Source of the DNA: Ginglymostoma cirratum
Taxonomy: Eukaryota
Assembly: GCA_024137785.1 (NCBI GenBank)
Contig: JAHRHZ010000024.1
Location: forward strand, 33,154,644-33,218,643
Length of the DNA: 64,000 nt
Reading direction: 5' to 3'
The translations under genes were made by a program, and so were the position numbers. Under the pieces are notes generated by a model. It saw only the letters and a list, made by a program, of their open reading frames with translations, did no database searches and had not been told where the DNA came from. Numbering within the stretch: the stretch's first letter is position 1; each line of letters opens with the position of its first letter. Positions 1 through 64,000 of the stretch are shown one piece after another.

Positions 1-1232
1 TGTCATCTCTTTGATGTCCATTATGAATTAACCTGATTCTAAGTGCAAGGGACCTACATTTGTCTTGACCAGTCTTCTTCTCCTCATATATCTATAGAAG
101 CTTTTGCAGTCAGGTTTTATGTTTTCTGCAAGCTTATTCTCGTATTTTCTTTTTCCGAACTGAACCCTTTGTCCTCCTCTGCTGAATTTTAAATTTCTCC
201 CAGTTCTCAGGTTTGCTGCTTTTTCTGGCTAATTTATATGCCTCCTCTTTGACTTTAATACTGTTCCTGATTTCCTTTATTAGCCCTGGTTGAGCAACCT
301 TCCTTATTGAACTCTTATGTCAGACAGGGATGTACAATCGTTGGAAGTTCATCCATGTGTTCTTTAAATGTCTACCAATGCCACTGTCAACCCTTAAGTA
401 TCCTTGACCAGTTTATCCTAGCCAATGCAGGCCTCATACCATCAAAGTTAGCTTTCTTGAAGTTCAGGACCCAAGTTTCAGATTTAATTGTGTCACTCTC
501 TATCTTAATGAAGAAATTCTACCATATTATGGTCACCCTCACCAAAGGATTTCGCACCACAATGTTGCTAATTAATCCTCACTCGTTAAACAATACCCAG
601 TCTAGGAGGCTTTGCTCTCTAGTTGGCTCGTCAGCAAATGTTGAGGAAACCATCCCTCATACATTCCAGGAAATCCCTCTCCATTGCATGGCTACCAGTT
701 TGGTTAGGCCAATCAATATGTAGATTGAAGTCACCCATAAAAACTGCTGTACCCTTACTGCAAGCATCTCTAATTTTCTGTTTGATACAGTCCCCAACAT
801 CACAACTACTGTTCGGTGAACTGTATACAACTCCCACTAACGTCTTCTCTCCTTTGGTGTTCCGTAGCTCCACCCATACTGATTCTACATTGTCCAGGCT
901 AATGTCCTCTCTTACCCTTATTACTGTGTTAATTTCCCCTCCTTAACCAGCAATGCTACCCCACCCCTTTCCTTCTTGTCTCTCCTGCCTGAAAATTGAA
1001 TAACCCTGGACATCCTTGGCCACCCTGGAGCCAGGTCTCTGTGATCACAATTACATCATATCCATTAAGAACTGTGTGCACAGTTAATTCATCTACCTTA
1101 CTGTAAATGCTCCTCACATTGAGACACAGAGTCTTCAGACTCTTTTTTTTGACATGTATTGCCTTTTTGGAATCATTGTGAAATGTGGCCCTTTTTTGAT
1201 TTTTGTCTTTGGTTTCTCTGCCTGTCACTTCT
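1..1232 (-). mobile_element. CR1 LINE, decayed ORF2 N-terminus (APE endonuclease), runs off window start
   Basis: Minus-strand ORFs give LCLNVRSI..YDVIVITETWL and LVGVVYSSPN..FMGDFNLHIDW, which are APE motifs; frameshifted. Confidence 0.92.
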
Positions 1233-2711
1233 TTTCGGTTTTGTCATATACATGCCAGTCTACTCTGGTGTCTCCTTAACCTAACCCAATTGGCTCAAAC
1301 CATCTGATCTGAGGTTTGGCATAATCCTGGATGCCCTTTGTAACATAGCTGCCGGCTTTGACAGAGTGTACTTGTGCTTCAAAGGCACCTTGCCTAATTG
1401 TCAAGATTGCATATTGTAGTGGCATGGCTAACTCTGATGACTGTGCACTGGGAATCCTCTCTTTCTCCATTTAGTTACCGCATGCGACCTCATCTAGCTT
1501 CATTGATCAATTATTGAAAGCGCTTTGCAAGGAACAACCTTCAATATCATATTAGATCGAGTTGGATTTTCTGATGTGTTACTGAAGTCAGATTAATTCA
1601 GAAGGAAGATGCCATGTCGAGATAAATTTAACAGGTACAAGCAAACGTTAGGGGAGCAGTGCCCAAGTGATTCTGTCCCCGTTTTGTTACGGAATTACAA
1701 AGATGACGACTCTAGATTGCCACTGATGGAGGTTTCTATGTAGTGAATAGCACAAATTCCTCAACCCTTCCATTTAACCGTGGATGCTTTTAGTGCATAA
1801 ATAGTCAAATCTCAGGGATGATTACCATTCTTCCAAATCCTGTTCAAACAGCGCATTTATTTTTGTGAAGAGATCTAAAACCTGAAAAAAAAAACTGTCT
1901 CTCTTTCAAAACGATGTGACAATATAATTTCCTTGCCAAGGTAATGATGCAAATTTTTTAATGTTATATTCAGCATAGATGTTGCTTTTGCTCTCACTCC
2001 TGCAGGCATTTGCATGGTAATTTTAAATGAATTGTCTACTGAAACAAGGATATATTTTAGCGTAACAAGGATTAAGAAAAATGCTCAAATACATTTAAGT
2101 CCTCAGGCAGAGCTAATGGAAATCAGTAAATGAAGACTGCAGTTAATGCTCTGAACACAGTAGAAATATTGTTGTAAATTCTATTAACAAAACCCATTCC
2201 AAATTGCCAGATGTGCCTCAGGTTAATCAAGCTATCTATGATTGTTAGGCTTTGGCCTGAAGGGAGTCAAGGTATTAAGTTTTGCATGGTTGACTACAGG
2301 GTGCTACCTAGTGATCAGGGAAATATTACTTGGTATCTTTTATATTTTAGGGTTCAGTTGAGACAAAAATGGCATGAGCAATCAAGAAACCTGCACAGCA
2401 AAGAATGTTTTGCTGACAGTTTTCAAAGAAATGTCTGTTTAAGTGATTCCAGGTCTCATTAGGAAGGCAAATCTGCCTTATGAAACTGAAATAAAGGAAA
2501 TGAAGCAATATAAAATTAAGCAGTCAGCAAAACAGTTATGTCATTCCAGAACATAACGCAGAACGTTCGAAATACTATCTGCTCGGACACTGCCAAATTG
2601 CAGCAAGACACAATTCAAGGGCACACCTTAGTTCACAAGAGTTCAGATGTTAATGATTCAGTTATGACACTTGCAAACCAGTACAGTCTCTCTAAGTCTC
2701 CATGTTTCCCA

Positions 2712-2849
2712 AACGAAAGCAACGAACTGCAGATGCTGGAAACTTGGAAGTAAAAGATACAGAAACGGCCAGAGAAACTCAGCAGGTCTGGCAGCGTCTG
2801 TGGATGCAAAAACAGATTTAACGTTTCAAGTCTGTACAATTCTTCTGTA
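2712..2849 (-). mobile_element. Penelope-derived terminal repeat fragment (family B) with degenerate hammerhead
   Basis: Reverse complement reads cagaaga..gacttgaaacgtta..gacgctgccagacctgctgagtttctc..tccagcatctgcag; same motif at 14785, 52553, 59655, 62317. Confidence 0.75.
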
Positions 2850-3344
2850 GATTTTCTGAATTATCCAGAATTAAATGGTGATACTGAGAAGCAATAATTT
2901 CTGTAAAACACTGTTTCTCTCATCTACGCAACACATATGTACTACTTCAGCATTAATTAGTAAGAAATTAAATCTCAAGAAACCACAAAGTGACTGTCGC
3001 TGCAGTTCTACCCTTAAGAGGTTATATATCAGAGACATCAGTTTTGCAATTGTACACAAAGGACACTCTGTTTCAATTAAGATGCTTCTAAGGCTAGCTC
3101 CAATAATTAGAAAGATGGCATCTAATAGATTGGGCGTTGATAAATCTCAGACTGCAAGCCAATATTATTTGGCAGAACCTACCATCAATGCTGATTAAAT
3201 CTCATCATTATAAACTGCATTTTGGGACATTATGAGCTCTCCTTGTTAGTTTTTTCTGTCGAATTAAGTCACTGAGAGCAAAATATGGGACTTTCTCTCT
3301 AGATTTGCTTGTGTTTTCATTGGGTTATGATTGTGTCAATAATT

Positions 3345-4165
3345 TCAGGACACTGGCTGATCAGAACAATTGAAAAACTGAGGAGGGCCGCAGTAAATTA
3401 CATGAAAAATCTTGCACAGAGCACAAATGATTGACAAATCAATGTCAGCATAGATAAATGCGAGGCAATACACGATAATGGGGAGAATTTGAAAATCATA
3501 CATTACTTCATGGGATAGAGGAACAAAAGGATCTGAGAGTGAAATATATCAATCGCTAAAGGTTCTGCCACAGGTTCACAAAGTCATAAGAAAAAAAGCA
3601 AAACGATCAACAGACTTTATTTTCAGATGGGCAGAATTAATAAATGTGCAATTTATGCTAAACCTCTGTTGAACTTTGGTTAGACTACACAGGAGAGAAA
3701 TGTGAAGAGTTTTAGTTTCCATATATTGTAACTGGGAAGGGTGCAGAGAAAATTTACAAGGAGAATACCAGAAATGTGTGGTTATACACATCATAAAGGA
3801 GTTGACAGTATGGGCTCTCCTCTCTCTTGACAAAAACTAGACAGAAGGAGTTACTTAATAGAGGTCTTCAAAATGATGAAAGGTTTCAACAGATTGGATA
3901 CAGCGATAAGGTTCGCACTTATGGGAAGGGCTCTAACTAAAGGATAACAACACAAAATAATCCTAAAACCAATTCAGAAGAAACATCAGAAGAATGTGTG
4001 ACTTAGTACCAATCAAATAGTTGAAGCAAATAGGATGGGTACATCTATGGGGGAACTAGGTAAGCGATTGCTAGGGCAGCAAATTTCGAAAGATAGGAAG
4101 AGGAGAGAGAATGAATAAAACTCTGGTAATGATTTGTTCAATCGAATGGCCTGTTTCTATGATGG
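3345..4165 (+). mobile_element. Highly decayed CR1 3' region
   Basis: Similar to the CR1 3' end at 25937-26597 (atagaggtcttcaaaatgatga; terminal aatggcctgtttctatg). Confidence 0.7.
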
Positions 4166-4361
4166 ATATCCTACAAAATTTCATGCAAGAACATTCTAAA
4201 GATTGCAAAATAACAAAGAACTGCACTGAGGACAACTGTACGGAAGGTTAATGGATGCCAAGGAATAATGAACAGAGAAATAGACATGTGAAAGTTCATA
4301 CAGAAAGAAGGCATATATAAGAGTGATGCGCTGAGAATTAGAGACACCAGAAATTATATGC

Positions 4362-4486
4362 AACAACATGGTGTAGAGCTGGATGAACACAGCAGGCCAA
4401 GCAGCATCAGAGCAGGAATGCTGACGTATCGGATCTGGACCCTTCTTCAGAAATTCTCCAGCACTGGCAGTCCCTACTACCTCTGT
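4362..4486. mobile_element. Penelope family A fold-back mini-insert (inverted hammerhead arm plus forward tail)
   Basis: Minus arm 4362-4454, plus-strand tail ttctccagcactggcagtccctactacctct; 13-bp TSD agaaattatatgc at 4349-4361 and 4487-4499. Confidence 0.88.
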
Positions 4487-4897
4487 AGAAATTATATGCG
4501 GCTGTGTTTACTCTGAGAACAATGGGTTGTTTTAAGGGATTACATAGCAAATAACAGATTTTTGCAATTCACTCCTTAGAAAACAAAAACTATCTAGCAA
4601 TAATGTGAGACACTGCATCTCTGGAAATGGCTGCATAGATAACAACAGATACCCAAGAGTGATGACATGGGGTGCGTAGTTACATAAATAACAACAATGT
4701 CTCAGTGTTTCTACAAAGACCACAGTTAACCAGGATTGATTACAGAGCAAGCAGTGAATATTTGGGAAGTGCTACACTTAAAGCAAGGTATTATCAGACA
4801 GCAGCCTCACTTTACATCTTACAAATCTATAAGCTACAGCTAAAATCATCAAACTCAGTCAAGTTTACAGATCTCAAATTGTGAATTTAATGGAAGT

Positions 4898-5223
4898 GGA
4901 GGCATGGTGGCTCAGTGGTTAACATTGCTGCCTCACAGTGCTTTGAACCCGGTGTCAATTCCACCTCGAGTGAACGTGTGGAGTTTATGCATTCTCCCCG
5001 TGTCCGTGTGGGTTTCCTCCAGGGTTCCGGTTTCCTCTCGCAATAGGTGGATTGGACATGCTAAATTGCCCACAGTGTCCAGGTATGTGGAGGCTAGGTG
5101 GATGAGCCATGGGAAATGCAGGGTTACAGGAATAGTGGGTGGTCTGGGAGGGATACTCTTTGGAGGGTTGGTGTGGACTCAATGGGCCAAGTAGCCTGCT
5201 TTCACACTGTAGGGATTCTATGA
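4898..5223 (+). mobile_element. HE1-like tRNA-derived V-domain SINE, full length
   Basis: A box tggctcagtgg, B-box-like ggtgtcaattcc, V-domain ttctccccgtgtccgtgtgggtttcctcc, CR1-type tail ending gggattctatga. Confidence 0.9.
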
Positions 5224-5295
5224 AAAACTGGTAGAATTTGAATCAAGGCCATCGATTGCTATCTGCTGTCTCACATCTAAGACAAATGGTGACTG

Positions 5296-5386
5296 AAAAC
5301 AAAAAGTACTGGAGATCACAGCAGGTCAGGCAGCATCTATGGAGAGAAAGCAAGCCGATGTTTTGAGTCTACACAACTCTTCAGAG
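5296..5386 (-). mobile_element. Penelope terminal fragment (family C)
   Basis: Matches 54706-54810 (ggagatcacagcaggtcaggcagcatct..gcaagc..ttttgagtct..ctcttcaga). Confidence 0.7.
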
Positions 5387-5412
5387 TCAAAATGCTCTAG
5401 CGTACTATTAAA

Positions 5413-5503
5413 GGGCCCTCTTGTGGCATAGTGGTAGTGTCCCTACTCCTGGACCAAGACCTCGGTTCAAGTTGCACCTGTTTCCAAGATGCGTAATAAC
5501 ATC
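5413..5503 (+). mobile_element. tRNA-derived SINE head (short family)
   Basis: A box tggcatagtgg, B box ggttcaagt; second copy inverted at 7292-7391. Confidence 0.7.
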
Positions 5504-6527
5504 TACAAACAGATTATTTCAAAATGTTGGTTAAATAAAAATATTTCTAATCTACCATTTTAAGTTGGGGTTGAAGAGCGCATTGTCAGAAACTAGTTTC
5601 CAATTACACTTCATGTTCACAGATGCCATTCAAGGAGGATTAATAAATTTGCTATCAAGAAACAACCTCCAGTTACCTTCCAGAATCGAGATGGTAAGTG
5701 TCCCTTGTTGAACCATTACTGCGATATGGAGAGGGATAGAGAAATGAGAAAACACATTAGTTAGATGTAATTTGCACTACTAATTGTTAAGGGCCATAAA
5801 TCCATACACTATTCTCATCATAAAGGGAGTCACAGACTTCAAGTATTGATTTTCTAAATGTAAACAATGGGTATTTCCAGGCTGATTTTGGATGCACTGG
5901 CAATTCCGTTGCAAATTGCACCTGCCTCAAGAAGTGGCTGCTCCCACCAGTTTCCACCCAAAATTACTTGTACATTGGCGAAGAAGATCTGCCACAAAGT
6001 GTGCCAACTAGGCAGCTTTTTCCTAACGTAACTTTCCAATAAGAATTTCAGCTTTAAAATTATTCCTTGCTTATTTAAGAACAGCAACTTGACAAAGTCT
6101 GATCTGTACAGCTGAAAAACATTTTAAAATACAGTGTCTATTCCACCATCTGTCTCAAACAAATTCCAGATTATGAAAAATTTCTTTTACCAGTAATACA
6201 AAACTACTTTCCAACTCGATTCCTGTACAGCAATCAGTTCCTAAACTTTCAAAATATAACTTTCAGCACAAGATACACTGTCCCTAAAAATAACAGTTTT
6301 GTTTTGGGAATCTTCTGAAGACATCTCATCAAGCACAATTAGTAGAAAGTTCAAATACTAATTAATTCACCCTGGGCATATGGCCAATTTTACGCTAGGA
6401 ACAAGCTCCGTCCACAATGTTTAGAAAACAAAACCAAAAGGTTGCAGAAACGTCATGTGTACTGGGCCCAACTTCCACTTTAAATACCACAATCTCTTGG
6501 TTGCACCTAGATCAAAGGAACCTCATC

Positions 6528-6886
6528 TTTCTTTTTCTTTATTCATTCACCCGATGAGGGTGTCGCCGGCCAGGCAGCATTTATTGCCCATCCCTAATTG
6601 CCCAGAGGGCAGTTAACAGTCAACCACATTGCTGTGGGTCTGGAGTCACATGTGGGCCAGACCAGGTTAGGATGGCAGTTTCCCTCCCTGAAGGGCATCA
6701 GTGAACCAGGTGGGTTTTTCCAACAATCAACAATGGATTCGTGGTTATCAATAGACTCCTAATTCCAGATATTTATTGAATTCAAATTCCACCATGTGCC
6801 GTGGCAGGATTCAAACCCACGTCCGCAGAACATTATCTGATTCTCTGATTAACGGTCCAGCAATAATATCATGAGGCCATCACCTC
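6528..6886 (-). mobile_element. tRNA-headed SINE (head and tail shared with the tRNA-headed LINE)
   Basis: Reverse complement reads gaggtgatggcctcatga..gggtttgaatcc (A/B boxes), body, then tail gggcaattagggatgggcaataaatgc..tgaatgaataaa; homologous to 18079-18414. Confidence 0.9.
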
Positions 6887-7291
6887 AAAAAAGAAGCACA
6901 ATCGAGTGGAACCTCCAGCCTTCACCTTTGGTAAAACAGTAACCTGTGTAAAACTGTGAAATAATGTAGCATCTGTGCTATCTGAGAACAGTGTAATTGA
7001 TGTATTGAGAGGTTCAGGCCGTTTATTAGACTGCAAAGTTTTATGGTTCAGTCAAAGCCATGGATTTGAGTGAGGCAAAGTCTTTACATTCTCGGTTTTT
7101 ACCTTGTTCTTATTGGGATGGAAGGGCTTAAAACTGATAATATCAAAACACATTCTCTACTTAATAACAAGCATAAACACGAACTGAAGCAGCTTGTGAA
7201 AATCAGATATAAGTCTTCATAATAGCCAGAATCAAAAGTTGCTCACACAATGCATTGAGATGAATTAGGATTATTTATTTTTTAAAGCAAC

Positions 7292-7391
7292 CAACTTGGA
7301 CAGGTTATCACACACCCTCGCGGTAGGTGGGACTTGAAACTGGACTTTCTAGCTCAGAGGTCAGGAAGCTACCCCTGCACCACAAGAACCC
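7292..7391 (-). mobile_element. tRNA-derived SINE head (short family)
   Basis: Reverse complement ggttcttgtggtgcaggggtagc..tttcaagtcccacct is similar to 5413-5503. Confidence 0.65.
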
Positions 7392-8436
7392 GAAGGATTA
7401 TTTGTAGCTGACACTCACACTTATCGGACGACAGAATCCAAAATCCCAGTCTAAAGAGTGGAACAAAACAAAATCCTCACAGACTGTTTTGCAGGCTCAG
7501 GCAAACCAAATTTGATTCAAGCAAAGAGAAGCTGCAATGGGCTCCACTAATCCGAGAGAACTGTCAACAACTTTGTGAAGTTATTTCCATTTAAATGATT
7601 CAAGCAAATTCTCACACGTTAAAATTGCGGAATCTAGATGAATGGAAAGAATCACACTTCAATATTCTTCCTTCATGTTTCAGATCACCATTTTAGTCAA
7701 ACATGTCTCTGCAACAATTCATAGGAAATGCGATTTGAAATATTTGAGCAATTGTGCCCCTACATGGTCTTTTGGGCCCTACAGTGCTTCACCTTCTTTC
7801 AGGTAACTTTAGATCATGTAAATATAAAAATCAGCATTTAAGACTCTCTTGAACCTGTTGGAAAACTGAATGCTGTGGACATAAATTAGTAAATTGTGAA
7901 AATGTCTATGAGTTTGTATCACCAGCTCTGTGATACCCTTCCAACACAAAGACAGCAGGACAATAGTTTATATATTAAGCTTAATTAAATCACAGACTTC
8001 ATATATCAAAGTTTCTGCCAGTAAATTTAAATTTGATGTATAAATTCTGTATTTCATTACATGATCAGAAAGCATATGTAGAATATTCTCTGAGCATGGT
8101 ATCATAATCACCAATCTGTCAGTTTCCAGATGTGAGTGTATTATTGTGCTTCCAGGGACTTGGCAGAAGGCATTTGATGCATTTGTTCCTGATATAATTT
8201 ACTTCAGAAAACTATTAACTTCCAAGCGAATTCTAACTGTAGACATGTTGATTTATTCTATGCCATTATGGGAAAAAATTTCATCTATTCCTATTATATC
8301 TACCCAACTGGGGGTGCCAATAAATACCTGAATGCGGTATCAGATTTAGAAGGTTAAACGTTGCTCCTTTGTAGTTAATGGCTTCAGACTTGCTGAGGGA
8401 GCAATTACACACTGGACAATGAGCCTGTCCCCAGTT

Positions 8437-10015
8437 GTGGTGGATTCTCAGTGTGTTGCATGCTTGCTTCTAAATCAGAAGGTTAGATCACAAGACATAG
8501 CAGGAGAGATAGGCTATTCAGCCCACTGAGTCTGCTCCACATTCAATGAGATCATGACTGCTCTGAATCCTTGACTCCATTTCCTTGCCTTTTGCCTATA
8601 ACTCTCAATTCCCTGCTGAGAAAGAATCTACACCTCAGTCTTGATTATAATTAATGATCAAGCCTCAACAGCCCTCTGTGGAAAAAGTTCCACAAATTGA
8701 TAACCTTCTGAGAGAAGGAATTCCTCCTTATCTGTATTTTAAATATGTGATCTCCCCTTCAAAAGAGATTATACTCTCTCTGGTCCTACAGAGTCTCCCA
8801 CAAGGTGAAACAACCTTTCCGCAACCAGCCTTTCAAGTCCCCTAAGAATCTTGTATTTAGTAAAGTCACCTCTCATTCTTCTATGTACAAGCCCAATCTA
8901 TTCAATCTCTTCTCATAACACAGTCCCTCTGTACCCTAATAGCAGCTGAGGGAACATTTGCTAGACTGCCTCCAATGCCAGTACATTTGAACTTAGATAA
9001 AGAGCCCAAAACTGTTCACTGTATTCCAGCTGTGGTCTGACTGGTGTCTTGTCTACTTTTAGCAAAATCTCCCTACTGGTATACTCCATTCTCTTTGAAA
9101 TAAAGGCCAGCATTCTAATTGCCTTCCCTATTACCCATCGCACTTGGATGCTTGTTTTTTTGAGATTCATGGACAAGGGCTCCCAAATTTTTGTTGGGAT
9201 ACTCTGAGGTTCGGTGTGGACTTGTCGGGCCAAAAGGGCCTTTTTCCACACTGCAGGTATTCTATGATCTATGAATATTTATTGTGCTTTGCTGTTGCCA
9301 TCCTGAAAATGCCCCCTTATCTAAATTTTCTGGATTCTATTAGAAAATCAAACCGCTATGCTAATATGACACCTTCAACATCACTGTCTTTTATCTAATT
9401 TGATAGCTTAATGTATGGAACCTCATCAAACATCTTGTGAAAATACAAATATATTACAACCATTGCTTCCCCTTTATCTAGCCTGCTTGTTACCTCCTCA
9501 AAAGAACACTAATAAATTTGTCAGGCATGATCTCCCTTTAATGAATCCATGCTCACTGTACTTGTTCATACTGCACATTTCCAAATGCTCTGCTATTATA
9601 TCATTTACAATAGACTTTAACACTTGCCCAGTAACAGACCAACTCCAGGATATCAGGGCACAAATCAAAGTTTACTCTCAAACACTTAAGAAGCTCTGCG
9701 TTGCCAAAAGTGTCATCATTTCAATGAGACATTAAACTGAGACTCCCATCTGCATGCTTGGATTAATATAAAAGGCCCAAAGACACAAGTTCAAAGAAGA
9801 ACAAAAGAGTTATCCCCGGTTTCCTAGTCAACAACATGACAGAAAAAATATAGTCTGGTTATTATTACACTGAGAATTTGCTGAGCAAATATTAACTTCT
9901 GTGGTTCCAAAATTACAACAGTGGCTCCACTTCAAAAGTACTTCCTTAGCTCTAAAGTACCTTGAAATATTTGGTGATTGTGAAAAGCATGACAAAAATT
10001 TAAACTTGATTTTCT
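8437..10015 (+). mobile_element. Deu-domain SINE (SacSINE1-like) split by a CR1 insertion: head 8437-8484, body and tail 9640-10015
   Basis: Head tcagaaggtt resumes as caactccag after the CR1; Deu-like ttaaactgagactcccatctg..aaagaagaacaaaagagttatccccggt; homologous to 15728-16157. Confidence 0.7.
8485..9639 (-). mobile_element. CR1 LINE 3' portion, decayed
   Basis: ORF 8961-9251 has KAIRMLAFISKRMEY..VRPQLEYSEQFWALYL (CR1 ORF2 C-terminus); a short plus-strand HE1/HER1 tail is nested at ~9196-9273. Confidence 0.88.
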
Positions 10016-10374
10016 TTCTGCCACGTTTTGACTGGCTAAATAAATTCCAGTTGGGAGAGCCATGGACAGTACTCATTCATCTGTCCATGATAAGGAGGTA
10101 TCTGACAAACACCTGTTCCCCAGAGAAATTTCTTCCCCTACTCCCTTCAAATTCGTCACTGGAACTCACACAGCCAGGACCTCAGTCTGTTCCCACTAGT
10201 CAAAGGGTCAAGAACAAGATGGCAAACTTTTAATGCGAAAGGTAGACAGTGGACTCTGCATCACCAACAGTCATCTACCAGTTGGAAGTATAAGCTGGTA
10301 CTTTAGTTTGTGCCTACATATTTATTTCTCAATTGCTGCTGGAGCTGTGGAAACTGTTACATGATTTGAAGTAA

Positions 10375-10693
10375 GTGCTTGTTTTTATATAGTGTACTTC
10401 ACAACTTATGTTCACATCTCAATGCACTTTACAGCCAATTTAAAAATTCAGTTGCGTAGTAAATGTTGTTCATACACAGCAAGTTTCCATAACGTGCAAT
10501 GACTAGCCAATTAATATGCTCTCAATAGCATTGGTTGAGAATTGTTGGCAACAACACCTGGTGAGATCCCCTGCTCAGTTATATTCACCTGAACAGGCAA
10601 TCACAAAGTTTTCATTTCATATTGTTTGAAAAAATGCCTCAGACAATGAGGTACTCAGTCAATATTGGAGCTTATGTGGCACCAGGAATCCCA
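10375..10693 (-). mobile_element. Deu-domain SINE, decayed
   Basis: Reverse similarity to 15728-16157 (tttatatagtg..cactttacagccaat..ttggttgag..cccctgctc). Confidence 0.65.
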
Positions 10694-10759
10694 ACGAATT
10701 ACAGACGTCTTTTACAATAAATGAAACATTTTCATTTAGATCTTGTAATTAGTCTACTC

Positions 10760-11560
10760 TTGACCACCAATGTGATGAAAGGGGTCGCTTACAGTGCAAT
10801 CAAGTGGCATATGGCCAGCAGCAATATGCACGCTGACACTGAGTTTCAGTTCAGGGCCATTCAGATCCAGACATGAGGTTCACCATGGTCTTCAATTTGT
10901 CACCACAACCTTTGTCAGCTGAAGAAGAGCTTGTGTGAAGGCCAGGACCTAGAACACAGCATCAAGCACATGGTCTGTAAATGAAAAGTTTCCATCCTAT
11001 ATGACTCACAGACATGGACGATGCATAGCAGGCAACTCAAAACTCTGGAATGTTACCACTGTTGCTGCATCCACAAGGTCCTGTAAATCTTTTTGCAGGC
11101 TAGCAAGAACGTGCTGGCTCAGGCTAACAACAAAGGAATAACCATGCTCACACAACTCCACTGAGCAGCCATGCCATCCACATGACATGCCTGAGATTCC
11201 CGAAACAAGCAACACAGAAGGAGGGCAAAGGCAACACTACTCAGACATTCACAAATCCTCCTTGGAAAAAGTGCAACAGCTCCACCAGCAGCTGGGAAAC
11301 CCTGGCCCAAGACTGCCTGAGGTGGAGGGAAAACATCCCAGAAGGATCTGCATACCTCCAGTCTCATCGCCAACAGTAATCTGAAGTCAAGCATCAGAGA
11401 ATGGAGCACAAGGCAACCCCCTCACACTCCCGCTGCCCAATCACTGTCTGCTCCATCTGTGACAGACAGTGTAGGTCATGCACTGGCCCCTTCAGTCTCC
11501 CGGGAATTTTTTTTTTTAGCATGGAAGCAAGTTGTCCTCAATCACGAGGGAATGCTAAAG
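10760..11560 (+). mobile_element. RTE-clade LINE 3' end, decayed
   Basis: GGQRQHYSDIHKSSL, SWETLAQDCLRWR and C-terminal CSICDRQCRSCTG zinc-finger-like motif typical of RTE ORF ends. Confidence 0.8.
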
Positions 11561-11565
11561 AAGGT

Positions 11566-12045
11566 TCAGACATGAACAAAAGTGCTAAACTCTATAAGGG
11601 AGGTGAGAGCAACCACCTTGATATCAAGGCAGCATTTGACCAAGCGTTGCATCAAAACTCTCAGCAAGATCCACTACAGCAACTCAGCAACGCTCCCCTC
11701 CAAAAGGAGCAGTGAAAGAAGGCTGTCTACCCTCAGAGATAGTAGGAACTGCAGATGCTGGAGAATCTGAGATAACAAGGTGTAGAGCTGGATGAACACA
11801 GCAGGCCAAGCAGCATCATAGGAGCAGGAAAGCTGACATTTCTGGCCTAGACCCTTCTTCAGAAAGAAGGCGGCCCTTCTTCTGGTGAAGGGTCTAGGCC
11901 CGAAACGTCAGCTTTCCTGCTCCTATGATGCTGCTTGGCCTGCTGTGCTCATCCTGTCTACCCTCACTTTGTCAAGGATAAATCTGGGGTCGGTGATAAA
12001 TGCTAGCCTAACCAGAGAAACCAACATCTCAAAAATCAATTTTTT
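11566..12045 (+). mobile_element. Deleted fragment of the tRNA-headed LINE (RT piece plus 3' tail), interrupted by a Penelope fold-back
   Basis: LDIKAAFDQALHQ RT motif; tail gataaatgctagcctaaccag matches the SINE/LINE tail. Confidence 0.7.
11736..11953. mobile_element. Penelope family A fold-back element with two opposed hammerhead motifs
   Basis: Minus arm with tail 11736-11865, plus arm 11880-11953; 13-bp TSD ctgtctaccctca at 11723-11735 and 11954-11966. Confidence 0.92.
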
Positions 12046-13086
12046 TTGAAAATTATTTTAACTTGGACATTAGAATTAAGCCTTTGGCTTTTGCTAACTT
12101 CATTGCGCTAAACTTTAGACACAGTGACTGCATTTTTAATGTATCATTTTCTTTGTTCACATGCCACGTATGCTCATTGTTGCAATAATAAAAGGAAACT
12201 TACAAAATCTCAATGATTGCGGAGAGGAATAAATCCCTTAGTTATTTAAAAAGCGATGAAGCTGTTTTGAAGATACACAGGGGCAACCCTTAGATTTGTC
12301 CAAACATTCCACAACTAACGTTGGAACTCTACCAACTGTCAAAGGTACAGCTCAGATGATGTGATAAGAGCAACTTTAAAAACTTGGGATTGTAAACAAA
12401 TAGATTTTATGTTTAGATAGCTCTGTTGTCCAGACAATACTGTTGAGACATGTTCCAGTTCCAGTTCCAGAGTTTGAGCACAAGACCACTCTACTGAGAC
12501 CTAACAGCCAGATCATTCAAGGTCAGTCTAGTCAAAGGACAGTGAGACTTAGGACTTTCCGGACAGGAATGAGGAGACTGCAGAACCTAGTACAGCCCTT
12601 GAATCGTTTAAAGATGAACAAGAACTAGACTAGCAGAATTCACTATTGTTACTCATTTTGTTTATCAAAAGGCCAGATGAGGTTTTCTAATCAAAAGCAG
12701 TATTTACAATTATGGATGTCTACAAGCACTTTGGTTCATTAATATCATTGCCTCTCCATTACAAACACGGAGGAGTATTTTGTACTATCTTCATACATTT
12801 TAAACCTTTTGTAGATCTAGTAAACATGGAGGTTGACATCAAAAGCTTTCATCTGATTTGTTCAAGTTTACAATTTCTTTCAATCAGCAAAATCAGCAAT
12901 ACATTAATATATACACAGTATTCCCCCGGCCTTTTTCAAGGCATTTCTATTTGCCAATAAATGAGTTGTTCAGCTACATCTTCAACAAAAGCTTACAAAC
13001 AGATGTTCTGGAATTACTACTGAAATCAGCACCAAAGTGATGCCTTTAACCCTGTTTGCTGAGCAGGCTTTGGTGCTGCTTCCCTT

Positions 13087-13088
13087 TC

Positions 13089-13120
<32 letters not shown>
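13087..13120. repeat. (TC)n microsatellite
   Basis: About 17 TC units with one interruption. Confidence 0.95.
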
Positions 13121-13451
13121 ACTGAATTTTTCTCAAATGGTAGCACCATTTTCATTTAGCATCCATAAGAAATGGAATGGAGGGTCTAGTTCAGGGTCAG
13201 AGTTAGCAACAGGAAGTCACTGGGCAACTACAGCTAACCCCAGATTTGTAGATAGGGACTGAGGACCAATTCCATGCAATATCTGAGCCTCCTGGTTTAG
13301 TTGACACTGCTGAGTCCAATCGTGGAAACAGACTCACAACAAAATCTTTAAATTTTAATGCAAGTTCAGACCATTCCTAATAATTCAAATACAAAAGCAA
13401 AATACTGGGAATCTGAAATGAGAGGAGAAAATGCTAGAAATGCTAGAAATA

Positions 13452-14548
13452 ACAACAAGCCCATGGCAGGCGCCATCTCCCTTGCCTTACACTCATCCCT
13501 GGAACATTTGGGTAATAAGGATATCTACGTCAGTCTTGAACATACTGGCTACAGCTCCACCTTCAGTACTATAACTCCAACCAAACTAATCTCCAAACTC
13601 GGAGACCTAGATCGCTGCTCCACCCTCTGAAACTGGATCCTCGAATTCCTGACCCACAGACCGCAATCAATCAGTGAAGACATACAACAGCACCTCCTCC
13701 ACGATAAACCTTAACACAAAGATGCGCAGTTATCCCCTACTGTACTCCCAATACACTCATGACAGTATGGCCAAATGTCGTCCAAACTCTATCTACAGTT
13801 TTGCTGATGACACCAATGTCATAGGCCAGGTATCAAAAAATGACGGGACAGAATACAGGAAAAGAGATACAGTGCTTGGTGACATGATGCGAAGACAACA
13901 ATCTCTCCCTCAACGTCTGCAAAACAAAACAGCCGATCATCAACAATCTGTCCTGAACCACTCACATTGATGCAACAATCAAGAAGGCACAACAATGCTT
14001 CTTCTTCTTCTGGAGGCAAAAGGAATTTGGCATGCCCATAAGGACTCTCAGCAACTTTTATTGATGCACCGTAAAAAGCATTCTACCTGAATGCATTACG
14101 GCTTGGTATGTCAACTGCTCTTCCCAGGACCGTAAGAAACTACACAAAGTGGTGAGCACAGCCCAGTCCAACATGCAAACCAACTTTCCAACCATTGCCT
14201 ACATCTGCACTTCTCGATGTCTCGGAAGGGCAGCCAACGTGATCAAAACCTCCTGCCACCTTGATATAATCTCTTCCAACCTCTTCCGTCGGGCAGAACA
14301 TACAAAAGCTTAAAACACACATACCAAAAGGCTCAAGGGCAGCTTCTTGTCCACAGCTATTAGACTTCTGAACTTGAAATCTAATGCTGATCTTGCCTTT
14401 TGTGCACCTTCTTTGCAGCCATTACCTTGTATTCCTCACTCTGTTCAATCACCCTATGATCTTTCTATGTTATGATCTGCCTGTACCACACACAAAACAA
14501 AACTTTGCAATGTACTTGGGTACTTGTGACAATAATAAATAAAATCAA
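13452..14548 (+). mobile_element. Rex1/Babar LINE 3' portion, inserted in an older Penelope-derived repeat
   Basis: AISLALHSSLEHLGNKDIYV..YSSTFSTITPTKLISKL and IYSFADDT RT motifs; tail gtgacaataataaataaaatcaaat; host repeat aatgctagaaata|ttcagca flanks it. Confidence 0.88.
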
Positions 14549-14784
14549 ATATTCAGCACGTTTTGAAGAGACAAAAGAAGAAGGTCACTGACTTGAAAGG
14601 CTAACTTATTTCTCTCTCCAAAGGTCCTGAGCAAATCTGATTTTTTTTTTCTAATAATGGTAATTAAGCTGTGTAAAACGTAGGAAATTGCTTCAAAGTT
14701 GATAAGTTGAATCAAGAGTGTAAATCACAAACCCCCCCTTATCCTATTAAGATACACTAAACAGGGCCGATGATCTTGGCCCTG

Positions 14785-14881
14785 TTCTGAGGAAGGGTCA
14801 CTGGACCCAAAACATTAACTCTTTTCTCCTTCACAGATGCTGCCAGACCTGCTGAGCTTTTCCAGCAACTTTGTTTTTGTT
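14785..14881 (+). mobile_element. Penelope family B solo unit starting at the hammerhead
   Basis: ctgaggaagggtcactggacccaaaacatt; imperfect 15-bp TSD gccgatgatcttggc / gcccatgatcttgcc at 14766-14780 and 14882-14896. Confidence 0.8.
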
Positions 14882-15727
14882 GCCCATGATCTTGCCACTT
14901 AAATACAACACTGACCAGTTACAAAGTTTCTGCATGCCTTTCACTCTTAGCTAATGTTCATATCACTGGAAAATGATGGGTGGGAAATACCCATTAATTT
15001 ACTTCATTCAACTTTGTTTTTGATAACTGCAATGTGAGAATATTTCACCAATGAGACTCAAGAGGCTTACCCCATCAATGGCAGGATGAAAGCAAACCAA
15101 ATAAATTATGCAGCTAGATAATAATAGATTGCGGTGCCACATTTCTCTAGATTTATGTTACAGGGCATGCTTACTCCTTGAGTGCAATGTGTAGAAAATA
15201 AATGAAGGAGATCCAAGACCTCAAACTTCAGCAGTTCAGACTAGTCCCAGGTTTCTCCCAGTGTGTGGACCCAAATGCTCAGACTGATGAAGTAACGACT
15301 ATGAGTTACCTGACATTAAACCTTTCTCTTGGATCACTGGTGGAGCATAAATAATCAAATGTGAACCTTTGGCTTTGCACCCAGCACCGCTGACAGAGAC
15401 ATCTTAAAGTTCTTTGTTTGTCTCAGGGTCAAAGACTGGTGGTCGACTCTTGTTCCTCTTTTTGAGCAGAAGCCTGAATCAACCCAGAAACAAACTTATT
15501 CAGAACCTTCTCAGGCACACTGTGCCCAGGTGAAAGAGGAGCACAGAGGAAAATAAAACAATCTTATCATCTTAAAGGTTTCTTAACTATTAAACTCATC
15601 TATGCTAAACCACGAGATTAATGAATACAGGTCCCTCCACAAAAAGTAAGCCAACCAAGATAACGACTATTTTATCTTGCCTCCCTTCAATATTTTCCTT
15701 GACTAGCACCTTCTGAAGTAATCATTC

Positions 15728-16157
15728 TGGCTTAGTTGCTAATGTTCTCACCTCTGAGTCAGAAGGCTCTGGATTTAAGTCCTACTGTAGTAATTTGAAC
15801 AGGGGAAATAGAGGGTAAATAAGCGCTGCATTCCTGGACCTACCACCTTTTAGAAGAAATGTCCAATCAAGTTAAATCTGCTCTCTCATGTTGATGTAGA
15901 AGATCCCTTGGCATTGGTTTCAAATGAGAGCAGTGGAGTTATTCCTGATGTCATGGTCAATATTAACTCTCAATCAACATCTCAGAAGCAGATTATTTTG
16001 TTGCTATTACACTGCAGTTGGTTGAGCGCTTGCTGTGGACACAGTGACTTGCATATTTCCGACAGCACTATAGTGGCTACCTTCAAAGGTAATCAAAAGC
16101 CTACGGGAGTGCATTGAGATTATGAAAGGCACTTAAAAATTGCAAGTCCTTCTTTCC
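15728..16157 (+). mobile_element. Deu-domain SINE (SacSINE1-like), full length, old
   Basis: tRNA head tggcttagttg..ggatttaagtcc; Deu-like core gatgtagaagatcccttggcatt..gagcagtggagttattcctgatgtc; L2-type tail gaaaggcacttaaaaattgcaagt. Confidence 0.82.
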
Positions 16158-17113
16158 TTGCTAGTAACTGTAAATTAACTCAAAAGTAGAAACAACTCCT
16201 CAGAGAACATTATATGAACAGGATTCTGTTGTCAAACTAAAAATGTGCACATCCATCAAATAACTGAGGAACGTAACATGAATTTGAGTGGCTGTGTGAT
16301 GCCAGGTATGTAGGACATACATCTCAACAGGTGCCAGACTGTATTAAACAACATATCCTGTTGACCGTTTCCAGCAAGTAGCATCCACTTGTGCTTGCAA
16401 GTTACAGAAAAGTATTTCCACCATGAGATGTGATCGTCTATTAGCAATCAGCTATTAAATGATCCAAACTGTGTTCCACAACAACACTGAAAACCATTTT
16501 CAGATCATCAGCCGGGTTCACGGTAAGATGCATTCGAGTGTTCTAACAGTTACACAAATACCGTTTTACGTAGGCAAAAAGGCATTTGCACCTTTCCAAA
16601 AAAAGGGAGACAATCCATGCTGCATCTCTACAAAAACACCCTGATCAATCAGAATCTACCTGCCTGGGTTGAGAATCAAACTTGATGGTGAACTAGTCTT
16701 GCTGCATCCCCATGCAAATCAGTACCCTCTTTTCAAGTTAAATAAAATGGTGCTTTGCCATTCAAGCCTGTTTCTCGTGCCCTTTTTTGGGGAGTGCAGG
16801 ATGAATAGCTTCAATTTCTAGTCTCCTTTTAGCAATATTCAAGTCCTTAAAGGACAATGAGAAGTTATTGGATTAGGTGTTAAGTGTTCAGAGAGAAAAT
16901 AGTGCAGTGTATATTGGTCCCAATGATCCAATCACAACTACACTGTCACAAAAATTCTGCGTTAGAAACACAAATTTGCACAATTGCTATGCCATGCTTG
17001 GTTTTATAATGGTCCTGTGAAATGCATTGAGATGTTTTATTACATTAAAGGCACCGTATCAATACAGTTGGTTTTTTCCTAACTTAGTGGAATAGGACAA
17101 TAACCTAAAGCAT

Positions 17114-17244
17114 TTCTGAAGAAGGGTCTAGGCCCGAAACGTCAGCTTTCCTGCTCCTCTGATGCTGCTTGGCCTGCTGTGTTCATCCAGCTCTACACCT
17201 TGTTATCTCAGGTTCTCCAGCATCTGTAGTTCCTGCTATCTCTC
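17114..17244 (+). mobile_element. Penelope family A solo ~130-nt unit (hammerhead plus terminal repeat plus tail)
   Basis: Starts ttctgaagaagggtctaggcccgaaacgtc, ends tcctgctatctctc; possible TSD aagcat at 17108-17113 and 17245-17250. Confidence 0.9.
17116..17143 (+). ncRNA. Minimal type I hammerhead ribozyme motif
   Basis: CUGAAGA-A-GGGU(CUAG)GCCC-GAAA-CGUC; stem I weak in this copy. Confidence 0.7.
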
Positions 17245-18078
17245 AAGCATACATGCTGTCTTTTCCTGAGTTTACTTCTGAAGATCAAATGTAAAATTAC
17301 CACACAGAAGCATTTAGGAGAAAAACCAGTTACAAAGAGCCCAAAAAAGGTCTGCAGTGAGTGAAGGATATTTTTGTTTCGCATGTTATTGGTGGGCAGA
17401 GGATGTGGGGTCTTTGATTCTCTGCTTAGGAATTTATTTCTTGCAGCATCGTGGATAACAATGAGAAGTAACTCTCAGATTAATGGAGAGCACCTAAGAA
17501 TGTATTATTTTCTTTATCTAATTGGTAGAACAAAGCATGACTAATTACTGCCTTCAGTCATCTACAGTCATTTGTCATGCCCATTTACTGGTGTCTCACT
17601 ACTTAGTAGAGAAGAGCAGGAAAAAAAACAATAAAAATATTTTTGTCCATTTTAAATCCTAGTTCTTCTATGCTGTCAGTTTCTTCAGCAGCAGCAAATC
17701 ATTGCATGCATTGTGGCCAATAACAATATGAGGGATCAGTGTTAGCAATTAGAAATTCATCTACATTCAGTTAATGTGAATTCTTCAGGATCCCATCAGG
17801 AAATTAGATTCAGGAAAATTAGCATGCAACTCAAACTCATTCCAGTATATTAAAAAGGGTGGAAAAAAAAAACAGATGTCTGCTAGAATCAAACCCAGTT
17901 GAGAACAGGACCATGCACTGTCAGTCTACTCATCTTGCTCCATTTTTAGGCTACCTTCACTCAGGAGTTTAACCAATTATTTCTGAAAAAGTTAATTATC
18001 TGATAAGATACATGTGCTTGGTACTGATACTGGAACATTTGGCTAAATGTAATATTTCACAGGGAAGAAAGCAAAACA

Positions 18079-18414
18079 GGAGGTGATAGCCTAGTGGTAT
18101 TATCGCCAGACTATTAATTCAGAAACTCAGTTAATGTTGTGCGGGCTGATGGCAGATGGTGGAATTTGAATTCAATAAAAATCTGGAATTAGGAGACTAA
18201 AGATGGCCAGGAATCCATTATCAATTGTTGGGAAAAACCCATCTGGTTCACTAATGTCCTTTAAAGAAGGAAACTGCCATCTTTACCTGGTCTGGCCTAC
18301 ATGTGATTCCAGACCCACAGCAATGTGGTTGACTCTTAACTGCCCTCTGGGTAATTAGGGATGGACAATAAATACTGGTCTATCCAGCAATACCCTCCTC
18401 CTATCAATGAATAA
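18079..18414 (+). mobile_element. tRNA-headed SINE (B box deleted in this copy)
   Basis: ggaggtgatagcctagtggtatt head; body-to-tail junction tgccctct|gggtaattaggg is the same as in the 6528-6886 copy. Confidence 0.9.
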
Positions 18415-18427
18415 TTTTTAAAACAAG

Positions 18428-20870
18428 CAGATAGGGAATTTGAATTCAACAAAAAAAAAAATCCAGAATTAAGAATCTATTGATGACCATGAAACCATTA
18501 TCAATCGTCAGAAAAACCCCATCTGGCACACTAACGTCCTTTAGGGAAGGAAATCTGCCATCCTCATTGAAGTAACTCCAGCAAGGGTGATATCCTATCA
18601 CCAAGTCATCCTTCATTTACATGTGGAGAGTCCTTGACACTGATCCAGCTCCCTCAGAGCCAGCTCCAAGATTGAACAGATTGTCTGTTTATGCCTATCA
18701 GCCAGAGCTCCCTGATTGGGGCTGTTATCCTGGTCCAAACAGGGAAATCACATTCTATGAGGTCCACCTGGCTGATCTTGTTATAATCACTACTCACTAG
18801 GTGTGGCCTATGTGATTCCACAGCCACAACCATTGGTTGACTCTCAACTGCCCACAGAACTGGCCTAGCAAGCCACTCAGTTACAACAATCGCTATGAAG
18901 TCTCAACAAAGAAAGCAAACTAGACAGACCACCTCACCTAGGCATCGGAAATGGAAATGACAAAAAAACAACCCTGTCGAACAGGCAAAGTACTCCTTAC
19001 AAAAATGTGGGGGTTAGTGCCAAAATTGGGATATCTGTCTCACAGACTAATCAAACAACAACCTGACATTGTCTGTTTCTGTAAATATGACTATGTTCCA
19101 GTCACTGCAATCACCATCCTTGGATATGTCCTGTGCTACCGGCAGGACAAATGCAGCAGAGGTGGCAGCACAGTAGTATACAGTCAGGAGGGAGATGTCC
19201 CGAGAGTCCTCCAGAGCCTAGAAGTTCATGGTATCAGGTTAAACATGAACAAGGAAACATTGTGCTGATTACCACATACCGCATTCCCTCAGTTGATGAA
19301 TCAGTATGGCTTCACACTGAACGGCACACTGAAATTGGCAAGGGTGCAAAATGTACGCTGGGTGTGGGGTTTCAACGCCCACTATCAACAATGGCTCAGC
19401 AGTAACACTACTGATCAAGCTCATTGGATTCTAAAGGACATAACTGCTAGATTGTGTTTGCATCAGCTGATGAGAGAACCAACAAGAGGGAAAAGCGTAC
19501 ATATCCTTACCAATCCGCCAAATACAAATGCATCAGTCCATAACAGAATCAGTAAAAGTGACCACTGTACAGTCCCTGTGGAGATTAAGTTCCATCTTTA
19601 CATTGAGAACAGCCTTTATTCAAGACTGGCCACCTATGAGACACTGCTGGCCATCAACATAACACAATCTGCAACAATCATGGCCTGGCATATGCCCCAT
19701 TTAATCATTACAATCAAGCCAGGGGATCAACGCTGGTTCAATGGAGAATTAAGGAAGGTATGCCAGGAAAGGCCTCAGGCATACGTTAAAATGAGGTGTC
19801 AGTCTGGTGAAGCTATCGAACAGAACTGCTTGTGTACCTAACAGCATAAGTAGTAAACGAGAGGCAAAGTTAAGTGATCTCAGGACGAACAGATCAGATC
19901 TGAACTCTGAAGTTCCGCCACATCAAATGTGAATGATGATGGACAATTGAATAACTCACAGGAAGAGAAGGGGACTCCACAAATATCTCATCCTCAACAT
20001 ATCAATACAAAAAAATAAGGATGAAGCAAAATTTTGCCAGAAGTGCTGAATGGATGAACTATCTTGCTCTTCTACAGTGGTCACTGATGCCAGTTTTCTG
20101 CCATTCAATTCACTCCATGGGGTATCAATAAATGGCTGGAGCACTAGATACTCAAAGGCTACAGGCTCTGACAACATTTCAGCAATAGCACTGAAGACTT
20201 GTGCTCCAGAACTTACCATTCACGTCATCAAGCTCTTCCAGTACATTTATAACACTGGCATTGACTCAACAATATGGAATATTACTCAGGTATGTCCTGT
20301 ACACAAAAAGCAGGACAAATCCATCCTGGTCAGTCGTGAGCCCATCAGTCTCCTCTCTACCATCAGTAAAATGCTGGGAAGTGTCATCAACAGTGCTATC
20401 AAGCAGCAGCTACTCAGTGACACCCAGTTTGGGATCCACCAGGGCCACTCAGCTCCTAACCTCATTACACTCCTGGTTCAAACATGGACAAAAGAGTTGA
20501 ATTCCAAAGGTGAGGCAACAAGCCCTTGACTTCATAGCTGCATTAGACTGAGTGTGGCAACAGGGAGCCCTAGCAAAACTGGAATCAATGGGAATCAGGG
20601 GGTAATTTCTCCACCGGTTGGAGTCATATCTAGCACCTAAGTCAGTCATCTGCACTCCAATACCTATCTCCAGGAGTTCCTCTGGGTAGTGTCCTTGGGC
20701 CAACCATTTTCAACCGCTTCATCAATGTCCATCCATCCATCCATCACGAGATCAGAAGTGGGAATGTTCACTAATGTTCAGCACAATTTACAACTCCTCA
20801 GATAATGATGCAGTCCATGTTCAAATGCAACAACATTTGGACAATATGCAACCTCAGGCTGACAAGAGGC
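18428..20870 (+). mobile_element. CR1-group LINE with SINE-like 5' UTR and a single decayed APE+RT ORF
   Basis: KVLLTKMWGLVPKL..QQPDIV and GFNAHYQQW (APE); KATGSDNISAIALKTCAPEL..PISLLS..QFGIHQGHS (RT); 5' part colinear with the SINE body. Confidence 0.9.
18568..18793 (-). mobile_element. Probable solo LTR inserted in the LINE 5' UTR
   Basis: ~225 bp insert interrupting ccatcctcac|ctggtctggcc; ends tgaagtaac..atcacta(c); 4-5 bp TSD ctcat/ctcac. Confidence 0.6.
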
Positions 20871-20894
20871 AAAAAAAAAATTCATGACAATAAA

Positions 20895-21250
20895 TTACAG
20901 TCAATGATAAATTGCTTCATCATGTGAAGAGGTGCAAATAGTAACGAGCATTGTGCAATCATCAGCGAATATCCCCACTTCTGACCTTATGATGGAGGTA
21001 AGGTGTCTGATGAAGCAGCTAAAGATGGTTTGGCCAAGAACACTACTTGAGCAGTTTCCTGCAATGATTGGCTGGCTCCGAGACGATTGACCCTCGACAA
21101 TCAACGGCCATCTGCTTTTGTATAAGATATGCCTCCAACCGGGGAGAACTTTCTTTCTAATTCCCACTGACTTCAGTTTTGCCAGGGCTTCTTGAAGCCA
21201 TATTTAGTCAAATGCTGTCTTGGTGTCAAGTGCCATCACACCTACCGGAG
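20895..21250 (-). mobile_element. Inverted RT fragment of the same LINE family
   Basis: SVLGQTIFSCFI..IIRSEVGIFADDCTM. Confidence 0.85.
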
Positions 21251-21974
21251 TGCTTTTATTTAAGTGATTAGTGTTTTTCCAAAGCTTCAGTTGAAGGAAT
21301 TAAGCAGTTTTGCACTTAAACAGGGGAATTTATGATTCATTCATTTTATAGACAAGGAATCCTGCAACACCCACGAGCCCCCAAGCCTTAATAGTTGAAC
21401 TTTTCCCAAGCAAATGAAGTCTCACTAAAGATGGGCAATTTTGGAGATTACAGTGGTCTGGTGTGTGGTGCCCAATCTTACGGACTGAAGAATGGCCTTG
21501 ACTTACTCTCCAGCCAGCATCTGAAGGGTTACTGGAACAGCATTAGGCTAAAGCAGGAAGGGAAGTCAAACTTGTGTTATTTATCTTTTCCAGCCAGCTG
21601 CAGCAGTGGAAAGAAAAATTGGAGACTCAAGTTTTTTTCTTATCTTATTCTAAGTTAATATGAATGGTGCCATGTATGTATGACGAAGGTACATACTTTC
21701 CACTGTAGTTTTACATTGAATACACGTGACAATAAATGATTCAATAATCAACCAAATGCTGACTTAGTGTCAAGCATGCACACACTCACCCTACCTGAGT
21801 GCTTTTGTTTAAGTGATTAATATTTTTCCAAAGCTTCAGTTGAACAAATTAAGCAGCTTTGCATTTAAACAGGGGAATGATTCATTTTATAGACTGGGAA
21901 TCCTGCAAAATTCATGAGCCCCCAAGCCTCAATTGTTAAATTTTCCCCAAGCAAATGAGGTGTCACTAAAGATG
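21209..21974. repeat. Local direct duplication of ~225 bp (21209-21433 and 21753-21974)
   Basis: Shared blocks gtgctttt..taagtgatta..tttttccaaagcttcagttgaa..taaacaggggaat..gagcccccaagcct..aagcaaatga..tcactaaagatg. Confidence 0.9.
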
Positions 21975-21994
21975 TCAGCCTTGTGTAGTGACAT

Positions 21995-22535
21995 TGGACA
22001 GAATTTTCAATTCTCACTGGAGGCAGGAAGGCCTGAAAATTGAATGAGAGCTGCATGCCAGTTTTGTGGCTCTGGGCTCTTATGGCAGAAACAGATTCAG
22101 GGCATGGGTGACTGCTTACCCACAAGCCTGCAGCAGCAAATGACTGAATTGAAAGGTCAATATAGCAGAGTGGGAGAGGACAGCATTTAATATCTGTGTA
22201 CCACTCCCACTATCACAGACATGATCGTGAAATGGTCACAGTTGAAGCCCTGGACTCTGTAAAAGGGCTCATCTGCCAGACGACCGGCCCGTTCGTAGCT
22301 GCAGCCAGTTTTATTCTCACCTTCTCCAAAAAGTCTTCTCTGTCCTCTACACTGGCAGCACTCAAAGGGAGTGGCCTTACTGGCCCTCTAGCTTGGAGAG
22401 ACCATCTACCTGCAAGCACACCAATCAGTCTCTGACCTCTAAATTAGGCATCCTTTTAAAAACTGCCTCAGCCATTGGGTATGATTCCGCATGTGCGAAT
22501 GTCAGGGTCCCAAACCTGGAACAAAATTTCAGCCT
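21995..22535. mobile_element. Possible decayed non-autonomous DNA transposon (Harbinger-like termini)
   Basis: GC-richer island bounded by ggacagaattttc and aaaatttcagcc; similar ends at 5879-6054. Confidence 0.35.
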
Positions 22536-22729
22536 ATTGAGCCAAGACAAAAGCTGGTAAGGGTGTGATGGCTCCCAAGGCCAAAGACTCAGAAGAACAT
22601 CAGCAAACTAGCAGGAATTTGAAACCACAGCTGCTTTTCAACCATTTTCCCACACCATCCCCAGATTTCTTTTTCTTTTTAATATTTCAAAATAGATTTA
22701 TTTCTGTCATGAACATACTCAATGAATGA

Positions 22730-22985
22730 GCCACCATGGTCATCTGGGGCAGAGAATTCCAAAGACTTGCCACCCTGAATAAAGAAATTCCTCCTTATCT
22801 CAGCCTTAAATTGTCTGCCCCTTATGCTGAGACTATCCCCTTTGATACTAGACCCCCAAACTAAGGAAATGCTCCAATAATATCTGTCCTGTCAATCACT
22901 GAAAGAACCCTGTGCATTAAAATGAGATCACCTCTCATTCTTTTAAACTCCAAACAATATGAGCCCACTCTATTTAATTGCTATG
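22730..22985 (-). mobile_element. CR1 3' fragment
   Basis: ggggcagagaattccaaaga..aagaaattcctccttatctcag..gatcacctctcattcttttaaactcc, similar to 8670-8900. Confidence 0.75.
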
Positions 22986-23849
22986 TACTTTCTCACACAA
23001 AGCATGGGGACAGAGAGCTGTTCCCCAGCATTCCACTATATATTTCCGGCAAGAGGTTAAGAGAAGGGTTGAAAGTCTGAGGAGAAGGGGTAATAATTAC
23101 AATGCATATTGGAATGCAGGAAATCAGATATTGGCTTGCCCTGGATTCTTAGATTCCTGAATGGTCCTAAATGCTAAAAGAGGGTCAAGCACATTGTCAT
23201 GGGAATTGAAACAGGCCAACAGGTGCAGACAGTTCAGTAGAAACTCCCTTTCTGCTCATTGGAAAGTGCTGAAAGAAAAGGAGGAAATTTAAAGCTGAAA
23301 ATTAGTTGCTGTATCAGGAAGAAAAATCCCAATAATTGTATTTTTTCAAGATGCTAATTGAAATACTGTTATTTCAGGTTCTAACCTGAATTGAGGATAA
23401 TGTAGGTATTTACATTCACTGTAGCAGACATAAAAACAAACAGAATTTTACCAGGCATAGCAAGGCCAGGTCCTTTTCTCTATCCTCAATGCAATGTATG
23501 ATGACAGAAAATTTTACAATGATTTACCTACTTCCTTGCACGTCAATGATGACTGACATCCTTTGCAAAGAATGCGTTGTTGAAGAGTGACAATCTACAG
23601 ACTGTTCCCACTCTTTTATCAGTAGCTTCTGCAAACATGTAATTCATAAAGCACCTGCATGGGGTGACTATATATTTCACATGTTCTGCTTTTGAAGAGA
23701 ATCAAAACACATTCTTTCCGTGGTTAGTTATTTTGTCATCTTGATGTGAATTAACATTCCAAACAACATAGCCAGGCCACTTTACAGCTAGCTGAAGCCA
23801 CTTCAATCAGCACAAAGGCTTTAGATGCACAAAGTCTCATCTATGGAGA

Positions 23850-24415
23850 TGCATGACAAATCTGTATCATCCTTGGGAACTCAGTTCCACATTAGTCTTG
23901 GGATGACCTTCCACTTCCACCATCCACAGAAATTGAGCTCATCCAATACTCTGCAGCCTACATCCTAACTTGCCCTAAATACCCTCTACCATCATCTGTA
24001 CTTCCTGACTTACTCTGGCTCCCAATTAAGAAACTCTTCAACTTCAAAAATGTCTATCCTTGTAACACCAATCCTCTGAAGGCCTCATTCCTCCCTACTT
24101 CTCTCACCTCCTCTGCCCCACAACACTCCAATATCTGCACCTCTTAACCCTGACCTCAATCCCAATTTTAAATAGCTCCAGTCTAGGCAACCGGTATTCA
24201 GGTATGGTTCTAAGATTTATTATTCCCTCCCTAAACCCATCAGCCTTGCTTTCTCTCCCTCCTCCTTTTGAGTGGTCTGAGAAACCTAACTCTTGGACCA
24301 AGTTTCGGTTGTCTCCATGTACAGCACAAGGTCAAAGTTTGTGTAACAATGGTCCTGTGATGTAGCTTGGGCCACTTGGCTATTTCTCGATGCTATATAA
24401 ATGCAAGTTGATGTT
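23850..24415 (+). mobile_element. L2 LINE 3' end, decayed
   Basis: Reads KLELIQYSAAYILT..VLPDLLWLPIK..FNFK allowing frameshifts; tail tgctatataaatgcaagttg. Confidence 0.8.
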
Positions 24416-25458
24416 GGGTCTTGTCTTGTAGACATCTGCGAAGGTCTCAGGTGTAAAATTTGAACTGATTATTTCTGACAGCACATTACAATGAATGCAG
24501 GCCAGGCAGGTCCATCCAGGGCTGTGGAAAAGCTGGAACAAGCATCAGCTCATACACATTCACTTGTTGTTTGGAGTATCATCATAGGTCTGAAACTAGT
24601 TTGCCTGCTCAACCATTCAGAACTGAACTGGTGGCCAGCAAAAAGGATTCTGAAGGTGATAGTAGAGGAATGAAAAAAAAAATTCAAGTAAATATGAATC
24701 CAATTAATCCTTGGACAGTTCCAACCACCACCATTTATAAATGGATCCATCCAAGTGTTTGATGAATAGACACAAGCAAGTCTGTTTGCAATCTGATCAA
24801 GTGGTATTGAGTTATTGAAGTAATAATTTATTCTTCACAGACCGAAAGACAATGACATAAAACAAATTCCCCTTCCAGTGAAGCAAACGAATTAAATATC
24901 AGATTCATTATCTAATGACATAAACTCACATGCAGCATTTGATGAAAATCTGGTAACACAAAGCCTTCCCATTTCTGACCACAGAGATAAAATGAAATAA
25001 ATGTCATATGATTTAACCCTGATTTATTATCCCAATCACTCATCCAGATAAGTCATGATAAAACAGCAGATCACCTCGTTTAATCAATGGTACAAGCTAA
25101 CTGATGCAGAGTAATTTTAATCACAGTTCCTGCTGGAGACGAGAACTTGCTGTGGACCATGAACTAGTGTTGGGTGCAGCACTTTAAGAGTTCAAACTCT
25201 GAGATACAGAGGGAAAAATATAATATCCTGCCCATGTAGGTAAAGTATATTGAATAAGGAGATATGGAAATGCACACACTTTACAAATATAATCATAAAA
25301 TATTGTGAGTAATTTGTAAAGAGCCTTCCCACAACAATGATAAGAAAGAGGCTTCAGTTGCCCACTATTTCAAATCACTTTTATGCCATCTGATGTACAC
25401 ATGGTGAGGTATTTTTCACCGATGGAATATCTTCTCATGTTGAGCACTTACCAAAAAC

Positions 25459-25797
25459 GGAGACATGGTAGCTGAGTGGTAATCCACTTGACTAGTAATC
25501 CAGACGCTCAGGATGTGCATTTTAATGGAAGTTGGCGGGATTTCAATTCCATTAAAGTCTTGAATTAATGACCACCAATAATCATTGTTATAAAAACATC
25601 TGATTCACAAAACTTTCAGAGATAGTAGGAAGGATCGAGGCCCAAAACGTCAGCTTTCCTGCTCCTCTGATGCTGCTTGGCCTGCTGTGTTCATCCAGCT
25701 CTACACCTTGTTATCTCTGATTCACAAAACTTACCCAGTTTTCCTCAAGTAAGGCTCCAGACATACAGCAGTGTGGCTGACTCATAACCACACTCTA
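25459..25797 (+). mobile_element. Decayed tRNA-headed SINE/LINE head, interrupted by a Penelope insert
   Basis: ggagacatggtagctgagtggtaat..gactagtaatccaga..aaaaacatctgattcac..ctccagacatacagcagtgtggctgactc. Confidence 0.7.
25616..25715. mobile_element. Penelope family A fold-back mini-insert
   Basis: Inverted tail tip agagatagtagga fused to forward arm aggatcgaggcccaaaacgtc; 17-bp TSD tctgattcacaaaactt at 25599-25615 and 25716-25732. Confidence 0.9.
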
Positions 25798-25936
25798 AGC
25801 AGTCAGGGGCAGGCATCCCATAAAAGAAAATGGGGGAAGATGTGGTTGCGAGGGCCTTTTGTCTGACTTCTGCTTGCAGCATACAGAGGGACAAACAGCA
25901 AGAAGGGCACTGAAAGAAATTCGCACTCAAGACTCA

Positions 25937-26597
25937 GCTATGCAGGTAGATACGATAGTGAAGAAGGCGTTTGGAATGCTTGCCTTTATTGGTCAGTGCA
26001 CTGAGTATAGGAGTTGAGAGGGCATATTGTGGCTGTACAGGACATTGGTTAGGCCACTTTTGAAATAATGTATGCAATTCTGGTCTTCCTGCTACAGGAA
26101 AGTTGTGAAACTTGAAAGGGTTCAGAAAGGATGTTACCAGGGTTGGATGGTTGCAGCAATAGGGAGAGGCTAAATAGACTGGGGTTAAATTTCCCTGAAG
26201 CATCGGAGGCTAAGGGGTGACCTTATAGAGGTTTATAAAATCATGAGGGGCACAGGTGGGATAAATAGACAAGGTCTTTTCCTCAGTGTGAGTGAGTCCA
26301 AAACTAGAGGGCATAGGTTTAAGGTGAGAGGGGAAAGATTTAAAAGAGACCGAAGGGGCAACTTTTTCACACAGAGGGTGGTGTGTGTATGGAATGAGCT
26401 GTCAAAGGAAATGGTGGAGGCTGGTACAATTACAACATTTAAAAAGGCATCTGAATGGGTATATGAATAGGAAGGGTTTAGAGGAAAATGGGCCAAATGC
26501 TGGCAAATGGGACTTGATTTATTTAGGATATCTGGTCAACATGGATGAGTTGGACCGAAGGGTCTGTTTCTATGCTGTACATCTCTATGACTCTATG
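25937..26597 (+). mobile_element. HER1-like CR1 LINE 3' end
   Basis: KTRGHRFKVRGERFKRDRRGNFFTQRVVCVWNEL; octamer tail ctctatgactctatg. Confidence 0.93.
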
Positions 26598-29500
26598 TTC
26601 CCCACCAACTAATTAGCGAAGGCCCCCACATTATCCGAATACCCAAGCAGCATTCTAGTCACACAGCAACCGCAGTGAACAGAACAGGAATACTAAGTTT
26701 AAAAAGATTGACCAGACATCTTTCAACTTTCAGTGTGTGGTTCTAACATGCCATTATGAACTTCCTCTTTTCAGACTGTAAGAGCGCACATGGATTCCCA
26801 CTAGTATGAATCAAAGCCTATTTGTTCAAGGTGAACTCATTAATAAAGTATGAAATATTTTGCGGCATATAAGTTAATTGTTCTCTTTTAGTTTTGGTGT
26901 TTGGTTGATAAAGCATGCAGTTCTGACTCGTGTTTCCAAGGCTAAATATTCAGACAATCCTAATATTCAGGAGCATTTCCAAATATTTCAGTTGACAACT
27001 CAGATTTCAAACAGAGAGACAAATTTCCACAAAGTTCATAATCTTTTAAGTCACTGTCGGGATTTTAAATAACTGGTGAGAGCTTTCCAACTGATTTATT
27101 ATATGTTCAAGGAAATTCAACAAAGAGAAAGCAGAAATCAGAGGAACATCTACACAGCAGTCTGACCAGTGGCAAGCAATTCTCAGCCAACTATTTTTGT
27201 TTCATTACAAGAGCTCATGTAAAAACACAGGAGTAGAAATATTTCAAAAATGCTTTCAAATGCAAAAAAAAGCTCAAGTAACAGGTGTTCCTACAGTGAT
27301 AGAAATGAGCTGTGATGTGAACTCACTTCCTAACTTTTCAGAGCTTTCATCTTGTATTTAGGACATTGTTACTTGTCACAAGCCATTCCCAATTTTCACT
27401 CCACGGTTCCAAAATGGGTGGAGTTGGGCATCCTTTCAGAGGGCCGTGCCACATTTGGTTCAGCCCAGCATCTGTAAATTTCCTACTGCGGTTTCACACG
27501 ATTAAAATAGAAAGAAAATTTCAGGAGTGCCAACTGACATGCAATTAAAATGGATGGTTCTTGTGCGGCTCCATTTCCCAGTGAAACCTTGTACATAAAA
27601 ACAGCAATTGTGAGATTTTTTTTTGGTAAACAGCTGGCGTGAAACGTTTTGATCTCAAATGGGGACTGCAGTGGTTAATGAGTCTGCATGGCATTTGATT
27701 CTGTTTTTTTAATGCAGTTGTTAAATAAGCAGGTTAATGACTGGGTTAAAATAGCACAGGCATGAATGCACCAACCAGAGTCTTAAAATTAGCACAGAGG
27801 AAATAAAAATCCCTTACAAACACATCTGGTATTTCGAAGAATGACAAACAGATTTCCATTTTTAAATCCAAATGCTACCATTGCTGAATGACACTTTGCC
27901 AAACTCGTTTTCTTGTATATCGTCATGTCCCTTTTTTTATTTTTCAGATCACTCATTCAGATAAAACTGTTCATCAAATTACCAGGATAATCAAACAAAA
28001 TTAACCTTTTCAAAATGAATACACTCAGAAGCCATGATGTGTGATGTAATATTCTGAATTCCCACCTATCCTTCACCTGAAAAATCCAGGAGGAGATTTC
28101 TGCTCTCAGAAAAAAACTACACAGGAGGATGCGCAAGACTTATTTGTCAGCTCGGTGTTAGATGATGATGATGAGTAGAAAGCTTAAGGAAGAGCATTAC
28201 TGCATCATCAAAAACTGCCAGTTTGGTGCAATCATAAACAGGTAATATTCAGAAGCATTGTAAAACAGGGCAATGCCAACATTCATATGACAGACTTTAT
28301 GTCATTAACTCTTGGATTTACATTTGAAGGACCACTTTCTCCTTTGTTATACAGGATTTGAAAAGGTTAATTTAAACATGAATACCAACATGGAAATTAA
28401 GGTAAATGACATTCATCTTTATCATAATCTGAGGTAACCATGCTAATGCTAGGGTGACTAATGCATGTTGCGAATGTTACCCTACATGCAAATGCAGCTT
28501 TAAAATCCTGAACAAATGTTGAAGCAAAATCAAAATTCTTCATGCATTTTCAGACTGCCAGATTCCATTACTGTCCCTGACTGTGATACAAATACAATTT
28601 GAGAGAAACACTGTACTAATAAAAGGTTATCATCAGTTCATCCCCTTAGACTCAGCCATTTTTATACATTGCCACAATTTAACAACACAATTATTTCCAT
28701 TTTCAGTGCTGCACTGCAAATGGGACCAAAGAATATGCAAACATTAAAACTACATTTCAGATCTATGGCACTCAGTGATTAACTTGTGCTGCTCTTTCCT
28801 CTTCAAATCAAAATGAAAATCAAATGCACAATGAACTAACAATGCACTGTATCAGTGGATTCCTGGTCGACATCTACCAGTAAAATGTCCATTTGAGTAT
28901 CATTATACAACTAAGCTCTTGGCCAACTTTCTCAGAAAATCACGCAGCTGGAGAGGCCACACTGTTCACCATTATTTGGGCTTTCTGGCATTCATACCAT
29001 TGTTGTCATGTTTAAAGCCCAAATGTACACCACTGCAGGCACTGCAAGTGTGCAACTGCCTGCCTCATTGTGATGCATAACCCATTAGGGCTGTCTTTTT
29101 CCTGCAGACCACTGCAGGAGGCCCAGCCACCAGGCCAAGGCCAGGCTAGATGCAAATAGCTAGGTGTTCCTGTTAACCTAGAACACAGCCCTTAACTGGG
29201 CTGCTGTTTGCATCCAGCCTGGCTTTGGTCTGGTGCCTTGGCCTCTTGCAGTGCATCCCGCTCTGACAGGTTGCCTGCCTCTCCTCTGTGCTGATAAGTA
29301 ACATAAGCCACACAAGCCACACAGAGAATGGCAGTTTCTAACTGAAGCCTGTGCACCAAAGCAATGCAACACACAGACACTGACAGATTCTGAAAAATGC
29401 ATGAAGTGAATGAGCACTCAGAAAGCAAGCAAAGAGCCAGAAGGTGCATCCTCTGCAGATGTATGAGATCTGTACATGTCCCTGCACACTTAGTGACCAG

Positions 29501-30444
29501 GCAGAAGTATGCAAATCATAAGTGTTCCTGAAGTACAATGTTGAAGGATTAGTGATGTGAGATCTGTGCTCCAGCAGGCATGATGAGGTGGTGAGACGGG
29601 TGATTTGCTGATGTCAACTCATGTGGGCAAAAAGTTGAGGAGGATGGTGGTAATGGAGCATGCAGGAGGGACATTGCTCTGAAAACATAGTTGGATGATA
29701 GCCACGAAATGAAATCGGTAAACTGCTGCCACCTCGTACCAGCTGGATTTAAAGGTCAGGAACGTGCGCTACCAGTTTCTCCTGAAAGGGAAGGAGAATT
29801 GAAAGAGTCATAAAATAGAGGCAAGTTGGGCTATTAATGTTTGCAAATGCAAGGAAATAAGATAGATGTCCCTCAGTACAGGATTCTGAAATCACCATTT
29901 AAAGCTCAAAGGGAAAATTGGAAAAATTTTTCTCAACATTGAGATTCTGAATTTTTTCATTCTTAGCCTATTTCTGCTTTTCTTGCCAATGTCCATACAG
30001 AACAGAGAGGGGAAGGCCTCATCTGATGTTTCAATCTGCACATTCGCATTTCTTTTTCTTTCCTTTGATGTTTTTATTAATACTGCATGCCACAGTTCAA
30101 AACAGCATGACAGTATGCATGGAGCTCACGGGTACTTATGTTTGAAATACTAGTTTCTAAACAAAAAATGGTAAGTTTGAGCCCCTGTCTCCGTTAGGGT
30201 TAAAGCAACAGGAAGGTCTGAATGGGGAGCTATAAAGAAGGGGAAAACATCCCACAGCAGAGCAAGGAATTAGCTAATTTAACAATAGCATGGCTGCAAA
30301 ACTGTAGCTTTAGGCAAATTACTGCAGTGAGTCACTGGAAGGCACAAAATTGGCATTTCACAAAATGAAATTCTTTTCTCAATTTTCTGCTCTCCCATTG
30401 CTGACTTGACCTGCGACTCACTCCATATTGTAGATATAACTGGG

Positions 30445-30915
30445 CAGGGACTGGACCAGGGAGGAAAGTCCAAGTCAAGGTAAGAAGAGATGAATTCTGT
30501 GAGGAAGGTGCAGACAGAAACAATGGATCTGCCCAGGCAGACCTGTTTGTGAATCTTAGGAAGGAGGCAGAAGCAAGCTTTGTGGTGCTGGGGGACTGTC
30601 AGCTTGGAGGTGGTGGAAGGAAGAGATCGCCAAATCAAATGGGGCTCGTGACCATGGTTGACACAATGGCCTGATGTTCTATCGTGATCCAAGTGGAGAT
30701 AGGAGGAGGTATCTGAGAGCTGGCGCTCAGCCTCTGCAATGTAGATGTCAGCCTGCCAGACCACAACAGCACCAGCCTTATTGGCAGGCTTAATAACAAA
30801 GTTAGGGTTGTATCTGAGAGCTCAGAATGCAGTCAGCTCCCAAGAGGATAGGTTGGAATGAATAAACGGAGGCAGGGAAATTGAGGTGACCAATGTCACA
30901 CTGACAGTTCTGAAT
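30445..30915 (-). mobile_element. Penelope reverse transcriptase N-terminal fragment
   Basis: VIKPANKAGAVVVW..YIAEAERQLSDTSSY..LLPKIHK..GRSIVS..TEFISSYLD. Confidence 0.88.
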
Positions 30916-31977
30916 GAACTGACTGTTCATCCTTTGCAAGTCCAGCTAACAGCCAATGGCGAGCCATCTGACTGAAGGAGGCATCACAAGGGAGCAGACA
31001 CATGCCCTCCTTCCAATTGTTCATGTTGGCACACTCTACTGGTGGGACAACGAAGAGTAGGTACAAAGTAACCCCTTGCTAGCCCAAGAATTTGGAGGTC
31101 CACAATAACTCCACTACACAGTCCAGTGCAGAAAAGTCAAGAGCAGGAGCATATCACAAGACTTTTTTGGTCTGTATCATAAATGTGGTGTCTTTCTACA
31201 TAAACCGCTGAAGCTCTTCAGAGGAATGTTTTTCAATCTACTCAAAGTGAAATGTTGTCAGGCTAGAATTCATAAAAACATGCAGGGGGACACTTGAGAG
31301 TGAGCAACAAAGTATTGATGCCAGTGTTGAGAGACGGAATTAATTGCAATAAATGTCATTTTCTGCACTGTTATAACAATGAAATATCTGATAACAGGCT
31401 GTCGACATAGTTAATAAATTACTACCTAAAAATCACAATGAATGGGTCTTCTAGAAAAGACAAACAGGAAACCATTTCTGCCCAAGCAATTATTCTTTGT
31501 CTCTAATGATCTACCCAGTGCTTTCGGTTCAAATGCCTGGCGTTTACCCCACATAACACCTCTGTTACAGTTTTAATGCATTTTCTTTTTCAGTTCCTCT
31601 GTGGAAAATTTTGTTACAAACGCAATTTACTACTTAACAATGAATACCATGTTCAATACACGAAGAAATAAAGATCTGAGGATAATCATGTTACACCACT
31701 CCTGGGAAGTACTGTGATGCTGTAATTGTAATTGAGCAGTGCCAAGTCCTTTTTTCCTCAATTGTCTTCACACAAGACTGGCCTTTTGAAGGAAAGTACA
31801 AAGATGTGAATTCCACTATAGTGATAGAACGATCAATACACTGAGGTCCAGACAATGCTGCTGGCGTTATTGTAAGAATCAGCATAATTAGAATGAAGAG
31901 GTGGGAGAAATTACTGACATATAGAAACAATATTGCTGGAGAAATTCAGCAGGTCTAGCAGCATTTATGGAGAGAAA

Positions 31978-32908
31978 ACCGATGTCCATTTCAAGCACAC
32001 TGACTCCCACAGCTACCTGGAATACACCTCCTCCCACCCACCATCCTGCAAAAATGCCATCCCCTATTCCCAATTCCTTCGCCTCCGCCACATCTGCTCC
32101 CAGGATGAGACATTCCACTCCCATACATCTCAAATGTCCTCATTCTTCAAGGACCGCAACAACCCCCCACAGTGGTCGAGAATGCCCTCGACCGTGTCTC
32201 CTGCATTTCCCGTAACACATCCCTCACGCCCCGTCCCCGCAATAATAACCAAAAAAGAATCCCCCTCGTCCTCACGTACCACCCCACCAACCTCCGGATC
32301 CAACGCATCATCCTCCGACACTTCCGCCATCTGCAATCAGACCCCACCACCAAAGACATTTTTCCCTCCCCACCCTTATCTGCCTTCCGGAGGGACCACT
32401 CCCTCCACGACTCCCTTGTCCGCTCCACACTCCCCTCCAGCCCCACCACACCCAGCACTTTTTCCTGCAACCGCAGGAAGTGCTACACCTGCCCCCACAC
32501 CTCCTCCCTCACCCCAATCCCAGGCTCCAAGAAGACTTTCCACATCAGGCAGATGTTCACCTGCACATCTGCCAATGTGGTATACTGCATCCGCTGTACC
32601 CATTGTGGCTTCCTCTACATCGGGGAAACCAAGCGGAGGCTTGGGGACCGCTTTGCAGAACACTTGCGCTCAGTTCGCAACAAACAACTGACCTCCCAGT
32701 CGCGAACCATTTCAACTCCCCCTCCCCTTCCTCAGACGACATGTCCATCCTGGGCCTCCTGCAATGCCACAGTGATGCTACCCGAAGGCTGCAGGAACAG
32801 CAAATCATATTCAGCCTGGGAACCCTGCAGCCCAATGCTATCAATGTGGATTTCACAAGCTTCAAAATCTCCCCTCCTCCAACCGCATCCCAAAACCAGC
32901 CCAGCTGA
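31978..32908 (+). pseudogene. Penelope ORF C-terminal part, two frameshifts (~32165 and ~32690)
   Basis: Three overlapping track ORFs (31933, 32172, 32480) join into one RT-thumb/GIY-YIG protein ending QNQPS*. Confidence 0.88.
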
Positions 32909-33192
32909 TCTCCACCTCCCTAACCTGTTTTTCCTCTCACCTATCCCCTCCTCCCACCTCAAGCCACACCCCCATCTCCTATCTACTAACATCATCCCGC
33001 CCCCTTGACCTGTCCGTCCTCCCTGGACTGACCTATCTCCTCCCTACCCCCCCTACCTACACTCACTTTTACTGGCTCCATCCCCGCCTCTTTGACCTGC
33101 CTGCCTCCTCTCCACCTATCCTCTCCTCTATCCATCTTCTATCCGCCTCCCCCTCTCTCCCTATTTATTTCAGAACCCTCTTCCCCTCCCCC

Positions 33193-33228
33193 ATTTCTGA
33201 TGAAGGGTCTAGGCCCGAAACGTCAAGT
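33193..33228 (+). ncRNA. Minimal type I hammerhead ribozyme motif
   Basis: AUUU-CUGAUGA-A-GGGU(CUAG)GCCC-GAAA-CGUC-AAGU; 4-bp stem I, predicted cleavage after 33224. Confidence 0.8.
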
Positions 33229-35525
33229 TTTCCTGCTCCTAAGATGCTGCTTGACCTGCTGTGTTCATCCAGCCCCACGCTTGTTATCTCTGACATTTCA
33301 AGTCCGGTGAATTTCAGTCCTTCTTGAGAACTGAATGCAAAGAAAATTAGTACCTAACCTCATTAACTCCCCAGGATTGTTGGTTTTTGTAGAGGGCAAT
33401 CAGAACCAGAATACACTGCAGCTTGGGAGCGGCTGCAGCAAAAAGCATTCATTGATGGTTTCAAAAAGAGAAAGGAGAGACATGGTAGTAGAGGCAGAGT
33501 GGGAGGAGACACCCTTAGACTATTAGTGGTGGTTTAAACTGGTTGAGCCATTGAGCCATTTGGCCTGTTTCTGTTCTGTAAAGTCCATAAGCTGCACTTG
33601 ACACAACAACATTCACAGTAGTCTGACAGAAGTAATAAGAAGGTTGAGCAGACGTTACATTTCTTTATCAAAAATGAGGAGTGAAGTGCATTATGCTGAT
33701 GAGATGGTACATGTCATCACAGTAAGTGATACGATGTCACATGATTATTCTCAGTCTCTTGCAGCCTTTTGGCAAGATTAAGATGCAGTTTTTAAATAAA
33801 GTTAACATCTTCTTTAACTCAGCAGATGGTAAATATTTTTCAGGAGCTCCACAAGATCAAAATTATTATCACATTAAGCATTTGAATCCCTGGATTTATG
33901 TTTGAGAGACATGATTTTGTTTGCTGCTCCAAAACTGATATTCTTAAACTTCTAAAATCCCTTTAATAACTGAGGGCTGTGAATGGAAGTAAACAGATTG
34001 GTAAAGTACTAAGCTAAAAGATGGTCACACTTCATACACCGTCTCCTCATACATGCAGCTTGGAAACAAATATCAGACAAGGGCAAATGAACATCAATGC
34101 TGAAACTGTCATGGAGTCAGATGACTGAAGATGCTTCAAACTGGCAGGTGGGGCCTAAAGCCAGGATTCTCATTCCCCATTACCATTTCTATCAATTTTC
34201 ATTGGTTGGGGATAACAGTGTAGATGTCAAACCACCCATCTTTGCTGCCTCCATTATGGGATTAAGATCTTTAAAGCCCCTGTAATTTTAGTGGAATCGG
34301 ACCTCTTCAGTAAAATGTGATTCATTTATATGTCTATCTGAAAGACATGGACAATGTCGCAGACTGCAGGGAGAGGTCTGCTCTCTCTTCCAGTGAATGC
34401 TTAGAGGAACGCTGTCTAACAGCAGCTTGGATTACACCTATAGTGGGGCCCTGAAGTGACACAGATACAAAGTAAAATGGGATATGCTCTTATACCTTCA
34501 GAATACAGTGTGCACGTTTCCAGTAAAAACAATAGAAATGAGATGATTTGGGAATTAATAATGCCCAAGAGAAAGTTCTGGGTCATTCACAAAAGGTGTT
34601 GGGACAGGCAGAAGGATACAGCAACTGTTAAGGGCTAAGCGGTGCGACAGAGTGTTAAAAAGTCAAATATCACTAGTGCACACATTGAAATTAACCTCGT
34701 ATCTGCAGGTAAAGCAACCTTTGATGAGGATCAACTGCAGGCTCAAAATAAAATCGTGAAACTTCGGTACAGAAGAGGAATGTACTAAACAAATCATTAA
34801 GAGTGCAGTGAATGAAAGCAGATAAGCATAACTTGCTCTTATCTGTACTCTAAATGAAATTTACTTCAGTTCAACTGGGCTGCTAAAATGGAACACAGTT
34901 ATGAATAAATGCAAAAAATTCTCTTTTTTTGTGCACCATGCTATCATTATTCCTTATCAGATTCATTTTATGCTACATATGACAAGCAAAAGCACAGCAG
35001 GAAGGGAAAACAAAAGCTGTAATTGATAACACAATAACTCGGTGCTTGCTTAACTTGAGCTCAATCCTCACTTCCCTGAAACCAACCCCAGCTCCAATCT
35101 CAGATGGCCTTCTCCAAGCCAAAACTGCAGCCATTCTGTTAAGGGCTATCAGCAGAAACACAATCACATATCACAACATAAGCATCTTCTTGATGCCAAA
35201 ACCCACACAACTGATTCTAAAATGAGTCTGACATGTTACTCTGTAGCAAACCAACAAGAATTCCTTGAACCCGATCTCTGAACATGCTCACACTACAAAC
35301 TCTTCAATTCCGTCTCCAAACTGTAATGATCAGTTTTGTCTGTAATTGAAACATAGTTTGGAGCATTCTATTTGCTTCATCTTTGTTCCACAGAGATTCA
35401 AATGCTTTGCAATTCAAACTATTTATATAAATATGTCCTTCTTTTATCCCCATTCTAATTGTTAATTGTTGTTGTTGTTGCAGTTTCATTAAGCTCATGC
35501 AAATAAAGCACCAAAAAATACAAAA

Positions 35526-35992
35526 CACCCCCTGCCACTCCCTGGGTGACATGTCCATCCTGGGCCTCCTTCAGTGTCACAATGATGCCACCCGCAAACT
35601 GGAAGAAAAGCACGTCATAATCCATCTCGGGAGCCTACCTCAATGGCCTAAACGTGGATTTTACCAGTTTCAAATTCTCCCCACCCCGGCCTCATACCAT
35701 GACCAACCCTCCCTCTCATCCCCACCTCCCTGACCTGACAAAACCTGTCTATCTTCTTTCCCACTGATCCGCCCCACCCTTCCCACTGACCAGTTCCCAC
35801 CACTCCCTACCTGCACTCACCTATCATCATCCCACCTACCTTCCCCAGCCCCAAACCTCTTCTCTATTTATTTTGGAGCTCCCCTCGCCCTCCCCCATTT
35901 CTGAAGAAGGGTCCTGACCCGAAACGTCAATTTTCATGCTCCTCTGATGCTGCCTGGCCTGCTGTGTTCCTCCAGCTCTATACTTTTGTTAC
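35526..35992 (+). mobile_element. Penelope 3' fragment (subfamily related to A)
   Basis: DMSILGLLQCHNDATRKLEEKHVIIHLGSL; C/T-rich UTR; hammerhead motif. Confidence 0.9.
35897..35932 (+). ncRNA. Minimal hammerhead ribozyme motif
   Basis: CUGAAGA-A-GGGU(CCUG)ACCC-GAAA-CGUC; U-A replaces the U-G pair of family A. Confidence 0.75.
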
Positions 35993-36059
35993 CACAAAAA
36001 TCTTGCTGTTGATCAGAAAAGTGTTTAAAGGAAATGCTGACCTGGCAAAAAATATATAA

Positions 36060-37086
36060 AACAGAATTACAACTAAAACTAGGAGGGGCAAGAAGCCATT
36101 TAACCTGTCAAGTTTGCACTGTCATTCATTGAGATCATCCTTCATTCCACTTTCCTGCATTATATGCACAACCCTTGAATTTCTTATTTATTAGAAATCT
36201 GACTACCCTGAATTTACTGAACACACAGCCTTTACAGCCCTCTGCAGGAAAGAATTCTGTAGATTCACAACCCTCAGAGAGAAAATCCTCCTCAAATTTG
36301 TATTGTTTGGTCAATACCTTACATTGAGACCATGTCCTCTGGTCCTAGACTCACACACAAAGGAAAACAATCTCTCAGTACCTACTGTGTCCAGCCGCTT
36401 AAAAATCTAATAGGCTCCAATAAAGTCACCTATCACTCTTCTAAACTCAAATGAATGTAGGGCCAACCGTTTCAACCTCTCAAGAAAACCTGGGATCAAC
36501 CTGGTGAAATTTCTCTGGGCTGGCTCCAATGCAAGCACATCTTCCCCTAGATAAGGGAACCAAAACTGTTCATGTTATTCTAGGTGTACAGTTTCAGCAA
36601 GACCTCCACACATTTATACAACATGTCCTTTGAAGTAAAGGCAAACATTCTATTTGTCTTCCCTATTACCTGCTGTACCTGGATATTAGGTTTTTGTGAT
36701 TTGTGCACAAGTACCCCCAAAACCCCTCTTTGCTGCAGCTTTCTGCAGTCTTTTTCCATTTAAACAGTATTGTTTAAATGTATACTTCCTGCCAAAATAC
36801 ATAGCCTCCCATTTTCCACATTATATTCCTTCTACCACTATCACTCACTGAACCTGTCTATGTCCTTCTGTAGACTGTCATCTTCACTACTTGTCTTCCG
36901 TCCATTTTTATTTACGAACCTGCCTGTAATAGATTGATTTGACTTACTGAAGTCATTAATATATATTTGTAATTAATTGTAGCCCGAGTGCTGATCCCTC
37001 TGGCATTTCACCATTCACAGTATGCCATCCTGTAAGCGGCCCTATATCACAACTCTGTCTTCTGTGACCTAGCCAATCCTCTATCC
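36060..37086 (-). mobile_element. CR1 3' portion, decayed
   Basis: Colinear with 8485-9639 (gataagggaaccaaaactgttca, aaggcaaacattctatttgtcttccctattacc). Confidence 0.85.
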
Positions 37087-37999
37087 TGTAAATCAAGAAA
37101 AATGAAAATAAAAGTGATTGAAATAAATTTTAATTACACAGACAATGCTGACAATGCATAAAATTTCAGTCATCACTGAAGAGATGCAGGCAGGCAAACA
37201 TTTCAAGTAGGATCAGTCTTGCAGTCAAACTGGCCCATTGTTCATTTCCAGTTTTCATTCCAAGTGAGAAAGAAAAACTTGTCGGCCCCTTGTGTCTGAA
37301 GATGCTGCCCATTGAAGTCTTAGTGTCGGTATTTAAGCATCAGGAGTCCAACAGTTCGATGAATTATTCTTTAAACTGAATTTTTCATTTTCATAAACCT
37401 GTTTGCCAAAATCATACGTAGGTGATTCAGTTTCTGCTTGAAAGCCAAAATTAAAACACCTTGCTCTCTTGCTACACACCATCGATTATTCCTACTTTTC
37501 TCAAATTCCCACCTCTAAAATTCCTCCAAACTGATCTTCATCCTAGCTTTGTTTTCGCCACAAATGTTGATGTCAATTTACATTCCCATTGATCCCCCTC
37601 AAAAAAACTCTGAAGTTCTTGCTGTACCTCTCATGAGCAAGATTTGAGGTACTGACCTGGCATGACTCAGCACATCCGTGTTGTAGTGATCAATCCCTCA
37701 ACTAACATATCACCTCGATAAACAATCCCATCATAAAAGTTAGTGAAATCAAGAAAATTTTAAAAATGTAATCAGCCCCAAAGGCTGAGGTGGTATCTAA
37801 GATTAAAGATTCACTCTGACACTAAAATCTCATAATAGATTCTGTGATACATATAAATTTGATCACTGATTTATTTTCAGTTTCCAAATAGACCTCTCTC
37901 TGCATAACGGCCACCGTGGTTGCGTTGCAAACTATAAGGTTTAAGCAACTCAAGAAATTCAGTCATGTTTTACTCACAAATGTACAGTTTTAAGTTCTG

Positions 38000-38510
38000 C
38001 TATCTAACCATGAACAAATTCCTAAGACAAGATGACAGTCACTGCTCTTGACGTCAAGACAGCATTCGACCGTATGTGGAAAAATGGAGTCATTGCAAAT
38101 TTTGGGGTAAAACTCTCCAATAGCTGTAGCAATACTAGGCACAGAGGAAGATGGTTGTGTCGGTTGGAATTCCATCAGTGTCCTTCCCGCCATTTGAAAA
38201 TGGGGGTATTTGCTGATGATTGCAACATTTTCAGTTCCCTTCACAATGTTTCAGACACTGTGTCCACATGCAGCAAGGCCTGGGCAATGTTCAAGTCTGG
38301 AATGATAAGCTGCAAGAAACAATCAGAGGGGCCAGGCAATAACCATCTCTTTCAAGAGAAAACCTAATCATCTCCCCTTGATACTGGCACAGCTGAACCT
38401 TCACCATCAACATTTTTTTTGGGGGGGGAGGTGTTGTGGGAAAGGGGTGTCATCAATGACCACATGTGAAGCAAGACTAGTGACAAAAATACTGTGGTTA
38501 CAAGACCAGA
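38000..38510 (+). mobile_element. RT fragment of the tRNA-headed LINE family
   Basis: VTALDVKTAFDRMW..MGVFADDCNIF. Confidence 0.8.
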
Positions 38511-38744
38511 ACTCAAGATCATTTGATTTCAAAATTATCCCTGTTACAACAGGGATAAGGACAGGGACTTCTTTTTTACCTCATTTCTCCTTTGAAAACT
38601 GCAGCTTTTTTTTTAGAATGAATGCACCTGACAATTCGGTGAGTGAATGACTGTTCAAGCACACTGACTGTAAAAGGTATGTAAGGCAGGTTTCATTCTC
38701 AGCTTTAAAGATATTTTACATCTGATCTAAGTAAAATAATAATT

Positions 38745-39333
38745 TGAGATAACAAGGTGCAGAGCTGGATGAACACAGCAGGCCAAGCAGCATCAGAGGA
38801 GCAGGAAAGCTGACGTTTCGGGCCTACNNNNNNNNNNNNNNNNNNNNNNNNNNNNNNNNNNNNNNNNNNNNNNNNNNNNNNNNNNNNNNNNNNNNNNNNN
38901 NNNNNNNNNNNNNNNNNNNNNNNNNNNNNNNNNNNNNNNNNNNNNNNNNNNNNNNNNNNNNNNNNNNNNNNNNNNNNNNNNNNNNNNNNNNNNNNNNNNN
39001 NNNNNNNNNNNNNNNNNNNNNNNNNNNNNNNNNNNNNNNNNNNNNNNNNNNNNNNNNNNNNNNNNNNNNNNNNNNNNNNNNNNNNNNNNNNNNNNNNNNN
39101 NNNNNNNNNNNNNNNNNNNNNNNNNNNNNNNNNNNNNNNNNNNNNNNNNNNNNNNNNNNNNNNNNNNNNNNNNNNNNNNNNNNNNNNNNNNNNNNNNNNN
39201 NNNNNNNNNNNNNNNNNNNNNNNNNNNAAACGTCAGCTTTCCTGCTCCTCTGATGCTGCTTGGCCTGCTGTGTTCATCCAGCTCTACACCTTGCTATCTC
39301 AGATTCTCCAGCATCTGCAGTTCCTACTATCTC
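38745..39333. mobile_element. Penelope family A fold-back element spanning a 400-N gap (38828-39227)
   Basis: Minus arm without tail, plus arm with tail; 13-bp TSD taaaataataatt at 38732-38744 and 39334-39346. Confidence 0.9.
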
Positions 39334-40380
39334 TAAAATAATAATTAACCAAATTTCACAGAGCCATGTATTCCAATGCAAGAATAGCAGCTTTAGATTC
39401 AAATAAGGGGAAAACTTCCATGACCATAAACTGGTCAAGTTGAAAATAATCAAGAAGCGCATACATTATCTGAGCCATGTGATGCAACATTCCCTTTTAT
39501 TAATTTATTCAACATTTTTATATAAATTTATTACACCAAGTAACGACAGGTCATTTAGAAAAAGTCCTGTAACTTACTTTCAAGCCTCATTACCAAAACA
39601 TCATCCAAATGAAGGCCACAATGATATAATGGAATATCAGCACATTTCCACAATAAGCCAATAAGTGGCCACAGCATAAACAGAATGAGCTTTCATACTT
39701 GCACTGCAGGAAGTATGTTAAGACACAATATCGTACCAAAATGGCTAAATACTGTTTGATAATGGGATTGCCTAATGATAAAAACACAAATATCTTTTGT
39801 TCTATGCACTTTAGGCTTTTTAAGCTTGAGCAAAACGTCACCCCGTTTCTAATTAAAAAACAATCAAGAGAAACCACATTCTGTAAAAACGATTTACTGG
39901 TACAACTATCATACTGGAGCAATTTTAGACAAAGTCCGATGCGCCCTTTTCAAATGCCAACCAACCAGTATTTGGCCCACGTGCTGGGAGCAGAACAAAC
40001 ATTTTTTCCTATGTGTTGTTCAAAATGCCAAAAATAATCTAAAGTTTGGAATCATGACTGTTTTAATAACAGGCCAAGCAAAAAAATCCAGGCTTGGGAC
40101 AAATCACACCACAATTTCAAGTGGTTCTGACATTCTGTCTGAAATCTCAAGCAGGTTTCAGCAGTCCCTGTCAACTGATTCATTTTCCAGGTGTCATTAC
40201 ATGAACCATTTCATTCAATACAGCATGGCCGGCCTTGGCCTTTTGACGAAGAAAACATTTCCAGCAAGCAGAGGGCTGGCAAGGTTTGGTTGGCACTTTG
40301 TGTCACTGGATCTGGGAACAGAAGTTTCCTTTGGCAGTGTGTCGCCTCTGTGTGACACTCAGTAATGGAAAGGATTTTGG

Positions 40381-40475
40381 CAAGAGCAAATTACTGCAGA
40401 TGCTGGAATCTGTACTGAAAAGAAGAAGCTGGAAATCAGCATTATCGACTCAACAGATACTGCATAGCTCTGAAC
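40381..40475 (-). mobile_element. Old Penelope terminal fragment
   Basis: gcaaattactgcagatgctggaatctgtactgaaaa, tail-like and similar to 2712-2760. Confidence 0.55.
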
Positions 40476-41487
40476 TTCAAAATGGTTCCTCCCTCTAACT
40501 CAGTTGACTATCTCTTAAAATGTATGTCAAGCGTGAACTTGTGAGAAATACTCCTGTGTGTCATAATTCTAGAAATGTAGTGAAGTCAAGTCACATTCAA
40601 ATGAATGACCAGCTCATCAGAAAACTCTACTCACTTATCAAACATCATCAAAACATATGCATAAAAAATATTCTGCTGCAGAAATCCTTGAACACTTCTA
40701 ATTGTAATGAGAAGTCTCCAAGAACATTAGCAAATACATGGTGTCACCTTGGCTCTGGTTTGCCAAATCTCAAAACCACAAAGTCCAGAGCAGGTTCTTC
40801 TCATTTTAGCTGTCAACAGTAGAATGAAAAGGCATTCAGTCTGAGCTTGACGGATCAAATTAACAAGAACAATTCCAATTGGCACATAACTTCTGCCCAG
40901 AAAGTTAACAACTTGAGCTGTTAGCAATGCACATTTAATCCCTCAATTGGGTATTAGTCATTGACCAAATGAACAAGTAAGCACCGGAGGTTCGGGGAGG
41001 CATCCAACAGCCACAATCCTATCATGAGTGTTACTATAACTGGGTTTCAAGAGCGCCAAGCCAAAATCCAGCAGTTTTACAGGATGATGTTATAGCTGAG
41101 CGCCTGACAATGAAATCTGTGAAATGCGTAAGAAATACATGATATATCACATCCAAATCAACTAAAACTGAACTTAACTTTTTTTCCCATTTCTTATAGA
41201 ACAGAGTGATTAAACAGATTATCTGTATTCAGTTTTATTTTCATACAAGAAATAAATAACTTGCATTTCTGCTACACTTTGCCACATCCTTCTGTCTCAA
41301 AAGCTCATCAGTTAACTACTTGTTACAGTTACGAGGTTGATGACATTATTATTATGTTAATGGAGTGCAACTTTAAGTTCAGAGTCAAGGAAGGGTGTCA
41401 TGTGTCCTGTTTAGTCTGTCTGACAGCAAGCCTAGAGTCAGCGCAAAGGGTTATTCTGAGGAATCAAATGGAAGTTCAGATTGTTTC

Positions 41488-41838
41488 ACTGAGATGATCC
41501 CAACAGTGCAGAAGCAGGTCATTTGGTTCATCAAGTTCACACCAATCCTCCAAAGAGCATCCCATCCAGATCCACCCTATCCCTGTAACCCTACATTTCC
41601 CATGACTAATCCACCTAGCTTGCACATCCCTGAACACACTGAGCAATTTAGCATAACTGCACCACCTAACCTATACATCTTTGGACTATAGAAGGAAACC
41701 AGAGCACCCAGAGGAAACCCGGATAGAATGAAGAGAACGTGCAAACTCTACACAGACAGTTGCCCGAGGATGGAAGCAAACCCAGGTCCTTGGTGCTCTG
41801 AGGCATCAGTGTTAACAACTCAGCCATCATGCCACCCC
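41488..41838 (-). mobile_element. HE1-like V-SINE
   Basis: Reverse complement of the 4898-5223 / 46178-46537 family. Confidence 0.88.
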
Positions 41839-41879
41839 TGACAGAACAGCCATTTGATCAAGTTACTAAAGAAGAATGC

Positions 41880-41990
41880 TAGAATATAATAATATGAAGA
41901 AGCCTTGCTAGAACTGTAGAGGACTTTGGTGAGACTTCAACTGGAATATGGTGTGCAGTTTTGGTCTCCACTTTTAAAGGAAGAATATAC
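41880..41990 (+). mobile_element. CR1 ORF2 fragment
   Basis: ctg tag agg act ttg gtg aga ctt caa ctg gaa tat ggt gtg cag ttt tgg tct cca = L*RTLVRLQLEYGVQFWSP. Confidence 0.8.
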
Positions 41991-42619
41991 ACACACTGCA
42001 GGCCTGAGTAAAAGAAACATCTAAGGAATGCCAAAACTCTTTGGAGATTTCAAAATTCATCAGAGCTTTCAAAGCAATCATCTTTATTTATAGCTCAGCT
42101 ACAAATCAAAATTGTGGAGTTTTGAAAAGCACTAATGTCTTCTATGTCACTTCATCATTTAGCAGAAGCCCAACAAGCTTTGTGCTACAAGACCGATGTT
42201 ACAAACCAACATAATCACAGTGGGGAGCCTGTTAGCTGTACAGTTTGATTGACAGCTTCAAATTGTTACAAAATAAAAGTGATAATTTTCATAACCTATT
42301 AAGTATTTCAGTGAATTTTGTTTTCCTCAGTACAGATTAGCTAAAAGAAGTTTGAAGTATTCAATGTTCACTTTAATCAACTGGTGTGTTTCCAATTAAA
42401 TACATAATGGAGAATATAAGAGGTCACTGGGAATTGGCCAATGGGTATATGAGGGTAAAAGGGATATGAGAAAGATATGAGGCTGGTGGAGGATATGTAA
42501 CAGTACAAGTTGGCATGGATGGGGTATGAGGAGCATGGTGAATGTAGAGAAATGTTGGGAGCTGCTGTTTGTTTTGCTCATTTATTGTAATAATTTCAAC
42601 ATATCACCATTTCATCCAT

Positions 42620-42713
42620 AGAGATAACAAGGTGCAGAGCTGGATGAACACAGCAGGCCAAGCAGCATCAGAGGAGCAGGAAGGCTGACGTTTCAGGCCT
42701 AGACCCTTCTTCA
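42620..42713 (-). mobile_element. Penelope family A solo arm (no tail), truncated at the hammerhead core
   Basis: gagataacaaggtgcagagc..gacgtttcaggcctagacccttcttca. Confidence 0.88.
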
Positions 42714-42734
42714 CCCAGGCAAGTCTTCTGCGCA

Positions 42735-43690
42735 TATCTTTTGGGGTTAATGGCCAAAATTGCAGGGAACCTCAGCAGTTCAGAACGAACATCCAGTGCA
42801 TCTTGGAGATAGTACACATTGGTGTTAGGAGCATCAGTAATGGAGAGTGTGAATGTTTGAGGATGTTGCACTAGTCAAACAGGTAGCTGTGTTCTGGATT
42901 GTGTCAAGCTTCTTAGGTGCTGTTGGAGGTGCACTGATCCAGGCAAGTGGGGAGTATTCTATCATACTCCAGATTTGTGTCTTATAGTTGATGGTAAGGC
43001 TTTGGAGAATAAGAAGGTGAGTAATCATTGCAAGATTCCTAGCTTCTGATCTGTTCCTGTACCCACAGTATTTATCTGGCTAGTCCAGTTCAGTTTCTGG
43101 TCAATGGTAACAACTAGATGTTGATAATGTTGGACAGAACTGCCCGTGAATATCAAGGGACAATGATCAGATTGTCTCATGTTGGAGATGGTTACTGCCT
43201 CACATTTGACCAGCATGTATGTTACTTGACTATGTCTAAGACTTCACTTTGTTAAGGTTTTGCTGCATGTGGGCATGGACTGCTTTAGTATCTGAAGAGT
43301 TGCGAATGGTGCTGAGCATTGCACAATCATCACCCCCACTGTTGATGTGATGACGGAGGAAAGGTCATCGATAAAACAGCTGGAGATGGTTGGGACGAGG
43401 AAACTACCCTGAGGAACTTCTATAGAGATGTCCCGGAGCAGAGACTGCTAGCCCCCCACAATCACAATTATCTTCCTTTCTACTACATATTACTCCAATC
43501 AGCACAAAGTTTGACCCCAATTCGCACTCTCTCCAATTCTGCTCAAGCTCCTTGACGTCATACTTGGTTGAACACTGCCTCGATGTCAAAGGGAATTACT
43601 GTGACCGCTAGAGTTCACATCTTTTGTCCATGTTTGGACCCAAGGCAGGAATGAGATGAGGAGCCAAGTAGCGGACGCAAAATAAGCATA
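42735..43690 (-). mobile_element. tRNA-headed LINE family, RT and C-terminal part
   Basis: YKTQIWSMIEYSPLAWISAPPTAPKKLDTIQN; LVVTIDQKLNWTSQIN; VQTWTKDVNS. Confidence 0.85.
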
Positions 43691-43715
43691 GTCAAGGATC
43701 CTTTCCATTAATTCA

Positions 43716-44860
43716 GAGGTAATAGATGGCCTAGTGAAACTGTTGCTGGAATAGTAATCCGGGCACACAACTAATGTTCTTGGGACTTGGGTTTGAACTC
43801 TACTATGGCAGATGTTGGAATTTAAATTTTTTTTAAATTGAATTCAATATCAAATGATGACCATGAAATTTTTGCTCAGTTTTGTTAAAACCCAAACGGT
43901 TTACTGATATTCTTTAGGGATGAAAACTAGCTGTCCATACCTGGTCTGGCCTACAGGTGACTCCAGACCCACAGGAATGTGGTTAACTCTTAAATTTCCT
44001 TTGAAATGACAGCCGTTCACTTCTATCAACCTCTAGAAAGCCTCAAAGGAGGAATGAAACCAAATGGATTAACTACCATCAACCTCGACACCAGAAACAA
44101 CAATGGCAAAGCAGGCCTAACAACCCTGCAAAGTCCTCCGTATTGACATCTTGAGGCCAGCGCCAAAATTGGGAGAACTGTCTCACGGATGAGTAAAGCA
44201 AAAGACTGACACAGTCATACTCATATTTTACACACAATATCCTAGGCAACACGATTACTTTTTCTCCTCACTCATGGGACTTCTGTGTCACTGGATGCCA
44301 GCATTTATTGCCCATTCCTAGTTGTCCTTGGTGGTACTGAGTCAGCAGAGATGGTGGCACAGTGGCATATAGTTGGGATAGAGTTGCCCTTGGAGTCTTC
44401 AACATTGACTCCAAGCACATGAGCTTTCATGGCATTAAATCAACATAGGCAAAGAAGCCTCCTGTTGATTATCATTATAATGTGATAGTTGCGTACTTGT
44501 GTGACCTCATGCTATAGAAAATCGCGTTATAGGGACATTGCTATACGCGTACAACAGAAAGTTTGCGTTCTCCAAACAGCATCCACTATTCATCAGTTGC
44601 ACCATAACTAATTTGCATTAATTAAACATGTGTTATAGCAGAAATACCTGTACAATCAAGCTAGGGGATCAGCTCTGGTTCCATGAAAAGTGCAGAAAGG
44701 CATACCAGGATCAGGACCAGGCATACCTCAGAATCAGATGTCAACCTGGAAGCTATGATTGCAGCAGTTCATGGCTGCTCACCACCACTATCTCAAAGAA
44801 ACTATGGATGGACAAGAAATGCTGGTCCAGTCAGCAATACCCATATCTCATGAATGGATG
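43716..44860 (+). mobile_element. 5' end of the tRNA-headed LINE: A/B-box head, UTR, then APE region with deletions and insertions
   Basis: tggcctagtg (43727), ggtttgaactc (43790), SINE-like body, then aagtcctcc..ccaaaattgggagaactgtctcac matching 18978-19045; TIKLGDQLWFHEKCRKAYQ. Confidence 0.85.
44485..44652. mobile_element. Possible Tc1/mariner (Tigger-like) MITE fragment
   Basis: CpG-containing insert within the LINE ending gttatagcagaaatacctg|ta; internal gttatag / gctata repeats. Confidence 0.45.
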
Positions 44861-44864
44861 AAAG

Positions 44865-46075
44865 AAAACTTCTGGCCAAAGACTATTGCAAATGTTTCAG
44901 TCTGGTCTTTCAACTGATATGCTGGGCTTGCCCAATTACTGAGGATGGGGATATTTGTGGAGCCTCCCCCTGTAGGTACTTGTTTAATTGCCCACCTTCA
45001 TTCCTGACTAGATATGACAGGGCTGCAGAGCATAGATCTGATCCATTGTTTGTGGAATCACTTAGCTCTGTCTTTCATAGGTTGCTGATACTGTCTGGAA
45101 TGCACACAGTCTTGTTTTATAGTTTCACCAGATTGACACCCCATTTTTAGGTATTTTGGTGTCACTCCTAGCATATCCTTCTAAACTCTCCATTGAACCA
45201 AGGTTGATCTGCTGGCTTGATGGTAATGTTTCAGTCGGGGACATGCCAAACCATAAGGTTACAGACTGTGAAGGAGGACAATTCTGCTGCTGCTGATGCC
45301 CAAAGTTCCATATGGATGACCAGTTTTGAATTAATAGATTTGTTCAAAGCCTGCCCATTTTAGCATGGCAGTAGTGTCACATAATTTGATCGAGGGTGTC
45401 TCAGTGTGAAGACGGGACTTGTTCTCCACAGTGACTAAACAGTGGTCACTCCTAATGATACCATCAGATGCAGGTGCAACATGTAGATTTGAGGGGACAG
45501 GTCAAGCAAATATTCACCTCATGGTTCTCTTTTCTGCAAACCTAATCAAATAGTTATATCCTTTAGGACTTGGACAGTTTGGTCAGCAGTGGTTCCTGGT
45601 GGTGAACACTGAAGTCATATAATCATAGAATTCCTGCAGTGCAGAAACAGTCTATTCACCCCATCAAGTCTGCATCACACTCCGAAAAGCATCCTACTCA
45701 GGCCCATCCCCACAATATCCTTGTAACTCCACATTTACCATGGCTAAATCCACCTAGCCTGCACATCGCTGGACACTACGAGACAATTTAGCATGGCTTA
45801 TTCACCTAGCCTGCACAGCTTTGGACTGTGGGAGGAAACCAGAATGCCCGGTGGAAACCCACATAGATACAGGGAGAACATGCAGCTCTACACAGTCAGC
45901 CACCCAAGGCTGGTACTGACCTGTGGTGATGTAAGGCAGCGCGAAGCCATCATGCCACTAAGACCCCATCTACAGTACATCCTTCACCCTTGCTACTCAG
46001 CACTTTATCCAATATAAAGTATCAACTCATTTGCTGAATGGGAGTGATAAGTACTAATCAGGAGGTCTCTTTGCT
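44865..46075 (-). mobile_element. Inverted APE-linker fragment of the tRNA-headed LINE, interrupted by an HE1 SINE
   Basis: Reverse similarity to 19260-20000 (gaggatggggatatttgtggagcctccc; gtgaagacgggactt..cagtggtcact). Confidence 0.75.
45616..45959 (-). mobile_element. HE1-like V-SINE
   Basis: Tail atcatagaattcctgcagtg; V-domain tttggactgtgggaggaaaccaga..ggaaacccac. Confidence 0.88.
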
Positions 46076-46177
46076 CAGATTTAACCCAATGTTACCTTTT
46101 CAAACTTTGCCCCTCACCCAAGGTGTGGTGACCCCCAGGTTAAACACATCACCAGTCATCTCTCTCAGATGAGAGAG

Positions 46178-46537
46178 TAGTGTGGCACAGTGGATCAGTG
46201 GTTACCACTGCTGCCTCACAGTGCCAGGGACCTGGGTTCAATCCCACTCTCAGGCAACTGCCTGTGTGGAATTTGCACATTCTCCCCATGTCTGCGTGGG
46301 TTTCCGCCAGGTGCTCTGGTTTCCTCCCACAGTCCAAAGATGAGCCAGTTAGGTGGATTGCCATGCTAAATTGCCTATCATGTCCAGGGATTTGTAGTTT
46401 AGATGCATTAGTCATGGGAAATGCAGGGTTACGGAAATAGGATAGGGGGATGGGTCTGGGTGGGATGCTCTTTGGAGTGTTGGTGTGGGTTTGTTGGGCC
46501 AAATGACCTGTTTCCACACTGTGGAGATTCTGTGATT
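46178..46537 (+). mobile_element. HE1-like V-SINE, full length
   Basis: A box tggatcagtgg, B box gggttcaatcc, V-domain ttctccccatgtctgcgtgggtttcc, CR1-type tail. Confidence 0.92.
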
Positions 46538-48194
46538 GACTATGACAACTTGGCCTTATAACAGTTTGATAATCTGACTGATCATTTTGGTGAGAAGTTA
46601 TGAGTCAAACACATTGCTGGTAACTTTCTAATTTTCAGCTTATATCTTGGTTAATGCATCAACTTCCGTTCTGGGAGTATCCATTGATTGCTCTCCCCCA
46701 CCAACTCTTTAATTTCCCAGTTCTGCATAATTATCTGTCATAGAATTTTCAACACTGCTTGATAGTTCTGTTTAACGACTGAGCGCACCTTTTAACTCTC
46801 TGAAGCCTGACTGAGCTCCTGTTGTTTCCATGAATGTCTGATTTGTTTTAAAATTCTCAAATGCTAAGTAAAATACATCAATAGTACTCTAAGTGCTACT
46901 GAAGAACAGCACATTGGACCTGTATGCACACTTCCACTAAGAGTGCAAAGTTCCTGCACAGATTATCCATTGTGGAGATAACTGAACCCAGTGTAAGCAT
47001 GCAAAACAAAAATCGACACAACGTGCCTATTAAGGGTAAACTATTTATTATAAGTCATTCTCTCAAGGGAAATAAATTGTGTCCACAATCATTAGCTTAG
47101 CAACATATGTGCTAATGCACTATTAACTTTACAAATTGAGCTGTACAGACATAAATATTACTCCAGTGATAATAGTGCACTGCTATAAAAGATTAAGCCA
47201 TTAAAGAGTTATAAAAGCATAACTTTTCTGATATATCGCAGACAGAAGTGCAAATTCTTCATGGTTAAAGGAAGCTATAATTTTCGGCTTCATTTTGCTT
47301 TGAATTGAGGATTCATACATGGATTTGATCGCAGTTCCCTTGAGTGTTAACTCTTGAGAACAGAATATTAAAGAACTGTTGCCACCACTCGAAAGTACTG
47401 ATGTGCTCCCCATAAATATTAGCAAAGGTAATTTGCAGCAACGGTGTTCCTATTTTGAATACACATTCAGCTTCAAATAAATATTTGCACGAAAGATCCA
47501 TGCTCTTCAGTGTTATTTACAATGTGGAAGCAGTAAACAGGCCATAAACTACTTGGAATTCTCTGTGGACACCCTGACATACTTGCTTCGCAAGCAATAC
47601 CCTAGGTATTCGTGTCAACAACTCAATAACCAAAAGCTCTCATATGCTATCAAAGCAATTACTGCTTTAACCTTCAGTGCCCCAATGCAGGCTAATTTTA
47701 ACAAGATAATTCACCCCGGAGTCAATGGAATATGCAATGCAACAACAGAAAAAGGATATACTCTGTGTGGGATCACATTTTCTTAGCTGTTCTCAGCCCT
47801 TGAAAGTGTTAGGAAGAAGGATAAACAAGGCACAAAGGAACTAGCAGCATGCCATACAAAGCATTAACTGAAAAATGAAATATTGTTCCACAAAACAGAT
47901 GGAGTAATTCATTAAAAGAAGTTTTAATAACAAACTATCAATCACAGAAACGCAATGTCTACTGAAGTATCACAACATGCTGTTTTAAGTTTTGTACGCA
48001 TGATGAAAGACGCAGTAACAATCAATTTTGGGATTTGAATTTTGAAAGAGAGGAAAATGGATGCGAATCAGTTCTGCGCGTTTTTCTTTAGAGAGGTCAG
48101 AAAGTCTATTTTGAACACTGATCTAAATATATGGATTCCAATAAAACGTGACTATAGTACTCTACTGGTATAACCGTATTACGTTAACAGACAA

Positions 48195-48389
48195 ACATTG
48201 ACACTGGAGAAACTAGCAGAATCTGACAGAATCTGTTGAGACAGAAAATGTGTTAATGGGATTGTTTTTATTCCAGATTTGAAGCATAAGCTCTGTTTCA
48301 CTCTCTACATATGTTGCCAGACCCGTTGAATTTCTCCAGCATTTTGTGTTGGTTTCAGATTCCAGCACCTGGAGTATCTTGCTTTTTTT
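48195..48389. mobile_element. Old Penelope family B fold-back
   Basis: ctggagaaactagcagaatctgacaga opposed to tgccagacccgttgaatttctccag, plus tail ttcagattccagca. Confidence 0.65.
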
Positions 48390-49202
48390 AAAGCACTCAC
48401 AGTGTTGTGTTTGTGGTAGGCAGAGGAAACTAGTTTAAAGTTGCCCGGTATTGACACCATCTCGAATCACAACCATCCCTGAACAAACCTTGCTGCTCTA
48501 AGTGGAGATTAATTTTCTCCTTCACTACTTTCTCCAACAGATTCCCTGCCACTGAAATTAGACTCACGAGTCTACAGTTACCTGGTCTATCTCTGTCACC
48601 TTTCTCAAAGTGGAAACACGTTTGCAGTCTTCCAGTCCTCTGGGTTCTCCCGTGGCCAGAGATGATTTTAAAATCTGCATCAGAGCCCCACTGATTTCCT
48701 CCTTTATTTCCACAGCAGCCTGAGAATCAACTCATCCGGACTTGGGGATGTGTCCACTTTTAAACCCGCCAAAACATCCAATGCCTCATCGCTTCTTATA
48801 TCAATCTGCTCAAGAATTTGACAGCCCATTTTCTCAAATTCTGTACTTGCATCCTCCTTCTCTCAGGTAAAAGACAGATGTGAAGTACTCATTTAACACT
48901 CAACCGATGTCCTCTTGCTTCATGCACAGATTGCCCCCTTGGTTCCTAACTGGCTCTACTCTTTCCCTGGTTATTCCCTTCTCCTTGATACATTTGCAGA
49001 ATATCTTGAAATTGTCCATGATCTTGTCCATCAGCATTTTGTCATGCTTCCCCTTCACTCTCCTAATTGTTTTCTTGAGATCCCACCTTTCTACACTCCT
49101 CCAGGATCTCCTTTGTTTTGCTGAATTAGCGCCTGTTATACACCTCTTTTCCTTTTTATCCAATCCTGAGTATTCCTGGACATCCAGGGTTCTCTGGGCT
49201 TA

Positions 49203-49785
49203 TGGCTCACCAAGCTGGCTTGTTTTTGTTCAAACATTTCATCACCATTCTAGGTGACATCATCAGTGGACCCTCTGATGAAGCGATGTCATTCTACTCC
49301 GCTTGGAATTTATACTGTCTGCTCCGTTATGGTGAGTACTGTCATTTCCACTTTTGATCTGTGTGGGTTTATATATGGGGTCCAATTCTATATGTTTGGT
49401 GATTGAAGTAAGGATGGAGAACCATGCCTCTACGAATTCCTGTGCATGTCTATGTTTGGCTTGGGCTACTATGGTTACCATGTCCCAGTTAAAATGATGG
49501 CCTTCATTGTCTGAATGTACAGATATTAAGGAGAGTTCCTTATTGGATTGGACACCATATACAAACCCATACAGATCAAAACCGGAAGTGACACTGCTCA
49601 CCATAACGGATCAGACAACATAAATTCCAAGTGGAGTAGAATAACATTGCTTCATCGGAGGCTCCATTGATGATGTCACCTAACATGATGATGAAACGTC
49701 TGAGCAAAAACAAGCCAACTCAGTGAATAAGTCAACAAACTCATCCACAACCCGAGCTACAGATCTTTGCCAATATTTTAAACAA
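49203..49785. mobile_element. Penelope family E (Poseidon-like) fold-back inserted in CR1
   Basis: Minus arm encodes SLISVHSDNEGHHFNWD..EFVEAWFS..IELDPIY (GIY-YIG C-terminus); plus arm 49545-49785 is its inverted copy with extra tail. Confidence 0.88.
49231..49268 (-). ncRNA. Hammerhead motif with 6-bp stem II (family E); second copy at 49665-49702 (+)
   Basis: CUGAUGA-U-GUCACC(UAGAAU)GGUGAU-GAAA-UGUU on minus; plus copy UUGAUGA..GAAACGUC; each copy carries transition mutations. Confidence 0.65.
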
Positions 49786-52374
49786 GTGTGGGCATAACAC
49801 GCTAAAAATTCTTGCTCCTGTTTCATCCTAAAGGGAACATATCAGGTCTGTACTCTCCCTAGTAGTTTTTTGTATGCCTCCCACTCCTCTGCAGTAAATT
49901 TACCCTCAGGTAGCTGATGCCAGTCTACTTTGGCCAGATCCTGCCTTATTTTAATAAAATCTGTCTTTCCCCATTCCAAAACCCTTTTTTTGGAAACCAC
50001 CTTTCTCCATTTCCATAACAAACTCACAACCTACTGTGTAGCAGTCACTATCACTTCAAACACCTGTCAGCTTCATTCCCCAAAATTAGGTCCAGCACTG
50101 CACCGTCCCTTGTCTAACCACCTACATGCTGACATAAAAAGCTTTCTTGTATGCATTTCAAGAAATCCGTTGCCTCTAAATCCTTTACACTATAACTATC
50201 CTAATTCATATTAGAGTAGTTGAATTCCCCAAATACAATTATTTAATATTGTTTTTACATGGCTTTATGAATTGACAACACATCTGCTCCTAAATTGCCC
50301 ATTGTCTATTTGGGAGTCTATAGTACACTCCTAACAGTGTGACTAACCCCTTTTCCATTCCTTATTTCAACCCACGAAACCTCATTTGAGGACCCTTCCA
50401 TGATAACATCCTCCTTACAGCAGTAATTGACTCCCTAACTAATCATGCAACACCATCTCCATTTTTTGGCACCCTCCCCTGTCCTGCTTTAAGATCCTAT
50501 ACTGCAAAATGTTAAGATCTCAGTTTTGTCCCACCCTCAACCACATCTTTGCGACAGCAATAACATGGCAATTCCATGTATCAATCCATACCCTTAACTC
50601 CTCTGTCCTACCGCTAATACACCTAGCATTAAAGTAAAGGCCAACCATGTTCACCTTACTGCCTTGAGGTACCAGACACCTAAACTCCTTGTGCCTTAGT
50701 TCCTTTCATTAGTTATGCTGTTAAACTATTGCATTGTTTGCCCAGTCCCTGCTGAACTAGTTTAAACTGCTCCCTGCAGCATTCGCAATCTCGCCTGCAA
50801 GGATGTTAGTCACATTCTGGTTCAGGTGCAGAATATCCCGCTCATGAAGGTCCCATCTTCCCCAGAAACAGACCTAGAGATCCAGAAATCTAAAACCCTC
50901 CCTCCTGCAATATATACTGAGCCATGAATTCATCTGCTCTTTCTCGACTTGCCAGCATCTGGTGCTGGGAGTAATCCTCAGATGACAATCTCCAAGGTTT
51001 GGATTCTTAATCTGTTGCCTCGTTCCCTGAACTCTTGATGCAAGGCCTCATCTCTCATTTTACCTATTCCATTAGCAACAATATGTACCACAGCTTATCT
51101 CCCTCCCGCTTTCAGGTTGCAACCTTGATCTACGCACCAGGGATGCAACGCACGATTGTGGAGTACATCTGCAGCTACAGAAATGCCTGCCTGCTTCCTT
51201 TACTAATGAATCCCCAATTACCATCATTCCTACTTTCTTCTTCCTCCACTCGTGTACAGTCAGGCTGCCTGTAGTGCTAGAAGCCTGGCTCTGACAGTAG
51301 TTCCTTGATGTACAAACGCCCTTCACAGCTTCCAGAACAGAAGACTGATTGACGAATAGGACTACATTGGACTCCTGAACTACCTGCCTGTCTGTCCTTG
51401 GCTACCTGGTAGTCACTGATTCACTTCTTTCCTCCAGTCCTTTCAGCTGCAGTGTGACCACCTCTCTAAACATGCTATCCACGGACTTCTCAACATCAGG
51501 GATTTTCCACACTATCACGACTCACTGCTCAAGTTCCAAAACCTGGAGTTCAGGTTTGTGCAGTTGTGAGCACTTCCTGCAGACACAGTCAACTTGACAC
51601 CGGCTGGATCTGTGACTGTCCACAGATGAGAGGAAACACATTCCACTCAGCGGCCCTTGCCTACTGGAATTTGAAATTCTTTGGGTTTATAAGCATATCC
51701 ATAAATTGTTTGACGCTTTTTTAAAATAACTGCAATTTAGGGAACATTCTTCAAGGTAGCCCCCTTAGCAGCCAATCAGCGCACTGCTTTCCTGTGACAT
51801 CACTCCAGTTCGTTGTCAATAGTCAAGTATAACCTGGGTCCACCACATTGAGACATGCTGTAAGATGGATAGTCTCATCTAAACACAATTTCTACAATTA
51901 AAGAAACATATGAATTGTGAAAGAGTTCACATTTTTTTAGCCCCCCGTCCCAAAGTCTCTAAAAGTAAACTAAAACAAACTTCACATTGATGCTCAAAGT
52001 TCTAAATTTAGGTGAATTCAAAAGTGAACAGAGTAAATTGCTTATTGTTCTGAATTAAAAGCACATGCTTTGCATGCATCAGACACATGAAAGCTCCCAA
52101 GTGGCAACAAAAGCTTCAATTTCTCTAATTTAAATCTCCATCCTAATTCTGACCCATGGAACTCACACATGGTCAGATATCAGGCTCCAAAGTAATCACA
52201 TTTGGCAATTGATTTGTCTCAAATGAAAAGACAATCACCAAGGAGATCCATCAGAGGCGTGAGGCAATTAAATTAGAAGAAATTTAAACAAATGTACGAA
52301 ACCTTCAGAGATACAGGCTCACATGTTCAACAGAAATTCAGGGTCAAAAATCTTCAAACTCCTTTTCTCACAGT

Positions 52375-52505
52375 ATTGTGCATGTAACTACTGCACGCGG
52401 ATTAGAACAGTTTATGTAGTCAGCTGAACACCACCTGCTCGAGGATAATTACAGATGAGGAACAAATGCAGGCCTTGCCAGCAATGATCATATCCCAGGG
52501 AAGAG
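52375..52505 (+). mobile_element. 3' tail of the tRNA-headed LINE
   Basis: cagctgaacaccacctgctcgaggataattacagatgaggaacaaatgcaggccttgccagc, whose last ~60 nt match the SINE tail. Confidence 0.65.
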
Positions 52506-52552
52506 CCTAGAAAAAGTAACCTATCATTTTGGAGATTACGTGAAGCAGGTTA

Positions 52553-52652
52553 TAAACAGAAAGTGCTGGAGAAACTCAGAAGGTCTGGCAGCAGGGCAGG
52601 AGAGAGATGGAGAGTTAGCATTTCGAGTCCAGTGTGATATCTCTTTGGAACA
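52553..52652 (-). mobile_element. Penelope family B terminal fragment
   Basis: aagtgctggagaaactcagaaggtctggcagc..gagttagcatttcgagtcc. Confidence 0.75.
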
Positions 52653-52849
52653 GTCATGTTTATTGCAGATCTACAGCTCTTGTTTATATATACAGAATCA
52701 GATTTAACTAATTTATCTTATCCAATGGTTTACAATCACCCAATATCACAGACTTACCCATTCAAATACTGTGGTACGCTGGTATCAAATGATCGACATT
52801 GTCGAAGATCAGAAATGTACATAAAGTCAAATACAAATCATGCATCAGA

Positions 52850-53125
52850 AAAACTGCGACGATAATGTTGGTCTGCGCAAGCTGGGATGTGAAGGAGAAC
52901 TCGCTGTTAATGAAACAATTGGTAATAATAACCTGGAATTCACTGCCCACAAAGACAGTAGAAACAGACATGAATCAGCAGTTTCAAAAGAAAACTGGAG
53001 GGGCATTAGAGGGAAAGAAGTTTACAAACCTTCAAGGATTAAGCAAGAAAATGAGCTGGATCAGATCCTTCTTCAGTAAGCTGGTCTGGACTTAACGGGT
53101 CGAACGGCCTCCTTCTGCGCAATAA
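52850..53125 (+). mobile_element. CR1 3' end, decayed
   Basis: TWNSLPTKTVE; terminal stem-loop gggtcgaacggcctccttctg. Confidence 0.7.
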
Positions 53126-54149
53126 TCATACTATACCTCTTTGGATGCACTGGCAAAGTGTACAACAACATAACAGTGTTCCAAAATAACACTTGCAACA
53201 TTCAATTTCAACTTATGCTTTCACCCAGAAGCAAAGCAGAACACAGTCAAGTATGAAATTTGATTCTTCCCAGATTCCTCGTATCCAGAATGATAGCAAT
53301 GCTTACTTTCTCTGCATTCAGAATTCTGAAGTTTTGGAGATATTTTAAATGCCAGCACTCAAGGAGATTACTTGCTGCATTGTAACCCACTGTTGCCCAC
53401 AAACTTGAGGTTTTCAAAAATTGATTCTGTATCAATTCTGACCTTAATTATTCAGATATCGAATTATTGACAGTTGCTAGCAATCGTGGTGCCAATTAAT
53501 AAAGAAAAGTACACTTTTTCAATATACAAGGTATGTTAGCTGTCTTGTTAAATTTAAAAAATATGGTAGAGATCCAATCCACTGTAGTTCTAACGGGCTG
53601 GCCAAAGTCTCAAAACATCAAGACTGTCCAAGACTGTTCTAGCTGGACTCTCTGGCACCAGTCTCCCACTCCCTCCGGCTGCCAGTATTTTTGTTTTTAC
53701 AAAGAGTACATTAAGTGCATTCTTTACTGTGCTGACGTCAATGTTGGGTAGCCTCTGACAACACCCTTAATAGTAGGGCTGATCTGATGATTTCCCACAC
53801 TTTGAATTTCTAGCGATGATGCAAAGCTGCAACTGAAAGAAAAATCAGTCACAGCTGCCTGCTGCTCAGGCGATCTGACAACACCGATTTTATAATATCG
53901 TCTGAAGTTAAAACGATCCCTTCCCAGTCAATGCATCCCAAAGAGTCAACAATATTCAGCATCATTGAGTGTTTTTGAAATTATGTGAGCCCAGTGCTAT
54001 AGGAATCTTTTGTATTCAGGCCCATCCCTTCATTAGAGCACGAAATCCTAAGGTCACAAATGAAAAGCATCATTCAGTATTGCACTGAGCCACCAAACAT
54101 AAACTGGTATTCAGACTTTGAACCAGTATCTGTGTGTTGAACAGGAATG

Positions 54150-54347
54150 ATGTGGAGGTGCCAGTGTTGAACTGGGTTAGACAAGGTCAGAAATCATACA
54201 ACACCAGGTTACAGTCCAACAGTTTTATTTGAAAACACAAGTTTCGGAGTCTTACTCTCACCTGAAGAAAGAGTAAGACTCCAAAAGCTTGTGTTTTTAA
54301 ATAAACCTGTTGGACTACAACCTGGAGTCATGTGATTTCTGACCTTG
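54150..54347. mobile_element. Penelope family D fold-back with hammerhead-like motif
   Basis: ~80-bp inverted arms (54182-54258 and 54270-54347), ~32-nt tail on the left only; ctgaaga-aa-gagt(aag)actc-c-aaaagctt (left arm has cgaaa). Confidence 0.8.
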
Positions 54348-54705
54348 ATTAAGAATCACAAGACAGAAAAGAATGGTTAAGTATCAGGCTTGAACATGGA
54401 GCCTACCATAACTTCTGAAACACGATCAATGTCTGGGTGGAGTTCTGTGGTTTTCTGACGAAAAGACCATACCCATGGGTAAATAAGAATTGCATGAGGA
54501 GCAGAGGTCCAAAGACAGAGAAGGGCACCTTACTTAGCTGGTATCAAGGATTTGGTATGGTGTAACGCTAAGGATCAAGACCATGTGACATATTGAGGGA
54601 GGTTTTCTGCCTTTGCTCTCTCTGTACAGAGCATTATGCACCAGATCTATATCTTGGAATGTTGAACATTGAGAATAACACAGCCATGAATTGATCACCT
54701 CATCT

Positions 54706-55360
54706 GAAAACAACAATGCTGGTGATCACAGCGGATCAGACAGCATCCATGGAGAGAGAGAGCAAGCTAATGTTTTGAGCTAGGATGACTCTTCATCAGA
54801 GCAGAAGAGAAGTGTGGAGGGGACAGCGTTTATGCTAGAGTTGGCCAGGGGTGGTGGGTGTGAAGTGCTGGTTGAGAAAAGACGCTGATAGTTCAGATTA
54901 AGTGATCAGAATGTGAGAATAGCAGAACAATGATGTATCTGTCATCTGATGAAGGGTTTAGGCCCGAAACGTCAAGTTTTCCTGCTCCTATGATGCTGCT
55001 TGACCTGCTGTGTTCATCCAGCCCCATGCTTGTTATCTCGGATTCTCCAGCATCTGCAGTACCTTTTATCTCTGACAGTCCCACTGAGTTGGGGGGGAGC
55101 AGAGGGAAGGCAGGGAGGGGAGAGAGAACATGGTGATAGAGAATGTAACAATTAAAGCTTGTGGTGTTGAACTTAATATTAAGTCCAGAAGGCTGTAAAC
55201 TGCCCAGTCTGAAGATGAGGTGTTGTTCCTTTCCTGTAGCCAGTCATTTTAACACAGTGTCCTGCTCGCCTGCCCACTTGTCTGTCCTCGGCATGCTGCA
55301 GTGCTCCAGTGAATCACAGCACAAACTGGAGGAACAATACCTCATCTTCAGACTAGGCAG
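54706..55360. mobile_element. Penelope family C 3' end (minus, 54706-55230) with inverted ORF piece (plus, 55231-55360)
   Basis: Minus EQHLIFRLGSLQPSGLNIKF; plus PVASHFN..LSVLGMLQC..KLEEQYLIFRLG; degenerate hammerhead ctgatgaagagtc at ~54770-54809 (-). Confidence 0.85.
54944..55073 (+). mobile_element. Penelope family A solo ~130-nt unit nested in family C
   Basis: Starts at ctgatgaagggtttaggcccgaaacgtc (54946-54973), ends with tail gtaccttttatctct. Confidence 0.9.
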
Positions 55361-57298
55361 GAAGTCATGTACCACTCTAACCTCAGATCACAATAGGCCT
55401 ACATGGAATTGTTTCAGATAGCAACACTTACACACTAAAATGACAAGCACAGATGATACAGGCAGGGATCTGACATAACATGGTATTTAGCAAATTAGCA
55501 GTACTGAATGGATATTCCACAGCAAAAACAATGGGAGGTGCGGTTTCTCCTGGTGGTCATTTCACCTCTTAAAAGTTTGAGTATTCATTGTGTTTCTAAT
55601 GGCTTTGTTTACACTATGTTTTATTTGAACAAAAGGATTCAGGTTATGCTGAAGGCACAATTTTTGGTGGATGTCCCCTGCTCTATCAGCTAATCGATCA
55701 GCATTAATATTGAGTAATCTTTGACACTATGGAGTCAGACATACTAAATACTAGGATAAGGCCAATCAAGTTGCTTCACATCAAACCAATAAAGCTTAAA
55801 ATTGCTGTTAACCAAGAGTTAAATAATTGAAAATTTCTGGGAGACAAATTTGCAACAATTATGGTCCATTGCTTTACATCAACATGGCTTCTGGTTATTT
55901 CCTCCAAGTGAGCTAAAGGTTCATACAGCATTAGTCCAGTCTGGTTTGAAACCTGTATCCAAAAGCAAAAGCTCTGTGCTAACCCTATTGCACCATCCAT
56001 CCCACTCACTACCTCCTGTTATACCTCTGGCTTGCTGTACAACCGTGAAATAAATTCAATGGTCGTGATAATTCAAAGTCAGTATTTGCACAAAAGAAAA
56101 AGCAAATCTAACTCATCCTGCAACTTTAAACAAAAAAAAATGGACTGCAGACTTTTTAGTGTAAACTGAATTTAATTGCTTCAATGACTTTAATGAAGTA
56201 ACTTTGACTTCTTGTGAGTATGAAGGAGTTTCCTAACCCGTGTTGATGTATTAAACTGAAAACACAGAGAAGCATTTTGAACCATGATCTGCAGATGTTG
56301 CATCAAAGGAACAATATTGAGCAACCCAACTAATATGTTATTTTCTTCATAGTCATATTTATTAAACTGCCCCTTATTACAAATTTAGGTTTTGCATTAT
56401 TATTTGTTGTCAATCAAAGTGAGTGAAACAATGAATAAAAAATTTACGGCATCTTATGAATTTCTAATTACAATAATGAAATTCAAATGAATTCTGAACA
56501 GTTCAATATATTACTTTATAGAAAATTACGGCAATCTGATACCTCTGGGCCTTATCATAAACAGTCAGGGCGGCAAGTTATTAAAGGAAAAATCACAGTG
56601 GTAAATATGCTTTAGGCATAAAATGTGTATCGTTGGGTATCTAACATACAGAGCAACCTCCCTCTAAGTGGGTCAGCTGAATAGATTCTGAGCGAGGGTA
56701 TACGCTTTACTTGTGCAGTTGCATCCTATAGAGTATCAGGGTCACAGAGCTTTACAGAAGAGAACGAGAGTCTTTGCTCCATCGTGTCCGCACCAGTCAA
56801 CAAACACCTCCCATTTTCCAGGACTTGGCCTGTCGTGTTGCTATGTCGTTTCGCATGTTCAACAAAATACTTCTGCAATGTTGTGAGGGTTCCCGCCTCC
56901 ATCTCCATTTCGGGCAATGAATTCAAGATATGTCCAACCTTCAGTTGAAGAAAATGCCTCCTCAAATCCCTTCGAAACCTCCCACTTCTTAATCTTAAAT
57001 CTGTGTCCCCAGTTATTGACCCCTCCATTTTGGGAAAATGTTGCTTCCTCAAAATTTTGCACACTTCAACCACATTTTCCCCTCAACCTCTTTTGCCTGA
57101 AGGCAAGCACTCCCAGCTAATCCAATCTCTACGACAGTTGAGAGTTCCAGTCAAGGTAACATCCTGGTGAATCTCCTCTGCACCCTCTCTAATGCAATCA
57201 TCCTTCCTACAGTGTAACGATCGAAACCACACAATACTCCAGTCGTAGGGCTGGATGAACACAGCAGGCCAAGCAGCATCATAGAAGCAGGAAAGCTT

Positions 57299-57326
57299 GA
57301 CGTTTCGGGCCGAGACCCTTCATCAG
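57299..57326 (-). ncRNA. Minimal hammerhead ribozyme motif
   Basis: CUGAUGA-A-GGGU(CUCG)GCCC-GAAA-CGUC. Confidence 0.75.
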
Positions 57327-58173
57327 AAATGGGGCAGGGGAAGAGGGTTCTGAAATAAATAGGGAGAGAGGGGGAGGCGGATAGAAGATGGATAGAGGAG
57401 AGGATAGGTGGAGAAGAGGCAGACAAGTCGAAGAGGCGGCGATGGAGCCAGTAAAGGTGAGTGTAGGTTGGNNNNNNNNNNNNNNNNNNNNNNNNNNNNN
57501 NNNNNNNNNNNNNNNNNNNNNNNNNNNNNNNNNNNNNNNNNNNNNNNNNNNNNNNNNNNNNNNNNNNNNNNGTAGATAGGAGATGGGGGTGGGGCTTGAG
57601 GTGGGAGGAGGGGATAGGTGAGAGGAAAAACAGGTTAGGGAGGTGGAGATCAGCTGGGCTGGTTTTGGGGAGGGGAGATTTTGAAGCTTGTGAAATCAAC
57701 ATTGATACCATTGGGCTGCAGGGTTCCCAGGCTGAATATGAGTTGCTGTTCCTGCAGCCTTCAGGTGGCATCACTGTGGCATTGCAGGAGGCCCATGGGC
57801 CCTGCAGCCCAATGGTATCAATGTTGATTTCACAAGCTTCAAAATCTCCCCTCCCCCAACCGCATCCCAAAACCAGCCCAGCTCATCTCCGCCTCCCTAA
57901 CCTGTCCTTCCTCTCACCTATCCCCTCCTCCCACCTCAAGCCCCACCCCCATCTCCTATCTACTAACCTTATCCCGCCCCCTTGACCTGTCCGTCCTCCT
58001 TGGACTGACCTATCTCCTCCCTACCCCCCCTACCTACACTCACCTTTATTGGCTCCATCCCCGCCTCTTTGACTTGTCTGCCTCCTCTCCACCTATCCTC
58101 TCCTCTATCCATCTTCTATCCGCCTCCCCCTCTCTCCTTATTTATTTCAGAACCCCCTTCCCCTCCCCCATTT

Positions 58174-58201
58174 CTGAAGAAGGGTCGAGGCCCGAAACGT
58201 C
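58174..58201 (+). ncRNA. Minimal hammerhead ribozyme motif
   Basis: CUGAAGA-A-GGGU(CGAG)GCCC-GAAA-CGUC. Confidence 0.75.
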
Positions 58202-59564
58202 AAGCTTTCCTGCTTCTATGATGCTGCTTGGCCTGCTGTGTTCATCCAGCCCCACACCTTGTTATCTCGGACTCTCCAGCCTCTGCAGTACCTTTTATCT
58301 CTAATACTCCAGTCGTGGTCTAGTTAATGTTACATACAGTTCCATTATAACCTCCATGCTCTTGTATTCGATGAATTTGACTAACAAAGGCAAGTATCCT
58401 ATATGACTTCTTAACCACCCTATTCAGGGTCCTGTTGCCTTCAAGGATTTGTACAATAAGGTCCTGCTGATCCTCTGTACTTTCACAGGTCCTACCATTC
58501 ATCACATGCTGTCTTGTTTTGTTAGTCATCCCAAAATGCAATGCCTCACAGTTTTCTAGAATAATTTCCATTTGCCACTGCCCCGCCAACCTGACCAGCT
58601 AATCTATATCATCCCCGTGGTCTCAGGCTTTACTCCTGGCTTTTAAACACACACTAATTTTGCTGTTATCTGTGAACTCAGTGATCATACCTCCTACAGT
58701 CATATCGAGATCATTAATGTACACAACAAACAGCAAGGGACCCAGCACTGAACTTTGTGGTATGCAACAGAGCACAGGCATTATATGTCACAAAGAAATC
58801 ATTTGACCATCACCCTTTGCCTCCAACCACTAAGCCAATTTGGATCAAATTTGCCAAATTGCCCTGCATCCCAGCTCCATTGAACAAGTTAAATTAAGAG
58901 CCATTCCATTCCACAGTGTCTCCTCACTTGGCATTTTAAAAACACAATGATACTCAATTAGCTTACAATCACATTTTGTAATGGAGAAATGTACAGTTCT
59001 GAACTTTTTAAAAAATCATTATGTTTTCTTCTATGGAATTGTCACACAAATCCTGAAACTATCAACTGTACTTTTTCCAGATCTCACCATGTACATTTGG
59101 CACACAGACTCTAGGCCAGTAACTAGTGGTTTCACATCATGGATACTGATATAAACATGTTATAATAATATCCCTTTTAACTCTTTGAGCATCCCACTTT
59201 TTGCAGAATTAAAATTAATACCTTTTTGTATCGATATTAGAATATCAATGGTGCCAATACATCAGATATCTAAAACTGTCAAAGTTAATCAACCTTTAAA
59301 AGGAAATTGCTAACTCTAAAATTAAAATTCTTTATCAAAAACATTATTTGGGTTATCAGCGCGATGGTAAAATATTGTGCCTCTACTTTGGGGATCTGGT
59401 ATCATTATTTCAATTGTTTTTTTGGAAGTGTCTACTTGCAGAGGGGAAGGTTTCTATCTATTTTAGTCTGAGAGATTTTGCTCCAGGAACAGGACTTATT
59501 TCAGTCCACACAAAACCGTGTCCTGTGACTCTGACCAGTATTCATCATCATATCTCAATAATTC

Positions 59565-61160
59565 TCACAGCATCGCAAAGACGTACAGCACAGAAAAAGG
59601 CCCTTCATCCCATTAAGTATGCACCAGTCAAAAACAATCACCGAATTATTCTAAATAAAGACCGAAAGAATTGTGGATGCTGTAAATCAGGAACAAAAAC
59701 AGAAATTGCTGGGAAAGCTCAGCAGGTCTGGCAGCATCTATGGAGTTCTAAGGAAGGTCACTCGACCCGAAATGTTAACTCTGATTTCTCTCCACAGATG
59801 CTACCAGACCTGCTGAGCTTTTCCAGCAATTTCGGTTTATGCATCTAATTATTCTAACCCCATTTTCTAGCTCCTGGCCCACAGCCTTATGTACTTTGGC
59901 ACCACAAGAGCACATCTAAATACTTCTTTAATGTTTGAGGGGTTTTGCCTCTATCACTCTTGTAGGCAGTGAGTTCCAGATTCCTACCATCTGGATGAAT
60001 AAGTTTTTTCCTCACATGTCCTCCAAACCTTCTGCCCCTTACCTTAAATTTATGCCCCAGCTATCGATCCTTCCATTAAGGGAAAAGTTTCTTTCTGTTT
60101 GCCATATCTATGCCTCTCATAATTTGAAACATCTTAATCATTTCCCCTCTCAATCTCTGTTGCCCTAAGGAAAACAACACCAATCTGTGGAATCTCTTGT
60201 CACAACTGAAACTGTCTAGCCCAGGCAACATCCTGGTAAACCTCCCATGCACTCTCTCCAGTGCTATCACATCCATCTTATAATGTGGATTTCCGAACTC
60301 TCACAATACTCTAGTTGTTGCCTAACCAATATTTTATACAATTCCAACTTAACTCGCCTGCTCTTAAACTCTAAGCCTCAGCTAATAAAGGACAGGATAA
60401 TATCTGCCTTCTTCATTACTTTATCCACTTGTCTCAGACTAGAAGGCATAAGTTTAAGGTGAGGAGTAAGTGGTTTAGAAGAGATCTTAGAAAATTGATT
60501 TTTTTCACCTAGAGGTTGGTTGAAATACGGAACATTCTGTCCGAGAGGGTGGTAGTGACAGGCACTCTCATAACATTTAAAAAGCACTTGGATGAACACT
60601 TAAAATACCAGAGCATAATCGTTTATGGACTAAGGGCAGGTAAATTAGATTAGTGTAGCTTGTTGGTCGGTAGAGAGGCCGAAGAGTCTGTTTCTATCTG
60701 TATGACTCTATGACCTATACTGATATCTTATGGGACTGGTGTACATGCACACCAAAGTCCCTCTAATTTTTGGAACTTTCCAAGTTCCTATCGTTCATCA
60801 TGTATTCTCTTGGCTCGTTTGCCCTGCCCAAGTGCTTCACCTCACCTTATCTAGATTGAATTCCATTTGCCACTGATCAACCCATGTGACCAGCTCACCT
60901 GTATCCTCCTTTAATCTAAGGCTATACTGCCCAGTATTTTAGCAATCTACTATTTGTCACCAATTTTTGAGAACTTACAGATCAACTGCCCTACATTAAA
61001 GTCTGAACCATTCACATAAATCATAAGCAACAAGAGCCCCAACCACTGACCCTTGTGATCCCAATGGACACAGACGTCCAGTCAAAAAAATACCCCTCAA
61101 CGATCACTCTCTGCTTCCTGCCACTCAACCAATTCTGGATCCAATTTTCCAAATTTCCTT
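59565..61160 (-). mobile_element. CR1 3' portion with nested inserts
   Basis: MDVIALERVHGRFTRMLPGL; contains a plus-strand CR1 3' end at ~60435-60713 ending tatgactctatga. Confidence 0.85.
59655..59841. mobile_element. Penelope family B fold-back
   Basis: Minus arm with tail 59655-59745, plus arm starts ttctaaggaaggtcactcgacccgaaatgtt; TSD aattattctaa at 59644-59654 and 59847-59857. Confidence 0.88.
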
Positions 61161-61189
61161 TTGACCTTAGTCTGACTGTGTGTTCAGAT

Positions 61190-61930
61190 GACATATGAGG
61201 TATTCAAGAACCCGTGTTCAAGATCAGGGCAAGGAAACTTCTCAACTTTTGCTGTGCTCTTGGAGCTTCCATCTCAGAAACAACTAAGCTATTTCAGGAC
61301 TCAGGTCAACCCTGACAGGTGTGCAAGTTTGCCAAAGAACCAGCATGTTTCCAGCTTCACAATGCATTTCTCTGTCCATGACATGATCTCAGCTTTCCTA
61401 TTCATCTCTGTGGGCTCCTACAGCTGACATGGTCATTTTCATCTACACTTGCATATCAACAGATATGCCAAATGCTCCTTTGCATTCCTTGTTGGAACAC
61501 TTACTGGCCCACTTTCAGGCCACAAGGTGAATTCAGGCTTTTGTGCAGCCTAAAGATCATGCTGTACATCGTCAACAGTGAGGATTCATTGTCAAGATTT
61601 ACATTCCAGTAGTTTTTGCAGGCATCAAAATCCCTGAAATTGTTTGATCCAACTAGTCCTGACACGATCTCATCTAGTATTGGAGTAGGGCATGAATGCC
61701 ACACTGCTTGATTCACATCAGGGAAATTCATAGCAATTTGGCTGTTCTCTCACAACAACATAAAACCTATCTGTAGACCTGGAGACTCCCACAACCACCT
61801 TTTCTTTTACCTCTTAAAGTTCTTTTTCCAACTTTTTCTTTAGTTGTCTGAGAACTTCACATGGGTTCCTTCTCTGGAACAACGGTGATATGATACTAAA
61901 AACATCCAACAATCTTGCCAAAACACACTG
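61190..61930 (-). mobile_element. Ty3/Gypsy pol (RT) relic
   Basis: DVNQAV..PTPILDEIVSGLVGSNNFRDFDACKNYWNVNLDNESSLLT..PCGLK aligns to Gypsy RT DLNKA..P.PTLDE..L.G...F..LD...YW.I.LD.ES..LT..PFGL. Confidence 0.78.
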
Positions 61931-62316
61931 AGCACATTTGGACTAAAACTCTATGTTTTTTTCATTGCACTGAGTGTGCAGCCATCAACTTTCAGTGAAG
62001 TCTTCTTCATAGTTCACTGAAGTCAGCTGCTGCTCTTTGCAACTGATCAACCCCAAGATAGCAGAACTAGCTGTTTCAATGACATACAGCAACCATTTAA
62101 TTGCTTTTTCTCAGCGTCCCCCTTTGGCTTACATTGTTTATAGCTGTCAAAACCCAGTTCCACCATTTGCTGTTGGCAGGACATGGCTCAATTTCAATAT
62201 ATGTTCAATATATGTTCCTTTGGGATACCATTTTCTTCAGGTTTTCAGTAAATGTTTTCCAGTGTAGTCTGAGTGCCATGATGTACTCTGTGGTTTGCTA
62301 ACATGCTTCAGCATTG

Positions 62317-62448
62317 GTTTCCGAAGAGGATTCATATTGGACTGAAGAGTATAACTCTGTTTCACTCTCCAAAGATGCTGCCAAATCTACCAGCACTTTC
62401 TGATTTTAATTCAGATTTCCAGCATCCACAATATTTTGCTTTTATTTT
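62317..62448 (+). mobile_element. Old Penelope family B solo unit
   Basis: ccgaaga..taactctgtttcactctccaaagatgctgcca..tcagatttccagcatcc. Confidence 0.65.
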
Positions 62449-62829
62449 AGTATTGCTTTATATCTGTGTACATATTGCTTCAACTGCTTCCTAAGCTGAA
62501 AGATGTTGTGCTTCTCTTTTTTCCAGACACTGTCACCTCCAAATCTTGCACATCAGAAATATGATTCCCAAGTTTATTGTACCTTCAACCTCTGCATCAT
62601 CACGTAAAGTATGAATATTCTGGTGTTTATTTTTCAGGTCACTTGTTGACTATTCCCTTCCTTTGTGCTGCATATCTTTGCCTAGTGATTTGGGCTTTCC
62701 ACAAGCACTGCAGCTTGATTGTTACAAAGGATATTTTGTCCTATCTGGGATTACATGTGGTCATCCATAGGGCTCAGACAATTTTCTCTCCATCTGGCAT
62801 GTGGTCTTTGTTGCTATTTCATGACATCA

Positions 62830-63685
62830 ACCCTGATTGGAATGTAGCAAATATCACCTCACTATTTAAGAAGAAAAGGAAGAGACATAAGGGGAAACTA
62901 CAGACCTGTTATTTTAACGTTAGTTGTCAGGAAAATGTTTGAATCTATGAGAAGGAATGTGATAAATATACACTTCAAGAATAATGATTGACTGGGCAGT
63001 GATGATTGTGAATGGGAAATTGCGGTTAATGAACCAGTTGGGATCATTTGAGGATGTCACTGGCAGCATCGATGAGGGGGAGCATCCTTGGATTTTCAGA
63101 AGGTTTTTGCTCAACACTAAAGCTCATCGGATTGGAGGTAATGCATTAACATGGATTAACGATTAACCAACAGGCAGAAAACAGAGTGTATGAATAAATG
63201 GGTCAGTCTTCCACTGCCAGGCTGTGATTACAGGACTACTCCAATGATCAGTACTTAATCCCCAGCTAGTCACAATTTAGATCTGGACACAGAAACCAAA
63301 TGTAATACTGCCAAATTTGCAGATTACACAAAGTTAAAAGGTAGAAACGCATGTTCAGAAGATGAAAAATGGCTTCAAGGAACTTGGACAAATTTAGTGA
63401 ACGAGCAAGAACATGGCAGGTGGAATATAATGTGAAAAAAATGTGACGTTATTCTATTGGGTTCTGAATCTTTGGAATTCTCAGAGAGTGGAATTTCACA
63501 GAGGACTGTGGAAGCATGTCATTATATAATGTTTCAGGTAGACATTGATACCACTGACATAAAGGAAGAATGGGGATAACATGGGATAAAGGTATTGAAA
63601 TGGAAATGGAAGATCAGACAAAATTGTATTGAACAGTGGACCAGACTCAACAAGTTGAATGGGCTACTCCAGTTCCTATCCTTTT
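62830..63685 (+). mobile_element. CR1 RT to 3' end, deleted and decayed
   Basis: DWNVANITSLFKK; FEDVTGSIDEG; IGGNALTWIND; aaatttgcagattacacaaag (KFAD.TK). Confidence 0.85.
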
Positions 63686-64000
63686 GTCTTGAATGAAGCT
63701 GTATGAGTAGTTCATGCCTTTATCTGTCTACTGATGGCTTTGAGAGATCTGGCAACATCAACAGCCTTCAACATTATGAGCTTGCCCTTTCTCTACAAAT
63801 TAGTTGATCTACCAGTCTCTGATCAGGTGCTTGAAATATATATTTTTTGTTACATTTCATTATCTAACAAAGAAATCATTAACGTGTTCAAAGAGAATGG
63901 AGCAAACTGATTATAAACAGGTTATGTATCTTTAAAAGCAAACTTGATAAAAACTTGTCCTATGATCACACTTGTCAAGACCACTGGCTGTCCCAAAGCA

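Follow-up and report, generated by a model that had tools for sequence, protein, structure and literature searches.

A recurrent 5' boundary at the ribozyme edge of short Neptune-type Penelope-like insertions, and its possible origin in run-off reverse transcription

Why do short, hammerhead-bearing insertions from several repeat families in one stretch of shark DNA begin at nearly the same base of the ribozyme, well upstream of the site where the RNA should cut itself? The initial annotation of this 64,000-nt stretch (hereafter the window) named ten such boundaries, all of which are present, and offered two readings: a short SINE-like RNA mobilized by a Penelope reverse transcriptase (RT), or a strong RT stop or template-switch site at the ribozyme. 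The boundary is real and reproducible, and is a property of a known retroelement class rather than of a new element; as a repeat, the element is abundant and ordinary. The explanation that we favor, at a probability of roughly 0.6, is that internally primed RT runs off the 5' end of uncleaved RNA, whose start is predicted to lie at the ribozyme, and so leaves promoterless copies.

The unit at 17114 (Table 1) has 14 BLAST partners inside the window and corresponds, in sense orientation, to the last 130 nt of longer Penelope-like element (PLE) copies there. Its start is 17111 if a 3-nt overlap with the target site duplication (TSD) is given to the element, and 17114 if it is given to the flank; the 6-bp TSD has a probability of about 0.008 of occurring in place. 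By its motifs, the unit carries a minimal type I hammerhead with a predicted self-cleavage site: every feature of the min-HHR descriptor (PMC4209133) is found, namely CUGANGA, the unpaired base, helix II with G10.1-C11.1, GAAA, the palindromic 15.2-16.2, and UH. The conserved middle part, carrying a 4-bp hairpin, leads to the first 3' end. Across 11 copies from several families, 79% of helix II cells are paired, as are 81% of those in the 3-bp helix I, which shows two-sided changes in two pairs and is reduced to 2 bp in the 17114 subtype; helix I, helix II and the hairpin covary (nine two-sided cells, 1/500 shuffles), a figure inflated by the kinship of the rows. An Rfam scan at the gathering cut-off gave no matches, and single-strand folds of six sequences were no better than those of shuffles (z -1.3 to 0.3). 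One fold showed pairing of the upstream pyrimidines with the core, and a cofold of two ribozyme copies paired via helix II rather than the helix III palindrome.

Four of the BLAST partners run far upstream, into a broken ORF (31954-32899) that represents the C-terminal third of ~890-aa proteins, with 88-90% identity to whale shark and zebra shark proteins, and that aligns to residues 599-891 of an 893-aa relative annotated as RT plus GIY-YIG. In this window copy the RT is present as its C-terminus alone, frameshifted, and the GIY-YIG domain match (E 1.4e-4) scores 22.5 bits against a cut-off of 22.6. Between RT and endonuclease (EN) lies a Cys linker in which C765 and C770 are invariant and C773 nearly so (alignment A3); the linker motif, CX2-5CxxC, has been named by others and is common to Nematis too (PMC8557442). 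Judged from the order of RT and GIY-YIG in the sequence together with this linker, the parent is an EN+ PLE of Neptune type, of which no full-length copy lies within the 64-kb window. TSDs of 9-17 bp rise above a random-pair null in 7 of 19 insertions, and copies have two alternative 3' ends 33-34 nt apart. Inverted 5' arms, the optional tail and TSDs all occur among the window insertions, and inverted arms with a tail on either side are the published PLE insertion pattern (PMC8557442). Since the units equal the terminal 100-130 nt of long copies with RT/GIY-YIG, and TSDs flank many of them, they are retrotransposition products, and the link to Penelope RT drawn by the initial annotation is borne out.

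The window also holds a separate PLE RT N-terminal remnant at 30282-30857 (-), with E 4e-23 to P0006. The inverted 5' arm of the longest copy, 31925-31978 (-), comes from another PLE family and begins about 4 nt or less before that family's predicted cut. This arm and the copy at 31961-33293 are framed by a possible 7-bp TSD (null 0.11), which suggests that 31925-33293 is one insertion assembled from the RNAs of two PLE families.

Table 1. Features of the Penelope-like insertions in the window. Signed offsets are relative to C3 of the CUGANGA core; arms are named by single positions.
Feature	Position	Strand	Details
Short unit	17114..17243	+	Minimal hammerhead, downstream module and 34-nt tail of Neptune-type PLE; arm 17116 (+) starts at -5 (or -2)
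Minimal type I hammerhead	17113..17146	+	Helix I 5' strand 17113-15; core 17116-22; unpaired A 17123; helix II 17124-27/17132-35; GAAA 17136-39; predicted cut after 17143
Optional tail	17210..17243	+	Between two 3' ends (17209, 17243), corresponding to two inferred RT start sites
6-bp target duplication, left copy	17108..17113	+	Last 3 nt match element too
6-bp target duplication, right copy	17245..17250	+	
Longest copy	31961..33293	+	Broken RT C-terminus, Cys linker, GIY-YIG, 3' UTR, hammerhead (C3 33197); arm 33197 (+) reaches -1236
TATA-like box, longest copy	33162..33169	+	6/8 to TATAWAWR; first base at -35
Initiator-like site, longest copy	33191..33197	+	Predicted +1 is A 33193 (-4)
Long inverted pair	57245..58302	.	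Arms 57326 (-) to -446 and 58174 (+) to -374; 14-bp TSD; reference for relative's contigs
Long copy, older subtype	35524..35991	+	Arm 35901 (+) to -377; TATA-like box and initiator retained
Head-to-head short arms	11735..11954	.	Arms 11862 (-) at -3 and 11882 (+) at -2 (placed by hand, mismatch at +3); 13-bp TSD; junction filler copies flank beside TSD
Short arm	4365..4488	-	Arm 4450 (-) at -4; own inverted tail in front; 13-bp TSD
Short arm	25616..25715	+	Arm 25629 (+) at +3 to +5; inverted tail end joined via 3-nt microhomology; 17-bp TSD
Short arm	42620..42713	-	Arm 42714 (-) at +1; TSD looked for, none found
Short arm	54945..55073	+	Arm 54946 (+) at -1; subtype of long copies; nested inside another PLE
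Inverted pair	38745..39334	.	13-bp TSD; centre in N gap, which hides the starts of arms 38826 (-) and 39228 (+); unscored
Second family, short unit	14784..14880	+	Begins at helix I; TSD with 9-bp exact core
Second family pair	59650..59841	.	Inverted arm from about +43, direct arm from helix I; 10-bp TSD
Third family, long copy	54690..55358	-	C3 54799; CATAAA at -35; interrupted by 54945 unit
Third family, short unit	5290..5386	-	Begins at about -2
Palindromic pair, another hammerhead family	54182..54347	.	Junction at 5' edge of core

Boundaries were measured against long copies of the same family, and two of the main-family starts in Table 1 are hand-read. Of the 11 main-family arms whose junction is visible, seven (from 6 of 9 insertions) start at -5 to +5; none of the 11 scorable arms starts between -6 and -373, and none of the seven short arms starts at the predicted cut (+28). 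Under nine smooth truncation nulls (geometric and log-normal), the chance of finding 6 of 9 insertions in any 11-nt window is at most 2.2e-4, in keeping with the earlier argument that random 5' truncation would not cluster in this way. The distance of ~28 nt to the predicted cut (27-28 nt from C3) and the start of 25629 just inside the core also agree with the initial description. Two of its claims stand in part. The inserts had been taken as independent: those at 11865 and 11880 belong to a single insertion, as its two arms, with a shared 13-bp TSD, so the main family contributes six independent short insertions, not seven. The ~130-nt size holds for 17116, 11862 and 54946, and the other four of the seven short arms are about 75-100 nt, stopping at the upstream 3' end or earlier. 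Absent from the earlier listing were the long copies 33197 (+), 35901 (+) and 58174 (+)/57326 (-), and, in other families, 54799 (-) and 49266 (-)/49667 (+).

The third family, with one long and one short copy, has the same edge. For 14785, 59746, 54260, 62317, 2849, 52651 and 14577, the window holds no long copy of their own family, so these boundaries rest on TSDs, inversions or unique upstream DNA. A profile census of 25 units, leaving out the 54260 and 49266 families, comprised 14 short at the ribozyme edge, five long, two cut by gaps, and four starting further inside. The DNA upstream of short copies is unique sequence or inversions. The filler between two arms at 11863-11881 and the inverted tails joined by microhomology at 4454 and 25629 indicate that the edge arises during integration. 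At 14770-14786, where the 14787 unit has its 5' junction, lies an inverted repeat of 9 bp that is apparently templated by the flank. In another PLE type, an inverted pair at 49207-49726 (hammerheads 49266/49667) is long in both arms, and its TATA-like sites lie at -48 and -109.

Contigs from a relative, which shares 24% of sampled words, were aligned to 57800-58340. Depth at 58156 relative to 58251 is 0.48 in X1 and X4 and 0.49 in X12, and over the next 300 nt upstream 0.77-0.88 is retained in X1/X4; these ratios are coarse, being confounded by an indel at 58202, inverted tails and related families, and in X12 the depth is level from 58178 to 58156 (1.02). At least five joints (two of which may be one kind) land at 58168-58171 (-6 to -3) among the 21 distinct joints listed. 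The commoner subtype, which is the short one in the window, makes up 86% at site 58251, and upstream depth is 48% of downstream, so this subtype must have long copies too and supplies most of the upstream depth in these contigs. Loose ends at 58266-68, among the ends listed, are in keeping with the two alternative 3' ends; none lies at the 5' edge among the best 18 of 1335, where rows at 58203 are distorted by the subtype indel. No reads of run X20 aligned to 57800-58340. Pattern scans for the shark unit gave no matches in metagenome, viral and genome contigs, nor did protein scans of viral contigs.

Promoter consensus patterns were used for TATA and initiator scans. In the longest copy the TATA-like box lies 31 nt from the initiator A, giving a predicted start at -4; the box can also be read as antisense AATAAA, and initiator motifs are frequent (5-6 sites in 495 nt). 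Both motifs are retained in the older subtype, which is only 17/30 alike around them; no DPE match or extra-G cap signature was seen by eye. The best TATAWAWR site falls at -50 to -33 in four of six families (rotation P 0.009), the interval having been picked after viewing the data and the other two families falling outside it. As located by these motifs, the predicted promoter lies outside the short unit. A promoter and start within the pLTR have been published for other PLEs (PMC2377424), as have TATA and Inr-like motifs (PMC3846280). In the D. virilis PLE, 46+75 nt separate the start from the ribozyme downstream of it, and the ribozyme edge is there an intron end (PMC2377424; PMC4209133); this start, about 120 nt further up, counts against the run-off reading.

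From the identity of the unit, the clustering of its starts, the TSDs and the motif positions we infer promoter activity, an RNA start at the ribozyme, and run-off, in the following sequence. Pol II transcripts would start at the ribozyme's first bases, driven by the TATA-like box (-35) and initiator (-4) of the 3' UTR. PLE RT is described as initiating internally on its RNA, at two positions separated by one tail length and on both nicked strands, with a preference for uncut RNA (PMC11167929); here, priming would occur 95 or 128 nt from the RNA 5' end and give a run-off, strong-stop-like cDNA. An RNA that starts at the ribozyme can yield only 95-130-nt run-off cDNA when primed at its first module. 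Microhomology would then join this cDNA, trimmed by a few bases, to the target or to a second arm. Long copies may arise when a read-through RNA is primed at its downstream repeat, or when the RT jumps between templates. Short copies, lacking a promoter, would be dead ends, but a truncated copy with some 40 upstream bases or more could act in trans as a source of such RNAs, and this would account for how many short copies there are.

A second, independent family allows the promoter and the ribozyme fold to be compared as markers of the edge. It was found in animal contigs from a prokaryotic genome bin, G001 (this and other prokaryotic bins include many animal contigs with Neptune-type elements, a contamination of the collection), and its ribozyme is identical to an Acropora Neptune motif in the supplement of PMC4209133. 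This coral-like family has CCAAT and a perfect TATATAAA at -39, with a predicted start at -8. With a query that included 300 upstream bases, and 40 of 110 candidates scored, there were at least 52 matches, 48 of them covering the ribozyme or tail: 17 long, 7 at -223 to -51, 21 at -16 to +10, and 3 at +28 to +32. Among 35 arms read base by base, seven start at -10 to -8 (four arms at -10 gain their length from a palindromic junction), one at -16, and the other short ones further in, trimmed arms extending to +10; the ungapped walk ends at indels, so that rows at -256, -43, -43, -42 and +4 are long copies, as judged from the search or from the letters upstream, while the row at -107 ends at a contig end and the near-identical arms of C85 and C227 are merged. 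Five arms form a second mode exactly at -3, the helix I edge, and two of these may reach -7 via a subtype variant. Helix I begins at -3 in both families, and the edge lies at -4/-5 in the shark and at -8 to -10 in the coral-like family, or TATA+29 to +31; the edge therefore tracks the promoter better than the fold, and the comparison of these two families points to an edge that moves with the putative TATA box and not with helix I. One G001 arm (C383, L042) begins exactly at the predicted cut (+28), and another (C227, L039) 4 nt past it; these are possibly rare copies of cleaved RNA.

Could the RT instead stall, or switch template, at the upstream edge of the ribozyme on a longer RNA? The block might be a C-run just upstream or a bound protein, with the hammerhead occupied by a PLE protein or the pyrimidine tract by a host protein, and there is some encouragement for this: pyrimidines make up 77-85% of the upstream 100 nt in the main family, the Anolis ribozyme requires the PLE protein (PMC11167929), and the secondary mode at -3 in G001 fits a ribozyme-edge stop. 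A filler between two inverted arms at L004:604-630, made of several re-started ribozyme fragments, suggests repeated re-priming. Stalling nonetheless seems unlikely. An RT arriving from the 3' side meets the helices first and would have opened them by -4; shuffled sequences fold as well as the short unit (z 0.34); the position of the edge varies from family to family as does that of the TATA box; and no C-run lies at the edge in the coral-like family. The stop at the ribozyme proposed by the initial annotation is thus discrete, as it supposed, but the evidence favors the end of a template over the ribozyme fold. All explanations other than run-off and stalling are, even jointly, unlikely.

A more ambitious and rather doubtful proposal is that PLEs replicate by a retrovirus-like strong-stop and strand transfer over a terminal redundancy. 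The RNA would start at one hammerhead and the cut of the downstream hammerhead would set its 3' end, so that the ~32 nt from start to cut would be the redundancy used by the target-primed run-off cDNA for its jump: a failed transfer would leave a short unit (about half of all copies), and a successful one a long copy with regenerated pseudo-LTRs. Joints in the related organism's contigs fit this idea. Those from 58202 to 58168/58171 occur in single-locus contigs duplicating roughly the start-to-cut segment, 58202 being also the indel site, and one from 58267 to 58171 is a single-locus contig in which the whole short unit is doubled head to tail.

It is quite improbable that the edge is some other processed RNA end (a splice junction or lariat), or was inherited from masters with a truncated upstream repeat. 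The D. virilis intron (416-491) does end 5 nt before C3 (496; PMC4209133), and the shark 3' UTR has a pyrimidine tract with CAG at -26 to -24, but there is no AG at the edge, none of the seven short arms starts at -23, no common first exon lies upstream of short copies, and the CAG is missing from the older subtype; an inherited edge would require the same accident in many families.

Still less probable is the initial annotation's first reading, that of an independent ~130-nt non-autonomous element (SINE-like or a retrozyme monomer) with its own masters, mobilized by PLE RT. One subtype holds six of seven short arms and the other three of four long arms, and hammerhead-bearing non-autonomous PLE derivatives and monomers have been published (bioRxiv 2026.07.22.740005), but short copies do not form clades of their own: on a weak, 76-column tree the short/long label requires three changes, with 201 of 500 shuffles as low, and short 54946 is sister to long 33197 (support 90/94). 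The commoner subtype has long copies genome-wide, judging by the relative's contigs; a pattern search found no Pol III A/B box, the predicted promoter being outside the unit; there is no shared 5' flank and, in the window, no tandem array; and the same edge recurs in several unrelated families and in both arms of inverted pairs. As a candidate class, SINE was set aside for want of an internal A/B box, of an Rfam match and of subfamilies apart from the partner (on the weak tree), and non-LTR retrozyme because window copies show no head-to-tail arrays; the relative's contigs show a few joints that go back. Finally, there is very little to be said for otherwise random truncation in which microhomology to AT-rich targets pulls the junctions to ATTT at -4, despite the 3-nt overlap of the 17114 unit with its TSD and the preference of the PLE endonuclease for ATT (PMC11167929): equal ATT motifs at -34 and -30 hold none of seven boundaries, inverted pairs have their element-to-element junctions, which need no target, at this edge too, 54946 and 42714 show it without microhomology, and microhomology cannot halve depth.

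The element class is already known, and no report of this fixed 5' boundary or of its strong-stop reading was found in the literature, mostly its non-subscription part; Fig. S2 of PMC11167929 may show the step. Should the pile-up coincide with the start of the RNA, PLE promoters could be located in any genome from its dead copies, with no need for RNA data; uncut RNA would be what the RT mainly copies in vivo; and the occurrence of solitary minimal hammerheads by the thousand in animal genomes would have an explanation. If run-off is correct, short copies are a genomic record of PLE copying and not an element of their own. The role of the hammerhead in PLEs has been called "still a mystery" (PMC7761336), and pLTR regeneration has been said to have "no obvious mechanism" (PMC2377424); strand transfer, if true, would give the ribozyme its job and link target-primed with LTR-type replication.

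Among known systems, 5'-truncated insertions of EN+ Neptune-type PLEs are alike in the C-terminal GIY-YIG after a Cys linker, the 3'-repeat hammerhead, inverted 5' arms, the optional 30-40-bp tail, 9-17-bp TSDs and pLTR promoter motifs; their published truncation is variable, whereas over half of the shark arms end inside an 11-nt interval at the ribozyme edge and predicted start (PMC8557442; PMC3846280). Dispersed metazoan min-HHRs share the minimal architecture, are mostly single, widespread and sometimes in opposite-strand pairs, and are described as "probably related to truncated PLEs"; the text of that report gives no 5' boundary analysis or cause (PMC4209133). Anolis Poseidon PAc is alike in its two internal RT starts, priming on both strands, and uncut template, but belongs to another clade, and its in vitro template ends were chosen by the authors, whose text does not discuss RNA start or 5' boundary (PMC11167929). 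Non-LTR retrozymes resemble the shark units in their type I hammerhead, PLE kinship and dispersed monomers; they are tandem, with one mostly canonical ribozyme per unit, and move via circles (PMC7229834; bioRxiv 2026.07.22.740005), whereas the shark short units are single or inverted, minimal, and unpermuted at the cut.

In retroviruses, minus-strand strong-stop DNA is primed 100-130 nt from the RNA 5' end and runs off at the cap. The shark units have no integrase, primer-binding site (PBS) or true LTR; nicked target DNA, not a tRNA, would act as the primer, and the strong-stop-like product would be integrated as such.

What the first reader, a model, noticed from the sequence alone, without database searches (positions are those of the whole stretch)
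33193..33228. Minimal hammerhead ribozymes with covarying stems across about five Penelope families
Seen: the core CUGA(U/A/G)GA..GAAA with an NUH-type triplet recurs with different stem II sequences that still pair. Examples are GGGU/GCCC (17116, 33197, 54946, 57299, 58174), GGGU/ACCC (35901), GGGUC/GACCC (14787), GUCACC/GGUGAU (49231) and GAGU/ACUC (54262). Stem III is a loopless palindrome (GAAACGUC, GAAACGUU, AAAGCUU). Established: Penelope terminal repeats carry minimal hammerheads that cleave as dimers through such palindromes. Inference: this locus holds over 15 intact or degenerate copies on both strands, so a transcript through it could pair same-strand copies and self-cleave.
Basis: partly seen in the sequence, partly recalled or inferred. 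Interest (0 to 1): 0.75.

Follow-up and report, generated by a model that had tools for sequence, protein, structure and literature searches.

The report
Penelope retroelement hammerheads, mostly decayed
The repeated self-cutting-RNA motif is really in the sequence, but it is the "minimal hammerhead" already described in Penelope-like jumping genes; only 6 of 23 copies here are intact, and these are likely inert leftovers of old insertions.

Summary
33193-33228 is a complete minimal type-I hammerhead motif, about 290 nt downstream of a frameshifted GIY-YIG gene fragment whose relatives are RT + GIY-YIG proteins. The window holds 23 whole or partial copies in five sequence groups (12 +, 11 -). 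Only 6 are intact, all in one group; shuffles give 0. Pairing across groups is compensatory in all three helices (top of 120 permutations in 14 of 16 tests), though three groups are related. These features match the PLE min-HHR of Cervera and de la Pena 2014. Cleavage of a transcript through this locus is unsupported: no host gene found, antisense copies out-compete the 4-bp dimer helix, no sign of selection on the core. One lead: 7 of 11 measurable 5' ends of the main group lie at the ribozyme's 5' edge, none at the cut site. The scan reported this kind before on other shark DNA.

The parts
33193..33228 (+). Intact min-HHR, group A: stem I 4 bp (33193-33196 with 33225-33228), core CUGAUGA 33197-33203, unpaired A, stem II GGGU/GCCC, GAAA, palindrome ACGU, predicted cut after 33224
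31978..32908 (+). 5'-truncated, twice frameshifted 3' part of a PLE ORF (RT thumb, CX4CX2C linker, GIY-YIG endonuclease), Neptune-like
32909..33192 (+). Pyrimidine-rich 3' UTR / pLTR between ORF and ribozyme; about 95% identical to 57800-58170
33229..33290 (+). Tail after the ribozyme, ending at TTATCTC
17111..17243 (+). Short group A copy, intact motif (C3 17116, stem I 2 bp), begins 5 nt before C3
35524..35995 (+). Older long group A copy with endonuclease C-terminal remnant and intact motif (C3 35901)
54945..55075 (+). Short group A copy, intact core (C3 54946, stem I 1 bp), lying inside the 3' UTR of the group E copy
57245..58303 (.). One inverted group A insertion with two intact motifs on opposite strands (C3 57326 -, 58174 +), flanked by a 16-bp target duplication (1 mismatch); holds a 100-N gap
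11735..11958 (.). Inverted group A insertion, two defective motifs back to back (11862 -, 11882 +), 13-bp target duplication
4365..4485 (-). Short group A copy (C3 4450, A14->U) with an inverted tail arm, 13-bp target duplication
25618..25720 (+). Short group A copy lacking CUGAN, with an inverted tail arm, 19-bp target duplication (1 mismatch)
38745..39337 (.). Inverted group A insertion; both motifs run into a 400-N gap; 13-bp target duplication
42621..42714 (-). Short group A copy truncated at C3, with C11.1->U
14781..14882 (+). Group B copy (stem II GGGUC/GACCC), G12->A, broken palindrome, 13-bp target duplication (1 mismatch). Other B motifs near 59746 +, 2845 -, 52634 -
54690..55360 (-). 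Group E copy (C3 54799, stem II GAGU/GCUC, defective) with a weak endonuclease C-terminal match at 55175-55228 (-) and an inverted piece at 55227-55358 (+). Second E motif near 5385 -
49207..49790 (.). Group C inverted pair (C3 49266 -, 49667 +), 6-bp stem II, both defective; AUG formed by A9-U-G10.1
54182..54347 (.). Group D palindromic insertion (C3 54262 +, stem III AGCU, defective; partial inverted arm); no ORF link in the window

Best explanation
The motifs are minimal type-I hammerhead sequences in the terminal repeats of Penelope-like retroelements, scattered here as truncated and inverted insertions that are likely inert and decaying. Shown: the motif anatomy, its place downstream of a GIY-YIG gene fragment (group A), compensatory pairing between groups, target duplications, and defects in 9 of 15 full-length motifs. 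From the literature: in an active partial-tandem element two such motifs about 3 kb apart on one RNA pair their ACGU/AGCU palindromes into a shared helix III and cut after the UH, slowly and perhaps with help from the element's protein. Inferred: the between-group covariation records selection on the active source elements; after insertion the copies are free of constraint and methylated-CpG transitions at C11.1-G12 and 15.2-16.2 destroy the core. Inferred: uncleaved RNA was the template, because no measured copy begins at the cut site.
For: Descriptor: 6 intact versus 0 in 20 shuffles. Unpaired nucleotide after A9 in 15 of 15, G10.1-C11.1 in 10 of 15, Watson-Crick 15.2-16.2 in 11 of 15: the features listed in PMC4209133. 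ORF 32109-33008 hits PF01541 at E 1.4e-4, 22.5 bits against a 22.6 cutoff; 6278 relatives at E<=0.001; of 7 long relatives scanned, 5 show RT + GIY-YIG, 1 RT only, 1 GIY-YIG only. Target duplications of 13-19 bp at 6 of 20 extents tested versus 1 of 390 random pairs. Group-level permutation: 28-32 of 35 pairs native, top rank of 120 in 14 of 16 tests and 2 of 120 in the other two; full mismatching gives at most 13-18. 10 of 16 defects are CpG-type; window CpG o/e 0.25. In 10 group A copies the conserved positions differ in 6 of 150 cells versus 5 of 280 in the tail (Fisher p 0.20). Tens to hundreds of thousands of contigs per run lay on the element.
Against: No activity was measured. PLE origin is not shown for group D and only hinted for group C (Atlas score 0.87, GIY-YIG on 17% of members, a lead only; homolog search negative). 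The Pfam score is just under the cutoff. The selection test is small and its tail segment was anchored on an 8-nt exact match, which lowers tail divergence. Rfam gives no hammerhead match at E<=1. Six copies are intact, so low-level cleavage cannot be excluded.
Confidence: 0.9

Rival explanations
1. One reading: a long transcript through the locus brings two intact same-strand copies together, they form the dimer helix III and the transcript is cut.
For: Five intact + strand copies share the ACGU palindrome; 33197-35901 are 2704 nt and 54946-58174 are 3228 nt apart, close to the roughly 3 kb spacing in whole elements (PMC4209133).
Against: None of 98 ORFs scanned (of 215 listed at >=65 aa) hit a host-gene family; the one hit is a LINE endonuclease. 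The 4-bp helix is predicted at -1.7 kcal/mol, against -137 to -223 for duplexes with antisense group A copies on the same strand; stem I probability is about 0 in all six intact copies and stem II is <=0.16 in four. Published: low activity even as dimers; 1 of 9 Xenopus dimer elements cleaved; the Anolis ribozyme needs the element's protein and no reads end at its cut site.
Confidence: 0.06
2. The short copies are a separate non-autonomous, ribozyme-headed unit of about 100-130 nt (SINE- or retrozyme-like) amplified from its own master copies.
For: Six group A insertions begin at the ribozyme's 5' edge; depth on the motif and tail exceeds that on the ORF in all 4 runs, a weak hint only. Non-LTR retrozymes are described as PLE derivatives with many monomers.
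Against: No tandem array of the unit. Short copies occur in two A subtypes (54946 is 96% identical to the long copy 33197) and in group B, which fits a shared mechanism better than one master. This rival would not change the verdict on novelty.
Confidence: 0.2
3. The motif is a chance resemblance inside an abundant repeat.
For: Single copies fold no better than shuffles (z -0.21 to 1.17); no Rfam hit.
Against: The same core recurs in groups with unrelated flanks (C and D do not match A, B or E), with compensatory pairs in three helices, at the position published for PLEs.
Confidence: 0.01

Closest known systems
Metazoan PLE min-HHR (Cervera and de la Pena 2014, PMC4209133; first two of four parts read: results, discussion, bioinformatic methods)
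   Same: Type I, loopless palindromic 15.2-16.2, unpaired nucleotide after A9, G10.1-C11.1, short helix I, several covarying families per genome, mostly single dispersed copies, pairs on opposite strands 100-700 bp apart.
   Different: Group A has a 4-bp stem II and a stem I of 1-4 bp. A cartilaginous fish is not named in the parts read; the supplements were not seen and may list such motifs.
Small dimer-cleaving hammerheads of Lunse, Weinberg and Breaker 2016 (RNA Biol 14:1499; paper not held, known from its citation in PMC6765202 passages and from recall)
   Same: Diminished stem III, association with PLEs, dimer cleavage.
   Different: Could not be compared in detail.
Poseidon_Ac ribozyme and tail (Frangieh et al. 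2024, PMC11167929; main text read, supplementary figures held only as fragments)
   Same: Ribozyme followed by a tail whose ends mark reverse-transcription starts; both strands extended, which fits inverted insertions with a tail at both ends; group C has an AUG at the start of stem II as PAc does.
   Different: Group A is Neptune-like (CX4CX2C linker); nothing was assayed here.
Neptune-clade PLE insertion structures (Craig et al. 2021, PMC8557442; Arkhipova et al. 2013, PMC3846280; passages read)
   Same: 5' truncation, inverted 5'-truncated copy, tail, target duplication around inverted structures, linker motif.
   Different: Duplications here are 13-19 bp, against 8-10 bp in the Adineta examples read.
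Non-LTR retrozymes (Li et al. 2026, bioRxiv 10.64898/2026.07.22.740005; first three of five parts read)
   Same: Short ribozyme-bearing PLE-derived units, found in the one cartilaginous fish they sampled.
   Different: Defined by tandem units each with a ribozyme; no such array in this window.

Membership tests
PLE min-HHR | Core CUGANGA ... GAAA ... UH with stem II | tested here: met
   6 of 15 full-length motifs free of defects, including 33197
PLE min-HHR | Unpaired nucleotide between A9 and 10.1 | tested here: met
   15 of 15 (A in 13, U in 2)
PLE min-HHR | G10.1-C11.1 pair | tested here: met
   10 of 15; three of the five exceptions are C->U at a CpG
PLE min-HHR | Palindromic 15.2-16.2, no loop 3 | tested here: met
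   CG in 10 and GC in 1 of 15; the other four are TG or CA
PLE min-HHR | Short helix I, type I topology | tested here: met
   4 bp at 33197, 0-3 bp in other copies, compensatory between groups; not predicted stable in local folds
PLE min-HHR | Families with compensatory changes | tested here: met
   Permutation across five groups, rank 1 of 120 in 14 of 16 tests; weak within A/B/E; R-scape not run
PLE min-HHR | Location in the pLTR of a PLE | tested here: met
   Group A; E weak (E 0.002 and 0.23); B by tail homology; C inconclusive; D unlinked
PLE min-HHR | Self-cleavage as a dimer | not testable with these tools
   Needs an in vitro assay
Neptune-clade PLE (group A) | C-terminal GIY-YIG preceded by a CX2-5CxxC linker | tested here: met
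   CNRRKCYTC before the GIY-YIG match; motif definition from PMC8557442 passages
Neptune-clade PLE (group A) | Placement by RT phylogeny | not tested
   No RT core is attached to the 33197 copy
Active full-length PLE | Intact RT-EN ORF between two pLTRs | tested here: not met
   Only truncated, frameshifted pieces at 31942-32866 and 30027-30890
Non-LTR retrozyme | Tandem units each with a ribozyme | tested here: not met
   No such array; nearest intact same-strand copies 2.7 kb apart
Canonical hammerhead families in Rfam | Match to a curated covariance model | tested here: not met
   No hammerhead family at E<=1

The most novel reading that the evidence does not exclude
The element's RNA begins 3-4 nt before the ribozyme core (CCATTTC at 33191-33197 fits a recalled initiator consensus), so the abundant short copies are run-off cDNAs primed in the tail of uncleaved RNA. 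The genomic 5' ends would then map the transcription start, explain why stem I is only 2-4 bp, and show that the ribozyme does not cut the template before reverse transcription. Basis: 7 of 11 measurable group A 5' ends (6 independent insertions) lie between -5 and about +8 of C3, the other four are 370 nt or more upstream, none is at the cut site; 57 contigs of one run end at 33194 with unlike flanks (agreement 0.36) and joints at 33194 occur in two other runs.
Probability: 0.3. Interest if true: 0.4.

Novelty: new member of a known kind. Interest (0 to 1): 0.14.

Why it matters
As it stands it adds one more genome to a class described in 2014. Its use is practical: a young, very abundant family with a 4-bp stem II and 2-4 bp stem I is a convenient substrate for the open question of what PLE hammerheads do. 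The clustering of 5' ends at the ribozyme's edge, if it marks the RNA's start, would tie the internal-priming model of PMC11167929 to genomic copy structure in a Neptune-like family.

Tried and rejected
No whole genome is held for this window, so no genome-wide census was possible. Rfam found no hammerhead; its five miRNA hits are inverted repeats below gathering score. MAFFT misaligned groups C, D and E, so group-level pairs were counted by descriptor. The covariance model built from 10 A copies and 1 B copy found 14 copies at E<=0.001, missed group C and misaligned D; other weak hits read (173, 54449, 17655, 42033) are not motifs. No RNA holder listed: runs marked RNA are guesses, and the laid contigs cannot show starts, strand or level, so expression and cut-site ends are untested; the variant table was cut (259 rows hidden), so nothing is claimed about core variation in it. 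Group C protein remnant: no homolog at E<=0.001 among 51 candidates, Atlas leads under 0.9 for named clusters. No tRNA genes. Lunse et al. 2016 is not held. Literature searches: 'hammerhead ribozyme + Penelope + shark' gave 1 paper whose only 'shark' is the shape simile; 'shark genome + Penelope + transposable elements + ribozyme' gave 0; (listing only) showed no title on 5' ends at the ribozyme. The library lacks most subscription papers, so this does not show absence from print. bioRxiv supplements and those of PMC4209133 were not seen and may list cartilaginous-fish motifs. A 7-bp duplication around 31914-33296 was not accepted as a target duplication (21 of 390 random pairs reach 7 bp).

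Full report
Observation. Position 33193-33228 on the + strand is a complete minimal hammerhead: a 4-bp stem I, CUGAUGA, one unpaired A, stem II GGGU/GCCC with a 4-nt loop, GAAA, the palindrome ACGU and C17 at 33224. A full descriptor finds 6 defect-free, 8 with at most one, 14 with at most two and 21 with at most three defects in the window; 20 dinucleotide shuffles give means of 0, 0, 0.05 and 2.6. Hand-reading BLAST, model and sequence output gives 23 whole or partial motifs, 12 on + and 11 on -, in five groups: A 13, B 4, C 2, D 2, E 2. Rfam reports no hammerhead.

Intactness. Of the 15 full-length motifs examined, six are intact and all belong to group A (17116, 33197, 35901, 54946, 58174 on +; 57326 on -). 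The other nine carry 16 defects at conserved positions, 10 of them CG->TG or CG->CA at C11.1-G12 or 15.2-16.2. The window is CpG-poor (o/e 0.25).

Covariation. With one observed copy per group, native arms give 28-32 of 35 pairs over stems I, II (without 10.1-11.1) and III. That is the single best of 120 arm permutations in 14 of 16 tests and among the top two in the others; full mismatching gives at most 13-18. Compensation includes G-C/A-U/U-A at 10.2-11.2, CG versus GC at 15.2-16.2, and U-A/C-G/A-U at the first pair of stem I. Caveats: five groups allow p no lower than 1/120; A, B and E share a homologous tail; group C has two and group A four alternative representatives, so the 16 tests are not independent. 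Among the 14 copies a covariance model finds at E<=0.001, stem II shows one doubly changed cell and the covariation score is reached by 5 of 500 shuffles, a control that ignores relatedness.

Context. The 33197 motif lies about 290 nt after the stop of a twice frameshifted ORF fragment at 31978-32908. It hits PF01541 at E 1.4e-4, just under the cutoff, has 6278 relatives, and 5 of 7 long relatives scanned carry RT and GIY-YIG. The linker CNRRKCYTC fits the Neptune/Nematis motif given in PMC8557442. Fourteen long relatives map further PLE pieces at 30027-30890 (-), 35524-35637, 55175-55358 and 57689-57793, which links group E weakly. Group C has an upstream remnant that resembles a Poseidon C-terminus from recall, an AUG at the start of stem II as in PAc, and only Atlas leads. 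Group D has no ORF link. Target duplications of 13-19 bp flank 6 of 20 extents tested, against 1 of 390 random pairs; five of the six are inverted insertions with a tail at both ends (5 of 8 inverted insertions), and four non-inverted group A copies have none. Inverted copies, tails and duplications are described PLE features. Four public runs lay 20,785 to 243,896 contigs on 31900-33400, so the family is very abundant. That the host is a cartilaginous fish is my recall of these repeats and the wording of earlier scan notes, not a test.

Mechanism. PMC4209133 defines this motif, lists the same four features, reports opposite-strand pairs and mostly single dispersed copies, and finds no monomer activity and low dimer activity. 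PMC11167929 finds that the Anolis ribozyme cleaves only with the element's protein, that cleavage is not needed for insertion in vitro, that no RNA-seq reads end at the cut site, and that tail ends are internal reverse-transcription starts. Li et al. 2026 found cleavage in 1 of 9 Xenopus dimer elements. The best reading is therefore that selection acted on source elements and that these copies are decaying. In ten group A copies conserved positions differ in 6 of 150 cells and tail positions in 5 of 280 (p 0.20), no sign of protection of the core, with the caveat of small numbers and an anchored tail.

Five intact + copies exist and two pairs lie 2704 and 3228 nt apart, so the geometry is not absurd. 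Against it: no host gene was found among 98 of 215 ORFs scanned, which does not exclude short exons or non-coding transcription; the dimer helix is predicted at -1.7 kcal/mol while antisense group A copies on the same strand give -137 to -223, and 58174 sits in a 227-nt, 95% inverted repeat with 57326; stem I has near-zero predicted probability in all six intact copies. Co-folds of natural pairs prefer an intermolecular duplex of the stem II arms over the double hammerhead. Expression was not testable.

A lead. Group A 5' ends are bimodal. Six ends measured against long copies begin at -5, -4, -3, -2, -1 and +1 relative to C3, a seventh at about +5 to +8 (25622); these are six insertions. Four ends lie 370 nt or more upstream; two are hidden in an N gap. 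None begins at the cut site. Group B copies at 14787 and 59746 also start within about 8 nt of the core. In public contigs, 57 of run X13 end at 33194 with unlike flanks, and joints at 33194 appear in X11 and X14 (only the best-supported rows were shown). A transcription start just before the core with run-off from tail priming would explain this; reverse-transcriptase stalling at the C-rich tract or a separate short master element would too. An internal promoter in the pLTR is known for Drosophila Penelope (PMC2377424, passages), though its start lies further upstream, before an intron.

Verdict. Real motif, known kind, mostly broken copies, locus-level self-cleavage unlikely. Earlier scan notes on other genomes reached the same class; they were treated as leads and the features were rechecked here. 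Interest 0.14.

Noticed in passing
window 31916-31978 (-) joined to 31978-33290 (+): A group B-type tail in inverted orientation abuts the 5' end of the group A element, with CTGACAT on both outer flanks. It could be a chimeric two-template insertion, but 7 bp is within chance (21 of 390).
   Followed up: partly
window 33205-33216: Stem II plus loop of group A (GGGUCUAGGCCC) is self-complementary over 12 nt; two copies are predicted to form a -22.6 kcal/mol duplex that competes with the double-hammerhead fold. Loop variants in other copies break it.
   Followed up: partly
window 54945-55075 inside 54690-55360: A young group A copy sits in the 3' UTR of an older, opposite-strand group E copy.
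   Followed up: partly
window 30027-30890 (-): A separate internal PLE fragment (N-terminal part and RT region) with no ribozyme attached.
   Followed up: partly
window 38828-39227 and 57472-57571: Both assembly gaps (400 N and 100 N) lie inside inverted PLE insertions.
   Followed up: no
window 271-942, 18942-21233, 56865-57246 with 58479-58863, 59918-61158, 62565-62942: Decayed LINE-type fragments (one Pfam endonuclease hit at 634-942); the 57245-58303 insertion interrupts one of them.
   Followed up: no
window 4895-5223, 41497-41839, 45621-45913, 46182-46539; and 6539-6886, 18080-18564, 43725-43993: Two other dispersed repeat families of about 350 nt, 70-80% alike, probably SINEs.
   Followed up: no
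window 21209-21433 and 21753-21974: A local direct duplication of about 225 nt, 83% identical, spacing about 545 nt.
   Followed up: no

Follow-up and report, generated by a model that had tools for sequence, protein, structure and literature searches.

Does a tRNA-like head standing directly in front of a LINE endonuclease belong to that LINE, and could it have served as its promoter? The question is raised by one locus in the 64,000-nt stretch of Ginglymostoma cirratum DNA analysed here (contig JAHRHZ010000024.1; hereafter the window), where an earlier note had proposed a LINE whose tRNA-like Pol III head runs straight into a single APE-RT ORF. The element, copy A, occupies 43716-44870. Its parts and the sequences that surround it are the following, with the evidence in brackets:

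43716..43812, plus strand: head that resembles tRNA(Thr, AGT) and has a long extra arm (relaxed ARAGORN, likeness to S2, published consensuses)
43727..43737, plus strand: A-box-like motif with one departure (sequence)
43790..43800, plus strand: B-box-like motif, decayed, a conserved C being T (sequence; by eye, 6 of the 7 consensuses have it intact)
43813..44020, plus strand: conserved 5' body, common to the LINE and its short derivatives, not a Deu domain, with a private T8 at 43827 (alignment)
44021..44129, plus strand: remaining 5' UTR; it contains an upstream ATG (44054)
44130..44420, plus strand: decayed N-terminal part of the APE endonuclease (tblastn of P0003, P0004, P0005 and P0011)
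44258..44346, minus strand: fragment of a family tail in antisense, lying as an insert in copy A (blastn of tails, E 8e-6)
44595..44756, plus strand: part of the linker between endonuclease and RT (tblastn with P0031, E 4e-11; 77% identity to 19709-19816)
44757..44870, plus strand: putative ORF end and A-rich 3' tail, a tail that also ends S1 and S2 (same ORF-end-plus-tail unit at 52400-52497)
44869..45500, minus strand: upstream portion of the host copy, which belongs to the same family (end of the endonuclease, and linker)
42830 (approximately)..43715, minus strand: RT portion of this host copy

By the general consensus patterns for A and B boxes, the motifs named in the earlier note at 43727 and 43790 are indeed A-box-like and B-box-like, the latter in a decayed state, and the anticodon and variable-arm segment that it described between them is present as a stem-loop reading AGT followed by a long extra arm. 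ARAGORN at its default setting called no tRNA in this head, and Rfam returned no tRNA or ribozyme either in the window or in the heads of copy A and S2. When the threshold was relaxed (ps 84 or lower), a tRNA-Thr(AGT) was called at 43719-43810 and flagged 'possible pseudogene', at a setting that also gave calls in 8 of 1000 shuffles and at 12 places in the window. Since the default ARAGORN and Rfam searches were blank, the decayed head of copy A is, taken alone, only weakly tRNA-like. It shares 72% identity with the head of S2, a short element described below.

About 330 nt of UTR and then an endonuclease had been claimed downstream of the B box, and this layout was borne out: the endonuclease starts at 44130, where family proteins could be aligned, among them P0004, which matches 44073-44222 and 44221-44412 (E 9e-10). 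In copy A these 330 nt are all that lies between B box and endonuclease, so that, as had been claimed, there is no room for an ORF1, including the esterase-type ORF1 that the text of PMC13343379 gives as canonical for CR1. The single APE-RT ORF of the earlier note is not found in copy A. Its reading frame is broken by stops, frameshifts and large deletions, and RT is absent, the linker (to 44756) jumping directly to the 3' tail (44757-44870). Runs of T8, T5 and T4 at 43827, 43869 and 43880 lie within 90 nt past the B box, and copy A is today unreadable through by Pol III. The element is a dead copy of an elasmobranch Zenon LINE with internal deletions. Copy A lies on the plus strand, nested within a minus-strand copy of its own family, and the host lacks about 330 nt at the junction. 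The presence of three family pieces at this one spot (42830-45500) suggests an insertion preference or recombination. No clear target-site duplication was found around copy A; matches of 6-8 nt, within chance, were seen only near S1 and S2. Short A-rich runs, now decayed, follow the common tail at the ends of both copy A and S2.

Further members of the family in the window were identified as follows:

18428..20790, plus strand: copy B, headless, with body, insert, UTR, endonuclease and RT to mid-domain (alignment)
20913..21287, minus strand: inverted RT fragment behind copy B
18080..18420, plus strand: S1, a short SINE-like derivative made of a head with the B box deleted, body and tail (alignment; in reads, a B box precedes the body)
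6539..6886, minus strand: S2, a second short SINE-like derivative, its head complete and followed by body and tail (alignment)
52400..52497, plus strand: 5'-truncated 3' end of the family, with putative ORF end and tail (E 8e-7 to the 3' end of copy A)

Copy B had been put forward as a second instance of continuity from UTR to ORF, which would set a chance SINE insertion aside. The continuity from body through UTR to endonuclease stands, with a local score of 156 between copies A and B where the best of 500 shuffles reached 40; for the UTR past the body alone the score is 54, reached by none of 1000 shuffles. The head does not: copy B begins just past the B box position and carries a foreign insert of about 230 nt at 18568-18797. 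Because copy B is headless, the linkage of head to ORF is seen only once in the window. The insert has no second copy in the window, yet reads and contigs cover it deeply, which marks it as another repeat. S1 adjoins the headless copy B (18080-18430), an arrangement that could reflect tandem insertion or a template switch. The inverted fragment at 20913-21287 overlaps copy B in its RT coordinates and would be a separate copy or a rearrangement. Weaker family fragments were also noted, a tail-like piece at 11960-12036 and a short RT piece at 38017-38109.

The heads and bodies of S1 and S2 are 72-80% identical to copy A and to each other, after which both switch abruptly to the tail of copy A. 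They are best read as the first 290 nt or so of the LINE joined to its 3' tail. That this shared tail is the LINE's own 3' UTR is suggested by an identical ORF-end-like unit that precedes it in two copies (copy A and 52400). Neither a C-terminal profile from distant relatives, for which 44757 was not in the top 12 of 127,912 windows, nor an HMM of the last 170 residues of distant relatives picked out the unit at 44757. These profile tests did not confirm a C-terminus, and we therefore keep the assignment of the tail as tentative. Either a SINE may have passed its head to the LINE, or a headed LINE may have given rise to the SINEs. A consensus fold of the body from four window copies gave small hairpins in which 1 of 16 pairs is changed on both sides, which is not evidence of structure, and the 5' part of S2 folds no better than shuffles (z -0.93).

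Does the head recur in front of this LINE elsewhere? For comparison we used the 10 vertebrate Zenon consensuses of Supplementary Table 2 in PMC13343379, each compared over the first 400 of about 3300 nt, and judged the overall likeness of the window copy to them by eye. All seven elasmobranch consensuses open with a tRNA-like head followed by the body and UTR. They come from five species (great white, whale shark, catshark and stingray with one each, dogfish with three), so that the contiguity of head, UTR and ORF that the earlier note proposed to check on consensuses is upheld at their starts. In the first 400 nt of the two hagfish consensuses and the single coelacanth one, the head was absent. 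An 18-mer of the copy A body (43957-43974) is present in all seven elasmobranch sequences, and among the roughly 1000 rows of the table (first 400 nt each) a body motif is confined to those seven. In the HypSab and SquAca-3 rows the 400 nt reach as far as an endonuclease start equivalent to 44127-44180 of copy A. It is these seven consensuses, and not copy B, that support the head as part of an autonomous family over a chance SINE insertion.

CarCar_Zenon-1, RhiTyp_Zenon-1, ScyCan_Zenon-1, HypSab_Zenon-1 and SquAca_Zenon-1/2/3 (PMC13343379) agree with the window element, as far as their published description goes, in head, body, UTR and the start of the endonuclease, are without ORF1 and end in an A-rich tail. 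The window element likewise lacks ORF1, has endonuclease followed by RT in copy B, and ends in an A-rich tail. Protein relatives were found in whale shark (Rhincodon), Heptranchias and Mobula; the nearest non-shark matches, which are unnamed, show 52-55% identity. Scans of prokaryote, metagenome and viral collections with both DNA and protein returned no other copies. By its sequence, the window element is an elasmobranch Zenon LINE, with the placement of the RT in a clade taken from the analysis in PMC13343379. That paper's text describes Zenon and Rex1 as universally without ORF1, and Zenon as having a poly-A tail. The premise of the earlier note that CR1-group LINEs carry ORF1 thus fails for this clade, and the missing ORF1 is ordinary here.

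According to the same source, the Zenon consensuses were built by outward extension from RT seeds, and the longest genomic copies measure 2.9-4.3 kb, about the consensus length (3.2-3.3 kb in five families, 2.9 kb in one). For six of the seven families, the copy numbers in its Table 3 range from 59 to 2313, and intact ORFs are very few among them; we take these denominators to be the largely intact copies of that paper's methods. Zenon makes up 6.77% of the great white genome, 6.75% of that of whale shark and 4.4% of that of dogfish, against 0.7% in ray and skate and 0.02% in chimaera (PMC13343379), totals that probably include short forms. In the main text of PMC13343379, the words 'tRNA' and 'promoter' have no matches, and head and short derivatives go unremarked there. 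In the literature searched, neither a tRNA head on Zenon nor a Pol III-driven autonomous LINE was found described, and four family motifs are printed in none of the main texts; a Repbase or Dfam entry may exist. The Zenon family is already described, and its tRNA-like head is real, conserved and apparently unremarked.

We then considered which parts of the head persist among species, by eye in the 400-nt starts of the seven elasmobranch consensuses. In all of them the A box begins between nt 6 and nt 11, and the B box is intact in six, that of stingray being one base short. The arm between the boxes differs among species, the anticodon stem is still paired in most of them, and the acceptor stem looks unpaired. 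A full cloverleaf with paired acceptor stem, as a functional tRNA or RNase P substrate would have, was not found by default ARAGORN or Rfam in the window head of copy A, nor, as regards the acceptor stem, by eye in these starts. A variable arm and an apparently unpaired acceptor stem, with the boxes kept, are more in keeping with a promoter than with an RNase P substrate. Conservation across species, again by eye, is higher in the body than in the head, so that a key function could lie in the body.

A Pol III transcript that runs through the whole element should be poor in sense-strand T4 runs, and their number was compared with that expected from base composition. In five decayed family pieces (copies B-E and H), 6 such runs were counted in 4119 nt against 11.1 expected (O/E 0.54, P 0.056), while the control, consisting of the RT-matching pieces of other LINE fragments in the window, had 11 in 1884 nt against 7.7 expected (O/E 1.42). 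The contrast between family and control gave a binomial P of 0.04, or 0.095 when copy A, minus its two inserts, was added. For a smaller set, the deficit had a P of 0.03 against base shuffles and 0.19 against dinucleotide shuffles. The antisense strand had no deficit (O/E 0.97). All eight T4 runs that could be compared between copies, at 43827, 43869, 43880, 44226, 20032, 20707, 43376 and 43682, are private to one copy, a result that is not significant since the copies overlap so little; the runs at 20094 and 38100 lie outside this comparison. No T4 was visible by eye in the first 400 nt of the elasmobranch consensuses. The pattern is compatible with a terminator-free ancestor, the deficit being weak and no proof of one.

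Reads and contigs give a view of the family beyond single copies. Four of 24 runs were aligned at 80% likeness to 18050-20650, a region that covers copy B and S1 and not copy A. An intact-looking B box was found upstream of the body in loose ends from 1451 RNA reads and from 207 and 1166 contigs. Behind 18349, loose ends run into a longer body (850 reads, 218 and 1890 contigs), and the mixed consensus behind this position suggests a second short form besides the LINE. Read depth over head and body is far above that over the LINE-only UTR. Family RNA is abundant and covers both strands equally, and is probably passive; no pile-up of RNA-seq starts was seen over the copy B/S1 region, a result with no bearing on the polymerase.

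With respect to translation, a conserved ATG (44054 in copy A) does not share the endonuclease frame in copy A or in the stingray consensus, and is seemingly in frame in SquAca-2 (by eye, in the consensus starts). In copy A this ATG opens a short frame, 44054-44146, that overlaps the endonuclease start, possibly a vestigial mini-ORF or a recoding site. Whale-shark gene models join the ATG and endonuclease frames at differing points. A non-standard start would fit an uncapped RNA.

Which function do these observations argue for? The conserved boxes, the 5' ends at the tRNA start and the weak T4 deficit together point to the tRNA(Thr)-like head having worked as an internal A/B-box Pol III promoter of the single-ORF Zenon, a reading that on sequence evidence we rank first and judge to stand at an even balance. 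The head would be a single acquisition, dating to the common ancestor of sharks and rays or earlier and probably made when RT switched templates onto a tRNA or a tRNA-headed SINE. TFIIIC and Pol III would start at the head and read about 3.3 kb to the A-rich tail, for which a T4-poor sense strand would be needed, and the promoter, being inside the RNA, would be carried along by each full-length insertion. Translation of the uncapped RNA would be non-standard, and internal deletion of the headed LINE would yield a ready-made tRNA SINE, which could account for S1 and S2. Two general points count against this reading: Pol III transcripts are typically short and non-coding, as stated in PMC10498592, and LINE RNAs are assumed in PMC5786205 to be Pol II products.

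An unlikely alternative, though the leading one, would have Pol II start from an internal promoter in the conserved body, with the head a fixed passenger or helper (an enhancer, a chromatin opener or a stabilising 5' structure) whose boxes are kept mainly for the short forms. It would agree with a body conserved above the head and with the stingray B box that is one base short, as they appear by eye in the consensus starts, and with the insect Zenon and its deleted derivative, which are without Pol III boxes and have a presumed LINE-type UTR promoter (PMC6740152). The far greater depth of head and body than of the LINE-only UTR adds that short forms could dominate a 5' consensus. What Pol II in the body leaves unexplained is why the A box lies only 6-11 nt from the start of every one of the seven consensuses and why the long form has kept both boxes; the weak T4 deficit also speaks against it. 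The tRNA-like 5' processing that the earlier note had offered beside a promoter is less favoured than the Pol III reading, given an acceptor stem that by eye seems not to pair in the consensuses.

Such processing would have the tRNA-like head cut at its 5' edge out of host read-through RNA, by RNase P or similar, in the way that self-cleaving ribozymes act for R2 and RTE LINEs. The 5' end of the LINE does fall at the tRNA start, the anticodon stem is paired by eye in most species, and both the abundance of family RNA on the two strands, expected of passive intronic transcription, and the intronic location of 39% of whale-shark Zenon-like DNA reported in bioRxiv 443036 would suit it. With no Rfam tRNA model match on either window head, an acceptor stem apparently unpaired by eye and an S2 5' part that folds no better than shuffles (the z of -0.93 given above), we regard it as improbable. 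Least probable of all, and very unlikely in our judgement, is that the join of head and LINE is a recurrent accident, either because abundant SINEs that share the body become joined to LINE copies by recombination or template switching, or because automated consensus extension strayed from the shared body into a SINE head. A single head-to-ORF copy in the window next to a headless copy B, the far deeper coverage of the short forms and the one-off small-RNA/LINE chimeras known in mammals (PMC13174262) would be in line with an accident. Copy A is, however, a real genomic join of head and endonuclease, the seven separately built consensuses agree while their heads are species-specific, and the longest genomic copies match the consensus length, as published in PMC13343379. 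Moreover, the mammalian tRNA/L1 chimeras are rare (21 loci) and mostly half tRNAs and antisense (PMC13174262).

The closest known systems share parts of this arrangement. In Lepidoptera, a Zenon LINE likewise gave rise to a short element from its 5' and 3' ends, Persaeus (PMC6740152), which lacks tRNA homology as well as a Pol III promoter, whereas here LINE and short form are both headed. Bov-tA, CoeSINE4 and SINE2-1_ACar, as presented in PMC5786205 and PMC4494074, also join a tRNA head to a LINE 5' part and a LINE 3' tail. In these bipartite SINEs the head is found on the non-autonomous form only and the bodies are of RTE or Vingi origin only, while here an autonomous CR1-group element is headed too. 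RTE-1_DAn and related elements, LINEs of the RTE clade with tRNA-like sequence, may be a precedent, mentioned in one sentence of PMC5786205. The SacSINE1/DeuSINEs of sharks are likewise tRNA-headed with a conserved body, and the tail of SacSINE1 is ascribed to L2-2_CM, according to PMC5499810. The Deu domain is unlike the body described here, and SacSINE1 was set apart by way of the AmnSINE1/EbuSINE alignment. The candidate assignments of the body as a Deu domain and of S1 and S2 as SacSINE1 were thus rejected, the Deu alignment published in the supplement of PMC7245038 being unrelated by eye.

The window also holds other repeats. A second tRNA-headed SINE family is present in five copies of 73-76% identity (46160-46545, 41497-41835, 4901-5223, 45621-45899 and 9195-9274), which we presume to be the shark HE1 V-SINE. 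Penelope-type pieces lie at 31918-33300 and 30279-30821, with a GIY-YIG match at 32109-33005, and many short tail fragments related to them are found elsewhere in the window. Further LINE coding fragments, probably of canonical CR1, were located at 1-1200, 9341-9638, 48433-48814, 58416-58811, 61033-61161 and 62773-63268. A long, near-perfect inverted repeat at 54206-54323, matched by a microRNA model well below threshold, is probably a MITE-like hairpin.

Returning to the Pol III reading, its fullest form is that the Zenon of sharks and rays would have been expressed as a 3.3-kb Pol III mRNA from a captured tRNA(Thr) promoter, free of T4 and translated independently of a cap, would have come to occupy about 4-7% of some shark genomes, and would have given off SINEs by internal deletion. 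This we put forward tentatively, with somewhat less than an even chance of being right as a whole. LINEs are taken to be transcribed by Pol II or co-transcribed, and Pol III promoters to be a mark of SINEs, which are short and non-coding; a SINE-type head on a coding element blurs this line. If Pol III makes the RNA, it would be a natural, long and translated Pol III transcript, very unusual for a protein-coding element. The headed LINE would also offer a direct route to the birth of a SINE, by a single deletion, and the bipartite-origin model presented in PMC5786205, so far for RTE and Vingi, would be extended to the CR1 group with the parent LINE of the body in hand.
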